Shown: piece by piece, positions 1 to 64,000 of the stretch
Numbering within the stretch: the first letter of the stretch is position 1
Layout: each line of letters begins with the position of its first letter
Assembly (NCBI GenBank): GCA_964648205.1
Contig: CAZYNT010000001.1
Coordinates: forward strand, 47,765-111,764
Direction: 5' to 3'
Length of the DNA stretch: 64,000 nucleotides
From: an uncultured Gammaproteobacteria bacterium
GTDB lineage: Bacteria > Patescibacteriota > Patescibacteriia > Patescibacteriales > UBA12465
The notes under the pieces: generated by a model
What the model was told of the DNA's origin: nothing
Seen by the model: the letters and a program-made list of their open reading frames with translations, nothing else
Database searches by the model: none
Made by a program: the position numbers and the translations under genes

Positions 1-313
1 ATTTTTTTGAATTACAACCACAAAAATTACGAAAATTTAGATAAACAAAATTTGTTTGAACGGAAAAATCTTTGTTAACTTCAACAGAATACCTTTCAAC
101 ATTAAAAACTAAAGACTCTTCAGAATTATCACCATAACTCAGAATACAAGGACTACCTACCGGCAAATCAAATTGGTTAACTTCTTTTTTAAAGTGAGTG
201 TAAGATAAACTTTTCCCTCTAAATAATTCTCTCCGAGAAAATTCTTCCTCTAACTCATTACACAAACTTGAGTCTTTTAAAGACGCAAAACTAAGTACTA
301 AAATTTTTTTCAT
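1..313 (-). CDS. Hypothetical protein, partial (start codon in window at 311-313, continues past the window start)
   Basis: Open minus-strand frame from the ATG (MKKILVLSFASLKDSSLCNELEEEF...) with no stop before position 1. No recognisable motif. Confidence 0.35.
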   Translation of the reverse strand, partial: MKKILVLSFASLKDSSLCNELEEEFSRRELFRGKSLSYTHFKKEVNQFDLPVGSPCILSYGDNSEESLVFNVERYSVEVNKDFSVQTNFVYLNFRNFCGCNSKK

Positions 314-503
314 TTCAAAATATTTTTGTTAAGGTTAAAGAATATTGTTAAAGAATAATAAAAAAATAAGTATAATTGCTATATTCTTGTCAATGCACGG
401 GATGGAGGTGTTGCGCCCCCGCTTGAGGATTTGGAGTCCCCTGTACTACTGTTATACTAATCCCGCAATCCTCCGGCTTGGCCGGAGTATATGATTAAAA
501 AAA

Positions 504-1031
504 TTAATAATTCTCTGCCAAGAGCTCAAAGAAAGCTTGAGGGTGGCTGCAGGCCGGGCAGGAAGCCGGCGCCTCGAGACCCTCATGAATATGACCGCAA
601 TTAGCGCATTTCCAACGTTTGATTTCCGGCTTTTTAAACACTTCCCCTTTTTCAATATTCTCCAATAACTTGCGGTAGCGCTTCTCATGCGCTCTTTCTA
701 CTTCCGCCACTTCCTTGAATAGGCGGGCGACATCTTCGTGACCCTCTTCAAGCGCTTCTTTTTCCATAGTCGGATACATCGTCGTATTTTCATAATTCTC
801 TCCTTCGGCAGCAGCTTTTAAATTGGCGGCGACTTCTCCTATTAGGCCCAATTGTTTAGCCCAAATTTTGGCATGTTCTTTTTCATTATTCGCGGTTTCC
901 TCGAAAAGAGAGGCGATTTGCTCATAGCCAGCTTTGCGCGCGACTGAAGCAAAATAGGTATATTTATTTCTGGCCATGGATTCGCCGGCAAACGCGGCTT
1001 CTAAATTTTTTTGTGTTTTTGGTCCGAACAT
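504..1031 (-). CDS. rbr: Rubrerythrin (ferritin-like diiron domain plus C-terminal rubredoxin-like CxxC...CxxC)
   Basis: ORF translation has the diiron E..E..H pattern and the C-terminal CANCGH...CPACSH zinc ribbon. Confidence 0.9.
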   Translation of the reverse strand: MFGPKTQKNLEAAFAGESMARNKYTYFASVARKAGYEQIASLFEETANNEKEHAKIWAKQLGLIGEVAANLKAAAEGENYENTTMYPTMEKEALEEGHEDVARLFKEVAEVERAHEKRYRKLLENIEKGEVFKKPEIKRWKCANCGHIHEGLEAPASCPACSHPQAFFELLAENY

Positions 1032-1051
1032 AAATTTAAAATTAATTTATA

Positions 1052-2176
1052 TTAAGATTTATTCTTAAAACTTTTCGGCCTATCTTCTATGGCTTCTTTC
1101 TTAGCCTCTTCGCATCCCGTCCCCTCCAGGCTCCCGCAGAATTCTAATTCATAAAGATGTAAAACGGTTACGGCCAAAGCAACGATTAGCGGCCCCAAGA
1201 TCACCCCCCAGAAACCGAATACGACAATACCGCCTAAAATAGAAAATAAGACAAAAATCGGGTTTATCTCTGCTTTGTCTTTTATCATATAGGCGCGGAC
1301 GATATTATCGGTAGTGCCGATGACAATCGCTCCCCACAGAAAAATAAATATACCTTGCCAAATATCACCAATCAAGAGGTAAAAAATTCCGACCGGAACA
1401 TAAAAAATCATCGAACCGAGATACGGAATTAGAGACAATAGGGCGACCAATATCCCGGCGAGAAACGCCGGAAAACCGACGATCGCAAAACCAATAGCGC
1501 CGACTACGCCCTGGGCGATAGCGGCGACGAAAGTCGAAACGAAAGTCGTGTAGCTGACTGCGCGGAATTTACGGAAGAGCTCTTGATCATATTTATTCGG
1601 AAGTGGCGACAAATACATGAAGCGCGTCAGCATTTTTTTCCCGTCCACGAAAAAGAAGAACATCGCCAGTATTATAAGTACTATGGAAACCAAAAAATTT
1701 GTCGTTTCGACGATGGCAAAAGTCGCGCCGGACAGCAGCCAATCGCTTGATTGCTTGAGCGTGCTTAAAAATGCATCCTGGAAAGCTTGGTCTTGAAAAT
1801 TATATTTATCGAGGTTTAAATAGCGCAAAGCACTATTTTGGAAAAAATCATTTCGAAAAACATCATTTAAATTATGGTCGCTGAAAAAAGAAACAGTTTC
1901 ATTATAAGCCGCCACTGATTTATCGGCGCCGTAAACAATCAGACGGATAGTCGGGAGAATGATAACGGCTACCAATAGCAGACACATCAGGATAGCGGCC
2001 AAATTGCGCCGCCCTTTTAAAAATCTAGCGAGAGCGTTGAACGGACGATAAAAAATAGTGGCCAGTATTGCCGCTACTAAAATCTCCGTGAGAAACGGCC
2101 TAAACACCAAGTAGCAGCCGATGATGACCAGAAGGACAAGAATCAGCAGAAAAGGCTTGGTTAAATTTTTAGGCAT
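1052..2176 (-). CDS. AI-2E family (PerM/UPF0118) membrane transporter
   Basis: 374 aa polytopic membrane protein with AI-2E-like topology and a conserved glycine-rich C-terminal half. Judged by eye. Confidence 0.7.
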   Translation of the reverse strand: MPKNLTKPFLLILVLLVIIGCYLVFRPFLTEILVAAILATIFYRPFNALARFLKGRRNLAAILMCLLLVAVIILPTIRLIVYGADKSVAAYNETVSFFSDHNLNDVFRNDFFQNSALRYLNLDKYNFQDQAFQDAFLSTLKQSSDWLLSGATFAIVETTNFLVSIVLIILAMFFFFVDGKKMLTRFMYLSPLPNKYDQELFRKFRAVSYTTFVSTFVAAIAQGVVGAIGFAIVGFPAFLAGILVALLSLIPYLGSMIFYVPVGIFYLLIGDIWQGIFIFLWGAIVIGTTDNIVRAYMIKDKAEINPIFVLFSILGGIVVFGFWGVILGPLIVALAVTVLHLYELEFCGSLEGTGCEEAKKEAIEDRPKSFKNKS

Positions 2177-2182
2177 ATTAAA

Positions 2183-2338
2183 TTATTTAGTTTCTTTATG
2201 TAAAGTATGTTTTTTACATTTGTTGCAAAACTTCATCATTTCCAGGCGTTCTTTCAAAATTTTTTTATTTTTATGAGAATGGTAGTTTGTCGTCTTGCAA
2301 ACAGTACATTCTAACTTCATCATGTTGTCTTGGGACAT
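2183..2338 (-). CDS. rpmG: 50S ribosomal protein L33
   Basis: Manual translation of the minus strand gives [51 protein letters not shown] (51 aa) with the L33 CxxC...CxxC zinc ribbon and a KHTLHKETK tail. It is absent from the ORF track because it is under 60 aa. Confidence 0.8.
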
Positions 2339-2440
2339 ATTTTTCTTAAAATTAATTTATATATAAACAATATAGAAAAACGAGCTAAAAGTCAACCTGG
2401 GGCGGATAGAATTATTTAGTTATTCCTGGCTAAATTTTCT

Positions 2441-3316
2441 TTATTTTTGGCAATTCGGACAATAATGGGTTCCGCGGCCGGCCAGTTTGATGCGCCTGAT
2501 TTTACGGCCGCAAACCAAACAGTTTTCCTGGTGGCGGCCATAGACCTTTAAAAATTGGGAAAAATTGCCTTTTTGGCCCCGAGAATCTACATAATTATTG
2601 AATGTCGTGCCTCGATAAGCAATCGCTTTTTTTATTAATTTGTTGATTTCTTTAGTTAGCATCATTACTTCTCCGGCTTTCAATTTATTCGCTTTCCTGA
2701 GCGGACTAATTTTAGCGCCAAAAAGAGATTCGTCAACATATATATTGCCGAGTCCGGCGATTAACTTTTGATTCAGAAGCACCGCCTTGATATTAGTTTT
2801 CCGGGATGCAAAAATATTTTGCAGCCGGCTGGCCGTGAATTCTTCAGTCAAAGGCTCCGGCCCATAGCTGCTAATCAGTATTTTTTCCAAACCAGCTTGA
2901 TCTGCCAGCTTTAGATAGCCGAATTTTCTCAGATCATTAAAAAATAACCGCCCGCCGCCCGTAAATGAAAATTCCGCGCGCGTATGTTTATTCGGGAGTT
3001 TTCCGCCGACTGATTTTTCATAGAATCCGGAATTTAAACTGTGCCCGCCGACAATTTTTATTTTCGGCGATTGATAAATTAACTGGCCGGTCATCTTTAG
3101 GTGGATTAAAAGAAAAAAACCGTTTTCAAAAGAGAAAATTAATAGCTTGCCTCTCCTGCCGATAGAGGCCAGCCGGCGCCCGACCAAGATTTTTTTAAAA
3201 AAAGCCGCAGAGTGCGATGCGGTTTTATGAGAAAAAATTTTAAGCGCCTTAATTTTCTGGCCGATAAGCACGCTCAAATCACGTCGGATAGTTTCAACTT
3301 CTGGCAATTCGGGCAT
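2441..3316 (-). CDS. mutM: Formamidopyrimidine-DNA glycosylase (Fpg/MutM)
   Basis: N-terminal MPELPEVE catalytic Pro2/Glu3, an H2TH region and a C-terminal CxxC...CxxC zinc finger (LVCGRKI...HYCPNCQK). Confidence 0.9.
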   Translation of the reverse strand: MPELPEVETIRRDLSVLIGQKIKALKIFSHKTASHSAAFFKKILVGRRLASIGRRGKLLIFSFENGFFLLIHLKMTGQLIYQSPKIKIVGGHSLNSGFYEKSVGGKLPNKHTRAEFSFTGGGRLFFNDLRKFGYLKLADQAGLEKILISSYGPEPLTEEFTASRLQNIFASRKTNIKAVLLNQKLIAGLGNIYVDESLFGAKISPLRKANKLKAGEVMMLTKEINKLIKKAIAYRGTTFNNYVDSRGQKGNFSQFLKVYGRHQENCLVCGRKIRRIKLAGRGTHYCPNCQK

Positions 3317-3432
3317 ATTCTAGAAAGATAATAAAATAATAATCACGATTGCAAGCGCCGCAAAGAGGGCGGCAAATATCTTTACCAGGCTAAGACCCAG
3401 TTTGTCTGGATTGAATAATGGCATAATAATGA

Positions 3433-3516
3433 GGTGGGCCGAGTTGGATTCGAACCAACGAAGGCGTGAGCCAGCAGATTTACAGTCTGCCCCAGTTGAC
3501 CGCTTTGGTATCGACC
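3433..3516 (-). tRNA. tRNA-Tyr (anticodon GTA), long variable arm
   Basis: Reverse complement folds as GGGTCGA acceptor, D arm, anticodon loop CTGTAAA, a long variable arm, T arm GGTTCGAATCC and acceptor TCGGCCC-A. CCA is not encoded. Confidence 0.8.
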
Positions 3517-3617
3517 CTATTTTCTTATAATCCTTGTCTTATAATAAAAAAAATATCAACTCTTGTCAAACCGAACGAACCAAGCATCGGCCGCCGTTGA
3601 TATTTTTTAAAATTTTT

Positions 3618-3992
3618 TTATTTTACAGCTAAAATCAGGACGCGAACCAAACCATAGGAAGCGAAAATAATTACCAAGCCGATGGCTGACCAAATTATAA
3701 TATCGCGCCCTTTTTTAATTTTTTCCGCGCTGCCGCCGGATATCATCCAGGTTAGTCCCCCATAAATAAACATCAACAAGGCGATTGAACCGACTACTCC
3801 TAAAACAGAATTGATTATTTTAGCAATTAAAAGCTGCGGAGTTTTTGTCTCTCCCAAGGGGTTTTCCAGACAAGTGGCACAGGGGGTTTTAGGCGAATTA
3901 GTATTCGAATTGCCCGGTGCCACATCTGCTAAAGCCAGAGAAAATGGAATTAATATCAAAGCTGAAAACGAAATAAATAAAAACTTTTTCAT
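3618..3992 (-). CDS. Small secreted two-TM protein with TrbC/VirB2 pilin-like architecture
   Basis: Signal peptide, a Cys pair (CATC), then two hydrophobic helices separated by a short GG..SAEKIKKGRD loop. This layout is typical of VirB2-like small proteins that are common in small-genome bacteria. Confidence 0.4.
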   Translation of the reverse strand: MKKFLFISFSALILIPFSLALADVAPGNSNTNSPKTPCATCLENPLGETKTPQLLIAKIINSVLGVVGSIALLMFIYGGLTWMISGGSAEKIKKGRDIIIWSAIGLVIIFASYGLVRVLILAVK

Positions 3993-4107
3993 GTTTTTAG
4001 TGATAATTATTATTTAATATTATACCATATCATTAAAGAAAAAAAAACAGGCTGACCGAAATGGTGGTCAACCTGTGTAGAGTAGTGAAATGCTCTGGCT
4101 TAAGAAC

Positions 4108-5298
4108 TTACGAGCTTAATTTCAAGCTCATCTGTTCTTTGCTTAAGTTTTTCACTTTAAAAGTGTATTTCCCGGGCCAAGGCTTGCCGTCCCAGGAGTG
4201 AGCGATAGTTCCGTCCTTATAGGTAAGGATGAATGTCGCTTTTCTATTCGTAAACGTGTATGAGAGGCACTGGCCGCTGATTTTCAGCCAGCCCGATTCT
4301 TCGCCGTCGGCGAGATTAAGGGGATATTCTCCGGCCTGCCAATACTCAGTCACAGATTCTTCCGGCTGAGAACTGGGGATCGTTTCTTCCGAAGTGGTTT
4401 CGGGGTCCAATTCTATAGCTTCCCGCGAACCGATTTCCACCAAATCAACTTCGACCCACATCTTCTTGCCACCAACATAAGATCCGTTCGCTTTGGGCAA
4501 ACGGATTTCCACGAAACCCTGTCCGTTATATTCGAAGATCTCATTCTTGTGACTGACAAGCAGGAAAACATCATCCTTTTTAAGGTTGACGTTTATATCC
4601 CTGAGCACAGGGATATCATTAATGAGCTTTTTTTTGTAAGCTACTCGGACATCCTTTTTCAGATGTCCATATGTAGCGGTCGAATACGATTTGATGCGCA
4701 GACTTCCGCGATCGGCAGCCGTATTTTCCGCACCGCCAATCGCCTTCAAGAAACCAGTGTTGGCGCGATAAGTATCAGGAAAAATGTATTTGATTCCGGT
4801 AATGATAAGCAAGATAACGACGATGGGGAAAACGAGTTTTTCCAAAGCGTTAATCTTTACAGTCATCCCCGAAAAGATACCGACCGCCAAGGCAGTTAGA
4901 AGAATCAGTTTAAAACTCGATATAGTGTCCGGATAAAGAACACCGAGAAAACCGACAAAACATAACCAAGCGGCTAAAGCTTTAATCGATTTCGGAAAAG
5001 TTTTTACCCGGAAAATCCTGAGGATTATTCCTGCCGGTAGCCAGATGGCGTAAACCAAACCGGCAGCCAGGCCGAAAGCCAAACCTTTATAGACTCCCGA
5101 GGGGATAAACAGACCCGTGAAAACGAGCAGAACGATTACGCCCAGAACAACCAGCGCGGCAATCGAGTAGAGGCGGACGAAGTTTGCGGCTATCGTCGAT
5201 ATATTTGCCCCTGCATTCATAATGAAATTGCGGAATGTCGGCCAAGCGATAAAAAGTGTAATGGCGACAATGATTAAAAGCCAGAATATAGTTGACAT
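4108..5298 (-). CDS. Hypothetical membrane protein (N-terminal polytopic domain, C-terminal soluble beta-rich domain)
   Basis: 396 aa. First ~200 aa is strongly hydrophobic with several TM helices. C-terminal half is hydrophilic with no recognised motif. Confidence 0.5.
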   Translation of the reverse strand: MSTIFWLLIIVAITLFIAWPTFRNFIMNAGANISTIAANFVRLYSIAALVVLGVIVLLVFTGLFIPSGVYKGLAFGLAAGLVYAIWLPAGIILRIFRVKTFPKSIKALAAWLCFVGFLGVLYPDTISSFKLILLTALAVGIFSGMTVKINALEKLVFPIVVILLIITGIKYIFPDTYRANTGFLKAIGGAENTAADRGSLRIKSYSTATYGHLKKDVRVAYKKKLINDIPVLRDINVNLKKDDVFLLVSHKNEIFEYNGQGFVEIRLPKANGSYVGGKKMWVEVDLVEIGSREAIELDPETTSEETIPSSQPEESVTEYWQAGEYPLNLADGEESGWLKISGQCLSYTFTNRKATFILTYKDGTIAHSWDGKPWPGKYTFKVKNLSKEQMSLKLSS

Positions 5299-5329
5299 TT
5301 TTTGGTCTCCTTTTTCTTTTAGTTTCTTT

Positions 5330-5998
5330 TTATCTTCTCATTTTTCTTGCCCACCGATCAAGAAAGTTTTCCTGCGTCATCCTGGCTTCCAAATCTCCTT
5401 TCAGAGAATCAACGCTAGTCTTGACTTCATCCAAAACTTTCTTTACCTCGGGGTGATTCACTACGGCATTATAGCCCTTAGCTATATTTTCAGCCGTTTC
5501 TTTAATCCTCTTGTCCGAGGTATCGAGGGAGTTGCTGGCCTGGAAAAAGGCCTTAATTTGGTTTTTATTCATTTTCGCGAGTAAAGCGATAACCTGCGCG
5601 CCGCGGATATTAGCGGTTACAGTCGTTTCCTTGAAAACCTGTTTGCCTTTCTTATCGGTAACAGCTACTCCGTTTTCTACGATAGGGGTCTCAATCTTAC
5701 AGACTTGTTCGCTCTGGCCGATAATTTCAATTACGCGCCGCCTTTCATTGGCCGGCAGGCTGTTTATAACAATTATAATTTTGGCGATCTCGGCCGGGGT
5801 GACTTTAAACTCCGTCATCGCGTAACTGCAGGCTCCCTGGAAAAGTGCTTCGTCATGGACGCCGCGGCCACCAGTATGAGCCTTAAGAAAATCTTCACCG
5901 CTTTTTTTAAGCGGTTCTTTTACTGCGTCCAGGGCTTTGATAATAAACCCTTCAATCCCGCCTTCAAGGATGGCGTTTCCTATTGTCCTTGCATTCAT
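5330..5998 (-). CDS. Hypothetical protein
   Basis: 222 aa hydrophilic ORF immediately upstream of the previous gene on the minus strand. No motif recognised. Confidence 0.45.
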   Translation of the reverse strand: MNARTIGNAILEGGIEGFIIKALDAVKEPLKKSGEDFLKAHTGGRGVHDEALFQGACSYAMTEFKVTPAEIAKIIIVINSLPANERRRVIEIIGQSEQVCKIETPIVENGVAVTDKKGKQVFKETTVTANIRGAQVIALLAKMNKNQIKAFFQASNSLDTSDKRIKETAENIAKGYNAVVNHPEVKKVLDEVKTSVDSLKGDLEARMTQENFLDRWARKMRR

Positions 5999-6221
5999 GT
6001 TTTGGTCTCCTATATTTTTTGTTTGTTTTCAGTTTTTAAAGGGCTTTTTTGCCTAAGCATCCGAGCCTCATTGTTCAAATAATTATATCACTTTTTATTA
6101 TTTCTGTCAACTATTTAGCAACTACACAAAAATGTCCGAAACAAATACTTGTTCATTATAAAATAATTGACTAATAATAAACAAAAAAACCGCCTAAATA
6201 GCGATTCTTTTTATAAAACAG

Positions 6222-6295
6222 GAGCCGTTGACCGGGATTGAACCGGTGACCTTCTCCTTACCATGGAGATGCTCTACCAGCTGAGCTACAACGGC
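6222..6295 (-). tRNA. tRNA-Thr (anticodon GGT)
   Basis: Reverse complement GCCGTTGTAGCTCAGCTGGTAGAGCATCTCCATGGTAAGGAGAAGGTCACCGGTTCAATCCCGGTCAACGGCT is a cloverleaf with anticodon loop ATGGTAA. Confidence 0.8.
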
Positions 6296-6307
6296 GGTTT
6301 TTTGATG

Positions 6308-7114
6308 CTATAAATTTTTTATCTTCTCCTGCCAGTCGGACAATTTATTATTCTCCGGATTAACCGCCGCTAATTTCTCAAGTGAAGCGGCCGCCAATTC
6401 TTTATCTTTTTTTATTATACTTAAATCCAAAATTAAATCAAGGTAACGCGGGCTGTTCGGCTCTAAATCAAGCGCTTCGCGGACGCTTTCCAGAGCCGAA
6501 TCCAAGTCTCCCGCCTCCCTTTCAACCCAAGACAGAGAAAAATAAATTTCCTGGAGAGTTAATCCTTCCATAATCGTTTCATCGTCTTTATTTTGGCGCG
6601 CCAGTTTCAAAGCATATTCGTAGGTTTGCCTGGCCTCCGACCATTTCTTCTGTTCATCATAAAGCGAACCGAGTTTAAAGAAAGCCGACAAATTTTTTTG
6701 ATCCAAACTGATAATCTCCACTAATTTTTCTTCCGCTTCACTGAAATTTTCCTTTTTAAGCGCGTCGGCGTAAGCGATAAAAAGATCCTTGATCCTTTTC
6801 TGCTTCTCGATAAAAGGAATTTTGGCCGCGCTCTTATAATTCAATTTAATTTTCTTCAACTGCTCCTGCGATGATTTAAGGAACAACGAAATCCTCCGGC
6901 TCATAGCCAGCCAAAACCGAGCCGCCCTGCCCCCCAAGCGAGCCAAATCTCTTTCAACTTTTTGCTTGATAATCTGATCCTTAAACTTGGCCTCTTTTTC
7001 GCCCGGCATATTATTAATATCCAAAATCGCCAAAGCGGGGAATTTTTTTAAAATTATCACTAAAATAATAACCAAGCAAAGTCCAATTAAAATAATAGAG
7101 AAAATAGTGGGCAT
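6308..7114 (-). CDS. Tetratricopeptide-repeat protein with N-terminal TM anchor
   Basis: N-terminal hydrophobic helix followed by repeated TPR-like helical pairs (W..A...Y..AL.L...). Confidence 0.65.
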   Translation of the reverse strand: MPTIFSIILIGLCLVIILVIILKKFPALAILDINNMPGEKEAKFKDQIIKQKVERDLARLGGRAARFWLAMSRRISLFLKSSQEQLKKIKLNYKSAAKIPFIEKQKRIKDLFIAYADALKKENFSEAEEKLVEIISLDQKNLSAFFKLGSLYDEQKKWSEARQTYEYALKLARQNKDDETIMEGLTLQEIYFSLSWVEREAGDLDSALESVREALDLEPNSPRYLDLILDLSIIKKDKELAAASLEKLAAVNPENNKLSDWQEKIKNL

Positions 7115-7130
7115 ATATTTTTTAATCTGT

Positions 7131-7868
7131 TTATTTTATGATTTTAGAAAATTCCGCTATTTTCAAACTGGCGCCGCCGACAAGTAGGCCGTCGATATTC
7201 TCCCGGCCAAGAAAACTTGCTGCGTTCAGCTCATTAACGCTTCCTCCGTATATCACGCGCACTGATTTATGTAAAATTTCGCCGGCTTGATTCTTGATAA
7301 ATTTCTGTATTTCATCAGCCTCGGCAGGCATGATCGGCTTCGCGTTTTTATTCGTGCTTATCGCCCAAACCGGCTCATAAGCTATGACTAAATCGTTAGC
7401 GGTTTTAATCTTGACTCCTTTTAAGGCGTGGCGCAGCTCCGCCCGCAAATATTCCTTGGTCTGTCCCGCCTCCCTTTCGGCTAATTTTTCCCCGATGCAC
7501 AGAACTGGAACTAGTTTATTTATAAGAGCCGCTTTAATTTTACTGTTGATAATAGATGAATTTTCATGCAGATACTCGCGTCTTTCGCTGTGGCCTAAAA
7601 TAACATATTTAACGCCCAAAGTTTTTAAGCTGGCTGGCGAAACTTCACCGGTATAGGCGCCTTTGGCGGAAACCGCGCTGTCCTGCGCTCCCAAAATAAA
7701 CCGGGTCGGCTTTAAAATCGGACCAACAAACGGCAAAGCGGCATAATCCGGACAAACGACCACATCATTATTATAGATTTTTATTTTCTTTGCCAACTGC
7801 CGCGCCAGTGCCAAACTTTCTTTAATGGTCATCTGCATCTTCCAATTAGCCATGATTAATTTTTTCAT
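7131..7868 (-). CDS. tpiA: Triosephosphate isomerase
   Basis: MANWKMQ N-terminus, catalytic GHSERR, and AYEPVWAI and GGS motifs. Confidence 0.9.
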   Translation of the reverse strand: MKKLIMANWKMQMTIKESLALARQLAKKIKIYNNDVVVCPDYAALPFVGPILKPTRFILGAQDSAVSAKGAYTGEVSPASLKTLGVKYVILGHSERREYLHENSSIINSKIKAALINKLVPVLCIGEKLAEREAGQTKEYLRAELRHALKGVKIKTANDLVIAYEPVWAISTNKNAKPIMPAEADEIQKFIKNQAGEILHKSVRVIYGGSVNELNAASFLGRENIDGLLVGGASLKIAEFSKIIK

Positions 7869-7874
7869 ATGCTT

Positions 7875-8801
7875 TTAATTTTTTAAATCCTGCGCCCACT
7901 TGATGGTACGTTTAATCCCATCTCCTAAATCGACCTGCGGCGCCCAATCCAAGACTTCCTGAGCGCGGGTATAGCTTAGGCAGCTTCTTCTTTGTTCGCC
8001 CGGTTTGGCCGGCATTTCTTTTATTTTAACCGGGGCATCAAGCGCTTTGGCAATCCCTTCGCGGATATCAAGCAGGTTGGTTTCAATGCCGGAGCCGATA
8101 TTTATTTCCCCTCGGCAATCAATATTAAGCGCGAGGAATAAGCCGCGCACGACATCATCAACATAAACAAAATCCCGCGTCTGCCGCCCGTCGCCATATT
8201 GGAAACTTTCTAAATTCTTCACCGCATTATCAATGAAAATAGCAATCACCCCCGCTTCTCCGCCTTTAAACTGGCGCGGCCCGTAAACATTGGCGAAGCG
8301 CAAAACCGTATAATTCAAGCCGTAGACCTGGTAATAATAGTTCAAATATTTTTCCAGGGTAAGCTTGTGGATGCCATAGGGAGAAACCGGATAAGTCGGG
8401 GCTGTTTCCGGCGTCGGTATTTCCTCGGCGTCGCCATAAATTGCGCCTCCGGTTGAAGCCATAATTATTTTCTTCACTTTATTAAGATGCGAGTTCTGGA
8501 TAATATTCAATCCTCCTAGCACATTTATCTTATTATCATATTCCGGTTTTTCGACGGAAACGCGCACGTCAATCTGGGCGGCTAAATGATAGACAAAATC
8601 AAATTTTTCCTTTTTAAAAATCTTGGCGATCTTAGGCGAGCAGATATCCGCTTCGTAAAAAGTCGCCTGAGGATTTATATACTCTTTTTTGCCCGAAGAC
8701 AAATCATCAATAACGACAACTTCGTGCCTCTCGGCTATTAATTTATCCACTAGAGTCGAACCGATAAACCCGGCGCCGCCGGTAACAAGTATTTTTGACA
8801 T
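7875..8801 (-). CDS. NAD-dependent epimerase/dehydratase (UDP-glucose 4-epimerase-like)
   Basis: Rossmann motif VTGGAGFIGS and YxxxK active-site region. Start set at the second Met (MSKILVTGG) rather than the track start at 8819. Confidence 0.8.
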   Translation of the reverse strand: MSKILVTGGAGFIGSTLVDKLIAERHEVVVIDDLSSGKKEYINPQATFYEADICSPKIAKIFKKEKFDFVYHLAAQIDVRVSVEKPEYDNKINVLGGLNIIQNSHLNKVKKIIMASTGGAIYGDAEEIPTPETAPTYPVSPYGIHKLTLEKYLNYYYQVYGLNYTVLRFANVYGPRQFKGGEAGVIAIFIDNAVKNLESFQYGDGRQTRDFVYVDDVVRGLFLALNIDCRGEINIGSGIETNLLDIREGIAKALDAPVKIKEMPAKPGEQRRSCLSYTRAQEVLDWAPQVDLGDGIKRTIKWAQDLKN

Positions 8802-8825
8802 ATAACGATATGATAACATTATTTT

Positions 8826-8859
8826 TGGATAAAAAAAACCCCGAACGTAATCTTGTTCG
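8826..8859 (-). terminator. Intrinsic terminator (minus strand) ending about 25 nt upstream of the epimerase start
   Basis: Minus strand reads CACCCCGAACAAGATTACGTTCGGGG followed by TTTTTTTT. Confidence 0.7.
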
Positions 8860-9060
8860 GGGTGCCTCTTCGTGGAATTTTTTTCCTTTGAATTAAGCCC
8901 CGTGGGCGTAGGGGCGGCCGGCGGATCAGTGTTTTTTCGTCTTTGACGAAAACGGCTGACCGCGAATAATGTGCTTTCTCATGGCGTTTTTTTTGGTTTT
9001 GTTTTGACCGAACGTCAGCGTGACGCCGGGCATACTGGATCAAGCCATCGGTCATAGACC
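8860..9060 (-). ncRNA. GC-rich structured leader or small RNA of unknown class (candidate riboswitch/attenuator aptamer region)
   Basis: About 200 nt, far more GC-rich than the surroundings, with at least four strong hairpins on the minus strand. It sits directly upstream of the terminator at 8826-8859. No motif of a known riboswitch class was recognised. Confidence 0.3.
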
Positions 9061-9301
9061 ATGGCTAAAAAAACGGTAATTACACTATACACTATAAATA
9101 ATTTTTTGTCAAGATTAATGACTAATTTACATCAATAAATACCTCGTTTTTAAGCTCTTTTTCACCCTTGCTTTCATATAATTTTTTTGCTAAAATAATG
9201 GTAGATAATTAATTAATTCAGTCTGTTAACCAAGTAGAAAAAACAACCTAAAAATACCCAAAATAACGGGAATTTTTTGTTTTTAATTCTGTTTATAAAA
9301 T

Positions 9302-11350
9302 ATGCCTAAAGACCCAAAAAACCCCAACGCTTACGGCGCCGATCAAATTACAGTTTTAGAAGGATTGGAACCGGTTAGAAAAAGACCGGGCATGTACATC
9401 GGTTCAACTTCTGGAGCCGGCTTGCATCATTTGATTTGGGAAGTCGTTGATAATTCTATTGACGAAGCTATGGCCGGCTATGCTTCGGAAATTTCTGTTT
9501 CCCTGCTCCCCGATGGCATGGTTTCAGTAGTCGATAACGGCCGCGGCATCCCGGTCGAGAAGCATAAAGTAACCGGCGTTTCGGCTCTAGAAACAGTTTT
9601 AACCAAACTGCACGCCGGTGGCAAATTCGGCGACGGAGGCTATAAAGTTTCCGGCGGTCTGCACGGCGTCGGCGTTTCGGTCGTTAATGCTTTAAGCGAA
9701 TACCTCAAAGCCGAAGTCCATGTCGGCGGGAAAATTTGGGAGCAAGAATATAAAATCGGCAAACCGTTAAAAGCCGCCAAACCGGTCGACACTTGCAAAG
9801 ATACAGGCACGACCATTACTTTTAAGCCGGACAAAACCATATTTACTGAACTAGAATTTAGCTGGGGAAAAATTTTAGACCGCTTAAGGCAGCAATCGTA
9901 TCTGACCAAGGGCATTACGATCAGCGTCTTTGACAAGCGCGATGGCCATCGCGCCAAAAAATATAAATTCCACTTCGAGGGCGGCATTAAATCGTATATT
10001 AAATCCTTGCATCGCAATAAAGCTGTTAAAAACGACACTGTTTTTTATATCGATAAGGATACTAACGACTGCAAGATTGAACTGGCCCTGCAATATAACG
10101 ATGAATATAATGAAACCGTTTTAGCGTTCGCGAACAATATCCATAACCCGGAAGGCGGCACCCATGTCGCCGGCTTCCGTTCTGCCTTAACCAGAACTTT
10201 GAATAATTATGCTCGCGTTAAAAATCTTTTGAAAGATAAGGACGAAAATTTAACGGGCGAAGATGTCCGCGAAGGCTTAACCGCGATTATCAGCGTCAAG
10301 CTCCCTGATCCGCAATTTGAAGGCCAGACTAAAGGCAAACTCGGCAACGCCGAAATGAAAGGATATGTGGAAACTATCTTCGGCGAAACCTTTACGACTT
10401 TCTTGGAGGAACACCCGAAAGAAGCGGAGGCGATTATCGGTAAATGCGTTCTGTCTGCTCAAGCCCGTATGGCCGCCCGAACCGCGCGCGCCACTATTCT
10501 GCGCAAAAGCGCCCTGGAAGGCATGACGCTCCCGGGCAAGCTCGCGGACTGCTCAAGCCGCCACCCCGAAGAATGCGAATTATATATTGTAGAGGGCGAT
10601 TCGGCCGGCGGCAGCGCCAAACAAGGCCGCAACCGTAAATTCCAGGCCATCCTTCCTTTGCGCGGTAAAATTTTAAACGTCGAACGCGCCCGTCTCGACA
10701 AGATGCTCGCCAATAATGAAATTAAAAATTTGGTAATCGCGCTGGGCACCAATATTGATGATCAATTTGATATTGAAAAATTAAGATACCATCGCATTAT
10801 TATCATGACTGATGCGGATGTCGACGGCGCCCATATCAGAACTCTTCTCCTGACGCTCTTCTTCCGCCATTTTACCCCGCTGGTAACCGGCGGCTATATG
10901 TATATCGCGCAACCGCCGCTCTATCAATTGAAGAAAGGCTCGGTTGTCCGCTACGCCTACAGCGATGAAGAAAAAGAGAAAATAATTATTGAACTCGGAG
11001 GCGGCGTTGAAGAAGCGGTTGAGGTCGGCGAAGAAAATGATGAGGGTGAAAATATTGAAGTAGTCGAAGAGGAAAAAGAAGAAGGCAAAAAAGGCAAGAA
11101 GGGGAATGAAGATGAAAAAAAGAAACCGAACAAAATAACTATCCAGCGCTATAAAGGCTTGGGCGAAATGAACCCCGAACAACTTTGGGAAACGACCATG
11201 GACCCGGCCGGCCGCATAGTTAAACAAGTAACCATTGAAGACGCAGCGAAAGCCGACCAGATATTCGATATGTTGATGGGGGATAACGTTGCGCCGCGCA
11301 AGAATTTCATCCAGACCCATGCTAAAAAGGTACAAAATTTAGATATTTAA
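9302..11350 (+). CDS. gyrB: DNA gyrase subunit B
   Basis: GHKL ATPase motifs, Toprim EGDSAGG, and a C-terminal GLGEMNPEQLWETTMDP tail. Confidence 0.95.
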   Translation: MPKDPKNPNAYGADQITVLEGLEPVRKRPGMYIGSTSGAGLHHLIWEVVDNSIDEAMAGYASEISVSLLPDGMVSVVDNGRGIPVEKHKVTGVSALETVLTKLHAGGKFGDGGYKVSGGLHGVGVSVVNALSEYLKAEVHVGGKIWEQEYKIGKPLKAAKPVDTCKDTGTTITFKPDKTIFTELEFSWGKILDRLRQQSYLTKGITISVFDKRDGHRAKKYKFHFEGGIKSYIKSLHRNKAVKNDTVFYIDKDTNDCKIELALQYNDEYNETVLAFANNIHNPEGGTHVAGFRSALTRTLNNYARVKNLLKDKDENLTGEDVREGLTAIISVKLPDPQFEGQTKGKLGNAEMKGYVETIFGETFTTFLEEHPKEAEAIIGKCVLSAQARMAARTARATILRKSALEGMTLPGKLADCSSRHPEECELYIVEGDSAGGSAKQGRNRKFQAILPLRGKILNVERARLDKMLANNEIKNLVIALGTNIDDQFDIEKLRYHRIIIMTDADVDGAHIRTLLLTLFFRHFTPLVTGGYMYIAQPPLYQLKKGSVVRYAYSDEEKEKIIIELGGGVEEAVEVGEENDEGENIEVVEEEKEEGKKGKKGNEDEKKKPNKITIQRYKGLGEMNPEQLWETTMDPAGRIVKQVTIEDAAKADQIFDMLMGDNVAPRKNFIQTHAKKVQNLDI

Positions 11351-11354
11351 TTTT

Positions 11355-11786
11355 ATGTATATTTATATTTTAACGCCGATTGTCGCCTTTATTATCGCCC
11401 AAGGAGCCAAAGTTTTCCTGCGCTCCTTCCACCACAAAATTACCTGGCATGATGTTTTTGCTTATTCTGATATGCCGAGCGGGCATACGGCCGTAACTGT
11501 TTCCCTGGTTACTATCTTAGGGCTGAAGCTGGGCATTAGCTCTCCTGTTTTTGCGGCCGCTTTCGTCTTTACCGCGATTGTCATAACCGATGCGATTGGC
11601 CTGCGCAACTATCTCGGGCAGCACGGAAAAACTCTGAATGTACTGGTAAAAGATCTGAAAGAAGATGAATTCCTGGACAGATCTTATCCGAAACAATTGG
11701 AGCGTATCGGCCATACCCCGCTTCAAGTTATCGTCGGTGCTTTCGTCGGCATTATAACTAGTTTGATAAGTTTTCTTTTTTTCTAA
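11355..11786 (+). CDS. Divergent PAP2 family membrane protein (YuiD-like)
   Basis: 143 aa with the conserved MPSGHTA and RNYLGQHG motifs of the divergent PAP2 (DUF212) family. Confidence 0.75.
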   Translation: MYIYILTPIVAFIIAQGAKVFLRSFHHKITWHDVFAYSDMPSGHTAVTVSLVTILGLKLGISSPVFAAAFVFTAIVITDAIGLRNYLGQHGKTLNVLVKDLKEDEFLDRSYPKQLERIGHTPLQVIVGAFVGIITSLISFLFF

Positions 11787-11817
11787 AGAATTAATTTATA
11801 ACCCTCTGATATAAATA

Positions 11818-11846
11818 AGCCCCGTCTGCTGGCGGGGCTTTTTTCA
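11818..11846. terminator. Intrinsic terminator, probably bidirectional
   Basis: AGCCCCGTCTGCTGGCGGGGCT followed by TTTTTT on the plus strand, with an A/T-rich run on the other side. Confidence 0.6.
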
Positions 11847-12143
11847 CAAAAAGAGACTTTGACCGGTTAAGGGTAAGAATAAATCACAGATATTATCCGG
11901 CACATAACTTTTAAAGCCGCCACCAATTTTGGCACAAGCTTTTTTAAAGCTGAGAACCGATACTCCTAAGCTGTGAAATTTATATGGACCCCAACCCTTC
12001 TCTCTTAATTTTTGAATTACTTTTACCACCCCATCTTTGGTGGTGGCTTGTTCTAAGCTTAAATCAAGCTCCAGGTTTTTCACGATGAGCATCAGGATTT
12101 CCTTATCTCTGGCGCTCAAATTACTATTTTCTGGCACTGGCAT
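11844..12143 (-). CDS. Hypothetical small protein
   Basis: 99 aa ORF with no recognised motif. It lies between the terminator and the phosphoglycerate-mutase-like gene. Confidence 0.35.
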   Translation of the reverse strand: MPVPENSNLSARDKEILMLIVKNLELDLSLEQATTKDGVVKVIQKLREKGWGPYKFHSLGVSVLSFKKACAKIGGGFKSYVPDNICDLFLPLTGQSLFL

Positions 12144-12203
12144 TGGAACCTCCTTTTTTATTGTTTCTTTTATATTTTTTAACTATCAAATCTATCTTTT
12201 TTA

Positions 12204-13106
12204 CTATTTTTTGTCAATAAGAGAACTACCACTCATTTCTTCTGGTTTAGCTAGACCCATAATACTTAAGATGGTCGGGCTAACATCACTGAGACCACCC
12301 GCCGGAGCCAAGAGACTCAAATCATTATTTATGGGTTCCCGCAAACCGATTGTCTTGCCTTTATACTCTTCACCGACGATAATGAAGGGCACCGGATTAT
12401 CCGTTATATTTTTATCAACCAATTCCGTCGCCATGCTTTTTAAATATTCAGCGTTGCCGCAGGCCGAACTAATTATCAAAACTCCTCTTTCGCCTAAAAC
12501 TAGGCTGACAATTTTCCGCAAATGTTTGTCGATTGTCTCGACCACCTTTTTTACAGCCTTAAAGTCGCCGCTTGCGGCCACTAAATCAAGCGTCGGAATC
12601 GCCGCCACTAAAAAATTATATTTTTCCGATTCTAAAGCTTTTATTAATTCCCGGTTGATTCTGTTCAAAACGAGAACCGGTTTTATATTATGATCGCCGG
12701 ATTGCGAAGAAACTATTTTCCAATCTTCTCCTAATACTCTGGCTTCTTCATGCCCGTTAAAAAAATGGGTCAAAGCAGCCAAACGCTCCGTTTCGGTAAT
12801 TTTAATCTGCTTTATGTTATGGCTCGACAATATCTTGCTAAGCGTCAGATTGGGCACAAAATTTTCATCCGCTAAATCCTGGCCGGCACCTAAACTTAAA
12901 TAACGAGCATTAATTGTTTTATTGTGCGCTTCAATTAGAGCCACCGGATATTCTTTAACCAGGCTATCCAAACAAGGTGTTTTCGCGCTCGTCATGGCAT
13001 TGGCTTCGCTGAGCGGCGCCACGCCCCAGCCATCAAATAATAAAAAAACTACCGGCCTGGCCGCCAGAGGAATTTCCGAGTTTTCGGTAGAAATAATATT
13101 AGTCAT
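12204..13106 (-). CDS. Short 2,3-bisphosphoglycerate-independent phosphoglycerate mutase-like protein (alkaline-phosphatase superfamily)
   Basis: N-terminal VVFLLFDGWGV (iPGM LDGWG motif) and C-terminal SSACGNAEYL / PTILSIMGL (compare iPGM TADHGNAE ... PTVLDLLG). Last gene of the pgk-eno operon. Only 300 aa, with the DH replaced by AC. Confidence 0.5.
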   Translation of the reverse strand: MTNIISTENSEIPLAARPVVFLLFDGWGVAPLSEANAMTSAKTPCLDSLVKEYPVALIEAHNKTINARYLSLGAGQDLADENFVPNLTLSKILSSHNIKQIKITETERLAALTHFFNGHEEARVLGEDWKIVSSQSGDHNIKPVLVLNRINRELIKALESEKYNFLVAAIPTLDLVAASGDFKAVKKVVETIDKHLRKIVSLVLGERGVLIISSACGNAEYLKSMATELVDKNITDNPVPFIIVGEEYKGKTIGLREPINNDLSLLAPAGGLSDVSPTILSIMGLAKPEEMSGSSLIDKK

Positions 13107-14361
13107 TTTGTTTTATGAGGTCGGCGATTTCAAGCAAGCGATTGTATTTTGCCAGCCTCTCCCCTCTTGATAAGGAGCCGGCCTTAAGATAGTCCGCTCC
13201 GCTGGCGACGGCTAAATCAACAATGAAATCATCGACCGTTTCGCCGCTGCGATGCGATACGATTATCTTATAATTATGCTTCTGGGCTAATTTTACACAA
13301 TCTACCGTCTCCGTCAAGGTTCCGATCTGATTGGGCTTAATGATTATGGCGTTAGCCGCCTTTTCTTTCAGCCCCTGGCGCAAACGGTTAGAGTTCGTTG
13401 TAAATAAATCATCGCCGACAACCATGATTTTATCTCCCAATTCGGCCGTCAGCTCGCGCCAATTTTCCCAATCATCTTCAGCTAAGCCGTCTTCAATATA
13501 AAGGAAGGGGTATTTTTTTAACCACTCATTATACAAGCCTATCAAACTGTCCGAACTGAAATAAGCCTTATCAAGCGAAAATAAATATTTTTTAGTGTCC
13601 GCATCATATAGAACCGAAGAGCCGACATCAACCCCGAGCTTAAGGTCTTCGCCCGGCTTATAGCCGGCTCGAATGGTGGCGGCCAGTATCAATTCAATCG
13701 CTTCAATGCTGGAATCAAGGTCCGGCGCATAGCCGCCTTCCGCTCCAGTGTCGGTATCATAATCCGATTCTTTCAAAACTTTGCCTAATTCATGAAAAAC
13801 CTCTGCGCCCATTTGCACCATTTTAGCGGCGGCCATCGGCCGGGGGATTATTAAAAATTCCTGGAAGTCCAAATTAGTATCGGCGTGCTTGCCGCCATTA
13901 AAAATATTAAAAAGCGGCGTCGGTATTTTCGGACGGCCGGTGAAAGCAAAAGTGTCCTGCAAATAAGAAAATAATTCCTGCTTCCGGCTTAAAGCGGCCG
14001 CCCGGGCGCAAGCTAGAGAGACGGCGAGAGTCGCATTCGCCCCCAGATTATTTTTATTCGGCGTGCCGTCGAGAGCGATTAAAGCCTGATCAATTTCACT
14101 TTGTTTTAAAACATCAAAACCGATTAATTTCGGAGCGATAATTTCCCGGATTTTACCGACCGCCCGCAGAACTCCTAAGCCGCCATAGCGTTTTTTATCG
14201 CCATCGCGCAATTCAACCGCTTCATAGCTTCCGGTCGAAGCGCCGCTCGGCACGCTTGCCTTGGCGCTTAAATCGTTAGCCAGGATGACTTTCACTTCAA
14301 TCGTTGGATTGCCCCGTGAATCTAATATTTCACGGGCTAAAATATTTTTTATCTTTGGCAT
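13099..14361 (-). CDS. eno: Enolase
   Basis: SRGNPTIEV N-terminal motif, a SHRSGET-like metal site and a KxNQIGT-like region. Confidence 0.95.
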   Translation of the reverse strand: MPKIKNILAREILDSRGNPTIEVKVILANDLSAKASVPSGASTGSYEAVELRDGDKKRYGGLGVLRAVGKIREIIAPKLIGFDVLKQSEIDQALIALDGTPNKNNLGANATLAVSLACARAAALSRKQELFSYLQDTFAFTGRPKIPTPLFNIFNGGKHADTNLDFQEFLIIPRPMAAAKMVQMGAEVFHELGKVLKESDYDTDTGAEGGYAPDLDSSIEAIELILAATIRAGYKPGEDLKLGVDVGSSVLYDADTKKYLFSLDKAYFSSDSLIGLYNEWLKKYPFLYIEDGLAEDDWENWRELTAELGDKIMVVGDDLFTTNSNRLRQGLKEKAANAIIIKPNQIGTLTETVDCVKLAQKHNYKIIVSHRSGETVDDFIVDLAVASGADYLKAGSLSRGERLAKYNRLLEIADLIKQND

Positions 14362-14372
14362 ATCTTTAATAA

Positions 14373-15560
14373 TTATTTAGTAGCTATTTTAGCGAGCCCG
14401 GGCATCTTCCCGCCTCCTAAATAAGTCAGCATCGCCCCGCCCGCAGTTGAAACCCAATCAACATATTCGGCCATCTTCGTTAATTCCAAGGCCTCGATAG
14501 TTTCCCCGCCGCCCACGAGACCATAGGCCTTGCCGGAAGAGCGCGAAGCGATCAAGCGGGCGATAGAAAGAGTTCCCTGCCGAAAACCCTCTTCTTCAAA
14601 TTTGCCCATCGGTCCGTTCCAAACTAAGGTTTGCGCTTCTTTTATATAATGCGAGAAGAGTGAAATTGTTTCCGGGCCGATGTCTAAAATCATTTCATCT
14701 TTCTTTACTTCTTCCGGCCGGCGGAGTTGAGCCGAACCTGATTTCGTGCGGACAACCACATCGACCGGTAAAATTATTTTCGCAGCCTTCTTTTTGACTC
14801 GACACAACTTGCTAACGCAGACCAGGCTATCCGCATCAAACAAAGATTCGCCGATTTCTTTTTTTTGATACTTAAAAAAATTATTAGCCAAAGCGCCTCC
14901 CAAGAGAATATGGCTGGCCGAAGAATATAGTTTAGAAATAAGGGGCGCTTTAGTCGCGATCTTTGCTCCTCCCATAATTACAACCAGCGGCTTTTTGGGT
15001 TTAATAATTTTATTTAAAGCCGTGATTTCTTTGGCGAGCAATAAGCCGGCATAAGCGGGCAGATATTTTTTGATAGCGGAAACGGAAGCTTGATCGCGAT
15101 GGCAAACCGCGAAAGCGTCATTAATATAAATATCAGCCAAACCCGCCAATTCCCGGGCGAACTTATTATCATTAATTAATTCGCCGGCATTAAAACGCAG
15201 ATTTTCAATCATTAAAATTTCTCCGGCTTTTAAGCGGGAAATCGCTTTGGCGGTTTTCGGTCCTATGGTCTCGGCGCAGAATTTAACCGGTTTCTTTAAA
15301 AGCTTCTGCAAGCGCGCCGCTACCGGCTTAACTGAATAGGCAACTTCGGGCTTTCCCTTGGGCTCTCCTAAATGAGTAGCGACTATAAGCTTCACGCCTT
15401 TTTCTAAAAGATAATTAATTGTTTCGAGTCCGGACTTAATCTTATAATCTTCTTTGATCTTTCCTTTTTGAAGGGCGACATTAAAATCAACCCGTAAAAA
15501 AGCTACTTTATTTTTTAAATTTTTCACCTTTTCAATAGTAGCAATAGTAGCAATTTTCAT
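14373..15560 (-). CDS. pgk: Phosphoglycerate kinase
   Basis: RVDFNV N-terminal motif, the GGGA / GGG(D)S hinge region, and a typical length of 395 aa. Confidence 0.95.
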   Translation of the reverse strand: MKIATIATIEKVKNLKNKVAFLRVDFNVALQKGKIKEDYKIKSGLETINYLLEKGVKLIVATHLGEPKGKPEVAYSVKPVAARLQKLLKKPVKFCAETIGPKTAKAISRLKAGEILMIENLRFNAGELINDNKFARELAGLADIYINDAFAVCHRDQASVSAIKKYLPAYAGLLLAKEITALNKIIKPKKPLVVIMGGAKIATKAPLISKLYSSASHILLGGALANNFFKYQKKEIGESLFDADSLVCVSKLCRVKKKAAKIILPVDVVVRTKSGSAQLRRPEEVKKDEMILDIGPETISLFSHYIKEAQTLVWNGPMGKFEEEGFRQGTLSIARLIASRSSGKAYGLVGGGETIEALELTKMAEYVDWVSTAGGAMLTYLGGGKMPGLAKIATK

Positions 15561-15573
15561 AGTTTAAAAAGGG

Positions 15574-16722
15574 TTACTTTAACTCGCCCAATTTAAGGCC
15601 GACCTCCTTTTCCTGGCCGGCGCGAATATAGGTAATAGTAATCTTATCGCCGGCCTTATAGCCGGCAATTATATCCGCCAAATCGTTGGCGGCATTAATT
15701 TCCTGATTATCTATCCAGGTGATTATATCGCCCGGCAAAAGCCCAGCGGCCGCGGCCGGACTATTTTTAACGACCGCGACTTTATCGGCGTCGGGATAAA
15801 TCAAAGACCCTTTATAAATATTCATATCGGGGATGCGTTTAGCCGCCAAATCCAAATAATTAACCCCCAAGAAAGGGCGGGCGACCGGGATTTGCCGGCT
15901 GAAGCTCTGCCAATAGCCGCTATAAGAAAAGGCTGGAATTATTTCTTTATTAGTGCCGATAACCGCGGTTAAATCGCCGGCTAAATTAAAAACAAAAGAA
16001 TTTTTCTGAATCGCCTCCGAATTGTTGGCCAGGGCTAAGCGGGCGTTTGTTAGGTCGCTATTTAAAATCTCCGGCGTCTTTTTGAGCGAAGACAGAGTGG
16101 TCGGCCAGACATTATTATAATTATCAACCACTATCAGCGATTGACCCAGAGACAATTCGGCGCGGGCGGCAATCTTTCTGACCGGCAGATTCGCGGCGGC
16201 GTTCAAATGAAAAAAAACCACATCGCCGGAAGAATTATTCAAGACAGTCACCTTGTCAATCTTATAGATTTTTCTGTCAGAAGCAACGGCCACGTAGCCT
16301 TTAGCGGCAAAGACCTCTTTCATTTCGGCGGACAAAGATGACATTGCCCAGCCATCGCTTGTGATAATTAAACCGATGAATAAAGGATTATCCAAAGAAT
16401 AATACTCCGGCTTTATTGAGTTGCCGGCGGTTTTCTGATCAATTTCCTTAAAAACGCTGACTAGCGACGGAGCAAGAGAATTGATGGTTTCTGCCACCTT
16501 TAAATCCTGATTAACGACTACTTTTTTAGCGTCGCGGATGATTAAATTAGAACGATTATTATTTAAATCAGTTAAATTTAATTCTTGATTGGAAGAGGGG
16601 AAAGAAAAATCACCCAAAAAATAAACCCTGGTTATGATTTCCCCGCAGATGCCGGCGGCTAAGCCGCAAACGACCGTTAAGAAAACCATCAGAAAAAAAT
16701 TGTTTTTGATCTTATTAAACAT
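15574..16722 (-). CDS. Membrane-anchored PDZ-domain protein (HtrA-like but lacking a protease Ser motif)
   Basis: N-terminal TM helix and a C-terminal PDZ-like segment (ITWIDNQEINAANDLADIIAGYKAGDKITITYIR). No GNSGG catalytic motif was seen. Confidence 0.55.
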   Translation of the reverse strand: MFNKIKNNFFLMVFLTVVCGLAAGICGEIITRVYFLGDFSFPSSNQELNLTDLNNNRSNLIIRDAKKVVVNQDLKVAETINSLAPSLVSVFKEIDQKTAGNSIKPEYYSLDNPLFIGLIITSDGWAMSSLSAEMKEVFAAKGYVAVASDRKIYKIDKVTVLNNSSGDVVFFHLNAAANLPVRKIAARAELSLGQSLIVVDNYNNVWPTTLSSLKKTPEILNSDLTNARLALANNSEAIQKNSFVFNLAGDLTAVIGTNKEIIPAFSYSGYWQSFSRQIPVARPFLGVNYLDLAAKRIPDMNIYKGSLIYPDADKVAVVKNSPAAAAGLLPGDIITWIDNQEINAANDLADIIAGYKAGDKITITYIRAGQEKEVGLKLGELK

Positions 16723-16734
16723 AAAATAATTTAA

Positions 16735-17496
16735 TTAAAGCCAGCGGGCCGATAAAAGAATAAGAATAATGATTAAGGAGCCGATGACGAGCAGCCATTT
16801 TAAATTTTTATAATAAAGACGCCCGTCGGCGCGCCAATCATCAAACAAAACCAAGAGATAAAAAATGACCGCCAAAAGAAGCCCGAGAATATTATAATTG
16901 AGAGGTAGAAGGAAGAGAGCTCCGGCCGATTCGGCCAAGATCAAAACTTTTACTCCCCAAAAAATCTTCTGTTCCGCTCTAATATTTTTTTCCAATATCA
17001 AGAATTGGCCGAAGAGCCCGAAACTAATCAGGGCAAAAACCAAGAGTAGGATAGAAAAAGGCCAGCTCAAAAAAATAGGCAAAGCGTATAAAGACGAGGC
17101 GATGGCGAAAGTCGAGAGAAAGGAGCCGCTGGTAAGCAAACGGCGCAGCTTGATTGCGCGTTCCGGAGCGCCGAAAGAAAAATAATAATAAATATTTTGC
17201 AGATAAAAAAAGATGAACCAGGCATTTAAAAGAAAAATTACCTGGATCCAGAATTGGCTGACAATCATGGCGCTATAAAAAGAAAAGCTCAAATAAAATA
17301 AGCTGGGCGGCAGAACGAAAACCAGCCAAAATTTAAGACTTTGTTTTCTTATAAGCCGGCGGACGCCGAAAGTAATAATTAACAAGCCCAGACTCAAAGC
17401 GATAAAGAAAAAATCCGGTTTGAAGATAAAAATCTCGTCCAGAACCCAAAGCAAAAACGGAATCAAAATTAAATACAAATAATTATTTTTCATCAT
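16735..17496 (-). CDS. Hypothetical polytopic membrane protein
   Basis: 253 aa, strongly hydrophobic throughout with six or more predicted helices. Confidence 0.5.
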   Translation of the reverse strand: MMKNNYLYLILIPFLLWVLDEIFIFKPDFFFIALSLGLLIITFGVRRLIRKQSLKFWLVFVLPPSLFYLSFSFYSAMIVSQFWIQVIFLLNAWFIFFYLQNIYYYFSFGAPERAIKLRRLLTSGSFLSTFAIASSLYALPIFLSWPFSILLLVFALISFGLFGQFLILEKNIRAEQKIFWGVKVLILAESAGALFLLPLNYNILGLLLAVIFYLLVLFDDWRADGRLYYKNLKWLLVIGSLIIILILLSARWL

Positions 17497-17505
17497 AAGC
17501 CTAAA

Positions 17506-19935
17506 CTAAGGATTAGTTGAGCTGCCTGTGTCCGGAGCAGAGCTTCCCTCTGCGGCGAGCGGCGGAATAGGCGGTTCTAGAGACGGCGTGCTTGAACCTA
17601 GAGACGAAGCTGGCGCGGAGGCGGATGTTCCGCCCTCGGAAACGCCCGCTTCGCCCGACAAAGGAGCCGGAACGGGGTTCGGAGCCGGAACGGGGTTCGG
17701 AGTAATAATATAATCGTTGCCGCCGCTTGTCAAAATCAAGCTTTTTACCGAACCAAGATCTTTCAGGCTGTTAATCTTTAAAAATTTGTTGGAAAAAGTA
17801 TAAAGATCGTCATTGATATACAAGCTGCGCTTGACTGTATTATCATAATAATTATATCCGCCCCAATAATCTGACCCGGAAAAATTCCCGCCCTCCGAAT
17901 GGTCTATTCCTCCCTTGAAAGTGAATTTATTGTTATCCGTATTGAAAACTAACGATCCGGCAAAGGAGATCCGCCCGTTCTCCCGCAGGACCGCCGGCAG
18001 CACTAATAAATTTTTCGCTTCCGAGTAAAGAAACGCCTTATGATCCTGCAAAGCAATTGAATCGCTCCCCGAATCGCCGAACATATATGAATCTAATTCT
18101 TTGGGCTTGTCCAGGTCAGTAAAATCAAACAGGGATATTTTTAAACCTTTTACCTTTACGCTGCCGCCCGCATCTTCTTCCGCGTCTCGCCCGAAGCCGA
18201 TTATTTTATTGCCATTTTTATCGGCTGGATGGAGATAATTTGAAAACCCGGGCAGCTTGATAGCGCCCAATACGCTCGGCTTAGCTGGATCGCTTAGGCT
18301 GATGGCATATAGCGGATCGGTCTTTTTGAAAGTTACCAGATAAAGCCGGTCTCCCATGAAGCGGGCCGCATAAATACGCTCCGTAGTCGCCAGATTCTCT
18401 AAACTGCCCACCACTTTCAATTCGCCATTTAAGATATATACATTACTGTAAGAATCTTCCGGCTTATCGGTCAGGCGCGACCATATAGGATTGCGGGTGG
18501 TGGCGATACGGAAATAATCGCCGTTTTCATCCATAGAAAATTGATTTAAAACCTGGCCGCTTACTTCTCCCATTCCCTTATACTCCACGCTTTTACCATT
18601 AATCGCAATCTTGTGGATGACGGTTTTCTCCATATTCTTGGCCTGCTCAATCAGCTTCTGCTTTAAAGCATCATCAAGGTTGGCTTGCAAATTTTTCTGG
18701 GCTTCTTCGCTCAAACTATTCAAATAGCGATCAATAATCGCCGCCACTTTCGCCTTCTTCTCGTTCTTAGCCAAGATGAAGTTGGCTGAAGCCTCAATCT
18801 TAGTGATTTTATCCTGATCATCGGCACTTAGCTGCGAAAAAACTATTTCCCTTTTCACGGTCTGTTCTAAATCATATTCATTAATATATTCCGTATAGGT
18901 AATATAAATATTGGACGGGGAAACGTAGAGATTCTGGCCGTAATTCATCAAATATGATTGGCCGTTAATGGCTTCGCCATTATCTTTGATGTTGATTGCG
19001 GTGACATTGGAAAAATTATACGAGTCGTATGGGATGTCAAAATAATAAACATCGGGCGCAAAGCATTTTTCAAACTGATCGCACGCATTTGATAAAACGA
19101 CCCCCTTATCCAAAACTCTGGGCAGAAGCGGCTCATTCTCAATATAATTAGCCGAGCTGTTAGTGAATAAATAAACGTAATCGCCGATTAAACGGGCGTC
19201 GGAATACGAGCCTTCAAAATCCAAATCGCGCGCTAATTTCGGGTCAGCCGGATTAGCCAAATCAAAAACCTTGAAAAAAGTATACGGATTTTGGCGGCGG
19301 AAGCTTCGATATGTCTCCATGGCGTAAATCTGCTGGTCGGCCCCGAAAACAACCAAGCTGGAGCCGCTTATAAAAATATCTTGCGGACGCGACTTGAAGG
19401 TAATCGTGCTCAAAACCGCAGACTCCGTGGCGGGGTTAACTTTTATTATCTTTAATTCATTGCGCACGAGCGCATAAATATAATTGCCGTCTGTTTTAAT
19501 AATATCAGCTTCATCAACGCCGGCGACTTGGTTGTTGGTTGTCGAATAGTCGTTTGCCGCCGATGCTTCCAAACTACCAGTTCCCGCGCTGGCGCTGCTT
19601 TCAGATATAGCGGAATCAGCCGTCGGCGCCATGGTGGATGTTAAGGCTTTAGTCGAAAAACTACCCGCTTGCTCGCGCATCACAATGTTGCCGCCGCTAC
19701 CTGAACTATTATTCTCTTCCAAAAAAGCTTTGAGTTCGTCATAATTCGCGAATTTCTTAATTTGTTTTGTGCTGGTCGCCGTTTCTTCTTCTTTAGCCTC
19801 TTCAATATTATTAGCGTCATTAACATTATTTAATGCATTATCGACCGTTTTCTTTTTCCAAGGAAGCGTGCATCCGCTTATTAAAACAGTTAAAACCGCT
19901 AGAACTAGGGTTAATTTAAATATTTTTTTTAACAT
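17506..19935 (-). CDS. Secreted lipoprotein with a beta-propeller-like domain and a Pro/Ser/Ala-rich C-terminal tail
   Basis: Lipobox LISGCTL after the signal peptide. Repeated beta-strand blocks through ~650 aa. C-terminal PNPVPAPNPVPAP repeats and a Ser/Gly/Ala low-complexity tail. Confidence 0.55.
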   Translation of the reverse strand: MLKKIFKLTLVLAVLTVLISGCTLPWKKKTVDNALNNVNDANNIEEAKEEETATSTKQIKKFANYDELKAFLEENNSSGSGGNIVMREQAGSFSTKALTSTMAPTADSAISESSASAGTGSLEASAANDYSTTNNQVAGVDEADIIKTDGNYIYALVRNELKIIKVNPATESAVLSTITFKSRPQDIFISGSSLVVFGADQQIYAMETYRSFRRQNPYTFFKVFDLANPADPKLARDLDFEGSYSDARLIGDYVYLFTNSSANYIENEPLLPRVLDKGVVLSNACDQFEKCFAPDVYYFDIPYDSYNFSNVTAINIKDNGEAINGQSYLMNYGQNLYVSPSNIYITYTEYINEYDLEQTVKREIVFSQLSADDQDKITKIEASANFILAKNEKKAKVAAIIDRYLNSLSEEAQKNLQANLDDALKQKLIEQAKNMEKTVIHKIAINGKSVEYKGMGEVSGQVLNQFSMDENGDYFRIATTRNPIWSRLTDKPEDSYSNVYILNGELKVVGSLENLATTERIYAARFMGDRLYLVTFKKTDPLYAISLSDPAKPSVLGAIKLPGFSNYLHPADKNGNKIIGFGRDAEEDAGGSVKVKGLKISLFDFTDLDKPKELDSYMFGDSGSDSIALQDHKAFLYSEAKNLLVLPAVLRENGRISFAGSLVFNTDNNKFTFKGGIDHSEGGNFSGSDYWGGYNYYDNTVKRSLYINDDLYTFSNKFLKINSLKDLGSVKSLILTSGGNDYIITPNPVPAPNPVPAPLSGEAGVSEGGTSASAPASSLGSSTPSLEPPIPPLAAEGSSAPDTGSSTNP
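17666..17701. repeat. 18-bp perfect tandem duplication (AGCCGGAACGGGGTTCGG x2) inside the 3' end of the lipoprotein gene
   Basis: Read directly in the sequence. It encodes the PNPVPA repeat on the minus strand. Confidence 0.8.
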
Positions 19936-20029
19936 AAATAAAAAATATTAGCGCTAATATGGCTTAAGTAAATTATATCATCTTAGAGCAGGAAAAACAA
20001 CGCAAAAATTTTAACGGCTGGAGAGTTAA

Positions 20030-20728
20030 TTATTTTATTTCCACTTCTAACCCCACCGCTACGCGATCATAAATATATTGGGCCGGACCGATGCCTAAAC
20101 GGATACATCCGTGAGAAACCGGTTTTCCGAGATGGTCTGCGCCTTCGCGATAACCGCTGGGCCAAACCGGCAGTTCATGAATACCGAACTGGCCGCTACC
20201 CAAGCCAAGCCAAAAAGGCATCCATAACTTATAAGTTTTCGACCACGCTTTGGGAACTTTATTGACTATCTTAAACTTACCCTTTGGAGTCGGCATAGCC
20301 GGCTTTCCCGTAGATACAGGGGATTCTTTCCAGAGATTACCGGCGACATAATATTTTAATTTCTGATTTTTCAAATCAATTTCTAATTTTTGTGCTAACT
20401 TTTTAGTGGAACTCGACAGCGGATCATAAGCCCAATCAACTTCCAGACCGTCTTGCCATCCATCGCCATCCGAATCCGGGTTCAAAGGGTCGGTCTTAAA
20501 TTTTAATTCAAAATAATCGCTTAAGCCGTCCTTATCAACATCGCTCTTTGCCAATCTTATCTTCTCTGGATTGAAAGGAGAATAGCCGTTGCTTATTTCT
20601 TGAGTATTGTTATAGCCATCATTATCGGAATCAAGCGCTTCTTCGGCTCTAATCGGCGCGGCCATAAAAAAATAAATGAATAAAAGCAAAACCCCGTAAA
20701 TAATTGGTCCCTGTCTTTTGAGTCTCAT
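20030..20728 (-). CDS. L,D-transpeptidase (YkuD domain) with N-terminal calcium-binding DxDxDG-type repeats
   Basis: Signal peptide. DSDNDGYNN, DVDKDGLSDYFE and DSDGDGWQDGLEVDWAYDPL repeats. Catalytic HxG...SHGCIRL motif. Confidence 0.8.
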   Translation of the reverse strand: MRLKRQGPIIYGVLLLFIYFFMAAPIRAEEALDSDNDGYNNTQEISNGYSPFNPEKIRLAKSDVDKDGLSDYFELKFKTDPLNPDSDGDGWQDGLEVDWAYDPLSSSTKKLAQKLEIDLKNQKLKYYVAGNLWKESPVSTGKPAMPTPKGKFKIVNKVPKAWSKTYKLWMPFWLGLGSGQFGIHELPVWPSGYREGADHLGKPVSHGCIRLGIGPAQYIYDRVAVGLEVEIK

Positions 20729-22305
20729 ACTGATTTTCTTAATGAAAATTCACAGCCGCAAAACTTCTGTTGATAAATGCCCAGCTCCCTGGCCAAGTTC
20801 TGCGACTGGCGGTAACCATTATCTTTTTGAAAATCATCGTCCAAAAATTTTAAACCATTCGCGCCAGCCAGCTCATGGCCGATTCTTTTTATCGCCTCCG
20901 TATCCTTATAGGGGCTGACGAGCAGGCTGGTGCTGAAATAATCAAACTTGTTTAAGCGCGCCAACTCGGCCGTCTTGGCTAATCGGCCGCGATAGCAAAT
21001 CTGGCAGCGCGCCCCGCGCTCCGGAGATTCCTCATTCCCCTTGACTGTTTCCAGCCAAACCGCATGTTCATAGGGCTCAATCAGCAAGGGTATATTGAAT
21101 TTACGGGCGACTAATCTAACTGCCTCCAGCCGAAGATTATATTCGGCCAGCGAGCTTAAGTTGGAGTTATAAAAATACCAAGTCAGCTTATATTTAGGAA
21201 GCAGGCGCTCGCGGCTGATATACGCGCTGCAAGGCGCGCAGCAAACATGGAGAAGCAGAGATGGTTTTCTGTTTCGGCGATCCAAGAGCCAGAAAACGAT
21301 AACAATAATGAACATGACAGCCAGAAGCCCGATTAAGGCGAAAAATTTTCCTCGACTTTGCAAAAATAAGCCGCTTAAACCAAAAGCTAAAGAAAGGCTA
21401 TAAAAAATAAAAACCGTTTTCTTTTGTCCAAGCCCCAGCGCTAAGAGGCGGTGATGAAGATGCTTTCTGTCGGCGAACCGAAAAGGATTTTTCCCTTGAA
21501 AAAGGCGACGCAAAATTGTCCAGGCAACATCTAAAATCGGTATACCCATAATAAGCAGGGCAATGGCAATCTTACCACCGGAGATAATTGCCAGCACTCC
21601 TAATATATAGCCCAAGAGAAGAGCCCCCCCCTCGCCTAAGAATATTTTTGCCGGATGCCAATTAAAAATCAAAAAGCCTATTGCCGATCCGACCAAAGTA
21701 ATGGCGGCGAAAGCAATATCTGGCTGATAATAGCGGGTCGTCAAAGTAAACAAAAAAATCACCAAGCCGCCGATAGCGGCGACCCCTGAAACCAAGCCGT
21801 CGACGCCGTCAAGAAGCTTGGTTGTATACATCATGCCTAAAAGCCAGGCGGCAATCAGTATGGGGCCGACGACAATCAGCGACTTTAAATAAACATAACC
21901 CCCAAAAGGGTTGGTTATCTTTTCAATTTCCACCCCTCCTAAAATTAAAATCAAGACGGCTAATAAAGGAAAAATAATCTGCCGGCTGGGCCGCAAATTA
22001 TATTTATCATCAAGCGCGCCGCCGATAATAATAACCAAGGCGCCGACAAAAAAGGCGATTAAATGCGACCAATGCAGATTGCCGGACAAGAAGCGGGAGG
22101 CGAAAGCGAACAATAGAATAAAATAAGCAATAAAAATAGCGACGCCGCCCAAAAGCGGAGTCGCGGTCGTATGTATCTTTCGGCTCGCGCCGCCAGCTGT
22201 GTCCGGACGATCAACAATGTCTAGCTTCAAAGCAACTCTCTTCACTAAAAAAGTGAGGACGGCCGCTAAAATTAAACTAGCCAAGAAAATAAGAAAGTAA
22301 AACAT
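20725..22305 (-). CDS. Fusion: family-4 glycosyltransferase (WecA/MraY-type polyprenyl-phosphate HexNAc-1-P transferase, ~340 aa) joined in frame to a QueH-like (DUF208, epoxyqueuosine reductase) domain (~185 aa)
   Basis: N-terminal part has 10 or more TM helices with the DDxxN and LDGVDGL motifs of MraY/WecA. C-terminal part begins LLLHVCCAPCS and ends ...CGCEFS, which I recognise as the cysteine signature of DUF208/QueH. No stop lies between them. Confidence 0.65.
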   Translation of the reverse strand: MFYFLIFLASLILAAVLTFLVKRVALKLDIVDRPDTAGGASRKIHTTATPLLGGVAIFIAYFILLFAFASRFLSGNLHWSHLIAFFVGALVIIIGGALDDKYNLRPSRQIIFPLLAVLILILGGVEIEKITNPFGGYVYLKSLIVVGPILIAAWLLGMMYTTKLLDGVDGLVSGVAAIGGLVIFLFTLTTRYYQPDIAFAAITLVGSAIGFLIFNWHPAKIFLGEGGALLLGYILGVLAIISGGKIAIALLIMGIPILDVAWTILRRLFQGKNPFRFADRKHLHHRLLALGLGQKKTVFIFYSLSLAFGLSGLFLQSRGKFFALIGLLAVMFIIVIVFWLLDRRNRKPSLLLHVCCAPCSAYISRERLLPKYKLTWYFYNSNLSSLAEYNLRLEAVRLVARKFNIPLLIEPYEHAVWLETVKGNEESPERGARCQICYRGRLAKTAELARLNKFDYFSTSLLVSPYKDTEAIKRIGHELAGANGLKFLDDDFQKDNGYRQSQNLARELGIYQQKFCGCEFSLRKSV

Positions 22306-22322
22306 AATTTATTATTCCATTT

Positions 22323-25019
22323 TTATAACTCAGCGGCCTTTTCAATTTCAATTTCCGCCCGCGAATTGATAATTACCGTATCCCGCCGCTTGAGTTCGCC
22401 GCTTAATATTTTGTTGGCGATGCTATCTTCAACTTTGTCTTGGAGCAAGCGCCGGAGCGGCCGGGCGCCGAATTTCGGATCGTAGCCCTCATGCGCGAGT
22501 ATGGCCGCACCGTCCTTATCCGCCTTAAGATTTATCCCTTTATCGCTTAAACCTTTTTTAATCTTCTTGAGCATCAACGTAGCAATCGCCAAAACATCCT
22601 TCTCGCTGAGCGGCTTGAAGACGATAATCCCGTCAAAACGATTAATGAGCTCGGGGCGCATATATTTATTCAATTGGTTGTCGATAAGCTCTTGCTTGAT
22701 AATATTAATATTTGCTTTAGCGCGAATCTGCTCCTGGATGTAAAGAGCGCCGATATTGGAGGTCGCGATAATGATCGATTCCGTGAAACTAATAGTTCTT
22801 CCCTGGCCGTCGGTTAAGCGGCCATCATCTAACAGCTGCAAAAACAGATTTAAAATATCAGGATGCGCCTTTTCGATTTCATCTAAAAGAATTAAGGAAA
22901 ACGGTTTTTTGCGGACGGCCTCGGTTAAATACCCCAAAGCGCCGTCGACGTCTCCAATCATTTTTCGGACGCTGTCCGGATACTGGTATTCGCTCATATC
23001 AACCCGAATCAAGTAATCTTCATCGCCGAAATAAACCTGACTGACCGCTTTAGCAAGCTCTGTTTTACCGACGCCGGTCGGACCGAGAAAAAGGAAGCTG
23101 GCAATCGGGCGTTTCCCTTCCTTGAGCTGAGCGCGGGCGCGGCGCAAGCTGGAGGCGACCGCCTTGACCGCCTCCTCTTGATCTACCAAGCGCTTATGAA
23201 TTTCTACCTCTAAATTTAATAACTTCTGGCTCTCGTCAACCGTAACTTTATTGGCGGGAATCCCGGTAATTTCACCAATAGCCGCCGCCACCTCTTCGCT
23301 GCCGCAAAAACATTTCGTCGGATCGTTTTGAAAATTTTTCGCTGCAATAAGCGCCGCTTTCTCGAGCAGATTAATCGCTTTAAGCGGCAAGAATTTATCA
23401 TGCAGATAGCGTTCAGACATTTTTACCGCCTGTTCTAAAGCGCCGTAAACAATATAGACGTCATACTTGGATTCTAAGAAACCGACCTTACTCTCAAGAA
23501 TCTGAATTGCTTCATTGAATTCTGGTTCTTTTATGCCGACGGTTGTTAAAACCGTGCCAAGCGATTTATTCTCTATATACTTAGAATAATTTTCCGTGGT
23601 CGCCGAAGCTAAGCACATTAAATGTTTGCGGCTTAGCGCCTCGGCCAAAACTTCCGATAAATCCAAGCTTTCTTGGCTGCCGGCGCTTATTCCAATCAAA
23701 TTTTCAATATTATCAATATATAAGATAATATTGCCGGAATGGTTGATTTCGCTGATTGCGGTCAATAGGCGTTCTTCCGCTTGAGCTGCATCAGCGCCGC
23801 TTACAAGGCGCGAAACATCAAGCTCGACTAAGCGCTTGTCCTTCAAAAAAGCGGGGACTCGTTCTTCAACCATCAGCTGTGCTAATCCGGTAATAATTGT
23901 GCTCTTGCCGACGCCGCTGGGGCCGACCAAAAGAACGCCGCTATGACCGCCGATGAAAGACTCGAAAATAGAATTGATTTCTTTCTGCCGGCCGACGCAG
24001 ATGTCGTTAGCTCCATATTTTGATTGGATGGTAACGTCGTGGGAAAAATGATCAAGGGTCGGCGTGGCAATGGCCGTATACGCGCGGTTCATGCCCGTAC
24101 CAGGCTTAAGAAGCGCTAATTTACGATATGATTTATAACTTGCCAGCATGCGGCGATTGACTCTGAACCATTCAACCGTGTTGACGATTTTATTATTATC
24201 AATCTCTAAATCATATAGAATTTCGGCCAAACGCGGATCTTTCTGATAGCAGAAGGAAATAAGGTTTAAAACGTCGACGCTATCTTGATTCAAATTATAA
24301 GCCTCGACAAAGGCCAATATTAAAACTTCTTCCAGATTTGGAGCCAATTTGCTTCGTCCGGAAAAACCATTATCTTGCGATTTAATTAAACGGCGATCGA
24401 CGAGTTCGACTAATTTTTTAGCATCAACATTAAGGCGGATGAAAAGGGTTTGTATCTCTTTAACTTTAAGCAATACACGAAAAAGATGGATAATGGTCAC
24501 TTCTGTTTGGCGCAACTTATTGGCCAAAAGATAAGCATCTTCCAGTGCTTTGCTCGCGACCGTGTTGTAGGCCTTAGAAACGTTATATTTTTTTGGCTTT
24601 TCTCTCTTCCTGACTTTGTCGGAAGTAAAATTCCGATAATCGATCTTTTTAAGAGCCGCGCGCGCCTCGCTCTTCTTATAAAACAGAAACAAATCAAACC
24701 ATAAAGAAAGCACAAAAACTAAAATGAGTGGATGACTCTTATTCCAGAAGACTAAAAAGCGCAAAGGATGAGCAGACAATGTTCCCCAATTATAGAAAAC
24801 CCATAAGCCGAAAGCGAGCCAACCGGCAAAAATAATGAGCCAGGTTAAAAATTCAAAAATTCTTTCCGTATTTTCTTTAGTGCGCTCAATCGCAATCACT
24901 GACTTTTTTAAAACCTTATCCCAATATAAAAATCTTCCCAGAAACCAAGCGCCAGGACGGGCGCTGCTTGAATCGGGGCTAAAGACAATTTCTTCAGGAT
25001 TTGTTTTTTCAATTACCAT
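22323..25019 (-). CDS. Membrane-anchored Clp/Hsp100-family AAA+ protein (two N-terminal TM helices, Clp_N repeats, degenerate D1 and intact D2, no ClpB-type middle domain)
   Basis: D1 Walker A GPSGVGKS but Walker B IILYIDNIEN (canonical is IDELH), and the arginine-finger region SLGTVLT in place of ALERRFQ. D2 Walker A GPTGVGKT, Walker B LILLDEIEKAHP and GARPLRR are intact. Start set at the internal Met MVIEKTNPEE (25019). The 86 codons upstream overlap the next gene and look non-coding. Confidence 0.8.
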   Translation of the reverse strand: MVIEKTNPEEIVFSPDSSSARPGAWFLGRFLYWDKVLKKSVIAIERTKENTERIFEFLTWLIIFAGWLAFGLWVFYNWGTLSAHPLRFLVFWNKSHPLILVFVLSLWFDLFLFYKKSEARAALKKIDYRNFTSDKVRKREKPKKYNVSKAYNTVASKALEDAYLLANKLRQTEVTIIHLFRVLLKVKEIQTLFIRLNVDAKKLVELVDRRLIKSQDNGFSGRSKLAPNLEEVLILAFVEAYNLNQDSVDVLNLISFCYQKDPRLAEILYDLEIDNNKIVNTVEWFRVNRRMLASYKSYRKLALLKPGTGMNRAYTAIATPTLDHFSHDVTIQSKYGANDICVGRQKEINSIFESFIGGHSGVLLVGPSGVGKSTIITGLAQLMVEERVPAFLKDKRLVELDVSRLVSGADAAQAEERLLTAISEINHSGNIILYIDNIENLIGISAGSQESLDLSEVLAEALSRKHLMCLASATTENYSKYIENKSLGTVLTTVGIKEPEFNEAIQILESKVGFLESKYDVYIVYGALEQAVKMSERYLHDKFLPLKAINLLEKAALIAAKNFQNDPTKCFCGSEEVAAAIGEITGIPANKVTVDESQKLLNLEVEIHKRLVDQEEAVKAVASSLRRARAQLKEGKRPIASFLFLGPTGVGKTELAKAVSQVYFGDEDYLIRVDMSEYQYPDSVRKMIGDVDGALGYLTEAVRKKPFSLILLDEIEKAHPDILNLFLQLLDDGRLTDGQGRTISFTESIIIATSNIGALYIQEQIRAKANINIIKQELIDNQLNKYMRPELINRFDGIIVFKPLSEKDVLAIATLMLKKIKKGLSDKGINLKADKDGAAILAHEGYDPKFGARPLRRLLQDKVEDSIANKILSGELKRRDTVIINSRAEIEIEKAAEL

Positions 25020-25027
25020 ATTATTGA

Positions 25028-25396
25028 TTATTTCAGTACTTGAAAAATAAAAGCGAAAATTAATAAAGGAGGCAAAGCCAGCCAAAAGATTATAACTATC
25101 AGGCAAACTGCCAGCCAAATAAGTAGCGCGAAGCCGCGAAAGATTACTTGCACCAGACGCACCAAGAAGCTTATCAGGCGACCGGCCCAATCCGACTGCC
25201 CGTACATAGGCACAAAAATATTTTTCGCCCAGACGGAGAACCCTAATGATTTTTCTTGATCGCGCCAAAAATTCCAAACATTTCTGACAAGGCGGCCGAA
25301 CCCGACGCTATACCACCAGAGAGGAAAATAAACCACTTCTAAAAGCAAGGAAACGATTATTTTTCCGCTATATGTAAGGAAATTGTGTTTAAACAT
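25028..25396 (-). CDS. Small polytopic membrane protein (122 aa), first gene of the Hsp100 paralog operon
   Basis: Trp-rich hydrophobic ORF. Its stop lies 8 nt before the proposed Hsp100 start. Confidence 0.5.
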   Translation of the reverse strand: MFKHNFLTYSGKIIVSLLLEVVYFPLWWYSVGFGRLVRNVWNFWRDQEKSLGFSVWAKNIFVPMYGQSDWAGRLISFLVRLVQVIFRGFALLIWLAVCLIVIIFWLALPPLLIFAFIFQVLK

Positions 25397-25524
25397 ATTT
25401 ATTTTATTTTGTTCAATCTTTCAATCTAATTGTTTATATTTTATCATAAAACAAAAAAAATCACTAATGAATTAACGGCGCCAAATTAAAAAAGATCTAA
25501 CTTTTATTAATATTTAATCGTAAT

Positions 25525-25553
25525 TTGACAAGCTGCCTGCTCTAGCTTATTAT
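25525..25553 (+). promoter_or_regulatory. Sigma70-like promoter for clpB (TTGACA-N17-TATTAT)
   Basis: TTGACA at 25525-25530, a 17-nt spacer, and TATTAT at 25548-25553. Confidence 0.6.
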
Positions 25554-25558
25554 TATAA

Positions 25559-25585
25559 TTAGCAGTCTTAAACTAGGAGTGCTAA
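25559..25585 (+). promoter_or_regulatory. CIRCE-like inverted repeat (HrcA operator) immediately upstream of clpB
   Basis: TTAGCAGTC-N9-GAGTGCTAA versus the consensus TTAGCACTC-N9-GAGTGCTAA, one mismatch. The track's GTG start at 25579 lies inside this element. Confidence 0.7.
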
Positions 25586-25602
25586 AAATAATTATAAAAA
25601 AT

Positions 25603-28239
25603 ATGTTCAACAAATTTACTGATAAATCGCAAGAAGCTATCATTAATGCCCAAATAATCGCCTCTTCTTACGGCCAATCTAATATTGAGGCTCTCCATAT
25701 TTTACTCTCTCTGCTCCAGCAAAACGAAAGTTTGATTAAGCCGATACTCGAAAAAATGAAAATTGATCCGGAAATGATTGAAGATCTCACGATTAAGGAG
25801 CTGCAAAAGTTGCCACGCTTGAAAATCAACCCGACGAACGGCCCGGTTCAGGCTGTTTCGGGCACAGCTGAAACGGCCATTATTTTAGAGCGCGCGCAGA
25901 AAGAAGCGGATGGCATGAATGATGAATTTATTTCGACCGAACATATCCTGCTGGCTCTAATCGGCGTCCCTTCCCCGGCCCAAGCCGTTCTTCTCAGTTT
26001 TAAAGTAGAATATAAAAATATTAAAGAAATTTTAAAAGAGTTGCGCGGCGCGCAAACCATAAACGATCCTTACCCCGAAAACAAATACAAGGTCTTGGAA
26101 AAATATACGACCAATCTGACCGAACTGGCCCGCCAAGAGAAACTCGATCCGGTTATTGGCCGCGACTTGGAAATCCGCCGCATCATGCAGGTGCTTCTGC
26201 GCCGCACTAAAAATAATCCTGTCCTAATCGGTGAAGCCGGAACCGGCAAAACCGCCATCGTTGAGGGTCTAGCGCAAAGAATTATCGCCGGCGATGTACC
26301 GGAAAACCTGAAGAATAAGGAAGTCGTGACACTTGATTTGGGCGCTTTAGTAGCCGGGGCAAAATTCCGCGGCGAATTTGAAGACCGCCTTAAAGCCGTT
26401 CTTAAAGAAGTGAAATCGCAAAACGGACGAATCATTTTATTCATCGACGAGCTCCATACTTTAATCGGCGCGGGCGCTTCCGAAGGCTCGATGGACGCTT
26501 CAAATATGCTAAAACCGGCGTTAGCCCGCGGCGAACTGCGCACTATCGGCGCGACAACCACAAAAGAGTACCAAAAATATATTGAACGTGATGCCGCCTT
26601 GGAGAGACGTTTCCAGCCGATTATGGTTAACGAACCGAGCGTTGAAGATACTATCTCAATGCTCCGCGGACTTAAAGAAAAATATGAAGTCCATCATGGC
26701 GTCCGCATTACCGATAACGCGGTCATTGCCGCCGCTAAATTATCCAACCGCTATATCAGCGACCGTTTTTTGCCCGACAAGGCGGTGGACTTGATCGATG
26801 AAGCGACTTCATCGCTCCGTATGGAAATAGATTCGATGCCCGACGAGCTCGACCAGTTAAAACGCAAGATGAACCAGCTTGAATTAAACAAAGCCGGCAT
26901 CATGACAACTGATAAAAAATCCTCCCGGCTTAAAGCCGTCAACCAAGAGCTCGCGAGAATAAAAGAGAGGGCCAACCAGCTGGAACTGCACTGGAATAAT
27001 GAAAAAAATATCATTTCTCAAATCCGCAATTCAAAAAAAGAGATTGAAGATTTAAAAATCCGCGCCGAAATTACTCAGCGCCAAGGCGCCGATCTGACCG
27101 AAGTCGCGAAAATCAAATATGGCTTGATCCCGGAATTAGAAAATAAAATTAAGAAGCTCCAGGATGAATTGATAAAAATCCAAAAAAAAGGACAGCGTAT
27201 TCTAAAAGAAGAAGTTGACGAAGAAGATATTGCTAAAGTTATCGCCCGCTGGACCGGCATTCCGGTAAACCGGATGCTCCAAGATGAAATAACAAAACTG
27301 AGCGAAGCGGAAAATAAGCTGGGCGAAGAGGTGGTCGGGCAAGAAGAAGCAATCAAGGCCGTAGCTAATGCTCTACGCCGCAGCCGCGCCGGCATTAATG
27401 AAGAAAAAAAACCGATCGGATCATTTTTATTTGTCGGACCGACCGGCGTCGGAAAAACTGAACTCGCCAAGGCCCTGGCCACTTTTATGTTCGACGATGA
27501 AAAAGCTCTTATCCGCTTGGACATGAGTGAATTTATGGAGAAGCATTCGGTCGCCAAGCTGATCGGTTCTCCCCCCGGCTATGTCGGACATGACGACGGC
27601 GGCCAATTAACCGATAAGGTGCGGCGGCACCCCTATAGCGTCGTCCTCTTTGACGAAATCGAAAAGGCAAATCCTGATATGTTCAATGTGCTCCTCCAAA
27701 TTCTTGACGATGGACGGCTGACCGATTCTAAAGGACGAACCGTTAATTTTAAAAATACGATTATTATCATGACTTCTAATCTCGGCAATGAAGTTATTAA
27801 ACAGTATTCCATCGGCTTCGCCGATGAGAGCGACAAACAGGCGGCGGCGAAAATGCGCACCGGTGAGATGAAAGAAAAAATCGATAAAATTTTAAAAAAT
27901 CATTTCAAATTAGAATTCCTCAACCGAATCGATGAAATCGTCCTCTTTAGAAGCTTGTCGGGGGCGGCGCTGGAAAAAATTGTCGATCTTGAATTGTTAA
28001 AAGTAGAAAAACGCCTTCATAATAAAAATATCGCGCTCCGCATCAGTCCCAAAGTAAAAAAACTGCTTGCCGAAAAGGGCTATGATATTACTTATGGCGC
28101 CCGCCCCTTGAAGCGCATCATCCAAACCATGATTCTTGATGAACTCGCTTTAGAGATTATAGAAGGCAAAGTTAAAGAGGGCGATAAAGTAAGAATTGAA
28201 CTAGAAGACAAAGAAAAAGTTCTCATCCGTGTTAATTAA
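25603..28239 (+). CDS. clpB: Chaperone ClpB (Hsp104/ClpB disaggregase with coiled-coil middle domain)
   Basis: Start set at ATG 25603 ([13 protein letters not shown]). Both AAA modules have intact Walker A/B ([24 protein letters not shown]). A long coiled-coil M-domain lies between D1 and D2. Confidence 0.95.
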
Positions 28240-28256
28240 ACCGACTTGAACTAATG

Positions 28257-28288
28257 AAAAACCTGCCTTTCGGGGGCAGGTTTTTTTG
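28257..28288. terminator. Bidirectional intrinsic terminator between clpB and the convergent membrane-protein gene
   Basis: ACCTGCCTTTCGGGGGCAGGT is flanked by an A-run upstream and a T-run downstream. Confidence 0.75.
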
Positions 28289-28290
28289 TA

Positions 28291-28803
28291 TTAAATGAAC
28301 CAGATAAATTCCAGCCAGGCCAGCAAGCCCGTGATAATAATCTGGAACAAATTAATAAAATACAATTTCCCGGCGGCGATTGAGAGCGCGCGGCATAAAA
28401 CGAAACTGACAAGCGGCGGGATGGTCAGCGCAAACCAGGCGATTATTTCCGACCAGAAGCCAAGCTGATCGCTCAAATATTCATCGTAAAGCCAGAAGGC
28501 CAGGATGAGCCCGATGAGCGTCATAACTAGCGGTATAACTCCGGCAATCACGTTTCTCTCCTGGTCATACATGGAGCCGAGAGTAATAACCAGCGTCATA
28601 AAAAAAATATAAACTGCGGAAAAAAATAACAGCGTTCCGGCCATTGCGCTTAAAGTGGTGGATTCACGGGAGACAAAAAGCCCGCAAATAACCGCACTAA
28701 AAACAAGGGCTACCAGATTGAATTTGAAATAACGCTTGGTAACTGCGTTTAAAGATTGGATTTTAGCTTTGAGAGTTTCTCTCTCATTAAAGTTTGGCTT
28801 CAT
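28291..28803 (-). CDS. Hypothetical membrane protein
   Basis: 170 aa with 4-5 hydrophobic helices. Confidence 0.5.
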   Translation of the reverse strand: MKPNFNERETLKAKIQSLNAVTKRYFKFNLVALVFSAVICGLFVSRESTTLSAMAGTLLFFSAVYIFFMTLVITLGSMYDQERNVIAGVIPLVMTLIGLILAFWLYDEYLSDQLGFWSEIIAWFALTIPPLVSFVLCRALSIAAGKLYFINLFQIIITGLLAWLEFIWFI

Positions 28804-28972
28804 GAGGCAGGGTTTATTTGGTTTATACTGTATTTAAAAAGAACTTTTTTTATTTTAAGGTTTAATAAATTTATCCTTAAAATTATCATAGCATTTAACC
28901 TCTTTTTTAATTTCTTGTCAAGAAAACTTTATCCCCTTTGTCTCAAAACGAAAATTATATTATAATGTAACC

Positions 28973-30439
28973 ATGAAAACAAAAAAAATAATCACTCTTT
29001 TTTTATTTTGCCTGGTTATCCCCTGGCCGGCGGTCGCGCAAACAGAAATCGATCCTAATTTCAACCCCAACAAAATCATCGAGGATGGCGACCTTTTGAA
29101 TTATGATGCCATGAGCCTGCCTGATATCCAAAATTTCTTACAAAGTAAAAATAGCTACCTGGCTAATTATATAACCAGCAATGCGCACGGCACCGCAAAG
29201 TCAGCCGCGGAAATTATCTACGATGCCAGCCATAATAATTATGACTGCGAGGGCATAGCTTTAAGCGAAGCGCCGACAGAACTTGAAAAGCAGCAAAAAT
29301 GCCGAAAGATTACTACGGTCAATCCAAAATTTTTGCTTATCCTTTTACAGAAAGAGGCCAGTTTGATTGAAGATTCGAACCCGCCGCAAGCCCGCCTTGA
29401 TTGGGCGACCGGCTATGGCTGCCCTGACGGCTGGGTCTGCAACCCTTACTATAAAGGATTCGGCAAACAAGTTAACAGCGCCGCCCTGCAATTTCTCGCC
29501 TACATGAACGAACAGGATCACTATACTTATAAAGCCGGCCAAACATACACTTTTTCTAATCCTTACGGCACCATCTCCAAAGAACCGATAGTAGTCACGC
29601 CGCTTAACAAAGCTACGGCGGCTCTTTATAACTATACCCCCCATGTCTTTAACGGAAATTATAACGTCTATAAGCTTTGGAATCGTTATTTCCCAAAAGG
29701 AAATGCTATTATGTACCCAGACGGCTCTATCTTGCAAGTTAAGGGCGACCCGGGCATCTGGCTAATCGAAAACGGAAAAAAGAGGCCATTCTTAAATTAC
29801 TCCGCTTTTGTCTCCCGCTTCAAAACCGACCAAATCATTACGATTGGCGAGGACGAACTTGATAATTATGCTCCCGGCGAGGCGATAAAATTTGCCAACT
29901 ATTCTTTGGTCCAAACTCCGGATAAAACAATTTATTTGCTGGTCGATAAAGAAAAAAGACCATTCGCCAGTTTGGCTGTCTTTAAAAAAATCGGCTTCAA
30001 CCCTGAAGAAATTGAAAAAGCCAGCAGCTCCGATCTAACAATTTATACTACCGGCAAACCGATTACCGCCACTTCGACTTATGTAACCGGCGTCTTAATG
30101 CAAGACACAAAAACGGGCGGAGTTTTTTATGTCGTCGATGGAACCAAGGCGCCACTCACCGATAAAATACTCCTATCCACAAAATTTAAAGGCAAAAAAA
30201 TAATCAAAGCGACTACTAAAACCCTTAATACTTACACCAAGGTCGACCCGGTTATGTTTGATGACGGCACCTTGGTCAAAACTGACAGCTTCCCGACCGT
30301 TTATTTAATTTCCAATAAGCAAAAAAGACCGTTCGCCAGCGAAGAGATTTTTAATAAACTCGGCTATAATTCTAAAAATATCATCTCCGTCTCCTCAAAA
30401 TTCTTATATAATTACACCCAGGGAGAAACGATAAAATAA
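28973..30439 (+). CDS. Secreted protein with four internal ~60-aa repeats
   Basis: Signal peptide MKTKKIITLFLFCLVIPWPAVAQ. Repeated modules of the form (I/V)YL(L/I)xxxxKRPF(A/L)SxxxFxKxG(F/Y). Confidence 0.55.
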   Translation: MKTKKIITLFLFCLVIPWPAVAQTEIDPNFNPNKIIEDGDLLNYDAMSLPDIQNFLQSKNSYLANYITSNAHGTAKSAAEIIYDASHNNYDCEGIALSEAPTELEKQQKCRKITTVNPKFLLILLQKEASLIEDSNPPQARLDWATGYGCPDGWVCNPYYKGFGKQVNSAALQFLAYMNEQDHYTYKAGQTYTFSNPYGTISKEPIVVTPLNKATAALYNYTPHVFNGNYNVYKLWNRYFPKGNAIMYPDGSILQVKGDPGIWLIENGKKRPFLNYSAFVSRFKTDQIITIGEDELDNYAPGEAIKFANYSLVQTPDKTIYLLVDKEKRPFASLAVFKKIGFNPEEIEKASSSDLTIYTTGKPITATSTYVTGVLMQDTKTGGVFYVVDGTKAPLTDKILLSTKFKGKKIIKATTKTLNTYTKVDPVMFDDGTLVKTDSFPTVYLISNKQKRPFASEEIFNKLGYNSKNIISVSSKFLYNYTQGETIK

Positions 30440-30485
30440 GTTTTGCCCGATACCTGAAAAAATATCGCCTCAAAATAAAAAAAAC

Positions 30486-30512
30486 TCCGATACGTCGGGG
30501 TTTTTTATTAGA
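30486..30512 (+). terminator. Intrinsic terminator after the secreted repeat protein
   Basis: CTCCGATACGTCGGGG followed by TTTTTTATT. Confidence 0.55.
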
Positions 30513-30601
30513 TTAAAATATAATATATTTTTAATATACTGTCAACTTCTCTAAAGAGATTAATTATACTATACTAAAAATACCTAAAAATAACAAAATT
30601 T

Positions 30602-31399
30602 ATGGCTCTAATTAAAACCATGATCCTCCCCCATTCTCCCCTATTGATTCCGGAAATCGGCCGAGCTAATTATAATTTTCTTGATAAAACCGTTAACGCT
30701 TATAAGCAAGTTGGGGAAAGTTTGAAAAATCTTGAAATCGACACTCTAGTTATTATTAGTCCCCATGGTCTATCCCAAGATAATGCTTTTACTGTCAATG
30801 TTGCTCCGGAAATGACTATTAATTTGCAAGACTTCGGCTTTATCCCTCCGAAAACGATTTTAAAAGGAGACTCTCTTTTAGCCGATCAGATTAAGAATGC
30901 TCTCCATAATGAATTTCCGCTTCAATTAATCTCCGAGAGTATTTTAGATTACGGCAGCGCTATCCCGACATATATTTTGAAAGCTCTGACGCCCAGTTTC
31001 AAAATCATCATCCTTACCCCCGCCAGCGGCTTAAGCCTTGAAGAACATTTTAAATTAGGCGAAAATCTTAAAAAAATCCTTGAATCAAGCAATAAAAGAA
31101 TTGCCGTCTTAGCTTCAAGCGACCTGTCTCATCGCCTTAAAAGAAAATCACCTGGCGGCTATTCGCCCAAAGGCGCCAAATTTGATAACAAATTAATCGA
31201 ATATTTAAGCGAACCAAAAACAGCGGCGGAAAATATATTAAAAATGGACACCAATTTTATAAAGGACGCGGGTGAATGCGGCTTAAAGCCGATAGTGATT
31301 TTGCTGGGTATTTTAGAAGATAAAAACACTAAGCCGCGTATCTTGTCTTACCAGACAGATTTCGGAATCGGCTATCTGAGCCTCGAGCTTGAATTCTAA
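30602..31399 (+). CDS. MEMO1 / AmmeMemoRadiSam system protein B-like (class III extradiol dioxygenase fold)
   Basis: ILPHSPLL and IISPHG His motifs, SSDLSHRL, and GECGLKP near the C-terminus, matching the MEMO1 family pattern. Confidence 0.55.
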   Translation: MALIKTMILPHSPLLIPEIGRANYNFLDKTVNAYKQVGESLKNLEIDTLVIISPHGLSQDNAFTVNVAPEMTINLQDFGFIPPKTILKGDSLLADQIKNALHNEFPLQLISESILDYGSAIPTYILKALTPSFKIIILTPASGLSLEEHFKLGENLKKILESSNKRIAVLASSDLSHRLKRKSPGGYSPKGAKFDNKLIEYLSEPKTAAENILKMDTNFIKDAGECGLKPIVILLGILEDKNTKPRILSYQTDFGIGYLSLELEF

Positions 31400-31697
31400 T
31401 TTCCTAGTTTTCAGCTTTATGAGCGAAGATAAATTTATGAGCGAAGATAAATTTCAATCTTTTGCGGACATAATAAAAATGAAACCAAAGATAAAAGCTC
31501 CCGCCTATCCTTGGCAGGATCTCGCTTTGCGTATTATAAAAGAATTAAATATCCCCAATTTCAAGCGCGCCGCGGTTTTTAAAGTTTGCCGGGACCTGCC
31601 CGCCCATAAAGTTTCGCTTGCCCTTAACGACACCAAGGAGCTCTGCAAAGCCGGAGCCGCTTGGAAATATTTTTTCAAAATCATCGATCAAAAATAA
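31389..31697 (+). CDS. Hypothetical small protein (contains a 15-bp tandem duplication FMSEDKFMSEDKF)
   Basis: 102 aa ORF. The repeat TTTATGAGCGAAGATAAA x2 is at 31427-31456. Confidence 0.35.
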   Translation: MNSNFLVFSFMSEDKFMSEDKFQSFADIIKMKPKIKAPAYPWQDLALRIIKELNIPNFKRAAVFKVCRDLPAHKVSLALNDTKELCKAGAAWKYFFKIIDQK

Positions 31698-31701
31698 TTT
31701 T

Positions 31702-32181
31702 ATGCCCAAGCAATTAGAAATATTAATAAATCCTCATCCGATTCTGCGGAAAAAGTCAGCGCCGCTTGACGAAGCAAAAATCTTAAAACCGGAATTCCAA
31801 TCCTTTTTGGCCGACATGGCCGAAACAATGATAAAAAAAGACGGCGCCGGCTTAGCTGCTCCGCAAATCGGCCAGAATATCCGCGTCGTGGTTATCCATT
31901 ATGAAAACCGAACTTTATTCCTTATCAACCCGCAAATAACCAAAAAATCCTGGGCCAAAGAAATAGAGGAAGAGGGCTGCCTGTCAGTGCTTGATGAAAA
32001 AGGCGAAATAATTTACGCGCCGGTCGAACGCCATAAAAAAGTAAACTGCGTCTATATTGATGAAAAAGGCGAAAAGAAAAAAATTATCGCCGAAAAATTA
32101 TTAGCGCGCATCATCCAGCACGAGCTCGACCATCTGGACGGAGTTTTATTCATCGACAAAATCACCAAAAATAAAAAATAA
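31702..32181 (+). CDS. def: Peptide deformylase
   Basis: GxGLAAPQ, EGCLS and HELDHLDG motifs. Start set at the second Met (MPKQLEIL), 4 nt after the upstream stop. Confidence 0.9.
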   Translation: MPKQLEILINPHPILRKKSAPLDEAKILKPEFQSFLADMAETMIKKDGAGLAAPQIGQNIRVVVIHYENRTLFLINPQITKKSWAKEIEEEGCLSVLDEKGEIIYAPVERHKKVNCVYIDEKGEKKKIIAEKLLARIIQHELDHLDGVLFIDKITKNKK

Positions 32182-32184
32182 ATT

Positions 32185-33129
32185 ATGCCTGATTCAAAAA
32201 GCGACAAAAAAATTCGCACTATTTTCATGGGAACGCCCGAGTTTTCCCTGCCCGGATTGGCGAGTTTGATTGCTTCTGCGAATTTTGAAATTGTCGGCAT
32301 TTTTACGCAACCCGATAAGCCGTTCGGACGCAATCAAATATTAACTCCGCCCCCAATAAAAGACCTGGCCTTAAAGCATAATTTAAAAATATTCCAACCA
32401 CTAAAAATAAGATCGGAAATTGAAACCATTAAAAATTTACAGCCCGATCTAATCGTGGTCATCGCTTACGGAAAAATTATTCCGCCAGAAATTTTAAGCA
32501 TTCCAAAATACTCTTGCATTAATGTTCATGCTTCCCTTTTGCCTCGTTACCGCGGTGCCGCCTGTCTGAACGCTCCGATCTTAAACGGCGACGGAGAAAC
32601 CGGGGTCACAATCATGCAAATGGAAGCCGGCCTTGATACCGGGCCGATTCTCAGGCAAGAAGCGATTAAACTAACGGGCGCGGAAACTTTGGAAACAGTC
32701 CACGACGAATTATCCACTCTGAGCGCTAAATTGTTAGTCCCAACTCTAAATGATTTTATTGCCGGAAAAATTACTCCGCAAATCCAAGATGATTCCCGAG
32801 CCAGCTATATCAAAACTTTAAAAAAGGAGGACGGTAAAATTGATTGGGCTAGACCGGCGCTTGAAATCGAAAGAATGGTGCGCGCTTACAACCCCTGGCC
32901 GGGAACTTACACCGTAAGCAACGGCAAGACAATAAAGCTGATATCGGTCGACCATGAAATTTTTAAATCAAATAATCATAAAACTGGAGAATCTTTCTTG
33001 GCCGATGGCCGCTTGGCCATCCAGTGTGGACAAGATTCTTTGGTTATATTAAAATTACAACTTGAGGGTAAAAAAATGATGGAGAGCGCCGAATTCTTGC
33101 GCGGTCACAAAATTGGTCCCTTCGTCTAA
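32185..33129 (+). CDS. fmt: Methionyl-tRNA formyltransferase
   Basis: Formyltransferase N-terminal domain (HASLLPRYRGAAC) and C-terminal domain. The last 5 codons and the stop lie inside a copy of the tRNA-Glu 5' end. Confidence 0.9.
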   Translation: MPDSKSDKKIRTIFMGTPEFSLPGLASLIASANFEIVGIFTQPDKPFGRNQILTPPPIKDLALKHNLKIFQPLKIRSEIETIKNLQPDLIVVIAYGKIIPPEILSIPKYSCINVHASLLPRYRGAACLNAPILNGDGETGVTIMQMEAGLDTGPILRQEAIKLTGAETLETVHDELSTLSAKLLVPTLNDFIAGKITPQIQDDSRASYIKTLKKEDGKIDWARPALEIERMVRAYNPWPGTYTVSNGKTIKLISVDHEIFKSNNHKTGESFLADGRLAIQCGQDSLVILKLQLEGKKMMESAEFLRGHKIGPFV

Positions 33130-33136
33130 CGGTTAG
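33113..33136 (+). repeat. Direct repeat copy 1: 24 nt identical to the 5' end of the tRNA-Glu gene (TTGGTCCCTTCGTCTAACGGTTAG)
   Basis: Exact 24/24 match to 33428-33451. It overlaps the fmt stop codon. Confidence 0.85.
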
Positions 33137-33179
33137 CTCGCCTCGCTTCGCTCCGGCGAAGCGGGGGCGCCAGATTGAT

Positions 33180-33425
33180 ATGTATAAAATTTACTGGCTA
33201 ATAAACGAAACTAAAGATAAAAGCTATATAGGCTTCACTAATAATTTAGAGCAACGGCTGCAAGAACATCGCTAAGGCAAAACTAAAACAACAAAAAACT
33301 TTGGCAAATTTTCTTTCTCTATCCTAGAAGAAGCAAACAATATAAATGAAGCCAGAAAAATGGAAAAATATTGGAAATCTGGCGGTGGAAGAAAAAAATT
33401 AAAAACAAAATTTAAATTAATATAA
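33180..33425 (+). pseudogene. GIY-YIG nuclease (YhbQ/UPF0213-like) interrupted by an in-frame TAA at 33273-33275
   Basis: N-terminal part MYKIYWLINETKDKSYIGFTNNLEQRLQEHR, then a stop, then in the same frame GKTKTTKNF...EARKMEKYWKSGGGRKKL. Read through, the two halves form a complete GIY-YIG / YhbQ-type protein. Confidence 0.6.
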
Positions 33426-33427
33426 AT

Positions 33428-33451
33428 TTGGTCCCTTCGTCTAACGGTTAG
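33428..33451 (+). repeat. Direct repeat copy 2 (start of the intact tRNA-Glu)
   Basis: Identical 24-mer. Confidence 0.85.
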
Positions 33452-33501
33452 GACGCCAGGTTCTCATCCTGGTAACAGGGGTTCGATTCCCCTAGGGACT
33501 A
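33430..33501 (+). tRNA. tRNA-Glu (anticodon CTC)
   Basis: GGTCCCT acceptor, D arm GTCTAACGGTTAGGAC, anticodon loop TTCTCAT, T arm AGGGGTTCGATTCCCCT. Closely resembles E. coli tRNA-Glu. Confidence 0.8.
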
Positions 33502-33507
33502 CTAACT

Positions 33508-33540
33508 AAAAACATCCAGTGAATACTGGATGTTTTTAGT
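33508..33540 (+). terminator. Intrinsic terminator after tRNA-Glu
   Basis: AAAAACATCCAGTGAATACTGGATGTTTTTAG: a 9-bp stem followed by a T-run. Confidence 0.75.
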
Positions 33541-33544
33541 TAAT

Positions 33545-33760
33545 AATTCGCAACTAGGGGAAGCGAACAGACGGCGAGCCTGCCTACCGGCAGGCAGGCG
33601 AGGCTCGAGTTCGAGTAGAGCGAGAGAGGATGAGCGACGATAAACGCGAGTTGGCGAGCGTTTAGCGGGTCCGTTAAGGGCAACGAGCGGCGCCGAATCA
33701 GGCGTCGTGAGGTGGAATCCACCTAGAGACTAGAGATAAAAATATCTCGTAAGGGTATTC
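33545..33760. other. GC-rich structured ~215-bp element of unknown function at the tRNA-proximal end of a low-GC island
   Basis: About 60% GC against an AT-rich background. Hairpins CCTGCCTACCGGCAGG (nested in CGAGCC...GGCTCG), GGTGGAATCCACC and GAGATAAAAATATCTC. No credible ORF; the 60-aa minus-strand ORF is rejected. Confidence 0.3.
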
Positions 33761-33766
33761 TTTTAA

Positions 33767-34420
33767 TTATTTCTCTAAAATTAATTCTCCGTTTTTAAGT
33801 GCTTGATCATGAGAGGGACAAGTTGGCCATGGGCGATCCAATACATCTTCAGAATCAAAAAGGAATATGAAACAATCACCAGGAGGAACTTTGCCGTAAT
33901 TATTTGTTAAAATATAATCCTTATCTTTCCAAATAATTCGTGAATAAATAGACCACGGATCAGTCCCAGTCTCAACTCGATGATGTATAACATGAAGACT
34001 AGCCTCTTTGCCATTGCACATATCCCCGGGATGAAACTCACGCACACCCTTCTCGGTTTGCAGATAAAGATTAGATTTATAGTCTGGCGCGTATTCTATA
34101 ATACTACTACCAATTGCCTCAAAAAATGAACTTAATAAAACATACTCATTATTTATAACAAAACCGTCGGCAATAACACTGCCTGATTTACTATGCGCGA
34201 ACAGACCGCCCCTTTTTGTTTTAAGAGCTTCTTCATCTACTTTTAAAAAAATCTCCTCACCACAAGCAAATATACGATAATCAACTCTTGATAAAAGTCT
34301 TTCCATTCCTTTGCTTTTCTCTTTATTTTTTAATACAAAAAATATACTTATGAAAATAATTAATACCGCCAAAAAGCATAAAATCCCAAATTTATAAATA
34401 TGGTTTTTTATTAATTTCAT
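33767..34420 (-). CDS. Hypothetical membrane-anchored protein (single N-terminal TM, extracytoplasmic domain); possible immunity-like partner of the upstream gene
   Basis: 217 aa with N-terminal hydrophobic helix FGILCFLAVLIIFISIFFVL. The start is 3 nt after the upstream gene's stop. Confidence 0.45.
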   Translation of the reverse strand: MKLIKNHIYKFGILCFLAVLIIFISIFFVLKNKEKSKGMERLLSRVDYRIFACGEEIFLKVDEEALKTKRGGLFAHSKSGSVIADGFVINNEYVLLSSFFEAIGSSIIEYAPDYKSNLYLQTEKGVREFHPGDMCNGKEASLHVIHHRVETGTDPWSIYSRIIWKDKDYILTNNYGKVPPGDCFIFLFDSEDVLDRPWPTCPSHDQALKNGELILEK

Positions 34421-34422
34421 AT

Positions 34423-35382
34423 TTAATCAATAACTTCAAGCTCGCCCACGCTTAGAAAATCTCCTTTGCGCGCTTTGATTAATTTATCATAGATCTCATT
34501 CCATTTTTCAATTTCAATTATTGTGATACAGCCAAGCGAAACTCTGCCTGTATGTAAATATCTTTCTCCTTCATGCCCGATTCTAAACCAACTCATCGCC
34601 CTCAGTGCCCTCTTCTCATAATTCCGTCCTTTAGGATGCGGATAATCAGGCAATTCAATGTCATACCAACCTTTTTCCCATGGCGATTCAGGATAATCTG
34701 TAACTTGATATTTTTTATTACCAATAATCAGTTTCTTTTGAGAGGTGGAATATTGCAGATGAATTAAAGACTCATGCTTTACGTCTATTAAAAGACGGGA
34801 ATTACCATTGTTTAGGCTGACAGAGGCTTTTTGATTTTTATATAAACCCTCTAACACCATAAAATATTCCCGCCCGCTTTCAATATATTCTGATTGTACT
34901 TTTAAAAAGGCGGGAAGAGAAACCGTCTCACCACCCGTTATCTTAACTTTAAGCCAGCCATTATCAACATCAGGGATATATCTTACCGTTTTCGTAACCA
35001 AAGCTTCAATCGTAACTTCAAAAAGAGCGGCGGACTTGCCCCACGTCTTGCCAAAACGATTTTCACGAAGTTCAATATTATAGGTGAAATTTTGCTGCTT
35101 AACGTTATCCGTATCAACTTTAATTATCTTTTCTATTTTTCCGATATCGTTAAATAATATATCTTTTTCTAAAACGATGATTTTTACTTTGGCAGAAAAT
35201 GTTTTCTGGTCAGAAGAAAAATCGCCTATCACTTGATTAAATTCGGCGGTTTTTCTATCCCGCATCCTTTTATCAGCGTGAAAAATTTTATCCAATAATT
35301 CTATATCAATATGGATGTCGTTGCCAATTGATTTACCTGTATATTTTATTTTTATAAGTTTGAATTGAATTTTTTTAAGCAT
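34423..35382 (-). CDS. Hypothetical protein with a C-terminal L,D-transpeptidase-like (YkuD/Tlde1-like) His...Cys motif
   Basis: No signal peptide. C-terminal FRIGHEGERYLHTGRVSLGCITI resembles the YkuD catalytic segment (compare IHGT...SHGCIRM) in both spacing and residues. Confidence 0.45.
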   Translation of the reverse strand: MLKKIQFKLIKIKYTGKSIGNDIHIDIELLDKIFHADKRMRDRKTAEFNQVIGDFSSDQKTFSAKVKIIVLEKDILFNDIGKIEKIIKVDTDNVKQQNFTYNIELRENRFGKTWGKSAALFEVTIEALVTKTVRYIPDVDNGWLKVKITGGETVSLPAFLKVQSEYIESGREYFMVLEGLYKNQKASVSLNNGNSRLLIDVKHESLIHLQYSTSQKKLIIGNKKYQVTDYPESPWEKGWYDIELPDYPHPKGRNYEKRALRAMSWFRIGHEGERYLHTGRVSLGCITIIEIEKWNEIYDKLIKARKGDFLSVGELEVID

Positions 35383-35392
35383 ACAGATTTTT

Positions 35393-35872
35393 TTAAATTT
35401 TTAATACATCTTGCTCATTTAATATCGACTTCAGCTCCTTGACTTTTATCAACAGAGTTTTAGCGTCTGCATGGGCTTGGTGTAATTCTGCTTCTGAAAT
35501 TCCGATAAAATCACCATATTCGATTCTATTTCTTTTCTTTCTCATTTGCTGAAATCTTTGAAACTCATTACCGAGTTCGCCATTAAGGAAGACGGCGGCG
35601 GCATTAATTACAATATAATGATGACCCTCTCCACTTGCTTTTACTCTATATCCGTTAATTAACAATATGGCTTCACAGCCTAATCTTATAGAATCGTAGA
35701 TATTATTGTACACAATGTCCTCGTCCCCGGTGCCTAATCCGGACAAGTTTTTATTTGCAAAATTATATAATCTATCAGCCTTCTCGATTTTTATTTCAAC
35801 CCCCTTTAAATTGGGTAAAAAAGGCTCAATGGAATTATTACTTAATAATGTTTGAATCTCTTGTAAAATCAT
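35393..35872 (-). CDS. HEPN-like helical protein (putative toxin partner of the upstream nucleotidyltransferase)
   Basis: 159 aa, predicted all-helical. Overlaps the upstream NTase gene by 35 nt. The canonical Rx4-6H motif is not clearly present (KRNRIEYG), so the assignment rests on the gene pairing. Confidence 0.4.
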   Translation of the reverse strand: MILQEIQTLLSNNSIEPFLPNLKGVEIKIEKADRLYNFANKNLSGLGTGDEDIVYNNIYDSIRLGCEAILLINGYRVKASGEGHHYIVINAAAVFLNGELGNEFQRFQQMRKKRNRIEYGDFIGISEAELHQAHADAKTLLIKVKELKSILNEQDVLKI

Positions 35873-36425
35873 ATGGATCCCCTTTTAATTTAATTATTGG
35901 TGATAAGAATATATTAGATATAAAATTATTTTTTTCTTTAATCTTTTTAATAATTTCCTGACTACTGTAAATATGATAATTTATTTCTCTGGCAATTTTG
36001 CCCTCTATAGAACTTACCATGATAGTAAGGGCCTCTTGATCGATGTTTCCAATTAACATTAAATCAATATCGCTATTATTATTTTCCGTTCCTCTGGCTA
36101 TTGATCCGAAAATAAAAGCGCATTCCACATTATCAAGTTTATCGATTAACTTTTTTAGTTCATTTTCTAAGCCGCTTGTTTTCGAAATAATGCTTTTTAT
36201 TTCTTCATAAAGTGGGTGTTCTTTATTTAATCTAAAAAAACGCATATTTCCGCGACGTTCATCTAATAAGATTTTATCATCCACCAAATTATCTAAATAT
36301 TTTTGATAATGACTCGGCTCTTTTTTTAGATTTTTAGCAATTTCTCTAAAATAATATTCTTTTTTTGAGTCTTCAAAAAAAAGCTTAAGGATTTCCCCTT
36401 CCCCGTTTTTTAAAAAATTTAGCAT
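35838..36425 (-). CDS. Winged-helix HTH plus minimal nucleotidyltransferase (MNT, Pol-beta superfamily) protein, putative antitoxin/regulator
   Basis: N-terminal HTH-like region (YYFREIAKNLKKEPSHYQKYLDNLVDDKIL) and NTase motif FGSIARGTENNNSDIDLMLIG. Confidence 0.7.
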   Translation of the reverse strand: MLNFLKNGEGEILKLFFEDSKKEYYFREIAKNLKKEPSHYQKYLDNLVDDKILLDERRGNMRFFRLNKEHPLYEEIKSIISKTSGLENELKKLIDKLDNVECAFIFGSIARGTENNNSDIDLMLIGNIDQEALTIMVSSIEGKIAREINYHIYSSQEIIKKIKEKNNFISNIFLSPIIKLKGDPYDFTRDSNIIK

Positions 36426-36473
36426 ATAGTATGTTTAATAATTTTTATTTCAATTATTCTTGATTATATTATA

Positions 36474-36512
36474 CATAATTTATGTACAATTGTACATACT
36501 TTATGTACATAA
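36474..36512. promoter_or_regulatory. Palindromic operator overlapping the promoter of the HTH-NTase operon
   Basis: Perfect 14-bp palindrome TGTACAATTGTACA flanked by further TATGTACA half-sites, about 50-90 nt upstream of the ATG. The minus strand has TATAAT adjacent. Confidence 0.55.
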
Positions 36513-36603
36513 GCTAATATTAGCCAACGATTACACACTTATTAAGAAAAATATATTATCTCAAAACTTTCCTCCACCTCTCAATTTCGCCCATATCCTA
36601 TAT

Positions 36604-38115
36604 TTATAACTCATACAAAAATATCATATAAGAGGTGCCTTCCAGGTGGCCTTTTTCTGTAAAGTTCTTCCGGAAGTCATTCTTTAAAGTCGCAGCAAAT
36701 GGATTATCTTCTGTAAAAACCAGCCAAACCCTCTTACTGCCAGATGATTTAATATTATTTATCAATACATCCGAGCTCGGAAATGTGTTGTTATTATTTT
36801 TAATAATCTTATTTACATCTTGGTAAAGTTGATGAGTAGCCATTTCTTCGGGGAATGACTTTTTTATAAAAAACTTAAGATTAATATTCATGCGACCTAT
36901 ATAATAATCAATCGTTGGCCTCGAAAGTCCGGTAAACACTAGCCAATCATTATCCTGGGCTATCGATAAAAAATTGGACACAACTGTCCGCTCATTAATT
37001 TTTTGGTTTTTGATGTTATTCTTTTCCCTAATTACCTCTGCATAACTAAAAATAATCAATAATAAAATTAAAGAGCAGACAATCCATTTATTTTTAAGAC
37101 GAGAAAACAATATGGCGAATAGAAGAATAAAAGCCGGCAAAACTACGGCCTCATAGCGCCCCGGCTCATAAAAATTTACAAAATGACCCACAATCCATGC
37201 CACCAACAATGGGATAAATAGGTAACCAAGCAACCATGATAAGTTGGAAATAATCTTATTATAATTAATTTTTTTTAACTTAAAATAGATTCTATCTTTT
37301 GTTTCTTCTAAGTAACCAAAAATAGCAAGAGCCGATATTAGACCAAATATTATATAAATTCCAGTAGCCCCGTACATAAAATAATGGAAAGTATCGAATA
37401 TTGTTTTAAATGATGTTAAAGAAATCCAGCTGCTTGCTCCATTTTCCCTATATTGCCACAAGATTACTATCCAGGGCGAACTAATAAATACGGCAGCAAT
37501 TTGGCAAAAGAGTATTTTAAAAGATTTTTTATAAAGCAGCCAGCTAATAAATTGGGATCCCAATAATAACAAGAACCAGGGATGAGAACAGACGCCTAAA
37601 ACAGTAAAAAACAAATACCAAATAACATTTTTATACCGAAAGTGCTTTAGTAAAATATAAAATTGAAAATACGAAAGAATGCTCAGTAGTATGACCAATG
37701 AATACTGCCTGGCTTGAATAGAATAGAAAATACTAAAATAATTTATTGCCAGTAAAAAGGCCGCCCATAGGCCGGTACGCACACCTCTAATTAATACTCC
37801 GAGTTTATAAATTGCTATAAGTGAAAGCAAGCTTAAAATTACAGATAAAGAACGGAGTCCGATCTCATTATTTCCAAATAAAACCGACCAAAATTTTAAT
37901 AAATAAAAGTAAGCGACATTGCTGCCAGAATTAACCAAATTGGACCACGAGTTAATCAAATTTGTATTAAGGGCATTGGCTACCCCAGCCTCATCTAGCC
38001 ACAATGGCCTTAAAGATAAATGATCTAATCGTAAAATACTGGCTAAGACAAAAATAGCTAAAAAAATTAAGACATTTCGATTCTTTTTTATTATCTTTCT
38101 TAAATTATTTACCAT
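36604..38115 (-). CDS. GT-C fold membrane glycosyltransferase (family 39/83-like, ArnT/PMT-type)
   Basis: 503 aa polytopic. N-terminal LRLDHLSLRPLWLDEAGVA matches the first-loop DE motif of PMT/ArnT-type transferases. Low GC. Confidence 0.55.
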   Translation of the reverse strand: MVNNLRKIIKKNRNVLIFLAIFVLASILRLDHLSLRPLWLDEAGVANALNTNLINSWSNLVNSGSNVAYFYLLKFWSVLFGNNEIGLRSLSVILSLLSLIAIYKLGVLIRGVRTGLWAAFLLAINYFSIFYSIQARQYSLVILLSILSYFQFYILLKHFRYKNVIWYLFFTVLGVCSHPWFLLLLGSQFISWLLYKKSFKILFCQIAAVFISSPWIVILWQYRENGASSWISLTSFKTIFDTFHYFMYGATGIYIIFGLISALAIFGYLEETKDRIYFKLKKINYNKIISNLSWLLGYLFIPLLVAWIVGHFVNFYEPGRYEAVVLPAFILLFAILFSRLKNKWIVCSLILLLIIFSYAEVIREKNNIKNQKINERTVVSNFLSIAQDNDWLVFTGLSRPTIDYYIGRMNINLKFFIKKSFPEEMATHQLYQDVNKIIKNNNNTFPSSDVLINNIKSSGSKRVWLVFTEDNPFAATLKNDFRKNFTEKGHLEGTSYMIFLYEL

Positions 38116-38131
38116 AAAGTAATAATACGAA

Positions 38132-40372
38132 TTAAAAAAGCACTTCGATTTTGCCTTTCATAGAATCATTAACAGAAAAAGTGAAGCGCAAGGATAGGCC
38201 GACCCGGCTGACATATAAGCGGCCGCCCTCCGACTCTTCAATCTTGTAACCTCTCCCTTCATAATATTTCTGGACAGCTTCAACGTCGGCGCGTGTCACC
38301 GGGCGAGAAAGATAATAAGTCAGCCACATGCTATCCATACTATCAACCATCTTCACTTGATTACTAAAAATAGGGTTTAGGATTAGCAACAGTTCATCAT
38401 GAATACTCTGATTTTTAGCTGAGCCTATCTTGGCTTCTTTAGCATTCTCAAAATTTATTTCCACCCAAGTTTTGGTCGTAGGCGTTATGGCGGCTTGCCC
38501 GAGCGGCGAGCTGACGGTAGAATCCGGGCGAGAACAGGCCGGGATTATTTTATTTTTAAAATACTGGCAGATATTTTTAACTATATTTTTGGCGACGGCG
38601 GTTTTTTCTTTTACTTTCTTATTAATCTTTAGAGCTGATTTTTCCGCGCCAGCGACTGCCATATTTTGAGCCACTAAATAAGCGCTTTGATCTTCTATTT
38701 TCGCCCCGGTGCGATTAGAAACTTGCATACACTTATTCGTGCTTCCATTAGCATCCAATTTGATAAGCGCCGCTTCCGTATACGGGGTCATAATGCCCAT
38801 TACCTTGCGCGTCTTATTAGTAAGCATGCTTCCCGCAATTATAATCCCCTTATCGGCTGTCGGCTGCAAGCTGTAACCCGACAATTCTCTTTCAGCGTCG
38901 ATTTTCTTTACCCAAATCGGATTAAAATCGGCGTCGGTTTTGACCAAACCAATATTTATCGCCGAAGCCGCTACCATTTTTTTTAAAGCTTCGTTCATTG
39001 CCTTGGCAAAAGGCTGGATCTTCGGAGCCAACTTTTCAATATTGACGCAATCGGCTTCATGCTTAGCGCATTCGTCTAAATAAGCTCGTCTTTTTTTGGC
39101 AGCGTCTGCTTCTTTAGCTTCCAGCCCATCGCCATCACGCACAGTATTTTTCATGATGACAAAATTGTGGTCAAAGGTTTTAACTACATGAAAATCATTA
39201 ACCGCTCCTCCGGAAATAAGATTGATATCCAGCTTTTTCGCCCATTGATAATTGCCGGCGGCGTCAAATTTCACGGCCATGAGCGGACGCAAGCCTAATT
39301 CCGTCAAAGATATCGCAGCCCCTCCTGACAAGCCCTGGGTTAATAATTGGTTGGCGAAACCGAAAACTAAAAAACCGCCATCCGGCGCTAGCTGGACGGA
39401 TCTAAAATCACCGCCCGCCAAACGAATCTTCGTTTTGCCGATAGTGACCGCATTTCCCGTATAGCTAGTTGGAGCGCTTATCTCAGAGGGTATCATTTCC
39501 AGGCTTTTAGCCCAAGAAACATTTAGATTACGGTCTAATCTTATTGCTGTCGGGATATCGCCCATAACTATTTCCGGTCCTACAATATTTTCCGGTTGTT
39601 CTGTTTTATAAATAGCGATATTGGCTAAAGCGATAAAGCTCCCATCGGCCAAGCGCTGCATATCAAGAGCGTTCCAACTCATCTTTTTAAAAGACTGGAC
39701 TGATCCTTTCTTATCGACTTGAATCAGCGCACTGTATTTGGGCACGGCCTCCGTGTCCGCGACGTCCTTGCCGTGTCCGGTTTCCATAAAACGCGCTAAG
39801 AGCATTATGCCGCCATCAGGCAGAGCCCAAATCTTTTGTGGGCGATCGATACTATAATCACCGATTAAAATTGACCACGATTGAATCCCCTTAGAATTAA
39901 ACCTGGTTATTAAAATATCCCCATAAAGTTCCTTGGTTTTTTCATCGACAAAATCAACAACATCGCTGGCCGTAATTATGCCGCCGTCCGATGTTTCAAC
40001 GGCTAGGCGGCCGAAGTGGCTGGAACTCATATTGCCGAGAGCATTGCTTGCGCTGCTAAAATCACGGGTCCAGAGCTTATTGCCCTTCGCGTCCGTTTTT
40101 ACAACATACGGATAAGGCTCTTGCATACCTCCGGCTCGAATAGTCTCGCCCGTAAGCACGAACCCGCCGTCCTTAGTCGGCAAAACGCCAAAACCTTCCG
40201 TATTGTCACGCAAATGGTAAGTCTTTAGAAAGCTCGTCGCATCAATTTGTTTCTGAGGGCATTCTGCCGCCGGCTGCGCCGCGGCCGGCTGATCGCCGGT
40301 TATCTTTAAAACCGCAAAAATTGTAAAAAAAATAATTACGGATAATAATAAATACTTAATTTTCATACTCAT
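38132..40372 (-). CDS. Large secreted hypothetical protein
   Basis: 746 aa with a signal peptide, beta-rich with repeated G-rich segments. No recognised motif. Confidence 0.5.
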   Translation of the reverse strand: MSMKIKYLLLSVIIFFTIFAVLKITGDQPAAAQPAAECPQKQIDATSFLKTYHLRDNTEGFGVLPTKDGGFVLTGETIRAGGMQEPYPYVVKTDAKGNKLWTRDFSSASNALGNMSSSHFGRLAVETSDGGIITASDVVDFVDEKTKELYGDILITRFNSKGIQSWSILIGDYSIDRPQKIWALPDGGIMLLARFMETGHGKDVADTEAVPKYSALIQVDKKGSVQSFKKMSWNALDMQRLADGSFIALANIAIYKTEQPENIVGPEIVMGDIPTAIRLDRNLNVSWAKSLEMIPSEISAPTSYTGNAVTIGKTKIRLAGGDFRSVQLAPDGGFLVFGFANQLLTQGLSGGAAISLTELGLRPLMAVKFDAAGNYQWAKKLDINLISGGAVNDFHVVKTFDHNFVIMKNTVRDGDGLEAKEADAAKKRRAYLDECAKHEADCVNIEKLAPKIQPFAKAMNEALKKMVAASAINIGLVKTDADFNPIWVKKIDAERELSGYSLQPTADKGIIIAGSMLTNKTRKVMGIMTPYTEAALIKLDANGSTNKCMQVSNRTGAKIEDQSAYLVAQNMAVAGAEKSALKINKKVKEKTAVAKNIVKNICQYFKNKIIPACSRPDSTVSSPLGQAAITPTTKTWVEINFENAKEAKIGSAKNQSIHDELLLILNPIFSNQVKMVDSMDSMWLTYYLSRPVTRADVEAVQKYYEGRGYKIEESEGGRLYVSRVGLSLRFTFSVNDSMKGKIEVLF

Positions 40373-40480
40373 AAATCTTTAAAAAATAATTTACTATGCT
40401 TGATTATATTTTATCATTAACAGCCAAAAATTGGTATTTAAGACCGCCAATGATATAATCCAATATATAACAGTGCATTT

Positions 40481-41635
40481 ATGTTAAAAACTTTCATAAG
40501 CTGGTTTAAAAAATTTTTTCCTTTCCTGGGCTTGAGCGCTTTATTCTTTTTGTTCGTCCTTTTAATCACCTTCTTGTTCAACTACTATAATGCCGATTCC
40601 CTCGCTTGGGCGCAGAGAGTCAATCCTTATTATTTATTGGTGCGCTGGGATTCTATTCATTATTTAGAAATCGCCTTAAACGGTTTCGGCGCCCCTTCGA
40701 CATTTTTCCCTTTTTATCCTTTCCTAATAACCTTATTTTCTTTATTTTTACCAACTATTTTTTCCGGATTCTTAATCAGCTTCTTGTCCTTAGCGGCGGC
40801 CCTCTACTATTTGAATTTAATATTGGAAGAGGCTGGCCTCGGAAAAATTTATGGCCGAACTGTTATTTTATTGTTATCTTTCCCGGCCGCCCTATTTTTT
40901 TCCCTGATTTACACAGAATCTTTATTTTTTTTTCTAGTCATCGCCTTTTTTTATTACTTGCAAAAACGTTACTGGCGTGTCGCCGCTCTTCTCGGCTTTT
41001 TGGCCGTTCTAACGAGAAATGTCGGAATTTTTTTATGGCCAGTCTACTTAGTCTTTCTGCTAACCACCCTCTACGATTTTAACTTGGGAAAATTCTGGAA
41101 AAATTTGGCTGCTTTGATTAAGAAAAAAGAATTTTGGTTTTCTCTGGCTATTCCCGCCGGTTTGTTCTTATACTGCTTCTATTGCTATCTCCAATTTGGC
41201 GATTGGCTTACTTTTATTCGCAGCCAGCAGGGTTGGGCGCAGTGGCGGGCTTTCGTGTGGCCCTGGAAAACCTTCGCTAATTTCTTTAAAATAATTTTTC
41301 TCGACTCAATCGGAGAAACCAGCCTCTATAATTTTATCAGGATAGTAATCATTGAGGGTGGGTCTTTTCTGCTTCTGCTTGCGGCCACGATATATTGGCT
41401 GAAGAAAAAACATTGGCCTTATGCTGTGTTTTGTTTACTCAATACTCTTCTTTTCTCTTTCATGTATCCTATGCTTTCCGTCAACCGCTATGTGGTCGTC
41501 GTCTTCCCGATTTTTATATTTCTCGCTAGTCTTACCAAAAAATATAATTGGCTATTTTATAGCACTCTTTTTATATTTATTATCTTCTTTATCTTAAACG
41601 TCTCTCAATTTTCCATCGGATCTTGGGCGGGCTAA
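40481..41635 (+). CDS. GT-C fold membrane mannosyltransferase-like protein (PIG-V/GT76-like)
   Basis: 384 aa polytopic. The RWDSIHYLEIALNGF motif resembles the WDS.HY..IA..GY signature of PIG-V-type mannosyltransferases. Confidence 0.45.
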   Translation: MLKTFISWFKKFFPFLGLSALFFLFVLLITFLFNYYNADSLAWAQRVNPYYLLVRWDSIHYLEIALNGFGAPSTFFPFYPFLITLFSLFLPTIFSGFLISFLSLAAALYYLNLILEEAGLGKIYGRTVILLLSFPAALFFSLIYTESLFFFLVIAFFYYLQKRYWRVAALLGFLAVLTRNVGIFLWPVYLVFLLTTLYDFNLGKFWKNLAALIKKKEFWFSLAIPAGLFLYCFYCYLQFGDWLTFIRSQQGWAQWRAFVWPWKTFANFFKIIFLDSIGETSLYNFIRIVIIEGGSFLLLLAATIYWLKKKHWPYAVFCLLNTLLFSFMYPMLSVNRYVVVVFPIFIFLASLTKKYNWLFYSTLFIFIIFFILNVSQFSIGSWAG

Positions 41636-41674
41636 AAAACAAAAGGCCTCGAATTGCTTGCGGCAATCCGAGGC
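41634..41674 (-). terminator. Intrinsic terminator for the minus-strand gene 41695-42360
   Basis: GCCTCGGATTGCCGCAAGCAATTCGAGGC on the minus strand, followed by TTTTGTTTTTT. Confidence 0.6.
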
Positions 41675-41694
41675 TAAAAATAGAGAACTAAAGA

Positions 41695-42360
41695 CTAAAA
41701 GAGCCAAAAACCAGAAATTTGAAAAACGACGAACGCAAAACCACCGCCACGACTCCACCGGTCGTCAGGATTGCCACAGTCGGCACTCAACCAAGAATCA
41801 TCGTCATCGCGATGAGCGTAGAGAAGTGAGAGATCACCTTCAAAATCTTTTATTGGTTCGTGCATAACGACAATCCAAAGAAGTCCCATAGCTTCCAGTT
41901 CTTTATCAGAGAATTTCTCTCTGATAAGACAAGCGGTTTCAGTGTTTGGCGTGATGAGCTTACGATTTTTAGCGTCCTTACGAATGTTTTGAGTGATAAG
42001 TTCGCTGTCACTGAAAATTTCATCTTTAAAAACGGCAATTTCGTAGGTGACACCGCTTGTCGGTTTAAATCTTTTTGAACGAAGTACGCTCTTAGCATAA
42101 TTTCCGACATGAAAACCCTTATCTTCCAAACGAGTAATCCACTGTTCGCCGGTAGTGCCGTCAGATGTGACCGAGAAACGGATAATGCCGTCTTTTTCTG
42201 TCCATTTAGGTCTGGGCGTGAAGAGCTGTATTTCTCCGGCGTTCACCATGCGGACAGCTTCATTGGGATCATTTACTCCGATTTGTTTCATGATGTTTTT
42301 CACCAAAGCATTTAGCTTACCCGGCAAAACATCGGCGATTACAAAAAAATCATTATTCAT
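41695..42360 (-). CDS. Hypothetical protein
   Basis: 221 aa with a strong AAGGAGGG ribosome-binding site. No motif recognised. Confidence 0.5.
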   Translation of the reverse strand: MNNDFFVIADVLPGKLNALVKNIMKQIGVNDPNEAVRMVNAGEIQLFTPRPKWTEKDGIIRFSVTSDGTTGEQWITRLEDKGFHVGNYAKSVLRSKRFKPTSGVTYEIAVFKDEIFSDSELITQNIRKDAKNRKLITPNTETACLIREKFSDKELEAMGLLWIVVMHEPIKDFEGDLSLLYAHRDDDDSWLSADCGNPDDRWSRGGGFAFVVFQISGFWLF

Positions 42361-42635
42361 TTTGCCCTCCTTGCGCTTATTCGCGCTTTTTACTTGCTCT
42401 CATCCGAAGCAGGAGCTCTAACCATTGTGGCCACAGCCAGGAAATGGCTAACTTGTTAACCATTTTTTGGCTGTGGCCTGTTCGCAAATTATTTTTTTAA
42501 AGTCCGATTTTTATAAGATAATTATAGCATAATATCATAATATTAATATTTTTTCAATAACAAAAAAATAGAGATATTAACTCTATTTTTCTGTATCTAC
42601 GGAGAGGATAGGGTGAAAACTTTTTTGTGTAAATA

Positions 42636-43427
42636 TTAGTATTTTTTAAAATATGGATGAAAAATTCTAAAACCATCTTTTTTGTCTAATTCGGATTTTA
42701 TAAAACTTTCTTTTATTTCTATTTCTCTAGCATTTAAAGGAGTTTCGCCCTTGTTCGCCCTTTTATTGAACCACCAAACACCAATATCGCGTTTATAGAT
42801 TGGTATTTTAAATATTTTTGCATATGTAGGTATTTTATATTCAAGCATTCCAATCTCCCTGTCTTCGACAGTTAACCATTTATCGAAAAAAATTCTTGGA
42901 AAGATTTGAAAAATAAATAAACTGCATAATAACCTATTTCTATAAGAATACTTTTCTTTTATATATTTTTTGAATTCAAGATAATTTTTTCTATGTTTTT
43001 TTCCTTTTTTTGTCCAATCCCATTTTTTTTCTATATACTCATCTAATATCCTTGTACCCGAAATAAACAATTCTCCTTTTTTCATCCTAGGAAATTGTTT
43101 TTTAATATTTCCCAATATTAAAGCGTCCCATTGAACTATAGCGACTCCATCCCAATTTTTTAAGTTTTGTCCCCTTTCTTTATACCAATCTAATATCATT
43201 AAATCCCCATGAATCCATTTATACTTACGTGGCTTGCTGCAAAGAGAGCTAACATGAAAATCATCCAAATAACTTTTTAATTTATTTTTAAAGCTACCAG
43301 CCTTTGCCTTATCTCCACCGTACAATCCAAAAATTTTGACATTCGGATTATGTTTTTTTATCAATTTAAGTCTATTCAAGCAAATTTCAGGGTCTTTGTA
43401 GAACCAAAACAAAATAGCTAACTTCAT
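42636..43427 (-). CDS. Hypothetical protein (very AT-rich gene, first of a low-GC cassette)
   Basis: 263 aa, Lys/Trp-rich. No recognised motif. Confidence 0.4.
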   Translation of the reverse strand: MKLAILFWFYKDPEICLNRLKLIKKHNPNVKIFGLYGGDKAKAGSFKNKLKSYLDDFHVSSLCSKPRKYKWIHGDLMILDWYKERGQNLKNWDGVAIVQWDALILGNIKKQFPRMKKGELFISGTRILDEYIEKKWDWTKKGKKHRKNYLEFKKYIKEKYSYRNRLLCSLFIFQIFPRIFFDKWLTVEDREIGMLEYKIPTYAKIFKIPIYKRDIGVWWFNKRANKGETPLNAREIEIKESFIKSELDKKDGFRIFHPYFKKY

Positions 43428-43432
43428 ATTGC

Positions 43433-43819
43433 TTAAAAACCGAAGTATTTTAAAACGGGTTTAATGTTTGGGGCCAAATCTTCTTTATCTAAATCTTGTA
43501 TATCTATCCAACGCCATTCTTTTATATCTTTACCTGGCATAATTTCTCCAATTCTTTTAGCCAGGAAATGAACCAAGATAACACTTAACCTTTCTTCTCC
43601 CTTTTCCGTATAGAAAAAATAGGGGTTATTATTTAGTATTTCTATATCTAGTCCCATCTCCTCCTTGACTTCTCTAATGGCAACTTCTTTTAAATTAGTT
43701 TCATCTTCTTCAACTCTTCCGCCACAAAATTTCCAAAATTGATCTTCACCATGTTTATTAAGTAAAACGTGATTATTTTCTACAATTACGGGACCGGATG
43801 CGATAATAATTTTAGACAT
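43433..43819 (-). CDS. NUDIX hydrolase
   Basis: Nudix box GGRVEEDETNLKEVAIREVKEEMGL. Confidence 0.8.
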   Translation of the reverse strand: MSKIIIASGPVIVENNHVLLNKHGEDQFWKFCGGRVEEDETNLKEVAIREVKEEMGLDIEILNNNPYFFYTEKGEERLSVILVHFLAKRIGEIMPGKDIKEWRWIDIQDLDKEDLAPNIKPVLKYFGF

Positions 43820-43898
43820 ATATTTTATAATTGCTATTTTACAATTATACCACGCCTTGCCGAAGCCATAAATTTCTTATTAAAAATAACTCGAAATC

Positions 43899-44732
43899 TT
43901 ATGGCTTTTCACTCTCAAATTTAATGTTTTCGTCTAATATTGTAACAATTTCATTATTCAAAATAGGAATGTCATATTGTTTGGTTTCAGGATTAAATTT
44001 TTTTCCGCTAACAGACATTTTAGAAATTATTTTACCCACAATTTGCGGATTTCTAAATTTCCCCTCATTTTTTGCTTTTATTGATCTTTCTCTTATTGAA
44101 TCAATCCCATAATTAATGGCCTCCTCATTCATGCGAGTATCAACATGACCAGGATTAACTAAAAAGACTTGAATGTTTTTATTTTCTTCTTTGCTAGAAA
44201 AATCTTTAAGCCAGTCCTCAACATTTTTTTTCGCTTGTCCGTAATGTTCATGCCCCTCTATAAATTTACTGGCCTGAGTAGAAGTAAGAAATATTATGCG
44301 TCCATTTGAAGAACGCAATAAATCAGAGGCCGATTCAACTAGATTTTTTTGAGCCTCATAATCAACTTTTAAGGTATAGCCTTTCGATTCTCTTATGCCA
44401 GTCACGGCGGCGTTTAGTATTAAAATATCCAAACCGCCTAATTTTTCAGAACCTTGTTTTATAAAATCTTCTATTTTATCGGTATTGCTTAAATCAAGTT
44501 GATATGCCTCAACTTTACTTGAATTTTTCATTTCGTCTAGTTTTTCTTGTGTACGGGCGCAAATAACGACATCATGATTTTGTCCAGACAATTCCAACGC
44601 TATGGCCCTACCAATTCCCTCGGTCCCACCAGTTAAAATTATTTTTTCTTTTTCTATCGCTGGCGATTGTATTTTTTGCTCAAAATTCATATTTATATAT
44701 CTCAAATATATTTTAAAATTATCAATCAACAA
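43899..44732 (-). CDS. Short-chain dehydrogenase/reductase (SDR)
   Basis: TGGTEGIGRAIA Rossmann motif, and NAAV and YxxxK elements. Confidence 0.8.
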   Translation of the reverse strand: MLIDNFKIYLRYINMNFEQKIQSPAIEKEKIILTGGTEGIGRAIALELSGQNHDVVICARTQEKLDEMKNSSKVEAYQLDLSNTDKIEDFIKQGSEKLGGLDILILNAAVTGIRESKGYTLKVDYEAQKNLVESASDLLRSSNGRIIFLTSTQASKFIEGHEHYGQAKKNVEDWLKDFSSKEENKNIQVFLVNPGHVDTRMNEEAINYGIDSIRERSIKAKNEGKFRNPQIVGKIISKMSVSGKKFNPETKQYDIPILNNEIVTILDENIKFESEKP

Positions 44733-44734
44733 AA

Positions 44735-45337
44735 TTATTTCTGCACGATTATTCTAGCCACTTCGTGCTTATGTGGATTCGGAAAACCAGGATGACCGGG
44801 GTCTAAAATAATATTTTCTAAATAATATAACACTTTATAGCCAGAAAAAAGATGCAATAATTCCTGCTCATCGAAATAACCGCTAAATTTATTACCTGAA
44901 GTAAAACTGGGGTCATCTTTGGTAAAAGCTTCGATGATTATATAACCGCCTTTTTGGATATTATCTTGCAGGCTATTTAATATTTTTAAAGTTTCATCTT
45001 TGCCTAAAAAATTTAAAACATTACGGCAGGCAATTACTTGGTATTTATCTTTTTCAATATTAAAATCTTTTATATCACCATAAATTAATTCTAAATTATC
45101 TAGTTTAAGCTCATCTTTTTTAGCTTTTAATTGATCAATGACCACGGATGAACTATCTATCGCCGTAACCGGAAAACCCTTTTCAGCTAAAAACAAAGAA
45201 TCGACTCCCTGGCCACAACCCAAATCCAATACCGCGCTACCCGGTAAAAAATTTTTCCAGATAAGGTTTAAAATTTGGCTGGGCTTAATTTCCTCACCAA
45301 CATTAAAGGTTGAATATATTTTATTATAATTTGGCAT
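44735..45337 (-). CDS. Class I SAM-dependent methyltransferase
   Basis: VLDLGCGQGVDSLFLAEKG motif I and an acidic motif II. Confidence 0.8.
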   Translation of the reverse strand: MPNYNKIYSTFNVGEEIKPSQILNLIWKNFLPGSAVLDLGCGQGVDSLFLAEKGFPVTAIDSSSVVIDQLKAKKDELKLDNLELIYGDIKDFNIEKDKYQVIACRNVLNFLGKDETLKILNSLQDNIQKGGYIIIEAFTKDDPSFTSGNKFSGYFDEQELLHLFSGYKVLYYLENIILDPGHPGFPNPHKHEVARIIVQK

Positions 45338-45390
45338 TTTATTGATAACTTTAATTTATTGTTTTTAAATATGTTTCAAATATCATTAAA

Positions 45391-45825
45391 TTAACAATTT
45401 TTAAACATAACTACAAAATCATCAGCCAAAGAATAGCCGCGCTTCTCATAAAAATCCAGCAAACGCTTATCTTTTTTAGTCCAAAGCATCGCCGATCTAA
45501 CACCTCGCGCCTTTAAATACTCCTGGGCATGCGCCATCAGCGCCGTGCCGACGCCATTATTTTGATTTGCGGGGTTGACTACTATCTCTTCCAAAATAGC
45601 TTGGGAGCCAACGCTCCAGGTCGATAATCTTAAAAATATAAAACCCAATATTTCGTTCCCTTCAACAGATACAAAACTATCATTCTTACAATTATTATAT
45701 TTTTCTAAAATATATTTATAAGCATTATCACCAACGAAATTTTCGTTGTAGGGCGGTTTACCATAAGCCGCCTGCAATAAATTGGCGCAAACCGACAAAT
45801 CTTCTTCTGTTATATTTCTAATCAT
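45391..45825 (-). CDS. GNAT family N-acetyltransferase
   Basis: Acetyl-CoA binding segment VVNPANQNNGVGTALM. Confidence 0.8.
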   Translation of the reverse strand: MIRNITEEDLSVCANLLQAAYGKPPYNENFVGDNAYKYILEKYNNCKNDSFVSVEGNEILGFIFLRLSTWSVGSQAILEEIVVNPANQNNGVGTALMAHAQEYLKARGVRSAMLWTKKDKRLLDFYEKRGYSLADDFVVMFKNC

Positions 45826-45945
45826 ATTATTTTAGGCATTATCCGTTTAATATTATTATAACATTTTCATTCCTATAACTAAAATCCCGGGTTATTCTTA
45901 CGGCTCGCGTTTATTATGATAACATCGTAATATACTTTCTATAAT

Positions 45946-46584
45946 TTGCCTCAATTTAACCTCTATGCTATTTTAACTGTATATATATTTTTTATGTTTG
46001 ATCTTGTCGCTCTCATAAAAGCTGCCGGCTACCTCGGGCTCTTCGGCATCATCTTTGCTGAATCGGGTTTGTTTTTCGGTTTCTTCTTCCCCGGCGACAG
46101 CCTTCTTTTTACGGCCGGCTTTCTCGCCTCCAAGGGCTTTCTAAATATCTATTTTCTAATTGTCCTGACTTTTTTGGCCGCAGTTCTTGGCGACAATGTC
46201 GGCTATTGGTTCGGTAAAAAAACCGGGCCGAAAATTTTTACTCGAGATGATTCTCTTTTATTCCATAAAGACCATGTAACTAAGGCGGAGAAATTCTTTA
46301 AAAAATACGGGCCGAAAACAATAATTTTCGCCCGCTTCGTCCCTATCGTGCGCACTTTCGCGCCTATTCTTGCCGGCGTGGGAAAAATGCATTACCGGAC
46401 TTTTTTTATTTATAATCTGGTCGGCGGCGCCCTTTGGACTATCAGTCTTTCCCTGCTTGGCTATTTTCTCGGCCAAATAGTACCGAACATCGACAAGTAT
46501 CTTCTGCCGATAGTCGCCCTTATCATCATTGTTTCTGCGCTGCCCAATATCTATCAGATTTTAAAAATAAAATTTAAAAAATAA
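45946..46584 (+). CDS. DedA family membrane protein
   Basis: ESGLFFGFFFPGDSLLFTAGFLA signature of the DedA/SNARE-associated family. Confidence 0.85.
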   Translation: MPQFNLYAILTVYIFFMFDLVALIKAAGYLGLFGIIFAESGLFFGFFFPGDSLLFTAGFLASKGFLNIYFLIVLTFLAAVLGDNVGYWFGKKTGPKIFTRDDSLLFHKDHVTKAEKFFKKYGPKTIIFARFVPIVRTFAPILAGVGKMHYRTFFIYNLVGGALWTISLSLLGYFLGQIVPNIDKYLLPIVALIIIVSALPNIYQILKIKFKK

Positions 46585-46594
46585 TCTGATATAA

Positions 46595-46630
46595 AATATA
46601 TAAAAAAGTCGCTAATTCTCAAAAGCGACT
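46595..46630 (-). terminator. Intrinsic terminator on the minus strand ending a short GC-rich transcript
   Basis: AAGTCGCTTTTGAGAATTAGCGACTT on the minus strand, followed by TTTTTTATATATTTT. Confidence 0.5.
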
Positions 46631-46644
46631 TAAATGCTTTCGCC

Positions 46645-46827
46645 TCAACGATCTTTGCGGCCACGGTTTTCCTGGCGGCGGATTGGCGTTATTTTTTTGT
46701 ACCCGGGGCAAATATGGCCGGAATGATTTACCGGCAGATTGGTCGCGGCTCCTTCGGGCGGATGAATAATAATTTCTTCGTGCGGCAATGTGCCGCAGCC
46801 TACTCTGATTCCTTCTTTTTTTGCCAT
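46645..46827 (-). CDS. Small hypothetical protein (60 aa, Cys/His-containing), or else part of a small RNA
   Basis: ATG-initiated ORF MAKKEGIRVGCGTLPHEEIIIHPPEG... inside a GC-rich ~250-nt unit. The minus strand has a TTGACA box upstream and a terminator downstream. No family recognised. Confidence 0.25.
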   Translation of the reverse strand: MAKKEGIRVGCGTLPHEEIIIHPPEGAATNLPVNHSGHICPGYKKITPIRRQENRGRKDR

Positions 46828-46947
46828 TTATAAAGAATTTTAGATGTAAAATCAATCTAGCATAATTAATGAAATGTGTCCAGCCTAATTTAATAAATAC
46901 AAAGACTTGTCAAAATTAAAATCATTTGTTATCATCAATTTTGTTAA

Positions 46948-47020
46948 GCGCCTATAGCTCAGTTGGTAGAGCGGCTCCCTTTTAAGGAGATGGTCGCAGG
47001 TTCGAATCCTGCTGGGCGCA
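46948..47020 (+). tRNA. tRNA-Lys (anticodon TTT)
   Basis: GCGCCTATAGCTCAGTTGGTAGAGCGGCTCCCTTTTAAGGAGATGGTCGCAGGTTCGAATCCTGCTGGGCGCA. Close to E. coli tRNA-Lys. Confidence 0.85.
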
Positions 47021-47105
47021 CAATGGATAGGCCCGATTACCGGGCTTATTTTTATTTAAAAAAACCATCTATTTGATGGTTTAATTGTAGCTTTGATTTT
47101 TTCTT

Positions 47106-47525
47106 TTATTCAAGCGGCTTTAAAACAACTTTCCCGTCTTGCATCACGGCAACAAAACGATTTTGCCTGCAAAGATTTGGGTCCTGCGTAAATTCAACGC
47201 CTTCAAAAAAGAAAACTCGCCTCTTTTCATCCTTGCCCCAAAAACCAAGAACCGCGCCGACTGTTTCCATTTTTCCCCGGCCTTTTTCTGCTTTGATTAG
47301 TTTAATCAAAACATATCGCCGATTGGCGACGATTTTGGCTTGGGTATATTGGAGATGGATAGAGTTTGCTTGTAAACTCAAGAGAAATAAAGTTGCTAAT
47401 CCAGTTAGTGAGAACGCGACAATATTCAAAGTTTTTTCGCAAAAAAAATATTGCAAAACAACGTTTAATACTGTCATGGATAAAACAACCCACAAACAGG
47501 TTGAGAAAGAACGGTTGATTTTCAT
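47106..47525 (-). CDS. Hypothetical membrane-anchored protein
   Basis: 139 aa with an N-terminal hydrophobic region. Lies between two tRNA genes. Confidence 0.4.
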   Translation of the reverse strand: MKINRSFSTCLWVVLSMTVLNVVLQYFFCEKTLNIVAFSLTGLATLFLLSLQANSIHLQYTQAKIVANRRYVLIKLIKAEKGRGKMETVGAVLGFWGKDEKRRVFFFEGVEFTQDPNLCRQNRFVAVMQDGKVVLKPLE

Positions 47526-47643
47526 CTTATAAGATTTAGGGGGTTAACATCTGGTTCGGCTGAATATTAACCTTATAATTTAGCAACTATTTTGTCAAGC
47601 TCTTCCCAAAATTAAATAAATAATTTATATTTAAGAGAGCCGC

Positions 47644-47719
47644 GCCATCTTAGCTCAGTTGGTAGAGCAGCCGCCTTGTAAGCGGCAGGTCGTCGGTCCG
47701 AGCCCGACAGATGGCTCCA
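47644..47719 (+). tRNA. tRNA-Thr (anticodon TGT), CCA encoded
   Basis: GCCATCTTAGCTCAGTTGGTAGAGCAGCCGCCTTGTAAGCGGCAGGTCGTCGGTCCGAGCCCGACAGATGGCTCCA. Confidence 0.85.
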
Positions 47720-47728
47720 TAAAAAAGA

Positions 47729-47768
47729 CCGCCCTTTAACCTTACGGTTTGGGGGCGGTTTTGTTATT
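47729..47768. terminator. Bidirectional intrinsic terminator
   Basis: ACCGCCC...GGGCGGT 7-bp stem with T-runs on both strands. Confidence 0.6.
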
Positions 47769-48150
47769 GAGAGCAGTCTTTTCCGTCTTTTTTCTTAATA
47801 ACGACCTGAAAATCCGCTCGAAGCCAAGGGCTTTCTCTGTCGAGCTTGAATCTTCTTTTGATCTGGTTGTAAATCAGATCTTTGAGGAGAGAAATGTCTT
47901 CTCCTATGTTCTCATACTCGCGAGATTCTTCTTCATTGGCAGTTTCTATTTCTTCGGCGCGCTTAGCCTTCTTTAAAAGGAGAGCGTAAATTTTCTGCTC
48001 AAAATCGTTCAAGTTGCCGATTGGTTTTTCCATCGTGGTTGCAGTATCTTTTGCCAGACTTTCCTTGGCTTGACCGATTTCGTCAGGGGTAATCTGGAAC
48101 ACCTCCCCCAGGAGGGTTATGGCTATGTCTTCGGGTTTAATTGTATTCAT
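47764..48150 (-). CDS. Hypothetical acidic protein
   Basis: 128 aa ORF with no motif. Confidence 0.4.
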   Translation of the reverse strand: MNTIKPEDIAITLLGEVFQITPDEIGQAKESLAKDTATTMEKPIGNLNDFEQKIYALLLKKAKRAEEIETANEEESREYENIGEDISLLKDLIYNQIKRRFKLDRESPWLRADFQVVIKKKDGKDCSQ

Positions 48151-48361
48151 CTTTTAGGTTTTTTAAGGGTAAAAAACTACTAATATATATGGGGTTAAGG
48201 TACTATTTTTTAATATGATAAATTAACAAGAAACAAAAATTATGTCAATATCTTAATAATCAGTTAATAAAAGGTTGATAAAATATCCTTGAATAATCGC
48301 TGTATATAAGTTAAAATAAGCTAACGAGAACTAATGGAAATTATCGCCTAATAATATAAAT

Positions 48362-49759
48362 ATGGCCAATAATCAATTGATTGAAAAAATACCCCCCCAT
48401 AGCTTAGAAGCGGAAGAATCTTTAATCGGCTCCCTTTTAATTGATAAGGACGCCATTATTAAGGTGGCGGACAGTATAATGCCCCAAGATTTTTATAAGG
48501 ATGCCCATAAAACTCTTTTTGAAACAATCAAAGAGTTATACAGCAACCAAGAACCGATTGATATTATTACTTTGTCAAACCGCCTTGAAGAAAAAAAACA
48601 ATTAACCGGAATCGGCGGCCGGTCTTATCTGGCTCGTTTATCGAACGTCGTCGCGACGTCCGGCAATATTGTCCAATACGCTGGCATTATCCAGCGCAAA
48701 GCTACTTTGCGGCGGCTGCAGCAAGCGGCGGCGGAAATTTCCTCGATGAGCTTCGACGAAGAAAAAGAAATCGACGAAGTGCTTGATGAAACCGAAAAAA
48801 AAATATTCGGCGTGTCGCGGAAATATTTAAAAAACGCTTTTATTCCCATAGACACTCTTTTAACCAACGCTTTTGACCGCATTGATGAGCTCCATAAATA
48901 CAGCGGCAAGCTGCGCGGTCTTTCGACCGGGTTCCCCGATCTCGATCATCTTTTGGCGGGCCTGCAAAAGTCCGATTTAATTATTTTAGCCGCCCGTCCT
49001 TCTGTCGGAAAAACTGCTTTCGCTTTAGATATCGCTCGCCAAGCCGCCATAAAAAGCAAGGAAGGCGTCGGCATCTTTTCTCTGGAAATGAGTAAGGAAC
49101 AATTAGTCGACCGCCTGCTCTGCGCCCAAGCGAATGTCAGTTTATGGAAAATGCGCACCGGGAATCTGTCAGATAAAGAAGAAGATAATGATTTCGCACG
49201 TATTGGAGAAGCGATGGGTAAACTGGCTGAAGCGCCGATTTACATCGACGATTCCGGCACTCTTTCAATCATGGAAATAAGAGCTAAGGCGCGCCGTTTG
49301 CAGATGGAAAAAGGGCTGGGTCTTATAGTTATCGATTATCTGCAGTTGATGGAAGGACGGGGAAAATACGGCGATAACCGTGTTCAAGAAATAGCGGAAA
49401 TCAGCCGCGGGCTTAAATCTATCGCCCGCGAACTTAATATCCCGATTCTCGCTCTCGCCCAGCTTTCCCGGGCGGTTGAAGCGACTCATCCGGCCATCCC
49501 GAAACTATCTCACTTGCGCGATTCCGGTTCCATAGAACAGGACGCAGACGTAGTTATGTTTATTTACCGCAAAGCGGCGGACCGCGGCTATAATCCGGCC
49601 GACCTCCCCATGGATGAGCGCTATAAAGCGGAAATCCATATTGCCAAACACCGCAATGGACCGACCGGCAAGGTTGACTTATATTTTGATGAAAACACCG
49701 TAAACTTCAAAAGCTTGAGCAAGATGCCAAGCGGCAATATCGCCCCTGTAGAATTTTAA
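48362..49759 (+). CDS. dnaB: Replicative DNA helicase DnaB
   Basis: N-terminal LPHSLEAEESLIGSLL, Walker A ARPSVGKT and RecA-like C-terminal motifs. Confidence 0.95.
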   Translation: MANNQLIEKIPPHSLEAEESLIGSLLIDKDAIIKVADSIMPQDFYKDAHKTLFETIKELYSNQEPIDIITLSNRLEEKKQLTGIGGRSYLARLSNVVATSGNIVQYAGIIQRKATLRRLQQAAAEISSMSFDEEKEIDEVLDETEKKIFGVSRKYLKNAFIPIDTLLTNAFDRIDELHKYSGKLRGLSTGFPDLDHLLAGLQKSDLIILAARPSVGKTAFALDIARQAAIKSKEGVGIFSLEMSKEQLVDRLLCAQANVSLWKMRTGNLSDKEEDNDFARIGEAMGKLAEAPIYIDDSGTLSIMEIRAKARRLQMEKGLGLIVIDYLQLMEGRGKYGDNRVQEIAEISRGLKSIARELNIPILALAQLSRAVEATHPAIPKLSHLRDSGSIEQDADVVMFIYRKAADRGYNPADLPMDERYKAEIHIAKHRNGPTGKVDLYFDENTVNFKSLSKMPSGNIAPVEF

Positions 49760-49789
49760 TTAAATAACTTATAATTAACTGAACCCTTT

Positions 49790-50083
49790 TTGGGTAAAAT
49801 ATTTTTTATGTTCAGCAAATTAAAACAGTTCAAAGATTTACGCAGCCAAGCGAAAATTATGCAGAATGCGCTCTCCCAGGAAACCATCACCGAAGAAAAA
49901 AACGGCGTGAAGATTGTCTTAAACGGCAATATGGAGGTAACTGAATTAACTTTAAGCGAGGCTTTGCCGAAAAGCTCTCAGGAAGCAATTCTTAAAGATT
50001 GCTTTAATGACGCCGTCAAACGCGCCCAAAGAATCATGGCCAAAAAATTACAGGATATGGGGGGAATCCCGGGAATGAATTAA
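49790..50083 (+). CDS. YbaB/EbfC nucleoid-associated protein
   Basis: About 95 aa with the typical ...LQ.MGGIPGMN C-terminus. Located upstream of recR as in many bacteria. Confidence 0.8.
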   Translation: MGKIFFMFSKLKQFKDLRSQAKIMQNALSQETITEEKNGVKIVLNGNMEVTELTLSEALPKSSQEAILKDCFNDAVKRAQRIMAKKLQDMGGIPGMN

Positions 50084-50100
50084 TTATTATCTTAATTTCC

Positions 50101-50697
50101 ATGCGCTATCCGCAAGCGATCCAAAATTTAATCGGAAAATTCGCAACGCTGCCCAGTGTCGGCCCCAAAACCGCCGAACGTTATGTTTTTCATCTTCTCC
50201 GCCAGAGCGAAGAAAACTTAAACGAACTGGCGGAAGCGGTTAAAAACTTAAAATCAAAAACGACGCTTTGTTCGTCCTGCCAAGCGATTACAGAAACTAA
50301 TCCTTGCTCTATTTGCGGCAACCAAAATCGGGCAAATGACATCCTCTGCTTGGTCGAAAACACCCAAGATCTCTTAACGATTGAAGCAACAAGGCAATTC
50401 GACGGAAAATACTTCGTGCTCGGCGGCCTAATCAATACCATTAACGATGTTTCGCCTAATGATTTAAATATCGCTAAATTAACCAAGCGCATCAAGGACG
50501 ATAAAATAAAAGAAATAATTCTGGCGCTCAATTTTACGCTTGAGGGCGAAACCACTTCTCTTTATTTAAATAAGCTCCTGCGAAATCACATAAAAATAAC
50601 GCGCCTCGCCAAGGGTTTGCCCGCCGGTTCGGATTTAGAGTACGCCGACGAAACAACACTTGCGAATGCGCTTAAATATCGTAATGAAATAAAATAA
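50101..50697 (+). CDS. recR: Recombination protein RecR
   Basis: HhH N-terminus, C4 zinc finger CSSCQ...CSICGN, and a Toprim domain. Confidence 0.9.
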   Translation: MRYPQAIQNLIGKFATLPSVGPKTAERYVFHLLRQSEENLNELAEAVKNLKSKTTLCSSCQAITETNPCSICGNQNRANDILCLVENTQDLLTIEATRQFDGKYFVLGGLINTINDVSPNDLNIAKLTKRIKDDKIKEIILALNFTLEGETTSLYLNKLLRNHIKITRLAKGLPAGSDLEYADETTLANALKYRNEIK

Positions 50698-50713
50698 AAT
50701 ATTTTAAAAGGAG

Positions 50714-50998
50714 GTGAAGATGATTGCTGGTTCTATGTTGATTTTTATTATTTTGGCTTTTATTTTATTTTCCATCATCGGGATCTTTAACAAAAAAATC
50801 GGTCGGTTCATGAGAATGATTATTTTCTACCTAAAAAACCTGCGGCTGACAAAAAGAAATATTTATAAGCTGCCGAAAACAGCCAAAAAAATATACCCCG
50901 TACTTCGCCGGCGTCGCACTCTATTTATAAACAAACTTTTTCAGAACTACCAAAAAAACAAAAAATTAAAAGATGGATCCCGAACTTTAAGCCAATAA
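50714..50998 (+). CDS. Small hypothetical membrane protein
   Basis: 94 aa with a strong AAAGGAGGTGAAG ribosome-binding site and one hydrophobic helix, followed by a basic tail. Confidence 0.4.
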   Translation: MKMIAGSMLIFIILAFILFSIIGIFNKKIGRFMRMIIFYLKNLRLTKRNIYKLPKTAKKIYPVLRRRRTLFINKLFQNYQKNKKLKDGSRTLSQ

Positions 50999-51040
50999 AA
51001 AAGTCCGCTCCCCGAACCGGGAAACGGACTTTTTAATTTT
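50996..51040. terminator. Bidirectional intrinsic terminator between the small membrane ORF and rplU
   Basis: AAGTCCGCTCCCCGAACCGGGAAACGGACTT flanked by A- and T-runs. Confidence 0.65.
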
Positions 51041-51047
51041 TGGATTA

Positions 51048-51356
51048 TTAAGCGATTTTCAAAATCTTAAGGGCGGTAAACTTCTGGCGATGGCCGACTG
51101 TCTTCTTATAACGAGTCTTATTCTTATACTTAACTACTGTAACTTTTTTACCTTTGGCCGTTTCGAGCACCTCGGCTTCAACCTTTTCGCCTAGTGAAGG
51201 TTGGCCTAATTCTAAATTAGCGCCGTCAGCTATTAAAAGAGTTTCCAATTTAACGGTTTTCCCTTTTTCCGCCTCCAGCTTTTCGACTTTAACCGTATCG
51301 CCAACAGCTACCTTATATTGCTTGCCGCCGGTCTTGATTACTGCAATTTTTGCCAT
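51048..51356 (-). CDS. rplU: 50S ribosomal protein L21
   Basis: MAKIAVIKTGGKQYKV N-terminus. Start set at the internal Met rather than the track start. Confidence 0.85.
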   Translation of the reverse strand: MAKIAVIKTGGKQYKVAVGDTVKVEKLEAEKGKTVKLETLLIADGANLELGQPSLGEKVEAEVLETAKGKKVTVVKYKNKTRYKKTVGHRQKFTALKILKIA

Positions 51357-51474
51357 AAAATTTAATAAAATTAACATTTCTGTTTAACATTAATAAATAA
51401 TAACAGATATTTGAAAAATGTCAATAAATAAGTTATAGTAATGAAAGAAACTATAAATCATAATCTTTACAAAT

Positions 51475-52737
51475 ATGCCAAAATTTATCATTACCGGTGG
51501 CAAAAAGTTAAGCGGTGAAATCGCGGTCGGCGGAGCAAAAAACTCAGCCTTAAAAATAATACCGGCCGCTATTCTGTCAAAAGAACCGATTACGATTAAA
51601 AACCTGCCGAATATTGAAGACGTTAATCGTTCTTTAGAGCTCTTGGAATCGCTTGGCGCTCAGATAACTCATTTTAAAAATGGCGTAATCATTAATACCA
51701 AACAGATAAAAACAATAGAATTAGAGCAAAAAATGGCTGATAAATTCCGCGGCTCGATTATGTTTGTCGGGCCGATGCTGGCTCGCTTCGGCGAGGTTAA
51801 GTTCCCTCATCCCGGCGGCTGCGTAATCGGCGCCGGCGGCCGCCCCATTGATCTATTTATTGAAGGCTACAAATCTTTTGGCGCAGAGGTTGATGAAAAC
51901 TCCGGCCACTTTTACCACATCAAGGCAAAAAAATTAAAGCCGGCGAATTATTTCTTTCCTTTAGTTTCGGTAACGGCTACCGAGAGCATGCTTATGACCG
52001 CCTCAATTATTCCCGGAAAGACGATTTTAAATAATTGCGCCATGGAACCGGAGATTGAAGCTTTAGCTGAATATTTAAATAAGCAAGGCGCTAAAATCAA
52101 AGGCGCCGGCTCTCCGACCATAACTATTGAAGGGGCGCGCCAGCTTAAGGCCGGAGCTTTTACTGTTATTCCCGACAGAATTGAGACCGGCTCTTTCGCC
52201 ATACTGGCAGCCGCGGCTAACGCAGAAATCAAAATCACAAAATGCAACCCAGACCACATAATGACCCTTCTAACGGTCTTTAAAAAAATTGGCGTTAATT
52301 TTAAAATCGGCAAAGATTGGATACAAATTAAAAAAAGCGGGCGCCTGACGGCTAATGATGTTAAAACGCATGAATACCCGGGTTTTGCCACTGACCTGCA
52401 ATCGCCCTACGTTGTGTTAATGACACAGGTACACGGCTCGGCCATGATTCATGAAACTATTTATGATCGGCGCCTAATCTGGACCGATATGCTCTCACAG
52501 ATGGGAGCAAATATCACCATGTGCGATCCGCATAGGATTTTAGTGCAAGGACCGACTAAACTATACGGGAAACGCTTAATATCCCCGGACTTAAGGGCCG
52601 GAATCGCCCTGATTATCGCCGGTCTTATCGCCGAAGGAACAACAGAAATCGACAATATCTATCAAATCGACCGCGGATACGAACAATTAGACGCCCGCCT
52701 TAAAAAATTAGGCGCCGCCATTGAGCGTGTTGACTAA
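51475..52737 (+). CDS. murA: UDP-N-acetylglucosamine 1-carboxyvinyltransferase
   Basis: EPT-fold repeats and an active-site Cys region (GGCVIGAGGRPID). 420 aa. Confidence 0.95.
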   Translation: MPKFIITGGKKLSGEIAVGGAKNSALKIIPAAILSKEPITIKNLPNIEDVNRSLELLESLGAQITHFKNGVIINTKQIKTIELEQKMADKFRGSIMFVGPMLARFGEVKFPHPGGCVIGAGGRPIDLFIEGYKSFGAEVDENSGHFYHIKAKKLKPANYFFPLVSVTATESMLMTASIIPGKTILNNCAMEPEIEALAEYLNKQGAKIKGAGSPTITIEGARQLKAGAFTVIPDRIETGSFAILAAAANAEIKITKCNPDHIMTLLTVFKKIGVNFKIGKDWIQIKKSGRLTANDVKTHEYPGFATDLQSPYVVLMTQVHGSAMIHETIYDRRLIWTDMLSQMGANITMCDPHRILVQGPTKLYGKRLISPDLRAGIALIIAGLIAEGTTEIDNIYQIDRGYEQLDARLKKLGAAIERVD

Positions 52738-52746
52738 AAATCTAAT

Positions 52747-54078
52747 ATGTCTAAAAAAGTTCGGGACTATCTCCTAATAATATTTATCATCCTTTTTATA
52801 ATTATGACTGGGGGCACATCTTTATATGCCTCCGGCTATAAATTCAATCTCAGCTGGCCCCTTAAATTCAACCGTCTCCTGCAAAAAACCGGGATGCTCG
52901 CCGTCGCGACCGAACCGTCCCGCTCTCTTATTTATCTTAATGATAAGCTGCAGAAAGACTTGTCTCTCAAACCCTGGAAAAAAGATTATCTTCTGACGCC
53001 GACAAAAATAAAAAATATTCTTCCCGGCGAATATGAATTGCGCCTGGAGCAGCCCGGCTACTGGCCGTATAAGCAAAGAATTTTTATTAATTCGGGCGAA
53101 ACCACCTTCGTTGAAGATGTTAATTTATTCCGGGAAAACCTGCCTCTGCTTCTTGTCTCCGTACCGGAAAACGCCCTGGCTATAAGCCCGGACAAAAAGT
53201 ATTTATACCTGGAAGCAGCCAAAAAAATAATCATTTTAAAAACCGAAGCGATAAGAGCCTTAGATCTTCCGGAAAAAGCAGACGGTTTCTGGCTTAAAAA
53301 CAACAAGCTTCTGGCATCGGGAATAATATTTGACCCCCTAAAATCTACAAACGATGTTAATTACGCCAAATTAATCGGAGCGGAAGCAAGCAATTGGTAT
53401 TTAGACGAAGCGGGCGGCCAGCTTTATTATCAAAACAAAACATCGCTTAACCGCTGGGAAATAAATACCAAAACCAACACCTTGCTACTAAGCGGCGATG
53501 ATTATCTAGCCTATGAGCCGCGAGTTGACAAATTATTTGTTATTGTCAATATAAAAAATCAAATTCATTTACGCTCCTATTCTCTAAAAGATTTACAGTT
53601 AATTCGCGACACTACCCTGCCTACAAACGGCCACTATCTCTTTACTAAAGATATTCCCGGCTACCTATCCATCTACGATGGCCCGAATAAGACTCTTTAC
53701 TTGTACAATGAAAATAAGCTGGAAAACGAACCGGCCATAATCCGGGGAGTGAAAAATTGGGCTATCTATGATTCTGATACTCTTATCTATGCCAACGACT
53801 TGGAAATTTACACTTTCTCGCTTATTAACGGCCGCACCGATCTGATAACACGGCGCAGCGAAGCCATTGAAAAAATAGTTTGGAACGCAACCGGCAACTA
53901 TCTGCTTTTCTCAACCCTTAACACTTTAAACGTCTTAGATTTCAAAAATCGTAATGCCACCCTGCTCTTCCGCGCCGAAAAAATCTCCTCACCCGCGCTA
54001 GACGAAAAAAATAACAATCTTTACTTCTGGGCTAAAGTCGGCCAGCAAGAGGGTGTCTATAAAATGATAATGCAATAG
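52747..54078 (+). CDS. Membrane-anchored PEGA-domain protein with a beta-propeller-like C-terminal region
   Basis: N-terminal TM helix, a PEGA-like block (LPGEYELRLEQPGYWPYKQRIFINSGETTFVE), then repeated beta-strand segments. Confidence 0.5.
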   Translation: MSKKVRDYLLIIFIILFIIMTGGTSLYASGYKFNLSWPLKFNRLLQKTGMLAVATEPSRSLIYLNDKLQKDLSLKPWKKDYLLTPTKIKNILPGEYELRLEQPGYWPYKQRIFINSGETTFVEDVNLFRENLPLLLVSVPENALAISPDKKYLYLEAAKKIIILKTEAIRALDLPEKADGFWLKNNKLLASGIIFDPLKSTNDVNYAKLIGAEASNWYLDEAGGQLYYQNKTSLNRWEINTKTNTLLLSGDDYLAYEPRVDKLFVIVNIKNQIHLRSYSLKDLQLIRDTTLPTNGHYLFTKDIPGYLSIYDGPNKTLYLYNENKLENEPAIIRGVKNWAIYDSDTLIYANDLEIYTFSLINGRTDLITRRSEAIEKIVWNATGNYLLFSTLNTLNVLDFKNRNATLLFRAEKISSPALDEKNNNLYFWAKVGQQEGVYKMIMQ

Positions 54079-54118
54079 AATTAACCACTATATTTACCGT
54101 CCTTTAAACAAAAAAACC

Positions 54119-54685
54119 ATGAACATTTATCAATTTAAGAAAGCAATTGCTTTCCAGGAACCCCTTTTGTGCATTCAGGGTGACATCTTCCAAACACCGG
54201 CCGATCATATTGCTTTTGCGGTAAACTACCCCAATTGTGCTGGCGAATACAATAACTCGGGGGGATTTGCCGGGCAAGTTTGTGCTGAGGCTTGGCCAGA
54301 GCTGAAAAATATAAAATTTGCTAAGGGTGAAATTCGCCATCATCTATTTATGGGCAAGACTTATCATGCTATGGCAGTCCACACCAATGAAGTAAACGGC
54401 TGGAAAGAAACTCCGGAGCTCCTTGAATTCTGCCTCAACAGGCTGCCCGTAGACAGCACGGAAGTAATCGCTATCGTCCTTATAGGCGGCGGCAAAGCCG
54501 GCGCTAAATGGAAAGCTAGTGTTAACAACATTATTGGTATGGCGCGTTCATATAAAACAATCGCCCTGTACGTCAAGGAGGAAAAGCCCTATCAAGCTCT
54601 CTTGGCATTAGGAATTGTTTGCCAGACGATTCCGCTAAACTTCTTCCCTAAAACAAAGAAGTATCGGGCTGAGTTAGTCGCTTAA
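54119..54685 (+). CDS. Macro-domain-like protein (ADP-ribose binding/processing fold)
   Basis: IQGDIFQTPADHIAFAVNYPN...SGGFAGQVCAEAWPEL resembles the macro domain N-terminal signature (VQGDIT...DAIVNAAN..GGGGVDGAI). Confidence 0.45.
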   Translation: MNIYQFKKAIAFQEPLLCIQGDIFQTPADHIAFAVNYPNCAGEYNNSGGFAGQVCAEAWPELKNIKFAKGEIRHHLFMGKTYHAMAVHTNEVNGWKETPELLEFCLNRLPVDSTEVIAIVLIGGGKAGAKWKASVNNIIGMARSYKTIALYVKEEKPYQALLALGIVCQTIPLNFFPKTKKYRAELVA

Positions 54686-54697
54686 AATTAAACAATC

Positions 54698-54732
54698 AAA
54701 AAAAGCCCCGAGAAATCGAGGCTTTTTTATTT
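54698..54732. terminator. Bidirectional intrinsic terminator
   Basis: GCCCCGAGAAATCGAGGC with an A-run before and a T-run after. Confidence 0.6.
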
Positions 54733-54757
54733 TCTAAAACTTCTTGCCAACTAAATT

Positions 54758-55627
54758 TTATTTAGTGCTCAACTCATTAATTAATTTCTGCAGGTCGCTG
54801 CCGATTTCTTCATCTTTTAATCCCACCTTAAGACTAGCTTTAATGAAATTAAATTTATTGCCGGTGTCCAGCCATTCGCCGTCTAATTTTTTGCCATAAA
54901 TCGGAATTCCATTCTCGAGCATAATTTCAAAAGCATCGGCTAAGCGGATTTCCCCCGATTTGCCCGACTGCATTTTTTCTAACACGGAAAATACTTCCGG
55001 CGTAATCGCGTAAATACCGACCGCCACTAAATTTGAGGGTGCGGCTTCTACGGCCGGCTTTTCAACGATTTTTTTAATCTCATAAACACCATCCCCTAAA
55101 TCAATACCATCGATTACCCCGTATTTATTTACTTCAGCAGGCGGCACTTCGGACAAGCCGATTACTGGATAATCATATTTTTCAAAAACCGCCAGAACTT
55201 GAGGGGAAATAGCACTGTCATACAAAGTATCGCCGAAAACGACCAGAGCCGATTCGTCTTCGCCTACCAAATGAGCCGCGCAGCTAACCGCATGGCCGTC
55301 ACCGAGCGGAATCGGCTGGCGCACATAGGAAAATTTGGCCAGGCTCTCTACTTCCTTAACTTTTTTGACCAAATCTAACTTATTTTTTTCGACCAATGTC
55401 TTTTCTAGTTCAAACGAGTAGTCAAAATGATCTTCGATTGCACGCTTGCCTCGTCCGGTAACAAAGACGATTTCTTCAATCCCGGCGCGAGTCGCCTCTT
55501 CCACTAAATATTGGATAACCGGCTTGTCAACAATCATAAGCATTTCCTTGGGCTGCGCCTTGGTGGCCGGCAAAAAACGAGTGCCGAAACCGGCTACCGG
55601 AAAAATCGCTTTTTTAATTTTTGGCAT
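54758..55627 (-). CDS. galU: UTP--glucose-1-phosphate uridylyltransferase
   Basis: FPVAGFGTRFLPATK and EMLMIVDKP motifs. Confidence 0.9.
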   Translation of the reverse strand: MPKIKKAIFPVAGFGTRFLPATKAQPKEMLMIVDKPVIQYLVEEATRAGIEEIVFVTGRGKRAIEDHFDYSFELEKTLVEKNKLDLVKKVKEVESLAKFSYVRQPIPLGDGHAVSCAAHLVGEDESALVVFGDTLYDSAISPQVLAVFEKYDYPVIGLSEVPPAEVNKYGVIDGIDLGDGVYEIKKIVEKPAVEAAPSNLVAVGIYAITPEVFSVLEKMQSGKSGEIRLADAFEIMLENGIPIYGKKLDGEWLDTGNKFNFIKASLKVGLKDEEIGSDLQKLINELSTK

Positions 55628-56438
55628 AAGAGTTATCTTTAAATTTTATTCCCCACTTTAAAAAATATTTAAGCCAAGAACCGATGTGGCGCCAGGCCAA
55701 ACGATCAAGAAAGATAGCTAGATACCAAGGATATTTGGCGCTCTCCCGCGCATGGTCGTGCGTTAGAATCGCTTCCGGATTATAGATAACCTTAAAACCC
55801 TTCTGCCAGGCGGTTCGGCAGAGATCCGTATCTTCAAAATACATAAAATAACGCTTATCAAAACGCGGCTCCCAAATTCTTCCGTCTTCAAGGGTTAACT
55901 GTTTTTTAAACATTAAAGCCGAACCCATAAGCCAATCAACCGGCTTGATGGTATTATGATCGAACTCTTGCATTTGAAAATGGTCGCGTAGAATCGCAAA
56001 ATAATCACCCAAAAAAGTTCGCCGGAGAATCGGCATGTAGACTTTCGGGAAACGGGAGCAAGAAAACTGCAGGCTGCCGTCGGGATTTAATAGTTTTGGT
56101 CCGACAATGCCTATCGCCGGATTATTTTTTATATAAGTAAACAATACTTTAAGCGCATCTCCTCTAATAACCGTGTCCGGGTTGAGAATAAAAATGTATT
56201 CGCCGCCAGCGGCCTTAATCCCTAAATTATTCCCTCCGCCCATGCCTAGGTTTTGCGGGCTGACTATCAATTTTATCTTCTCACTTAAACGAGCTAAGCC
56301 GCTTAAATCATCACCGGAATTATTCTCAACCAAAATAATTTCATAATTAAAAGCTACCTCAGACTGAAGAATTGAGGCCAAACAAGTCTCAAGTTTATTT
56401 TTACTATGATAATTAACGATAATTATTGATAAATCCAT
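55614..56438 (-). CDS. Glycosyltransferase family 2
   Basis: IIIVNYHS N-terminus, DxD region, and a GT-A fold. Confidence 0.85.
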   Translation of the reverse strand: MDLSIIIVNYHSKNKLETCLASILQSEVAFNYEIILVENNSGDDLSGLARLSEKIKLIVSPQNLGMGGGNNLGIKAAGGEYIFILNPDTVIRGDALKVLFTYIKNNPAIGIVGPKLLNPDGSLQFSCSRFPKVYMPILRRTFLGDYFAILRDHFQMQEFDHNTIKPVDWLMGSALMFKKQLTLEDGRIWEPRFDKRYFMYFEDTDLCRTAWQKGFKVIYNPEAILTHDHARESAKYPWYLAIFLDRLAWRHIGSWLKYFLKWGIKFKDNSYAKN

Positions 56439-56439
56439 A

Positions 56440-57507
56440 TTAAATGAGGCGACGCGCTATTTGCCAATAAATATTAAACAAAGGATTGACAATGTATTTC
56501 AAAATTGGATTGGCGATTTCCTGAAACTCTATTTTTCCGGAAAACCCCTTAGCCAAAGAGGTAAACGGTTGAACCTTAAATTTTTCAATCGCGTCTCTCT
56601 CTGCTTGAATCTTAACATAGTTTTTAAAATGGCAAAAATAACCGTATATTTTTATCTCTTCTTTGGTCCAACCGTTCAAAAGAGAAAACAAAAACATACC
56701 AATATCCATAATTAGGCCCGGCAGACCGATTAAAATCAAAAGCCAAAACGGATAGAAAGCCAGCAGGGTTAAATAACGATTGCGCTCCATATAGTAAATC
56801 ATCTTAGTGCTCCGCTTAAACTCGTATTTATGATAAACCGCCGAACAAGGGGCTAAAATTACTTTATAACCGGCTAACTTGGCCTTGAGGCTTATCTCTA
56901 AATCATCATGATACATGTAATATTCCTCATTATAGCCGCCAATTTTATCCAATACTTCGGAGCGGATAATAAAAGAACAGCCGCTGGCATAGCCTTTTAT
57001 TTCCGGATAGCCGGAAATTTCGCGATCTGGCTCTCCGTAGCCAGAGGTAAACCCGAAGCCCAAAAAATGAATAACATTGCCCAGGCTGTTTATTCTCGGA
57101 TTTTTCTTGGCTTCTTCTGTTTTGGGAAATAACAATATTTTTGATTGGGCGATGCCCGCCTCGAGATTATTATCTAGGGCTGAAACCAATTCGCTTAACC
57201 AGGCCGGCTCCATTTCCGTGTCCATATTGACGGTCACTAAGTACTCGCAATCGTCTTTTTTCGCCTGCCTAAACCCAAGATTATTAGCCGCCGCATAATT
57301 GCCATCATCTCTCGCCAAAATAACCGCCTCGGGATAATTGTCTTTTAAATATTTAAAAGACTCCACCGTGGACGCATTATCAACAATATAAACTTTTGTA
57401 AGTTCAGCCGGATAATTTTGTCTGCGCAAAGAATCGCGGCAGGGCGCCAAAAAGCGCTCGGCGTAATCCTTATAGTTTATTAAAATTATCCCGACTTTTT
57501 TATTCAT
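56440..57507 (-). CDS. Glycosyltransferase family 2 with C-terminal membrane helices
   Basis: ILINYKD N-terminus, YLVTVNMDTE (DxD-like), and a C-terminal hydrophobic region. Confidence 0.8.
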   Translation of the reverse strand: MNKKVGIILINYKDYAERFLAPCRDSLRRQNYPAELTKVYIVDNASTVESFKYLKDNYPEAVILARDDGNYAAANNLGFRQAKKDDCEYLVTVNMDTEMEPAWLSELVSALDNNLEAGIAQSKILLFPKTEEAKKNPRINSLGNVIHFLGFGFTSGYGEPDREISGYPEIKGYASGCSFIIRSEVLDKIGGYNEEYYMYHDDLEISLKAKLAGYKVILAPCSAVYHKYEFKRSTKMIYYMERNRYLTLLAFYPFWLLILIGLPGLIMDIGMFLFSLLNGWTKEEIKIYGYFCHFKNYVKIQAERDAIEKFKVQPFTSLAKGFSGKIEFQEIANPILKYIVNPLFNIYWQIARRLI

Positions 57508-57518
57508 ATTCCGGCTAA

Positions 57519-57932
57519 TTAAATTAGATTTACAATCATAGCATTGACTACCCTCCTCGTATTGGGGCTAATATCATCTCTTTTAATCACATTCAAGGCT
57601 TGGTGCCATTCTCCTCTCTTGCCCTCATGAACGACGACTTGATTGGCAAAATTTTCGCCAACCTCTTCAATATAATAATTTGATACTGAATGATTGGTCT
57701 CAAAGGCGCCAAGCAAAACATAGTGTTCCGGGGTGTATTCTAATTCTTCCATTATTTCACGTAACAAAGCCTCCTCATTATTTTCATCAGCTTCTAAGCC
57801 GCCACCGAAAGCGCCCAGGCGGCCAGGGTTACGAGGCGCATCATCACTGCGTCTTTGCAAAAAAACATAAAGATTGGTGTCCTTGAAATAATAAGGAACT
57901 AGCATTGAATTATGTCTTTTGTTTTCCATCAT
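57519..57932 (-). CDS. NUDIX hydrolase
   Basis: Nudix box GAFGGGLEADENNEEALLREIMEELEY. Confidence 0.75.
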   Translation of the reverse strand: MMENKRHNSMLVPYYFKDTNLYVFLQRRSDDAPRNPGRLGAFGGGLEADENNEEALLREIMEELEYTPEHYVLLGAFETNHSVSNYYIEEVGENFANQVVVHEGKRGEWHQALNVIKRDDISPNTRRVVNAMIVNLI

Positions 57933-58768
57933 TTTTTAATAAAGATTTTAACCGCAAGCCAAACCAGGCGCAAAACTGCGCCTTGCCATTTTGCTTCCCA
58001 TTTCTCGAAATATTTTATCATCGAATCGCTAAAATATTTTTGCGCCCTACCGCGAGGAACTTGCTTGAAGCTCTGCCCGACATAATCAAGGCACTGTGCG
58101 GCCGGCGTATACCAAACCTCGCCGCCCAAACGATAGACATCGCGGCAAAAATCAACCTCTTCAAACCAAATAAAATAACGATCGTCAAGCAAGGGAAAAT
58201 TGCGGCCGCTAATTTTTTGATAATTCCCCCGATTAATCAGGAAAAAGGCGCCGCGGATAGAATCTACTTTAGCCGCCTGATTATAATTAAAATCCGAAAC
58301 TAAATATTTATCAACGATTCTCGGAAAAAGATGAGGCAATTTTAAAGTAATTGCCAATTGATCACAAAACTTCGGAAAGCGGCGCACTTGTTTAATAATT
58401 TCTCCTTTTTCGTCCACTAATTTGCAACCCGTTACTGTCGCTTGCGGATTATTACGCGTCCAATCTAAAATATTACTCAGAGTATCTGGTCCGACCTGCA
58501 TATCGGGGTTAAGGAGCAAGATATATTTTCCGGCGCTTACTTTCATTGCTTCATTATTAGCCGAGGCGAACCCAAGATTTTCCGAATTGACGATTAATTT
58601 CACTTGCGGAAATTCCTCCTTGATCATTTCCGCGCTACCATCCTGAGAATTATTATCAACCACGAATACTTCAATTTTAAAATCGCCTTGTGATTCAAAC
58701 AAAGCGCTCAAGTTGGCTTTTAATTTATCTTTAACTTTCCAAGAAACAATAACTACTGATAAATCCAT
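57929..58768 (-). CDS. Glycosyltransferase family 2
   Basis: VVIVSWKV N-terminus, DNNSQDGS and a DxD region. Confidence 0.85.
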   Translation of the reverse strand: MDLSVVIVSWKVKDKLKANLSALFESQGDFKIEVFVVDNNSQDGSAEMIKEEFPQVKLIVNSENLGFASANNEAMKVSAGKYILLLNPDMQVGPDTLSNILDWTRNNPQATVTGCKLVDEKGEIIKQVRRFPKFCDQLAITLKLPHLFPRIVDKYLVSDFNYNQAAKVDSIRGAFFLINRGNYQKISGRNFPLLDDRYFIWFEEVDFCRDVYRLGGEVWYTPAAQCLDYVGQSFKQVPRGRAQKYFSDSMIKYFEKWEAKWQGAVLRLVWLAVKIFIKK

Positions 58769-58783
58769 AAAAGTAATAATTTA

Positions 58784-59062
58784 CTAACGGCTGACCTTGA
58801 GAAGTTTGGCTCTTTCAGTTAATCCGCCAATAATTTTTACTTGGTATTTTCTAACCCCAAGCATTTTGGCGATATAATTAATTAACTCTCGATTGGCCTC
58901 TCCCTTTTCCGGCGGCGCCGCCAAAGCAACTTTAAAGGTCCCGTCAGCCATTTCTCCACGGATTTCTGTTTTTGGAGCTCCGGGAATAACTTTGACGTTA
59001 AAATAAACTTCTTTATTATTAGCTAAATTTTCAATAATTTTTTCTAACATATCCATAATCAA
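58784..59062 (-). CDS. YggU/DUF167 family protein
   Basis: VKVIPGAPKTEI...VALAAPPEKGEANRELINYIAKMLGV matches the YggU pattern (KV.PGA....I...L.V...APP..GKAN..L...LA..L.V). Confidence 0.75.
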   Translation of the reverse strand: MIMDMLEKIIENLANNKEVYFNVKVIPGAPKTEIRGEMADGTFKVALAAPPEKGEANRELINYIAKMLGVRKYQVKIIGGLTERAKLLKVSR

Positions 59063-59216
59063 TTAAATCCTGGGCTAAGACCGATTCTCTTCTTATAGTT
59101 TAACCCTTTTTCTTGGTTTTTTAAAGCCCATAAGGACAGAAAGCGCCATCTGTCAAGATTTATTTTATTGTAATAATATATTAAAATATAGATACTAAAA
59201 CATTAAAGAAAATATT

Positions 59217-59705
59217 ATGTCCGAGGCCTACAAACGTCCCTCCTGGGATGAGTATTTTATCAAAATAATGGAGATGGTCGGCAGTCGTGGTTCTTGCGAT
59301 CGCGGTCGTTCCGGCTGTGTTATTACGCGCGATAGACGGATAATTTCTACCGGCTATGTTGGTTCTCCGGTTGGTTTGCCGCACTGCGATGAAGTCGGCC
59401 ACGAAATGCATACCGTTATTCATGAAGATGGCGAACAACATCGTCATTGTATTCGAACCGCTCATGCCGAACAAAACGCGATTTGCGAAGCAGCCAGAAT
59501 GGGCATCGCGCTTGAAGGTGCGACCCTCTATTGTCAGATGACTCCCTGCTACACCTGCGCCAAGATGATTATTAATTCTGGAATTAAAACAGTTGTTTGC
59601 GCGAAAGACTACCATGCCGGTGCTCGGAGCAAAGAAATTTTCAAAGAAGCGGGCATTCAATACACTCTAGTGACCGACGAATTGACTAAATACGAAGATC
59701 AATAA
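59217..59705 (+). CDS. dCMP deaminase (ComEB/deoxycytidylate deaminase family)
   Basis: HAEQNAI and PCYTCAKMI zinc-binding motifs. Confidence 0.85.
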   Translation: MSEAYKRPSWDEYFIKIMEMVGSRGSCDRGRSGCVITRDRRIISTGYVGSPVGLPHCDEVGHEMHTVIHEDGEQHRHCIRTAHAEQNAICEAARMGIALEGATLYCQMTPCYTCAKMIINSGIKTVVCAKDYHAGARSKEIFKEAGIQYTLVTDELTKYEDQ

Positions 59706-59722
59706 AATAACCGCTTAATCAT

Positions 59723-60538
59723 ATGAAACAATACCTTGATTTACTGCGCGATGTTTTAGAAAACGGCCAAGGCAAAGATGACCGGACCGGAACCGGAACT
59801 ATTAGTGTCTTCGGGCGCCAAGTTCGTTATGATTTGAATGCCGGCTTCCCGTTATTAACCACCAAAAAAGTCCACCTGAAATCAATCATTTATGAATTGC
59901 TCTGGTTTTTAAAAGGCGATACCAATATTAAATATTTAAATAACAACGGCGTAACCATCTGGGATGAATGGGCAGACGAAAATGGCGACCTTGGTCCAAT
60001 TTATGGTAAACAGTGGACCGCCTGGGAAGCGCCCGACGGTTCAAAAATAAACCAAATTGCGGAAGCGGTAGCGACTTTAAAAAATAATCCGACTTCCCGG
60101 CGCATAATCATTAGCGGCTGGAATGTCGGCGACCTAAGACAATTAATCGGCGGCAAAAAAACCGCCCCGCCGCCTTGCCATACCATCTTCCAATTCTATG
60201 TTTCTCATGATAACAAGCTATCCTGCCAACTTTATCAACGCAGCGCCGATATCTTTTTAGGAGTACCTTTTAACATTGCTTCCTACGCCCTTCTGACCAT
60301 GATGATAGCCCAAGTTTGCAATTTAAAATTAGGAGAATTTATTCATACCTTTGGCGACCTTCACATTTATAATAACCATCTGGAGCAAGTAAAACTACAG
60401 CTATCTCGTACGCCCAAAACTTTGCCTAAAATGATTATCAATCCCGAAGTAAAAGACATATTCAATTTTAAGTATGAAGATTTTACTCTCGAGGGCTATG
60501 ATCCCGAACCGGGAATAAAAGCCCCGATAGCCATTTAA
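59723..60538 (+). CDS. thyA: Thymidylate synthase
   Basis: MKQYLDLL N-terminus, active-site PPCH, and the ALPPCH/QFYV region. Confidence 0.95.
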
Positions 60539-60542
60539 TTTT

Positions 60543-61046
60543 ATGATCCCAGTAACCATGATGATGGCGATAACTGTCGACGGAAAAATCGCTAAAGACA
60601 AAACGCAGTTTGCCGACTGGACCAGCCGCGAGGACAAAAAATTATTTGTCGAGATCTCAAAATCTCATGGCGTTATCATGATGGGCGAAAATACTTTCCG
60701 CACTTTTCCCGCCCCCTTGAAAGAAAGGCTAAATGTAGTCTTCTCTGAAAAAGATAATCCGGAACCAATGGCGGGCGTAAAATGGGTCAAAGGCGAACCC
60801 GAAACCGTCTTGCTGGAGTTAGAAAAAATGGGTTACAAATCCGCCTTGCTCGGCGGCGGCTCTTTCCTTAATTCTCTTTTTCTTGAAAAAAAACTAATTT
60901 CGGAAATCATTCTAACCGTTGAACCAAAAATTTTTGGCGCCGGCCTATCCCTCTTCAACAAAGACTTGGACGCTAATTTAAAACTTTTAGAAACCAGGAA
61001 TTTAAATGACAATACTTTAATGCTTCGTTATCAAGTTGTTTATTAA
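60543..61046 (+). CDS. Dihydrofolate reductase family protein
   Basis: 167 aa. N-terminal IAVDGKIAKD-type NADPH region and LLGGGS glycine motif. Position next to thyA. Confidence 0.65.
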   Translation: MIPVTMMMAITVDGKIAKDKTQFADWTSREDKKLFVEISKSHGVIMMGENTFRTFPAPLKERLNVVFSEKDNPEPMAGVKWVKGEPETVLLELEKMGYKSALLGGGSFLNSLFLEKKLISEIILTVEPKIFGAGLSLFNKDLDANLKLLETRNLNDNTLMLRYQVVY

Positions 61047-61602
61047 TATGAAAAAGACCATCATCGGACTTGTCGGAGAACTGGCCAGCGGCAAAGACGT
61101 GACTAAAAAATATTTAGAAGACCATTACGGCGCCAGCTGCCATCGTTTTTCCACTATTTTACGCGATGTCCTGCGCCGGCTCTACCTGCCGATAACCAGA
61201 GAAAATCTCCAGGATCTCTCCACTATTTTGCGCCGCCGCTTCGGCGAGGACTTGCTTGCCAAAATTATTGCTGAAGATGTTAAAAATGATCCCCATGAAA
61301 TTATCGTTGTCGACGGCATCCGCCGCGATGCCGATATCACTTATTTAAAAGCTCTCCCCGGTTTTGTCTTGTTAAGCTTGGAGGTTGAAGCCAAAACACG
61401 CTATGAGCGCCTAATCAAACGGCAAGAAAATGCCGATGACGCTTCAAAGACCTATGAACAGTTTCTGACTGACGGCCAGAAAGAGGCTGAGCTAGAAATC
61501 CCCAGTGTAATGGCTAAAGCTAACTACAGGCTTAATAACAACGGACCGCTCGAAAAGCTTTACGAACAAATCGAAAAAATTATTATTGAGTTGGAAAAAT
61601 AG
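61036..61602 (+). CDS. P-loop kinase resembling phage T4-type deoxynucleoside monophosphate kinase
   Basis: IGLVGELASGKDV (compare T4 gp1 IFLSGVKRSGKDT) and VVDGIRRDAD (compare T4 PDTRQDHE). Surrounded by nucleotide-metabolism genes. Confidence 0.4.
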   Translation: MFINMKKTIIGLVGELASGKDVTKKYLEDHYGASCHRFSTILRDVLRRLYLPITRENLQDLSTILRRRFGEDLLAKIIAEDVKNDPHEIIVVDGIRRDADITYLKALPGFVLLSLEVEAKTRYERLIKRQENADDASKTYEQFLTDGQKEAELEIPSVMAKANYRLNNNGPLEKLYEQIEKIIIELEK

Positions 61603-61603
61603 T

Positions 61604-62785
61604 ATGAAAAATAGTATGAATAACTACCCCGGGAAATTAATAGTTTTTTACGGCATAAATAACCTCGGCAAGAGCACGCAGGCAAAGTTGCTCGTAGAAA
61701 GATTAAAGGCTAATGGCTATCAGGCCGAATACTTAAAATACCCAATCTACGATTTATCCCCCTCCGGCCAAATGCTTAACGACTATTTACGAAACGCCAA
61801 TCCCTATAACCTGCATTCCCGCGAAGCGCAAATAATGTATGCCATGAACCGTACGCAATATCAGGCCGAATTAATCGCCAAACTTAAAGCGGGAATAAAT
61901 GTTATTGCCGAAGACTATAAGGGTACCGGTATCGCCTGGGGACTAGGCGCTGGAGTTGATGAAAAATTTCTTAAGGACGTTAATTCTCACTTAATCTCCG
62001 AGGATTTAGTTTTTCTTTTTGACGGCGAGCGCTTCCGCCAGGCCATAGAAAACAACCATAAACATGAAAACGATGAAGACCTGATGATAAAAGTGCGCTG
62101 GGCGCATTTAAAATTAAGGGAGGAATATGGCTGGTGGAAAATAAATGCCAATCTGGCTATAGAAGAAATTCATGAAGAAATCTGGCAAAGCGTCCGCGGG
62201 CTACTCGAAGGACCGAGAACAGAAGAGCCGATGACCACAAAATCCAAAGAAACTTACAGCTATTCCGGTTTCCAGGCTATCGGCGACATTATCACCGATA
62301 ACCGCCAAACCGTCATTACTGATAGCCCGAAACCGACGGAAAGCGGCCCGGAAACTCCTGATAAAATCTTGCGGGTTGAAAAACTAATCAATTCAGCCAA
62401 GCTGCCGCAAAAAGCTCATTTAGGCGACGCCGGCTATGATTTATATTCTAGCGACTATTATTCGATTCCTCCCTACGGCCAAGCGCTGGTCACTACCGGC
62501 CTAAAAATCGCTATTCCCGACGGATATGTTGGCTTGATTTGGGACAAAAGCGGCCTGGCTTTCGAAGGTATAAAAACTATGGGCGGGGTAATCGATTCTA
62601 ATTACCGCGGCGAAGTAAAAATAATTATAAAAAATCTAGGCGAAGAAGTTTTTAACATTATTCCCAGACAAAAAATCGCCCAGCTTCTGGTTCAGACAGT
62701 AACCGACCTGAAAGTCAAAGAAGAAATAATTGAAGACCAGACGGAAAGAGCGGCCAACGGTTTTGGCAGTTCCGGCCGATTTTAA
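61604..62785 (+). CDS. tmk: Fusion protein: thymidylate kinase (N-terminal) plus dUTP diphosphatase (C-terminal)
   Basis: N-terminal LIVFYGINNLGKSTQ P-loop of Tmk. C-terminal dUTPase motifs AGYDLYS, GLIWDKSGLA, GVIDSNYRGE and PRQKIAQLL. Start set at ATG 61604. Confidence 0.8.
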   Translation: MKNSMNNYPGKLIVFYGINNLGKSTQAKLLVERLKANGYQAEYLKYPIYDLSPSGQMLNDYLRNANPYNLHSREAQIMYAMNRTQYQAELIAKLKAGINVIAEDYKGTGIAWGLGAGVDEKFLKDVNSHLISEDLVFLFDGERFRQAIENNHKHENDEDLMIKVRWAHLKLREEYGWWKINANLAIEEIHEEIWQSVRGLLEGPRTEEPMTTKSKETYSYSGFQAIGDIITDNRQTVITDSPKPTESGPETPDKILRVEKLINSAKLPQKAHLGDAGYDLYSSDYYSIPPYGQALVTTGLKIAIPDGYVGLIWDKSGLAFEGIKTMGGVIDSNYRGEVKIIIKNLGEEVFNIIPRQKIAQLLVQTVTDLKVKEEIIEDQTERAANGFGSSGRF

Positions 62786-62802
62786 AAATTAACAACGAAT
62801 AT

Positions 62803-63027
62803 ATGGGGTTATTAAATTTTTTCAAATCAATGGAAGCGCCGAATAGAGAACCAGTCGAAGCGCCTAAGCTTAAGCGGGTGTCGGCCGAAAAAAACGACGG
62901 CCATTGGGCTCCCGAGAATGAAGCGCCAAGTTATAATAACAACTCGGAAATGCTCGCCAAGATACGCAGGCAAATGGATGAAGAGTATGCTGAAATAAAA
63001 AAAGATTTAGAGTCCCGCAAAAATTAA
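62803..63027 (+). CDS. Hypothetical small acidic protein
   Basis: 74 aa ORF with no motif. Confidence 0.35.
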   Translation: MGLLNFFKSMEAPNREPVEAPKLKRVSAEKNDGHWAPENEAPSYNNNSEMLAKIRRQMDEEYAEIKKDLESRKN

Positions 63028-63045
63028 TTATACTATTATATAAAA

Positions 63046-64000
63046 ATGAAATACGATATAATCATCGGCCTGGAAATCCACGCCGAATTAAAAACTAAGA
63101 GCAAAATGTTTTGCGCGTGCAATAATGACGCTAGCCAGAAAGCGCCCAATTCCACTGTTTGCCCGATCTGTTTGGGGCATCCGGGAACCCTGCCCGTCCC
63201 CAACCAAGAAGCTGTTAATTGGACTATTATGACCGGCTTGGCAATGCACTGCAAAATCAATCGCCTTTCCAAATTTGATCGGAAAAATTATTTCTATCCC
63301 GATCTTCCTAAAGGCTATCAAATCTCACAATACGATTTTCCTTTCTGCTACGACGGTTATTTAGAGGTCGACGGCGCCAAAATCATGATTACGCGCATCC
63401 ACCTTGAAGAAGACACCGGAAAGTCAACCCACTTCAAGGATAAAGACTATACCCTGCTCGATTTTAACCGAGCAGGCACGCCGCTGATGGAGCTTGTCAC
63501 CGAGCCGGTGATTAAAGACGCCCTGGAAGCTAAAAAATTCTGTCAGGCTTACCAGCAGATATTGCGTTACCTAGATATTAGTAACGCCGACATGGAAAAA
63601 GGCGAAATGCGCTGCGAAGCTAATATCAGTCTCCAGGAAAAGGGCAAATGGGAATATAAAAACGGATTAATCAAGCCTAAGAAAGGCTATACTTTAAACA
63701 ATAAGGTTGAAATAAAAAATATTAATTCTTTCCGGGCGGTGGAAAAAGCGATTAACTTTGAAATCGCCCGCCAAAGCGCGGCTCTAGACAAGGGCGAAGC
63801 AATCGTAGCTGAAACTCGCGGCTGGGATGATAACAAGGCGGCGACTATCAGCCAAAGAATAAAAGAAACTTCAGCTGATTACCGTTATTTCCCCGAACCG
63901 GACATTCCACCTTTAAAAATCGACGACAACTGGCTCGCGAAACTGGAAGCCGAACTGCCGGAGATGCCCCAAGCTAAAAAAACGCGCTTTATCCGTGAAT
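63046..64000 (+). CDS. gatB: Asp/Glu-tRNA amidotransferase subunit B, partial (continues past the window end)
   Basis: Manual translation from ATG 63046: MKYDIIIGLEIHAEL...CPICLGHPGTLP...NRAGTPLMELVTEP. Canonical GatB N-terminus. The frame is open to position 64000. Confidence 0.85.
   Translation, partial: MKYDIIIGLEIHAELKTKSKMFCACNNDASQKAPNSTVCPICLGHPGTLPVPNQEAVNWTIMTGLAMHCKINRLSKFDRKNYFYPDLPKGYQISQYDFPFCYDGYLEVDGAKIMITRIHLEEDTGKSTHFKDKDYTLLDFNRAGTPLMELVTEPVIKDALEAKKFCQAYQQILRYLDISNADMEKGEMRCEANISLQEKGKWEYKNGLIKPKKGYTLNNKVEIKNINSFRAVEKAINFEIARQSAALDKGEAIVAETRGWDDNKAATISQRIKETSADYRYFPEPDIPPLKIDDNWLAKLEAELPEMPQAKKTRFIRE

Follow-up and report, generated by a model that had tools for sequence, protein, structure and literature searches.

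The window (the whole 64-kb stretch of DNA that was analysed) contains a single 526-codon open reading frame with an ATG start and a TGA stop at 20725-20727 (Table 1). The frame joins a polyprenyl-phosphate HexNAc-1-phosphate transferase (PNPT; GT4) to a QueH (DUF208) domain, and is a genuine in-frame fusion gene of a Patescibacteria/Falkowbacteria-like ultra-small bacterium. The original prediction of one uninterrupted frame linking both domains was confirmed from the open reading frame and the junction DNA, and the motifs on which it was based were found as quoted (DDKYN at residues 99-103, LLDGVDGL at 164-171, LLLHVCCAPCS at 350-360 and CGCEFS at 516-521).

Table 1. Positions of the GT4-QueH gene, its domains and motifs, and the adjacent genes (residues are those of the fused protein)
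Feature	Coordinates	Strand	Basis
ClpC/ClpB-like AAA+ ATPase, upstream co-directional neighbour	22323..25277	-	Pfam, synteny
GT4-QueH complete fusion ORF	20725..22305	-	526 codons + TGA
WecA/TagO-like PNPT, residues 1-344, 11 TM	21274..22305	-	Pfam, hydropathy, AF2, Foldseek
DDKYN, residues 99-103, putative Mg2+-binding Asp-Asp motif, cytoplasmic loop 2	21997..22011	-	alignment
LLDGVDG, residues 164-170, second catalytic Asp pair D166/D169, cytoplasmic loop 3	21796..21816	-	invariant
HLHH, residues 282-285, His motif, basic cytoplasmic loop 5	21451..21462	-	H282, H284 invariant
TM11, residues 317-344, last helix, predicted membrane anchor of the QueH domain	21274..21357	-	AF2 helix, hydropathy
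Linker NRKP, residues 345-348, basic, ~4-8 residues long	21262..21273	-	junction sequence, relatives compared
Complete epoxyqueuosine-reductase QueH (DUF208) domain, residues 349-523, predicted cytoplasm-facing	20737..21261	-	Pfam, phmmer, Foldseek
CCAPC = C355, C356, C359; equivalent to T. maritima C9, C10, D13	21229..21243	-	invariant in fusion family
CQIC = C434, C437; equivalent to T. maritima C87, C90	20995..21006	-	invariant
Q512; equivalent to T. maritima R166	20770..20772	-	residue comparison
CGC = C516, C518; equivalent to T. maritima C170, C172	20752..20760	-	invariant
ATGA overlap of GT4-QueH stop and YkuD start	20725..20728	-	translational coupling
YkuD L,D-transpeptidase with TSP3-repeat, secreted or anchored, 232 aa, downstream operon partner	20030..20728	-	Pfam, synteny
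Beta_propel (PF09826) protein, downstream co-directional neighbour	17506..19935	-	Pfam

The order GT4, QueH, YkuD was the conserved feature of the locus, the fusion itself being evolutionarily labile. The ATGA site at which the fusion gene overlaps the YkuD gene is read through in some relatives, giving triple fusions (L018, L023 and L026). In two other loci (L035 and L036) QueH and YkuD have been deleted and the Beta_propel gene directly follows the retained GT4 gene. Upstream, the ClpC-GT4 order is kept even in outgroup lineages. The synteny of the window was identical to that of the complete genome CP066698.1. The window also encodes a Tmk-dUTPase fusion.

The transferase and QueH domains

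A WecA/MraY-type transferase with ten or more transmembrane helices had been predicted at the N-terminus. The Glycos_transf_4 profile (PF00953) matched residues 83-242 with an E-value of 2e-28 and 99.7 bits (Pfam gathering cutoff 27), and 11 transmembrane helices were counted by hydropathy and in the AlphaFold model, in agreement with that prediction. Hydropathy and positive-inside analysis predicted an external N-terminus and a cytoplasmic C-terminus, and hydropathy and the AF2 helices put the C-terminus on the side of the K/R-rich loops in which the catalytic motifs lie. Foldseek comparison of the modelled transferase half gave target TM-scores of 0.73-0.78 with MraY (6oyh) and ~0.65 with DPAGT1. 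The half scored 112.9 bits against the NCBIfam WecA equivalog TIGR02380 (cutoff 326) and 62.1 bits against the MraY equivalog TIGR00445 (cutoff 192). Since both scores are far below the cutoffs, the domain was assigned as a Patescibacteria-specific PNPT that is WecA-like and not a WecA equivalog. That it is the MraY of the cell was rejected, since it reaches 62 bits where 192 are required and has 11 transmembrane helices in place of 10. D99 and D100 were invariant in the 63 homologs aligned, and D99/D100, D166/D169 and H282/H284/H285 were invariant or nearly so across 63-113 homologs. The HLHH motif resembles the HIHH motif of WecA, and the Asp-Asp motif, the second Asp pair and the His-rich loop presumably have the catalytic roles that they have in WecA and MraY.

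The assignment of the C-terminal domain to DUF208/QueH was borne out by a full-length profile match: PF02677 aligned with residues 350-523 over model positions 1-174 of 175, with an E-value of 9e-59 and 199 bits (cutoff 23.5). A phmmer comparison with the Thermotoga maritima enzyme (7LC5) aligned end to end with an E-value of 1.5e-28, and superposition of the modelled domain on 7lc5 by Foldseek gave a target TM-score of 0.90 and an rmsd of 1.5 Å over 177 columns at 36% identity. The AF2 pLDDT of this domain was ~85-95; the pTM of the whole fusion model was 0.66, which is uninformative on contacts between the GT4 and QueH domains. All seven metal-site cysteines (C355, C356, C359, C434, C437, C516 and C518) are present, and most of 150 QueH representatives have the first motif in the form CCAPC. 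The cysteine set of QueH (CCxPC/D, CxxC and CxC) reportedly holds a [4Fe-4S] cluster and an adjacent iron.

One position of the domain departs from the family. The near-invariant Arg before the CxC motif is missing and is replaced by Gln512. Arg occupies this position in 112 of the 120 fusion homologs (the best 120 listed) and in 135 of 144 QueH representatives, while Gln was found only in the subclade of the window itself (the window, P0002 and P0005-P0009).

The junction and its variation among relatives

The DNA of the junction reads ...TGG CTC TTG GAT CGC CGA AAC AGA AAA CCA TCT CTG CTT CTC CAT GTT TGC TGC... and contains no stop or frame break between the GT4 and QueH coding regions, and no homopolymer run or ambiguity. 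Production of a free QueH from an internal start was rejected because the junction carries neither a Met codon nor an alternative start.

The same fusion was sought in related genomes, as had been proposed with the original prediction. PF00953 and PF02677 occurred together in all of the best 120 protein clusters listed, at 62-100% identity (NCBI, JGI, ENA and Logan), and the fused state was found in 24 species-representative genomes or loci. An identical 526-aa protein was present on four independent contigs (NCBI and Logan). Purifying selection was strong on both halves: in unsaturated pairs dN/dS was 0.04-0.05 for GT4 and ~0.07 for QueH. A sequencing or assembly error that deleted a stop codon or shifted the frame, so merging two genes, could be argued from the stop at the junction of one relative (L010) and from an apparent frameshift in another (L058). 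It is, however, exceedingly improbable, and was rejected on the independent contigs, on the fusions in the 120 best clusters listed from four data sources and in the 24 species representatives, and on the clean junction; the linker moreover varies in length among relatives and the reading frame is kept.

Nine loci nested within the clade of the window encode GT4 and QueH separately (L010, L029-L034, L048 and L078). In L010 an in-frame stop codon and 6 nt, followed by a new start, occupy the very position of the NRKP linker, at which the window gene is read without interruption. Stand-alone QueH proteins of 180-187 aa are encoded in six of the other eight (L029-L034, L048 and L078); in L029 and four more the protein starts MKKLLLQICCAPC and carries no anchor, while L030 and L078 contain QueH-YkuD fusions. 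The lost stop codon that had been offered as an alternative explanation thus stands as an evolutionary event, indicated by the stop of L010 and the eight further split relatives, and falls as an assembly error. Stops at the junction in relatives had also been named as grounds for refuting the fusion. Such stops do occur; being confined to a minority subclade nested within the clade, they leave the fusion unrefuted.

In a sister clade a VanZ-QueH gene follows GT4. Among the 150 QueH representatives the fusion partners were VanZ (18), RNase HII (3), UDG (3) and radical SAM (3), together with a CCA-adding enzyme, Sua5 and Amidase_3.

Interpretation and comparison with known proteins

The substrate of QueH, oQ-tRNA, is made by the products of tgt and queA. 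In tblastn searches with E. coli Tgt and QueA, neither gene was detected in the 64-kb window, and none of 46 QueH-bearing loci had either of them within ~10 kb (~20 kb per genome); neither was found in 10 kb of extra flank on one side of the window. Among the best 120 Tgt matches listed, obtained with queries distant from the fused clade (the GT4 of P0377 is only 47% identical to that of the window), none was linked by contig or assembly to a fusion-bearing genome, whereas such matching did succeed for L060, L070 and L077. Per-phylum tables of queuosine-pathway genes in the supplements of Bartonella and DPANN papers held no rows for Falkowbacteria. In related Patescibacteria tgt is present and linked to the orthologous GT4 gene: nine outgroup loci have it 4-7 kb upstream, and in L088 the two genes overlap by 4 nt. 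The position of tgt beside GT4 in the outgroup suggests an ancestral tgt...GT4...queH neighbourhood; in the loci examined, QueH was absent wherever tgt lay near GT4.

The GT4-QueH gene is probably a bifunctional gene that arose from two neighbouring genes by loss of a stop codon, and its product a membrane-tethered, cytoplasm-facing and otherwise canonical QueH. The gene string conserved in Patescibacteria is ClpC-like, GT4, VanZ (an optional member), QueH, YkuD and Beta_propel, in which two neighbouring, translationally coupled genes would have lost the stop codon and the short stretch that kept them apart. The 11-TM half is an intact WecA/TagO-like transferase, predicted to act at the cytoplasmic face of the membrane and to load polyprenyl phosphate with HexNAc-1-phosphate taken from a UDP-sugar, a reaction that would be the first step of a lipid-linked envelope glycan. 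TM11 would then exit into the cytoplasm and lead through ~4-8 basic residues into the complete QueH domain, which most likely still reduces epoxyqueuosine to queuosine in tRNA in an Fe-S-dependent manner. The two activities would be mechanistically independent, and the fusion may have been nearly neutral, as is typical of a compact genome. Because close relatives carry both genes unfused, the fusion is unlikely to have brought any new chemistry. Three observations sit less easily with a canonical enzyme joined by a neutral fusion: tgt and queA were not found within the searched DNA, so that the supply of substrate in these organisms is predicted only; Gln512 stands where >90% of QueH proteins have Arg; and membrane-tethered QueH in most arrangements (GT4, VanZ or a YkuD signal anchor) is not predicted by pure neutrality.

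The last of these observations would be accounted for if the chemistry were the canonical oQ-to-Q reduction and membrane attachment itself were selected, with GT4, VanZ and YkuD as interchangeable anchors and with access to an electron donor, Fe-S delivery or co-regulation with envelope synthesis as possible benefits. QueH is joined to a transmembrane segment in the 24 fused loci, the three triple fusions, the two QueH-YkuD fusions and the VanZ-QueH loci (L043 and L049). For the nearest QueH representatives the most frequent architecture is VanZ-QueH (at least 18 of 150), and where VanZ is absent QueH attaches directly to TM11 of GT4. Selection for tethering is nevertheless rather unlikely: at least seven species of the same clade, as well as L040 and L055, have a short QueH that is soluble and lacks an anchor, and the majority of the 150 QueH representatives are stand-alone proteins of ~180-210 aa. 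A change of function is less probable again. The Fe-S domain would in that case no longer act on tRNA but in the pathway of envelope synthesis to which its operon partners belong, where it might reduce an intermediate (lipid-linked or a nucleotide sugar) or control the transferase as a sensor of redox or iron state. The persistent linkage to the envelope genes GT4, VanZ and YkuD, the fusion to Amidase_3 in one representative and the Gln512 substitution in the subclade of the window are consistent with such a role, as is the lack of tgt and queA near any QueH-bearing locus and of QueH at the loci with tgt near GT4, although the search for tgt and queA reached only ~20 kb per genome and the Tgt matches were the best 120 listed. 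The sequence, ligands and fold of the domain are, however, indistinguishable from those of bona fide QueH, and the set of nearest relatives includes fusions to tRNA enzymes (CCA-adding enzyme and Sua5). GT4 is also retained where QueH is missing (L035, L036 and all outgroups), and QueH is widespread without GT4. The earlier suggestion that DUF208 has a different substrate here found no positive support. The domain is a typical QueH by its sequence, its metal ligands and its fold; close relatives have it as a soluble, unfused protein, L035 and L036 have lost it while keeping GT4, and elsewhere it is fused to many unrelated partners. It is decidedly improbable that the Falkowbacteria-like clade has lost tgt and queA and that its tethered QueH has taken on a reductive or a redox- or iron-sensing role in the envelope.

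Both domains belong to well-known families, and these proteins are already in public databases as 'QueH' or as 'WecA-like', depending on the pipeline; such names therefore call for an annotation caveat, the proteins being bifunctional. Two patterns emerged from the comparison of loci: in Patescibacteria QueH is repeatedly tethered to cell-envelope membrane proteins (GT4, VanZ and the YkuD anchor), and tgt and queH each adjoin the same WecA-like gene in different lineages. A literature search found no paper on QueH-envelope tethering or on the adjacency of tgt or queH to GT4, and nothing relevant on QueH/DUF208 fusions, queuosine in Patescibacteria or VanZ with epoxyqueuosine. If the fusion-bearing genomes prove to lack tgt and queA, they would offer a clear-cut example from nature of a QueH fold that serves a purpose other than tRNA modification, and an envelope role, if true, would be new for DUF208. 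If both genes are present, the protein would exemplify tRNA modification carried out at the membrane surface, and the loci would form a well-resolved series of fusion and splitting of neighbouring genes in compact genomes.

The transferase half shares with the WecA/TagO-type PNPTs, including MraY and DPAGT1, the 11-TM topology with a cytoplasmic C-terminus, the DDxxN, LDGVDG and HxHH loop motifs and the fold, but the window protein carries an additional soluble enzyme domain. The separate GT4, QueH and YkuD proteins of the split relatives (L010, L029, L031-L034 and L048) are orthologs encoded in the same order, with identities of 70-78% for GT4 and 59-64% for QueH; in these relatives GT4 ends at a stop codon, after which a soluble QueH begins at a start of its own (MKKLLL... 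or MENIKPKLLL...). The nearest relatives of the QueH domain are the VanZ-QueH proteins of Patescibacteria (for example P0125, P0126 and P0128; L043 and L049), at 44-51% identity, in which QueH is likewise C-terminal to a small membrane domain and follows a basic linker. Their gene lies immediately downstream of the orthologous GT4 gene and overlaps it. The anchor of these proteins is a VanZ-like domain of 3-4 TM, whereas the clade of the window has no VanZ and QueH is joined to GT4. Compared with QueH of T. maritima (7LC5, 7LC7 and 9DEU), the domain gives a full-length match and is alike in cysteine ligands and predicted fold. It differs in being the C-terminal domain of an 11-TM protein, reached through a linker of ~4-8 residues, in having at position 13 the majority Cys where T. 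maritima has Asp, and in the replacement of the near-invariant Arg by Gln512 in the subclade of the window.

Domain composition and fold of the fused protein

The original prediction of a single 526-codon frame joining a WecA/MraY-type glycosyltransferase (GT4) to a DUF208/QueH domain was borne out. The junction reads W-L-L-D-R-R-N-R-K-P-S-L-L-L-H-V-C-C with neither a stop codon nor a frame break, and Pfam profile searches assigned residues 83–242 to Glycos_transf_4 (99.7 bits) and residues 350–523 to QueH (199 bits, full model spanned). In NCBIfam the N-terminal part scored best with WecA (113 bits; cutoff 326) and lower with MraY, which makes it a WecA-like protein of the polyprenyl-phosphate HexNAc-1-phosphate transferase superfamily and an equivalog of neither. 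The QueH half and T. maritima QueH (PDB 7LC5) could be aligned over their full lengths (E 1.5e-28).

Hydropathy analysis gave 11 transmembrane (TM) segments and placed the motif loops DDKYN (99–103), LLDGVDG (164–170), FLGEGG (222–227) and HLHH (282–285) on the K/R-rich cytoplasmic side. After the final helix come DRRNRKPS and the first strand of QueH, a very short tether that is predicted to hold QueH on the cytoplasmic side. An AlphaFold2 model obtained with 63 homologs (mean pLDDT 84.8, pTM 0.66) agreed on the 11 helices, with helix 317–344 continuing into strand 349–354. In Foldseek comparisons the modelled C-terminal half matched 7lc5 with a target TM-score of 0.90, an rmsd of 1.5 Å and 36% identity, and the N-terminal half resembled MraY (0.73–0.78) and human DPAGT1.

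The T. maritima counterparts of residues C355, C356, C359, C434, C437, C516 and C518 are, in this order, C9, C10, D13, C87, C90, C170 and C172. The seven metal-site cysteines are invariant across the fusion family, and most of 150 QueH representatives likewise have cysteine where T. maritima has D13. Just ahead of the CxC, Q512 (window 20770–20772) is Gln in the subclade of protein clusters P0001, P0002 and P0005–P0009; the equivalent residue is Arg in 112 of 120 fusion homologs, in 135 of 144 QueH representatives and in T. maritima (R166).

The fusion is almost certainly real. Both domains were present in all of the best 120 protein clusters (62–100% identity; NCBI, JGI, ENA and Logan), the identical protein occurred on four contigs, and the complete 977-kb Falkowbacteria genome CP066698.1 carries the gene with its neighbours as in the window, all of which counter an artefact. 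The least saturated pairs gave dN/dS values of 0.04–0.05 for the GT4 part and approximately 0.07 for the QueH part, which shows strong purifying selection on both.

Gene order and gene boundaries among relatives

Eighty loci from a scan of species-representative genomes were dissected by local tblastn, ORF maps and a neighbour-joining tree of the GT4 domain. Across these loci the order of the genes is conserved, and the boundaries between them vary. Outgroups labelled Buchananbacteria, Kerfeldbacteria and Komeilibacteria contain GT4 only. In the sister clade a gene that joins the small membrane domain VanZ to QueH overlaps GT4 (L043, L049), or VanZ and QueH come after GT4 as two genes (L040, L055). 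VanZ is missing from the window's clade, where 24 loci have GT4-QueH fused; nested among these are seven further loci with three separate genes. In six of the seven (L029, L031–L034, L048) QueH begins MKKLLLQICCAPC; in the last, L010, an in-frame stop and 6 nt stand precisely at the junction position. The suggestion that a stop codon had been lost thus holds as an evolutionary event, and fails as an assembly error given the fusion in all 120 clusters.

The downstream L,D-transpeptidase gene (YkuD) overlaps the window's fusion gene by ATGA. It is joined to QueH, with GT4 separate, in L030 and L078; a monophyletic group (L018, L023, L026) has triple GT4-QueH-YkuD fusions, which are also seen in P0047 and P0122. 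In the triple fusions the former YkuD signal peptide serves as a twelfth TM segment, which keeps the topology consistent. Fusions of QueH to YkuD thereby unite on one chain an Fe-S enzyme inside the membrane barrier and an L,D-transpeptidase outside it. L035 and L036 kept GT4 and have QueH and YkuD deleted. Apparent frameshifts occur in otherwise fused genes at the QueH start (L058, nested in the window's clade) and in the GT4 N-terminus (L013); either sequencing error or recent pseudogenisation may account for them.

Features of the window and of related loci (L) and protein clusters (P)
Feature	Location	Strand	Remarks
GT4-QueH fusion ORF	window 20725–22305	minus	526 codons, uninterrupted; ORF reading
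Thymidylate kinase-dUTPase fusion	window 61586–62785	+	399 aa
Divergent ClpB/ClpC-type double-AAA+ gene	window 22323–25277	-	
Divergent ClpB/ClpC-type double-AAA+ gene	window 25579–28239	+	
Two low-GC islands	window 34001–38000, 42001–46000		GC 0.32–0.33 vs about 0.42 in rest of window
Small secreted protein	window 3618–3992	-	type IV secretion system pilin family (PF18895, E 5e-12)
QueH-YkuD fusions	L030:3751–5016; L078:11047–12285		412–421 aa
QueH-YkuD and GT4-QueH-TSP3-YkuD fusions	L030, L078; P0047, P0087, P0090, P0094, P0114, P0116, P0122		triples 731–794 aa
VanZ-QueH examples	P0125, P0126, P0128, P0138; L043:11040–11981; L049:11029–11937		
Frameshifted fusion genes	L058:10001–11543; L013:10052–11592		
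tgt/WecA-like GT4, 4-nt overlap	L088:10001–12159, CAZEKG010000001.1		order TGT-GT4-DUF192

With the QueH domain as sole query, an exhaustive phmmer search gave 3,891 representatives, of which about three stand for the GT4 fusion after collapsing. Among the best 150, VanZ-QueH was the commonest architecture (at least 18); RNase HII, UDG and radical SAM occurred three times each, alongside methyltransferases, CCA-adding enzyme, Sua5 and Amidase_3. The VanZ-QueH proteins (about 300–340 aa) consist of a 3–4-TM VanZ-like domain followed by QueH, and their gene lies immediately 3' of the orthologous GT4 gene. The window holds a second fusion, thymidylate kinase-dUTPase, and GT4-QueH seems to reflect the style of the genome more than anything particular to these two partners. 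Both families are already known, and GT4-QueH proteins are in public databases under the name of one domain or the other; no paper on GT4-QueH or VanZ-QueH fusions was found in the searchable literature.

Elsewhere in the window, the thymidylate kinase-dUTPase gene adjoins dCMP deaminase, thymidylate synthase and DHFR-like genes in a compact dTTP-synthesis cluster. The double-AAA+ pair is also found in CP066698.1; in its member next to the fusion gene the N-terminal region is long and atypical. Most ORFs of the low-GC islands, which may be acquired DNA, resist annotation; the others include genes for a Polbeta-type nucleotidyltransferase, NUDIX, SDR, a TehB-like methyltransferase and GNAT.

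Role of the fused QueH domain

The simplest account is that stop-codon loss between neighbouring genes produced a bifunctional protein. Its two activities would be independent, because GT4 is widespread without QueH, QueH is widespread without GT4, and near relatives use two proteins. The window QueH is inseparable from bona fide enzymes in sequence or fold, which speaks against the different substrate suggested originally; we therefore think that it probably still reduces epoxyqueuosine on tRNA, at the membrane surface. Taken whole, this account is moderately probable.

The domain could instead have acquired a role other than tRNA queuosine synthesis in this clade, which we consider improbable, or membrane attachment of QueH could itself have been selected, which is unlikely to a lesser degree. 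Both readings are kept alive by the same observations: the window, a further 10 kb of flank and the surroundings of 46 QueH-bearing loci, within 1.63 Mb of DNA, yielded neither tgt nor queA; Tgt searches, limited to the best 120 hits and made with queries distant from the fused clade, gave no link to a fusion-bearing genome; tgt and QueH were mutually exclusive at the examined loci; QueH is membrane-tethered in most arrangements; and the window's subclade has Gln at an Arg conserved in more than 90%. Related Patescibacteria clearly possess tgt: nine loci (L060, L065, L070, L072, L073, L076, L077, L084, L085) have it 4–7 kb upstream of the GT4 ortholog, and in L088 the two genes overlap by 4 nt. 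Both queuosine genes are thus linked to this GT4 family, never at one locus, and this placement of tgt suggests an ancestral tgt...GT4...queH neighbourhood, which favours a pathway role.

Alignment of Tgt from the first seven of these loci showed that the catalytic motifs DSGGFQ, GGVAVGE and FDCVIPTR are kept. The same proteins apparently lack the zinc site, which in Tgt of E. coli and Z. mobilis has the form CxCxxC...H; their consensus is PINQTNLKxYSKAYLHHLF...LNNL.

Follow-up and report, generated by a model that had tools for sequence, protein, structure and literature searches.

The window, a stretch of 64,000 nucleotides from a bacterium of the candidate phyla radiation (CPR), encodes a membrane-anchored paralogue of the Hsp100/Clp ATPases, referred to below as TM-Clp, together with a 122-aa membrane protein that is its obligate companion. 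TM-Clp belongs to a large family of the Patescibacteria in which both the decay of the first AAA+ module (D1) and the membrane anchor are universal. We propose, with confidence a little short of even, that the two proteins form a non-proteolytic membrane AAA+ complex, driven by the second AAA+ module (D2), that would remodel a client of envelope biogenesis. To our knowledge, every Hsp100/Clp ATPase characterised so far is soluble, and literature searches turned up no exception. Searches on Clp and AAA+ proteins of the Patescibacteria/CPR, on transmembrane Hsp100 proteins and on the CPR dcw cluster likewise yielded no account of TM-Clp or its partner, and a paper on the dcw cluster makes no mention of Clp.

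Domain architecture of TM-Clp

The genes and protein segments considered here are collected in Table 1. An earlier note on this DNA had described a protein of 899 aa; the protein is present, with a length of 898 aa, the earlier count having taken in the stop codon. The profile searches that the note had called for matched Clp_N, AAA_2 and ClpB_D2-small. The tandem AAA+ arrangement of the class-I Hsp100 proteins is recovered by Pfam, comprising D1 (AAA, 7.7e-20; AAA_lid_9, 1.7e-12) and D2 (AAA_2, 2.6e-53; ClpB_D2-small, 5.6e-23). Clp_N, which the note had listed as several repeats, reaches Pfam significance as one repeat alone (aa 162-209; 20.7 bits, a score equal to the gathering threshold; E 4.7e-4). 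This match, which is also precomputed for most homologues, lends weak support to a class-I N-domain. Peptidase_M41 is absent from the best 25 of the 37 Pfam matches. As the note had stated, a coiled-coil M-domain of the ClpB type is lacking between D1 and D2, judging by linker length and by the alignment to ClpC: the linker measures 53 aa both here and in 64 of 74 members of the family, whereas the ClpB encoded in the window has one of 176 aa, and the alignment to ClpC passes straight from query residue 567 to 575.

Table 1. Positions of the TM-Clp module and neighbouring features in the window
Feature	Position	Strand	Evidence
L,D-transpeptidase (YkuD) with TSP3 repeat	20030..20728	-	ORF, Pfam
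GT4 (WecA-like polyprenyl-phosphate HexNAc-1-P transferase) fused to QueH	20725..22305	-	Pfam Glycos_transf_4 and QueH
TM-Clp gene, 898-aa membrane-anchored Hsp100 paralogue (ATG at 25019, stop at 22323)	22323..25019	-	ORF, Pfam, NCBIfam, AlphaFold
D2 AAA+ module and D2-small (aa 574-898), catalytic motifs intact, short pore loop GDVDGALG	22326..23300	-	Pfam, alignments, AlphaFold
D1 AAA+ module and lid (aa 340-570), probable pseudo-ATPase	23310..24002	-	Pfam, ClpC and ClpB alignments
Divergent Clp N-domain (aa 147-302)	24114..24581	-	Pfam Clp_N, all-helical AlphaFold model
Predicted TM helix 2 (aa 94-114), followed by K/R-rich cytoplasmic stretch	24678..24740	-	Hydropathy, AlphaFold
Predicted TM helix 1 (aa 54-76)	24792..24860	-	Hydropathy, AlphaFold, kept in 74/74 representatives
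N-terminal cytoplasmic segment (aa 1-37), zinc-ribbon remnant beta-hairpin, then F-L-Y-W motif	24909..25019	-	AlphaFold strands, CxxC counts
Gene for 122-aa small membrane partner; FPxWWY, PMYGQxD, hydrophobic C-terminal helix	25028..25396	-	ORF, AlphaFold, linkage
clpB promoter-like TTGACA-17-TATTAT, then CIRCE-like inverted repeat (25559-25585)	25525..25585	+	Sequence
Divergent clpB-like gene, 878 aa from ATG; full M-domain, IGF-containing D2 insertion	25603..28239	+	ORF, Pfam, NCBIfam, D2 segment comparison

Membrane anchor and N-terminal segment

The two N-terminal transmembrane helices claimed in the note are borne out by hydropathy (segments at aa 54-76 and 94-114, with Kyte-Doolittle 19-residue means of up to 2.05), by the AlphaFold model, in which helices span residues 39-76 and 97-122 with a pLDDT of about 90, and by the occurrence of N-terminal hydrophobic segments in all 74 diverse full-length representatives of the family. 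The membrane topology itself is predicted from hydropathy, charge distribution and the modelled helices. The true start does not lie downstream of the helices, a possibility that the note had raised, because 118 homologues, all close to 898 aa in length, can be aligned with TM-Clp from residue 1 and share a conserved N-terminal sequence.

The segment that precedes the helices is modelled with strands at residues 13-15, 22-26 and 29-32, and the F-L-Y-W motif that follows this beta-hairpin is conserved. Two N-terminal CxxC motifs, forming a 2xCxxC zinc ribbon, are present in 55 of the 74 diverse relatives; the protein of the window has no CxxC, and two such motifs occur in none of 118 close relatives (0/118). 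The zinc ribbon is ancestral in the family, and its cysteines were lost in the lineage of the window. The ancestral ribbon is a feature on which the note was silent.

A degenerate D1 and an intact D2

The motifs of D1 were read from a HMMER alignment to Bacillus subtilis ClpC and a MAFFT alignment to the ClpB of the window. Walker A is kept (GPSGVGKS), the IDELH of Walker B is replaced by IDNIE (DE to DN), the arginine-finger block ALERRFQ by SLGTVLT (RR to TV) and the pore loop KYRGEFE by ADAAQAE, with loss of the tyrosine. The absence of the Walker B glutamate and the arginine fingers had been reported in the note and is borne out by both alignments. The catalytically competent D1 and the tyrosine pore loops in both rings that characterise class-I Hsp100 proteins are missing from TM-Clp. 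For the protein of the window, it is plausible from these motifs that D1 binds ATP without hydrolysing it; nucleotide binding by D1 is, however, not a conserved property of the family, since Walker A itself decays among the relatives (GKN, GKQ, GRT, GVS and others). A subset of the family keeps the D1 arginine fingers, and this subset is partly distinct from the one with an aromatic D2 loop.

D2, in agreement with the note, retains all of its ATPase motifs: Walker A, Walker B, sensor-1 (N755), the arginine finger (R794) and sensor-2 (R856/R857). Across 92 sequences reaching down to about 35% identity, residues G646, G649, V650, G651, K652, T653, E714, K717 and N755 are the same in every case, and conservation reaches at least 90% at R794, R856 and R857; to judge from this sequence conservation, the catalytic residues of D2 appear to be under purifying selection. 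The pore loop of D2 has diverged, the canonical GYVG having been lost with a deletion of 5 aa to leave GDVDGALG, which contains no aromatic residue, and among 119 close relatives this non-aromatic loop, GD[VS]DG[TA]LGY, is near-invariant. The loss of the D2 tyrosine, which the note had not recorded, argues against ordinary threading of substrates.

These pore loops weigh on a reading in which TM-Clp is a quality-control unfoldase or extractase for membrane proteins, similar to FtsH or Msp1 without the protease, that would draw damaged or mislocalised proteins out of the bilayer, thread them from the D1 side and hand them on to cytosolic chaperones such as ClpB. This reading is unlikely on balance, though it deserves serious consideration: the predicted topology would turn the side on which substrates enter toward the membrane, D2 remains an intact motor, and the members with an aromatic D2 loop or D1 arginine fingers fit an ancestral threading machine, yet D1 lacks the canonical pore-loop aromatic in every family member, as does D2 in about 69 of the 74 diverse representatives and in the protein of the window. 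Given the GYxG or GFxG loops that a few members retain in D2, threading may nonetheless be the ancestral activity and perhaps even now the actual one.

The loss of the pore-loop aromatics could equally mean that mechanical function has been lost. TM-Clp would then be a non-mechanical scaffold or nucleotide switch, similar to SMAX1/D53 or Torsin, whose D2 ATP cycle toggles the assembly or activity of envelope enzymes. The family-wide decay of D1, pore loops that lack aromatics and differ in sequence from one sub-lineage to another, the obligate small membrane cofactor and the existence of other Hsp100 derivatives with non-unfoldase roles, one of which, SMAX1, is among the PDB matches, are all consistent with such a switch. 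We nevertheless consider it improbable, as the complete hydrolysis apparatus of D2, with its trans-acting arginine finger and sensor-2, is strongly constrained in the manner typical of a working ring motor, and the high conservation of the short D2 loop in the lineage of the window suggests contact with something in the pore.

Relationship to the Clp subfamilies

No Pfam or NCBIfam model assigns TM-Clp to a Clp subfamily, all scores lying below their cut-offs and every NCBIfam equivalog score below half of its cut-off. The highest, against ClpB (TIGR03346), is 539 bits in two separate stretches with a cut-off of 1232, followed by ClpK (465; cut-off 1900), ClpA (463 bits; cut-off 993), ClpG (440; cut-off 1900) and ClpV/TssH (423; cut-off 885); the ClpA match is a single collinear stretch covering aa 155-885. 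By sequence, the best PDB match is ClpC (1e-129), with ClpE at 1.8e-113, and both HSP101 of PTEX and, weakly, SMAX1 are also among the matches. Homologues are annotated publicly as 'ATP-dependent Clp protease ATP-binding subunit ClpC', and the cluster members of this study carry generic names only.

These annotations, the ClpC match and the collinearity with ClpA are what would favour an ordinary ClpC/ClpA-type unfoldase subunit of ClpP whose N-terminus is incidentally hydrophobic. We regard this as extremely improbable, given the low equivalog scores, the loss of the D1 catalytic residues and the conservation of the membrane hairpin and the partner. The ClpP-docking tripeptide, whose absence the note had pointed out, is likewise missing: the SN...RPE segment of D2 contains no [LIVM]G[FL] in TM-Clp or in 74 relatives, and its length, 37 aa in 71 of the 74, leaves no room for an IGF/VGF loop; the corresponding segment of the neighbouring ClpB-like protein is 47 aa long and does contain an IGF. 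ClpP was not found by tblastn within the window and related loci with the E. coli sequence as query.

TM-Clp shares with ClpC and ClpE, the class-I unfoldases of the Firmicutes, the order N-domain, D1, D2 and D2-small. It differs from them in lacking the VGF loop, the M-domain/UVR motif, the D1 Walker B glutamate, the arginine fingers and the pore-loop tyrosine, and in possessing a shorter D2 pore loop, a membrane hairpin of two helices that separates the zinc ribbon from the N-domain, and the partner. The N-terminal zinc-binding domain of ClpE resembles the Cys4-type ribbon of most TM-Clp members; it is not found in the TM-Clp of the window, whose lineage has lost the cysteines. The D2 of E. 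coli ClpB has no ClpP loop, and in this, as in its highest NCBIfam score, TM-Clp resembles ClpB/Hsp104, from which it is nonetheless separated by the missing M-domain, the inactive D1, a score below half of the ClpB cut-off and the membrane anchor. ClpA, in common with TM-Clp, lacks an M-domain and is collinear with it, but TM-Clp has no IGL loop, a degenerate D1 and a membrane anchor. The combination of a predicted TM hairpin, a degenerate D1 and an intact D2, without an M-domain or ClpP loop, together with a directly adjacent upstream gene for the FPxWWY...PMYGQxD membrane protein, would define a new family, 'TM-Clp with small partner', to which the protein of the window can be assigned on its sequence and model.

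The small membrane partner

The gene of the partner is tightly coupled to that of TM-Clp, as the note had remarked, with 8 nt between its stop and the TM-Clp ATG. The protein has no match in Pfam or NCBIfam and belongs to an unnamed family of at least 1805 clusters at 90% identity, all of about 120 aa. Its AlphaFold model (pLDDT 88) consists of helices at residues 6-51 and 70-121, and a fold search of this model against the PDB returned nothing below E = 3. An origin as a duplicate of the N-terminal membrane region of TM-Clp was rejected, BLASTP detecting no similarity (E 0.5).

The note had suggested looking for the same neighbour beside orthologues. When GTDB genomes were scanned for the partner alone, using a hand-made DNA pattern for its motif, 120 loci were recovered; TM-Clp lies immediately downstream in 107 of the 107 that are testable, the other 13 being cut by a locus edge. 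The partner is also encoded upstream of six distant TM-Clp members looked up singly, in some of which it is missing the motif. This linkage suggests that the two proteins form a physical complex.

If TM-Clp were hexameric, the ring axis would be surrounded by 12 helices from the anchors and a minimum of 6-12 from the partner, an arrangement that could suit an export motor comparable to the HSP101-EXP2 of Plasmodium PTEX, moving a polypeptide or a lipid-linked glycan made by the adjacent GT4 through a channel of anchor and partner helices. The presence of HSP101 among the structural relatives and the linkage of the module to a lipid-carrier glycosyltransferase accord with this scheme. It appears very unlikely, however, as translocation by Hsp100 proteins runs from the N-domain/D1 side to D2, here away from the membrane, aromatic pore loops are lacking and no channel-like fold was recognised in the partner.

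Genomic context

The GT4-QueH fusion gene and the L,D-transpeptidase (YkuD) that the note had placed downstream were identified by Pfam; the former begins 17 nt past the TM-Clp stop and the start of the latter overlaps the GT4-QueH stop by 4 nt. A downstream YkuD recurs in about 12 related loci. In 44 of the 68 loci with room downstream, TM-Clp is directly followed by GT4, often with an overlap of the TM-Clp stop (gaps of -38 to +6 nt); roughly 56 of the 68 (about 80%) have a GT4 no more than about 1 kb away, and downstream GT4 ORFs number 58 in total. In one metagenome-assembled genome TM-Clp and GT4 are fused into one protein, a single case that could be an assembly or stop-codon error. The sub-lineage with preserved D1 arginine fingers has no GT4 beside the module.

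The possibility that this GT4 is the MraY of the dcw cluster was rejected. The GT4 of the window scores 112.9 bits with the NCBIfam WecA model and 62.1 bits with MraY, WecA outscores MraY for the GT4 beside TM-Clp in four lineages, and in one genome the genuine MraY (MraY_sig1) gene adjoins ftsW, away from the TM-Clp module. In 26 loci of a distant lineage, mraZ-rsmH-ftsL lies directly upstream of the TM-Clp unit on the same strand; tgt, queH and rplU are often found nearby as well. The envelope-associated role that the note had drawn from the local layout gains further support from the invariant partner, the conserved WecA-like GT4 downstream and, elsewhere, mraZ-rsmH-ftsL upstream. Gene order can nevertheless be conserved in small CPR genomes without functional coupling.

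On the other side of the module, the note had placed a fully canonical clpB with its own heat-shock operator. The operator stands, but the gene is not fully canonical, because its D2 bears an IGF-containing insertion. Related loci with the divergent clpB number 25 and belong without exception to one lineage, in which TM-Clp shares at least 54% identity with that of the window. This pairing would favour the quality-control dislocase considered above; against it, the CIRCE operator belongs to clpB rather than to the partner-TM-Clp operon, and in other lineages the module sits in the dcw operon, away from chaperone genes. Control of the partner-TM-Clp operon by the clpB operator is not supported, the sole CIRCE element being located at the promoter of clpB, with 163 nt between it and the partner ATG, and from its sequence the operon is not obviously heat-shock regulated.

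A proposed mode of action and its parallels

In the scheme that we tentatively favour, a D2-driven remodelling complex, the 122-aa partner and the 898-aa ATPase would each supply one kind of subunit to a two-component AAA+ complex of the Hsp100 type, embedded in the membrane and specific to the Patescibacteria. The N-terminal helical hairpin would hold TM-Clp at the cytoplasmic face of the membrane, and such anchoring would turn its N-domain/D1 face toward the bilayer, as in FtsH. D1, as a pseudo-ATPase, would probably serve only as an assembly scaffold, leaving D2 as the sole motor. As TM-Clp has neither a ClpP loop nor an M-domain, it would neither feed a protease nor work with DnaK, and as neither ring has kept its pore-loop aromatics in the lineage of the window, it probably lacks processive threading. 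Hydrolysis of ATP by D2 may instead remodel, extract or assemble a dedicated membrane client of envelope biogenesis, the best candidates being the neighbouring WecA-like GT4 transferase or divisome proteins. The role of the partner may be that of a co-anchor or an adaptor, exercised through a conserved W-rich/PMYGQxD region that is predicted to be cytoplasmic.

Elements of this scheme have parallels in other AAA+ systems. FtsH carries two N-terminal transmembrane helices per subunit, its substrate-entry face lies at the membrane, and HflK/C are its small membrane partners. TM-Clp is comparable to FtsH, and by analogy to Msp1/ATAD1 and Bcs1, in the N-terminal membrane anchor of its putative AAA+ ring. 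It differs in belonging to another AAA+ clade, in having tandem Hsp100 modules rather than a single classic AAA module, and in lacking M41 and an aromatic pore loop. One ring is a structural pseudo-ATPase in Pex1/Pex6 (D1) and NSF (D2), Torsin has lost its pore-loop aromatics and depends on a membrane-spanning cofactor (LAP1/LULL1), and SMAX1/D53 are Hsp100 derivatives with non-unfoldase roles. The likeness of TM-Clp to these proteins, in a degenerate ring or a membrane cofactor, is one of analogy, with no specific sequence relationship, and unlike Torsin the D2 of TM-Clp keeps its own arginine finger (R794).

Implications for the Patescibacteria

A broader form of the proposal, which is possible though doubtful, is that the pair constitutes the core of an unrecognised class of membrane-integral Hsp100 proteins restricted to the Patescibacteria, in which one active ring, acting without threading and with a 120-aa cofactor, drives envelope construction, whether by direct control or assembly of a WecA-type lipid-carrier glycosyltransferase or, where the module follows ftsL, through the divisome. 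An Hsp100 that is integral to the membrane and has a dead D1, non-aromatic loops and an obligate small membrane cofactor would widen the known roles of this motor family, and the name 'ATP-dependent Clp protease ATP-binding subunit ClpC' is probably a misnomer in thousands of database entries. The TM-Clp module is one of few strongly conserved, lineage-specific gene modules of the CPR, a group whose envelope biology and division are largely unknown, and its linkage to a WecA-type transferase, an L,D-transpeptidase and, in certain lineages, mraZ-rsmH-ftsL offers a testable way into how these ultra-small and mostly uncultured organisms build or divide their envelope.

Domain architecture and ATPase motifs

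TM-Clp, the membrane-anchored Hsp100 paralogue encoded in the window, matches one weak Clp_N repeat in Pfam, followed by the AAA domain of the first AAA+ module (D1), AAA_lid_9, AAA_2 and ClpB_D2-small; its best sequence match in the PDB is B. subtilis ClpC (1e-129). The earlier note had given the protein several Clp_N repeats, only one of which is significant, and a length of 899 aa, which included the stop codon. The motif states come from aligning TM-Clp with B. subtilis ClpC and, by MAFFT, with the ClpB encoded in the window. By its motifs, TM-Clp is shown to be a tandem-ring Hsp100 with a predicted pseudo-ATPase D1 and a fully equipped second module, D2, much as had been proposed.

ATPase and pore-loop motifs of TM-Clp and their canonical Hsp100 counterparts
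Motif	Canonical	TM-Clp	State
D1 Walker A	GxxGxGK[ST]	GPSGVGKS	kept
D1 Walker B	IDELH	IDNIE	Asn in place of catalytic Glu
D1 arginine fingers	ALERRFQ	SLGTVLT	neither kept
D1 pore loop	KYRGEFE	ADAAQAE	no Tyr
D2 Walker A/B, sensor-1, Arg finger, sensor-2	present		all kept

The D2 pore loop reads GDVDGALGY and continues as LTE after a 5-residue deletion relative to the canonical loop, with the GYVG tyrosine gone. In the AlphaFold model this loop comprises residues 689-696 (GDVDGALG), whilst the next helix begins at Y697, the position of which is not conserved in the family alignment. With a D1-D2 linker of 53 aa, where the neighbouring ClpB has 176 aa, TM-Clp lacks the M-domain. The ClpP-docking tripeptide [LIVM]G[FL] is likewise missing from the 37-aa D2 segment in which ClpA and ClpC carry their docking loop, so both absences noted earlier were borne out. 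The pore loops are thus non-aromatic, and the motifs for coupling to ClpP or DnaK are lacking. The name carried in databases, 'ClpC subunit of ClpP protease', is contradicted by the features tested and is hardly tenable.

The first 320 residues of TM-Clp match 209 50%-identity clusters (130 of them at E <= 1e-10), the majority being ~900-aa proteins whose alignments start close to the N-terminus; judged by these matches, TM-Clp belongs to a large, deep family. Among 74 diverse full-length representatives, decay of D1 is general: N, Q, K, E or D often takes the place of the Walker A Ser/Thr, and R, V, A or M sometimes that of the Lys, the 'DE' of Walker B is replaced by almost anything, and the arginine fingers are kept by only ~8 members. 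The catalytic motifs of D2 are nearly invariant in the same set, most members of which have a short, non-aromatic D2 pore loop; only ~5 of the 74 retain Y or F where the canonical loop has its aromatic residue. Within the sub-lineage of the window protein the short loop, GD[VS]DG[TA]LGY, is almost invariant, which indicates that it is constrained rather than decaying. That TM-Clp acts as a non-mechanical switch or scaffold is a reading to which we give a low probability.

Membrane anchor and N-terminus

Two hydrophobic segments (aa 54-76 and 94-114) lie near the N-terminus of TM-Clp and are modelled by AlphaFold (mean pLDDT 86.8) as long helices, at residues 39-76 and 97-122. Equivalent hydrophobic segments are present in 74/74 diverse representatives. 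Since 118 close homologues of ~898 aa align from residue 1, and the sequence preceding the helices is conserved, the start codon is secure and a start downstream of the helices is ruled out. The two transmembrane helices inferred earlier are thus shown to form an N-terminal membrane anchor conserved in the family. The ~30 residues directly following the hydrophobic segments contain 13 Lys/Arg, which by the positive-inside rule places the ATPase and, via the hairpin, also the N-terminus in the cytoplasm. An export motor is very improbable, as the polarity of the ring points the wrong way.

Most family members open with two CxxC(xGxG) motifs, forming a small zinc ribbon, followed by an (F/L)-L-Y-W motif and then the membrane hairpin. 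Both CxxC motifs occur in 55/74 diverse members versus 0/118 close relatives of the window protein, whose lineage has lost all four cysteines and retained the F-L-Y-W motif. A small beta-hairpin is still predicted by AlphaFold where the ribbon was.

A small membrane protein encoded directly upstream

The 122-aa protein encoded directly upstream of TM-Clp, here termed the partner, has no match in Pfam or NCBIfam and no fold match in the PDB. At least 1805 90%-identity clusters make up its family; all are ~120 aa long and annotated 'hypothetical', and P25, W27, G32, P63-M-Y-G66 and S76 are invariant. AlphaFold (pLDDT 88) predicts two long helices joined by a PMYGQxD loop, and the charge distribution suggests that the conserved middle part may be cytoplasmic.

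When species-representative genomes of GTDB were scanned with a DNA pattern specifying only the partner (WWY-33 codons-PMYGQ), at least 120 loci were returned, all of those listed having exactly the same spacing. In 107 of them the partner is immediately followed by a TM-Clp ORF in the same orientation; the other 13 listed end at the edge of the stored stretch. The partner also precedes six distant TM-Clp members looked up individually, which include variants outside the scan pattern (WLF for WWY, PMYGD or PMYGY) and one missed by the gene caller. Across these loci TM-Clp is ~37% to 75% identical to the window protein, and among the organisms named as sources are Falkowbacteria, Uhrbacteria, Magasanikbacteria, Parcubacteria, Portnoybacteria and Nomurabacteria. 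The N-terminal extension and small neighbour described in the earlier note therefore recur together in orthologues, and the partner is shown to be an obligate, invariably adjacent small membrane protein.

Many third-party MAGs that clearly carry this Patescibacteria-type locus (L003, L005, L014, L016 and ~50 more of the numbered related loci) bear unexpected titles: 'uncultured Gammaproteobacteria bacterium' and, in single cases, Bacillota, Kapaibacterium and Anaerolineales, with TM-Clp up to 74% identical to that of the window. The organism names in these records are probably wrong.

Gene layout and the divergent clpB

Every window gene examined has its closest homologues in Candidatus Falkowbacteria or 'Patescibacteria group' MAGs. 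Pfam and ORF checks found the downstream order described earlier, and the partner gene does lie at the 8-nt gap that had been taken for coupling.

Features of the TM-Clp locus (window coordinates)
Feature	Position	Strand	Details
Polytopic membrane protein	16735-17496	-	253 aa; without Pfam match
PF09826 beta-propeller protein	17506-19935	-	809 aa; lipoprotein-like; PF09826 E 9e-146
YkuD L,D-transpeptidase		-	after the GT4-QueH gene, 4-nt overlap
Glycos_transf_4 (GT4) and QueH fusion	20725-22305	-	526 aa; 17 nt downstream of TM-Clp
TM-Clp	22323-25019	-	898 aa; ATG at 25019
Former zinc-ribbon region of TM-Clp	24909-25019	-	F-L-Y-W motif
Partner	25028-25396	-	122 aa; stop 8 nt before TM-Clp ATG
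clpB promoter	25525-25553	+	near-consensus sigma-70-type; TTGACA-17-TATTAT
CIRCE-like inverted repeat	25559-25585	+	TTAGCAGTC-N9-GAGTGCTAA; one mismatch; 0.02 expected by chance
ClpB-like gene, divergent	25603-28239	+	likely ATG 25603

The beta-propeller protein carries a low-complexity Pro/Ser/Ala-rich tail, and a PF09826 gene also lies downstream in 13 related loci.

A fully canonical clpB with a heat-shock operator had been proposed, of which the operator stands: a CIRCE-like repeat directly follows the promoter upstream of clpB, implying that HrcA probably controls the gene in this genome of the Candidate Phyla Radiation (CPR). The protein itself departs from the canonical form, combining a full ClpB-type M-domain in its long linker with a 12-aa D2 insertion whose IGF tripeptide resembles the ClpP-docking loop of ClpC (VGF) or ClpA (IGL). 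It scores 1198.9 bits, just under the NCBIfam ClpB cut-off of 1232.1, and has the appearance of a naturally occurring ClpB/ClpC hybrid, akin to the engineered variant 'BAP'. TM-Clp might itself be a dislocase for membrane proteins in general that has kept substrate threading. Its topology and its pairing with clpB would suit this role, but the CIRCE element belongs to clpB only and the aromatic pore-loop residues are missing, which leaves it rather unlikely.

Linkage to envelope and division genes

When the ORFs of the 120 listed partner loci were clustered for gene context, GT4 was the very next gene after TM-Clp in 44/68 loci with room downstream, often with gaps of -38 to +6 nt, and lay within ~1 kb in roughly 56/68, including those with a small spurious ORF between. 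The identification of GT4 as MraY was rejected: in the window and three distant lineages its WecA (GlcNAc-1-P transferase) score exceeds its MraY score, neither reaching the respective cut-off, and on one 857-kb contig a separate MraY_sig1-containing gene lies beside ftsW, ~8 kb away. GT4 is therefore a WecA/TagO-type paralogue. In one locus (L127, 4240-7935, P0168; MAG GCA_964470025.1) a single 1231-aa ORF joins a complete TM-Clp to the WecA-like GT4 domain. The ORF may be a Rosetta-stone fusion or may result from an assembly or stop-codon artefact; as its cluster is a singleton, error is a real possibility.

Upstream, the divergent clpB accompanies TM-Clp proteins at least 54% identical to that of the window (25 loci), and mraZ-rsmH-ftsL lies directly upstream on the same strand at 37-43% identity (26 loci; gene identities confirmed by NCBIfam). 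The latter arrangement belongs to Uhrbacteria- and Magasanikbacteria-like lineages (L004, L017, L018, L021, L027, L036, L046 and L055 among them). In classical dcw clusters ftsL is followed by ftsI/pbpB, and the partner/TM-Clp/GT4 unit thus occupies that place. The one paper examined from the dcw-cluster literature does not mention Clp.

Other recurrent neighbours are tgt, queH, DUF192 and rplU, a recurrence which indicates that gene order in small CPR genomes is sticky and that linkage should be read with caution. The WecA-like GT4, a membrane glycosyltransferase, is fused to QueH, a cytosolic Fe-S enzyme (epoxyqueuosine reductase), in 15 of ~58 related loci (including L012, L014, L016 and L037); elsewhere queH stands beside it as a gene of its own, and in other lineages tgt, also of the queuosine pathway, often immediately precedes the module. 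No functional rationale for these associations is evident.

Relationship to known families and possible function

TM-Clp is nearest to ClpC/ClpE by sequence, to ClpB by D2 loop length and the absent P-loop, and to ClpA by the absent M-domain, and it fails the defining features and curated cut-offs of ClpC/ClpE, ClpB, ClpA, ClpV, ClpG and ClpK. Its predicted geometry is like that of FtsH and Msp1, but it is a member of neither family. The full-text literature searched, a body that excludes much subscription literature, yielded no account of a membrane-anchored Hsp100, of the TM-Clp family of CPR or of the partner. TM-Clp adds a new architectural variant to the Hsp100 family.

Our tentative overall reading, held at slightly under even confidence, is that a membrane-anchored hexamer acts with the partner in D2-driven remodelling of an envelope client. 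The N-domain/D1 face of the hexamer would sit on the membrane in an FtsH-like geometry, D1 may serve as an assembly element, as degenerate rings do in Pex1/6 or NSF, and the partner would co-assemble with the hairpin and zinc-ribbon region. Hydrolysis by D2 could then remodel, extract or assemble a specific membrane client in envelope biogenesis. The envelope part of this reading rests on the frequent linkage to the WecA-type transferase and to other envelope or division genes.

TM-Clp and its partner, often with a third gene, are a real and non-trivial conserved module of the Patescibacteria, and an envelope role, predicted from context, is likely for this two-gene, often three-gene, module.

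Follow-up and report, generated by a model that had tools for sequence, protein, structure and literature searches.

A stop-bearing GIY-YIG gene beside tRNA-Glu, probably one copy of a widespread mini-cassette type housed in partial tRNA duplications

Why should the first 22 nucleotides of a tRNA-Glu gene occur twice, on either side of a nuclease gene broken by a stop codon, and why should fmt end within one of the two copies? An earlier note on this DNA had proposed the footprint of an insertion or homing event that duplicated its target, remodelled the C-terminus of fmt and then decayed. We analyzed the locus in the window (the whole stretch of DNA under study, 64,000 nucleotides) and in related genomes. 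Altogether, the insertion part of that interpretation stands and the one-off decaying scar does not. As far as sequence comparison can tell, the locus is a stop-bearing copy of a tiny cassette whose type is widespread, apparently undescribed, and housed in partial duplications of bacterial tRNA genes, with a working tRNA gene beside it. The features of the locus are the following.

32185-33129, + strand: fmt, methionyl-tRNA formyltransferase (Pfam Formyl_trans_N and Formyl_trans_C; open reading frame list; C-termini compared with 13 relatives)
33027-33055, + strand: promoter-like site TGGACA-17-TAAAAT (10/12) within the 3' end of fmt, a consensus match only
33113-33136, + strand: upstream copy of a 24-nt perfect repeat, or 5' remnant, made of 2 nt of flank and tRNA-Glu 1-22 (33115-33136)
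33137-33170, + strand: GC-rich hairpin (79% GC) with arms at 33141-33151 and 33156-33166, breaking into the remnant behind tRNA position 22
33166-33176, + strand: degenerate continuation of the remnant, GGCGCCAGATT, resembling tRNA 23-33, GACGCCAGGTT (read from the sequence and an alignment)
33180-33425, + strand: 81-codon GIY-YIG gene, catalytic domain only, with a single in-frame TAA at 33273-33275
33430-33502, + strand: intact tRNA-Glu(CTC) (ARAGORN; Rfam, 62.5 bits), its first 22 nt lying in the downstream repeat copy (33428-33451)
33500-33545, + strand: AT-rich stem-loop and T run, ACATCCAGT/ACTGGATGT and TTTTT (inverted repeat), probable tRNA terminator
33554-33710, + strand: GC-rich (about 62%) structured element (inverted repeats; z = -2.8)
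33711-33732, + strand: degenerate tRNA-Glu 3' end, or 3' remnant, GGTGGAATCCACCTAGAGACTA against GGGGTTCGATTCCCCTAGGGACTA (13/18 match)

The repeat, TTGGTCCCTTCGTCTAACGGTTAG, is perfect as the note had it and is found in exactly two copies in the window (33113-33136 and 33428-33451), where 100 shuffles gave an expectation of 0 matches. It lengthens imperfectly to 34 nt (33109-33142 and 33424-33457, 91%). The nuclease open reading frame (ORF) takes up 246 of the 291 nt between the copies and ends 4 nt before the tRNA gene. The GC hairpin of the earlier note is also there, its length of 43 nt being approximate since the stretch of 79% GC covers 34 nt. The GIY-YIG gene with its single in-frame TAA at 33273, a weak likeness of its product to YhbQ/UPF0213 proteins and the supply of the last five fmt codons and the TAA stop by the upstream copy were all recovered in our analysis. 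Read along the strand, the order is fmt, tRNA-Glu 1-22, hairpin, degenerate 23-33, GIY-YIG gene, tRNA-Glu, terminator, GC-rich element and tRNA 3' end.

Two of these parts, the degenerate tRNA 23-33 after the hairpin and the degenerate tRNA 3' end downstream, had been missed before. The former overlaps the 3' end of the hairpin, and its last base lies 3 nt ahead of the nuclease ATG. For the latter, 0/200 shuffles matched as well (p<0.005), and clearer 3' remnants are seen at loci L084 and L093 (both 17/18), L095 (18/18), L089 (16/18) and L081 (15/18). The GC-rich element preceding it starts with an inverted copy of the tRNA T-arm, CTAGGGGAAGCGAAC, contains the hairpin motifs CCTGCCTACCGGCAGGCAGG and GCGAGGCTCG, and has homologues 3' of tRNA-Glu in L084, L093 and L091. 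At L001 a similarity to this element hints at a relic, which would favour cassette loss there. The stem-loop behind the tRNA was missed by a consensus terminator scan, and equivalent hairpins lie 3' of tRNA-Glu in relatives. Elsewhere in the window we found no second GIY-YIG gene, no second hairpin of the cassette-hairpin sequence and no partial duplicate at the other five tRNAs. Rfam scans of the whole window at the gathering threshold, and of 32900-34000 at E up to 10, returned tRNAs only, with no intron, tmRNA or known hairpin family, and eight related loci likewise gave only tRNAs.

The TAA is the sole defect of the nuclease frame, which means that the gene is not intact in the window. With the stop read as X, the product matches the GIY-YIG domain PF01541 (E=1.4e-14; score 54.6 bits, cut-off 22.6), and this catalytic domain (Pfam positions 2-74 of 78) occupies the entire 81 residues, leaving no DNA-binding or specificity domain. 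The window copy retains 17/17 invariant family residues. The motif residues Y5, Y16, G18, R26, H30 and E62 are invariant or nearly so in 15-17 homologues and present in the window copy, and by analogy with I-TevI, Y16, G18, R26, H30 and E62 would be residues of catalytic type. The best family members measure about 80-90 residues, and at E<=1e-10 the family comprises about 410 clusters. An AF2 model of the homologue P0002, not of the window protein, reached a pLDDT of 92. In Foldseek it retrieved 1LN0 (I-TevI catalytic domain, TM 0.60), 1ZG2 at rank 2, Slx1 and UvrC-N, all with E above 0.01. The predicted GIY-YIG alpha/beta fold and the sequence are thus consistent with the I-TevI catalytic domain and with UPF0213. 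The family profile matched 1ZG2 (B. halodurans BH0048, UPF0213) weakly, with E=2e-4, and the size class fits. No NCBIfam model scored above its cut-off, the sole match being TIGR01453 with 34 bits against 56.

Is the cassette an insertion? In eight Patescibacteria (L001-L008, Fmt 49-68% identical) fmt is followed by tRNA-Glu(CTC) with neither a GIY-YIG gene nor a duplicated 5' end. The tRNA at one of these empty sites (L006) is identical to that of the window. Because fmt directly adjoins tRNA-Glu in these eight relatives, the cassette is an insertion, in agreement with the earlier note. The same site is occupied in the window and, by intact cassettes, in L084/L088, L087, L095 and L096, and we are therefore dealing with a presence/absence polymorphism at an otherwise conserved junction. 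L084/L088 and L087 display fmt, the 5' tRNA copy, a near-identical hairpin, an intact GIY-YIG gene and tRNA-Glu, whereas L081 carries the cassette beside tRNA-Glu in another gene neighbourhood. Judging by its distribution, the window copy is old, because it is common to the L084 and L087 lineages. Among the window, L084 and L087, the remnant and hairpin are 92-93.5% identical, the nuclease ORF 72-79% and fmt 70-77%; at the amino-acid level, GIY-YIG identity is 59-63% and Fmt identity 60-69%. On the Fmt tree the distribution of the cassette is patchy, and tandem copies exist at five loci.

The same architecture recurs well beyond this junction. A same-strand tRNA lies within 100 nt of the ORF in 67 of 80 metagenomic homologue loci (48 downstream, 19 upstream). 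The linked tRNAs cover at least 12 amino-acid identities, including Glu, Met, Leu, Asp, Arg, Gly, Asn, Ala, Pro and Lys. Upstream of the ORF, the tRNA that comes next, whichever it is, is represented by a copy of its first 12-24 nt or more, and mirror-image loci consist of a tRNA, the ORF and a 3' remnant whose T loop or anticodon loop holds the hairpin module. A GC-rich hairpin interrupts the remnant in the window and at Glu, Met, Asp, Arg, Leu, Asn and Ala loci. Both family traits, a same-strand tRNA within 100 nt and a hairpin-interrupted tRNA copy beyond the ORF, are present in the window. Several homologues end in ...PSSNG*, the stop of the ORF being the TAG at tRNA 20-22, where the 5' remnant usually ends. 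The hairpin is near-identical in L084, L087 and L088, related hairpins occupy the same position in L081, L085, L090, L093, L096 and L102, and in a subset of loci a double-hairpin module shows compensatory changes at 10/20 predicted pairs. From these alignments, the hairpin is a conserved cis element of the cassette.

The remnants also carry a hint about the origin of the intact tRNA. At L096 they read GGTCCCA / TGGGACT against GGCCCTT / AAGGGCT in the intact tRNA, with three acceptor pairs covarying, and at L089 they hold C3-G70 where the intact tRNA has T3-A70. Since in both of these loci the 5' remnant pairs with the 3' remnant and yet neither agrees with the intact tRNA that they enclose, the sequences suggest that the cassette entered a resident gene with a tRNA of its own. 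L152 shows a compensatory G-C to A-T change in the T stem of its remnant. At L081 the 5' remnant extends up to position 37, with a clean tRNA 23-37 in place of the degenerate continuation of the window, and the 3' remnant starts near 38, the two showing no mutual pairing.

Insertion polymorphism, architecture, recurrence at many tRNAs, conservation and covariation are thus observed, and nuclease activity, target specificity and a homing step are what we infer from them. We favour, with moderate confidence, a homing-type and target-restoring mini-cassette that invades tRNA genes and is made of a GIY-YIG protein of about 80 residues and a GC-rich hairpin within a partial tRNA-Glu duplication. 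The nuclease would first cut a cassette-free tRNA gene, and repair would then copy the cassette from an occupied allele, the tRNA sequence itself serving as homology. The cassette would supply a replacement tRNA, or part of one, so that tRNA function is kept, and displaced pieces of the resident gene would stay behind as flanking remnants. The hairpin interrupting the remnant may block re-cleavage or repeat-mediated deletion; alternatively, it could be a recognition site of the nuclease or a regulatory site.

Supporting this model are the empty sites and the intact cassettes at the same position, the coupling of ORF and tRNA, the linkage to tRNAs in general, the mismatch between remnants and tRNA, the constraint, the patchiness, the tandems and the fold. 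Several observations speak against it. The protein lacks a DNA-binding domain, being nothing more than a catalytic domain, and we know of no precedent for sequence-specific homing by such a bare GIY-YIG domain alone. The occupied locus keeps an intact tRNA gene, which would still be a target unless recognition needs some further feature. Within the window clade the cassette looks vertically inherited rather than actively moving, because GIY-YIG divergence tracks Fmt divergence. The conservation of remnant and hairpin could mean a function for the host or at the RNA level. Finally, the L081 remnants are unpaired, 3' remnants are found in only 12/49 loci of the window's type, and we found no near-isogenic pair of occupied and empty loci that would fix the inserted segment.

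A bolder hypothesis, which we put forward tentatively, is that of a new class of autonomous mini mobile elements. They would combine a domain-only GIY-YIG protein of about 80 residues with a covarying GC hairpin, and target the conserved D-arm, anticodon-loop or T-loop segments of tRNA genes of a dozen isoacceptor families or more, chiefly in Patescibacteria. By bringing their own replacement tRNA or tRNA part, they would split the invaded gene and yet never let its function be lost, and the hairpin would be the determinant of recognition or immunity. By analogy with Slx1, a structure-specific cut at a DNA hairpin or cruciform could provide specificity to a protein devoid of a DNA-binding domain. 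Should the homing model hold, integrases are not the only invaders of tRNA genes in streamlined bacteria, which would also receive a very small homing-type element of about 250 nt of nuclease gene and a hairpin. Such an element could settle in an essential gene because it comes with a spare copy of that gene. It would amount to a natural target-restoring gene drive in bacteria, and explain many calls of partial tRNAs and annotations of a 'GIY-YIG family protein' beside tRNAs in metagenome-assembled genomes. One would then wonder how a bare 80-residue GIY-YIG domain finds its site and what the job of the conserved hairpin is.

On the other hand, nuclease, hairpin and remnants could serve the host as a domesticated system, an ancient insertion now under selection. 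The remnants might be decoy attachment sites and the nuclease a guard of tRNA genes, which are favoured integration sites, or the system might take part in the repair and maintenance of highly transcribed tRNA genes. The strong conservation of the non-coding remnant and hairpin, the overwhelmingly intact ORFs and the apparently vertical descent within the window clade fit this idea, as do a serine-recombinase/Rep element immediately beside the same tRNA in L084 and weak PADLOC matches to PDC-S14 and UzuA, confined to the GIY-YIG core. We nevertheless consider it unlikely: the distribution is patchy with clean empty sites, copies occur in tandem, many different tRNAs are involved with differing breakpoints, remnants derived from a tRNA unlike the intact one point to import and not to evolution in situ, and the window copy has been inactivated with no visible consequence.

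A role at the RNA level, which is compatible with the homing model, would make the 5' remnant and hairpin, and at other loci the 3' remnant and hairpins, tRNA-like leaders or trailers, the nuclease mRNA riding on the tRNA transcript. The same-strand arrangement and the frequent overlap with the tRNA agree with it, and so do the promoter-like site 5' of the remnant, a candidate start, from its sequence, for a transcript through remnant, hairpin, ORF and tRNA, and a terminator-like hairpin found only 3' of the tRNA. Both L084 and L001 conserve the promoter-like sequence, which is coding there as well. The hairpins, preserved by compensatory changes, would throttle translation or stabilise the RNA by analogy with T4, where RNA hairpins upstream of segB, mobE and I-TevI-III hide the ribosome-binding site (PMC2988022). 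However, hairpin and ATG lie between 10 and more than 100 nt apart depending on the locus, the module lies 3' of the ORF in mirror-image loci, the folding of the window leader is unexceptional (z = -1.7) and the duplicated tRNA pieces are left unexplained. We hold this role to be quite improbable.

The view that a single idiosyncratic event duplicated the target, rewrote the end of fmt and left junk that is now decaying draws on the empty sites, on the nonsense codon and on the end of fmt (...GGT CCC TTC GTC TAA) lying inside the upstream repeat copy. The fmt tail, ...RGHKIGPFV*, falls 2-3 residues short of the customary ...GHxxxxGxxLx*. Nevertheless, the remodelling of fmt that the earlier note ascribed to the insertion is not required. 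Cassette-bearing relatives keep their own fmt stop and a 16-26 nt spacer, and in the element-free L001 fmt runs 22 nt into the genuine tRNA. From this comparison the window tail would be due to an independent loss of about 50 nt in its lineage, or to an overlap older than the insertion; in the former case, the window lineage would have lost the final codons of fmt with their stop and spacer, and fmt would for this reason read into the remnant. As fmt now relies on the tRNA remnant for its stop codon, the remnant is locked in even if the cassette dies. Nor does decay describe the locus well. The same duplicated arrangement, whose conservation in relatives the earlier note had itself named as a refutation, is conserved with an intact gene in L084/L088 and L087, recurs in L095 and L096 and at many other tRNAs, and duplication and hairpin turn out to be standard parts of a large tRNA-linked family. 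Remnant and hairpin vary less than the coding sequences, the ORF has lost none of the invariant residues apart from its one stop codon, and a nucleotide divergence of 28-41% in ORF and fmt speaks against a very recent transfer among relatives. The one-off event is thus hardly probable, and the locus is better seen as an old conserved arrangement with one recent nonsense codon than as a random scar.

Could the repeat or the TAA be an error of assembly or base calling? Five contigs of the same strain, from four other runs, are 100% identical to the window and all end at 33051-33067 or 33475-33497; their breaks flank the cassette, a sign that assembly is difficult in this region. At its break, the L169 contig shows 24 nt of unrelated sequence. 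A single base change separates the TAA from the commonest codon class at its column, where Ser prevails in homologues (TCA to TAA being one step), and internal stops occur in just 2-3 of 82 homologues. A look-up of exact proteins with Fmt and with the 31-residue N-terminal fragment of the nuclease gave no match. Against an artefact, the duplicated layout recurs in independent assemblies of other species; therefore the repeat is real and doubt is limited to the TAA. We give an artefact little credence, and the nonsense codon would be either recent, as expected late in a homing cycle, or a base-call error.

Other candidates were rejected. An integrase-type tRNA island is excluded by the lack of any recombinase gene, tyrosine or serine, among the 291 nt between the repeat copies, which hold only hairpin and GIY-YIG ORF; a group I intron by the lack of an Rfam intron match (E up to 10), too little non-coding sequence and an uninterrupted tRNA 3' of the ORF. 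A split, permuted or intron-containing tRNA built from the upstream copy and the 3' remnant does not fit the complete tRNA between them, the terminator-like hairpin next to it or the imperfect pairing of the window remnants. A viral origin was set aside, as the family alignment found no match in viral contigs, and so was membership of a defence system, the PADLOC matches being weak and confined to the shared GIY-YIG core.

We found no description of the cassette arrangement in the full-text literature searched, which takes in only a minority of subscription journals, but parallels can be drawn with several known systems. UPF0213/YhbQ proteins (COG2827; BH0048, PDB 1ZG2) share the size class and fold, although the similarity is weak and reaches no NCBIfam cut-off, and no tRNA linkage or mobility of YhbQ is described in the literature searched. 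Group I introns with homing genes in bacterial tRNA anticodon loops also associate a nuclease ORF with a tRNA, and the L081 breakpoint falls at 37/38, but the cassette has no ribozyme and its tRNA is restored by DNA duplication, not by splicing. With islands and prophages that integrate into tRNA genes it shares the tRNA target, the regeneration of an intact tRNA and the direct repeat formed at the far end by a partial tRNA copy. With integrases the duplicated part is usually the 3' end of the tRNA, in the window it is the 5' end; moreover, the cassette has no integrase, the 'island' measures only about 300 nt and the remnant is interrupted by a hairpin.

Free-standing GIY-YIG homing endonuclease genes of T4-like phages, above all segB in the T4 tRNA gene cluster, are found in some relatives and missing from others, spread through a break followed by gene conversion, and are regulated by upstream RNA hairpins (PMC2988022; see also PMC13096335). 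The cassette resembles them by a GIY-YIG gene beside or between tRNA genes and by presence or absence in relatives. It differs in that SegB lies in an intergenic spacer where the tRNA gene is neither split nor duplicated, that no conserved GC hairpin within a tRNA remnant goes with SegB, and that the hosts of the cassette are cellular (Patescibacteria and others), viral contigs being negative. Seg proteins have about 200 residues or more with a DNA-binding domain, against a catalytic domain of about 80 residues alone in the cassette. Another parallel is an element that Paquin et al. are said to have described in 1994 in Allomyces mitochondria, where a GIY-YIG ORF and a foreign atp6 3' end reportedly replace the end of the invaded gene. 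In both cases a GIY-YIG ORF travels with a copy of the gene part that it displaces, the gene is functional and the native fragment is left as a piece of pseudogene. In Allomyces the ORF is fused in frame to its target, a protein-coding gene of the mitochondrion, whereas the cassette resides in a bacterial tRNA gene and can replace either of its ends, the leftover fragment being interrupted by a conserved hairpin module.

The repeat, the hairpin, the GIY-YIG frame with its TAA and the fmt stop lying in the upstream repeat copy, all described in the earlier note, were confirmed in the window sequence. The 24-nt sequence TTGGTCCCTTCGTCTAACGGTTAG, which can be stretched imperfectly to 34 nt, occurs exactly twice in the window, at 33113-33136 and 33428-33451 (0 expected by chance). 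The hairpin reaches 79% GC vs 41% for the window, and the GIY-YIG frame is interrupted by a single in-frame TAA at 33273. Two degenerate tRNA segments, absent from that note, complete the locus, which is organized as follows.

32185-33129: fmt (methionyl-tRNA formyltransferase gene), ending GTC TAA within the upstream repeat copy
33137-33170: GC-rich hairpin between the repeat copies, arms 33141-33151 and 33156-33166
33166-33176: degenerate tRNA positions 23-33, where the upstream tRNA copy continues past the hairpin
33180-33425: GIY-YIG frame of 81 codons between the repeat copies (PF01541, E=1.4e-14)
33430-33502: tRNA-Glu(CTC), its start being the downstream repeat copy
Between this tRNA and the next element: terminator-like hairpin
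33554-33710: GC-rich structured element, 157 nt (folding z = -2.8)
33711-33732: degenerate tRNA 3'-end copy, some 210 nt beyond tRNA-Glu(CTC)

Taken as a whole, the 33554-33732 element (about 62% GC, roughly 160 nt) starts with an inverted T-arm copy, CTAGGGGAAGCGAAC, and ends as a degenerate tRNA 3' end; its fold includes a closing stem (z = -2.8). Rfam gives no match for it, and loose homologues come after tRNA-Glu in three related loci (L084, L093 and L091). Elsewhere in the window, Rfam detects a tRNA at 396-466 on the minus strand (47.1 bits) that was missed by ARAGORN. Two overlapping genes of 195 and 159 aa at 35393-36425 (minus strand) look like a nucleotidyltransferase/HEPN-type toxin-antitoxin pair; in an identical Logan contig, the 195-aa product has family matches to NTP_transf_2 (nucleotidyltransferase, weak) and Polbeta.

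Scanning genomes with Fmt retrieved relatives among the Patescibacteria. In L001-L008, the eight closest of these (Fmt identity 49-68%), tRNA-Glu(CTC) directly follows fmt; the two overlap by 22 nt at one extreme and are 108 nt apart at the other, and neither a GIY-YIG gene nor a duplicated tRNA 5' end was found at any of the eight junctions. All eight are empty sites, which implies that the window carries an insertion at the fmt/tRNA-Glu junction, as had been proposed. The occupied locus L084 shares the window's neighbourhood (LigB/Memo, def, fmt, cassette, tRNA-Glu). In L081 the upstream neighbourhood is another one (glycosyltransferases), yet the local layout is that of the window. On a rough Fmt tree, genomes with and without the cassette are intermingled, which takes two or more gains, or several losses, to explain. 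Two further elements were observed at or beside such junctions. In the empty-site relative L005, a 108-nt GC-rich palindromic element (4876-4983) separates fmt from tRNA-Glu without any GIY-YIG gene; it has the CCTACCGGCAGGCAGG motif in common with window 33583-33598 and may be a solo hairpin module. In L084, what looks like a second mobile element at the same tRNA locus directly adjoins the tRNA-Glu cassette on its downstream side (3436-6214), with genes for a serine recombinase (Resolvase/Recombinase/Zn_ribbon_recom) and a REP_ORF2-G2P replication protein.

A protein search with the window GIY-YIG sequence returned 14 homologues, all intact and 54-65% identical. Several of them terminate in ...PSSNG*, which is the translation of tRNA-Glu positions 5-22 (TCG TCT AAC GGT TAG); the ORF therefore enters the tRNA there and stops at the D-loop TAG. 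The family alignment, scanned against metagenomes, picked out 80 loci, and in 67 of these a same-strand tRNA is no more than 100 nt from the ORF (downstream in 48, upstream in 19). The closest homologues adjoin tRNA-Glu (CTC or TTC), and others tRNA-Met, Leu, Asp, Arg, Gly, Asn, Ala, Pro or Lys. When the tRNA follows the ORF, its first 12-24 nt or more also occur in the 200 nt 5' of the ORF, whichever tRNA it is; this copy usually spans 22 nt of tRNA-Glu, -Asp, -Arg or -Asn, 24 nt of tRNA-Leu and 15-16 nt of tRNA-Met. This 5' remnant is followed by a GC-rich hairpin, the Glu-group consensus ending CCCGCCTCG...CGAGGCGGG, beyond which the tRNA sequence often picks up again (cleanly through position 37 in L081). 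When the tRNA precedes the ORF, the intact tRNA comes first, then the ORF and a 3' remnant whose T loop or anticodon loop is split by the hairpin module; a tRNA-Gly variant has the module between tRNA and ORF. About 19 of 82 loci have a double-hairpin module (CCGCCCA...TGGGCGAGGCTCGCCC...GGGCGGC), with two-sided compensatory changes at 10 of 20 predicted pairs and almost no broken pairs. No Rfam family matches the hairpin modules or remnants of the window locus and related loci. Judged across these loci, the cassette layout is a family trait, not peculiar to the window.

The family comprises 410 clusters (50% identity) at E<=1e-10 and 4846 at E<=1e-3, nearly all of them with proteins of about 80-130 aa. 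Its profile matches UPF0213 BH0048 (1ZG2, E=2e-4) and the I-TevI catalytic domain (1MK0). An AF2 model of the homologue P0002 (pLDDT 92) has I-TevI, UPF0213, Slx1 and UvrC-N as best Foldseek matches, all with weak E-values. No NCBIfam model scored above its own cut-off for the nuclease, and PADLOC gave only weak matches to the core domain. The nuclease is a bare catalytic domain devoid of a DNA-binding extension.

The remnants bear on the origin of the split tRNA. In L096, the 5' remnant acceptor GGTCCCA pairs perfectly with the 3' remnant TGGGACT, and three covarying base pairs distinguish them from the intact tRNA in between (GGCCCTT/AAGGGCT). The remnants of L089 have C3-G70 vs T3-A70 in the intact tRNA, L152 shows a compensatory G-C to A-T change in the remnant T stem, and in L081 the 5' remnant stops at position 37 while the 3' remnant starts at about 38. 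Insertion of one segment, with the nuclease gene and a complete tRNA on it, into a resident tRNA gene would be expected to give such a pattern, the two halves of the resident gene being left flanking the insert. Detectable 3' remnants are present in 12 of 49 loci of this type, window included. ORF copies are in tandem in five loci (L130 1317-1814, and L086, L104, L123 and L127), where the unit runs tRNA 3' part, terminator, GIY-YIG, hairpin-split remnant, then terminator and GIY-YIG once more, which suggests repeated invasion or unequal crossing-over. In L120 and L128, ARAGORN gives two tRNA-Arg(CCT) genes, one on either side of the ORF; one of these calls appears to be a remnant with the hairpin module read as an intron-like insert. 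Remnants read in this way are a likely cause of false tRNA annotations.

The insertion was also thought to have remodelled the fmt C-terminus. The window fmt does depart from the family tail after ...RGHK, with IGPFV* read from the remnant, and the 5' remnant in this genome now provides the stop codon of an essential gene. However, remodelling by the insertion is not required. Elsewhere among the occupied genomes, fmt ends at a stop of its own (...AIGLILQ* in L084, ...IIGSVLE* in L087), followed by a 16-26 nt spacer and the remnant. In L001, the closest cassette-free relative, the fmt tail ...GYKALSSNG* runs 22 nt into the genuine tRNA-Glu (same-strand overlap at 4927-4948) and stops at the D-loop TAG. 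The window read-through would therefore reflect either the independent loss of some 50 nt or an overlap already present before the insertion.

Nor does the idea of a decayed footprint hold for the window copy, which is old and constrained. Among the window, L084 and L087, nucleotide identity is 96-100% for the tRNA, 92-93.5% for the non-coding remnant and hairpin, 72-79% for the GIY-YIG ORF and 70-77% for the 3' part of fmt, and the spacers 5' of the remnant cannot be aligned. It follows from this ranking that remnant and hairpin are more constrained than both coding regions, or homogenised against the tRNA. Internal stops occur in only 2-3 of 82 homologous ORFs, the window ORF keeps all invariant family residues, and Ser is the commonest residue in the TAA column (23 of 77 sequences), TCA being one step from TAA; the TAA is thus either a recent inactivation or a base-call error. 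Same-strain contigs from four other sequencing runs (L165-L169) are 100% identical to the window and none spans the cassette, all ending just outside it at 33051-33067 or 33475-33497. These breaks could reflect population heterogeneity at the locus or an assembly problem; at its break, L169 carries 24 nt of unrelated sequence. The window copy is an ordinary family member, possibly dead.

The best supported reading of these comparisons is that the cassette would be a homing-type, target-restoring mini-element. The nuclease would break a tRNA gene lacking the cassette, and repair, guided by homology in the tRNA sequence, would copy the cassette in; gene function would be kept by the tRNA, or tRNA part, that the cassette brings, and hairpin-interrupted remnants would be left behind. 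The hairpin could disrupt the nuclease site in the remnant and so confer immunity, break up the direct repeat and protect against deletion, or be a structure-specific recognition site of the nuclease. By analogy, it could exert translational control, as hairpins do in T4 segB, mobE and I-TevI (PMC2988022). Three points weaken this homing-type model: a specificity domain is lacking in the nuclease, occupied loci keep an intact tRNA that should remain a target, and descent within the window's own clade looks vertical.

No account of this arrangement was found in the literature searched, which covered a minority of subscription journals, so an earlier description is possible. The closest known systems are T4 SegB, encoded by a free-standing gene of GIY-YIG type within a tRNA cluster, those mitochondrial GIY-YIG elements that bring a replacement gene end, and integrase islands of the kind that regenerates tRNAs. 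None of these has all three features of the cassette, namely a nuclease reduced to its catalytic domain, a conserved hairpin module and a split tRNA gene accompanied by its replacement.
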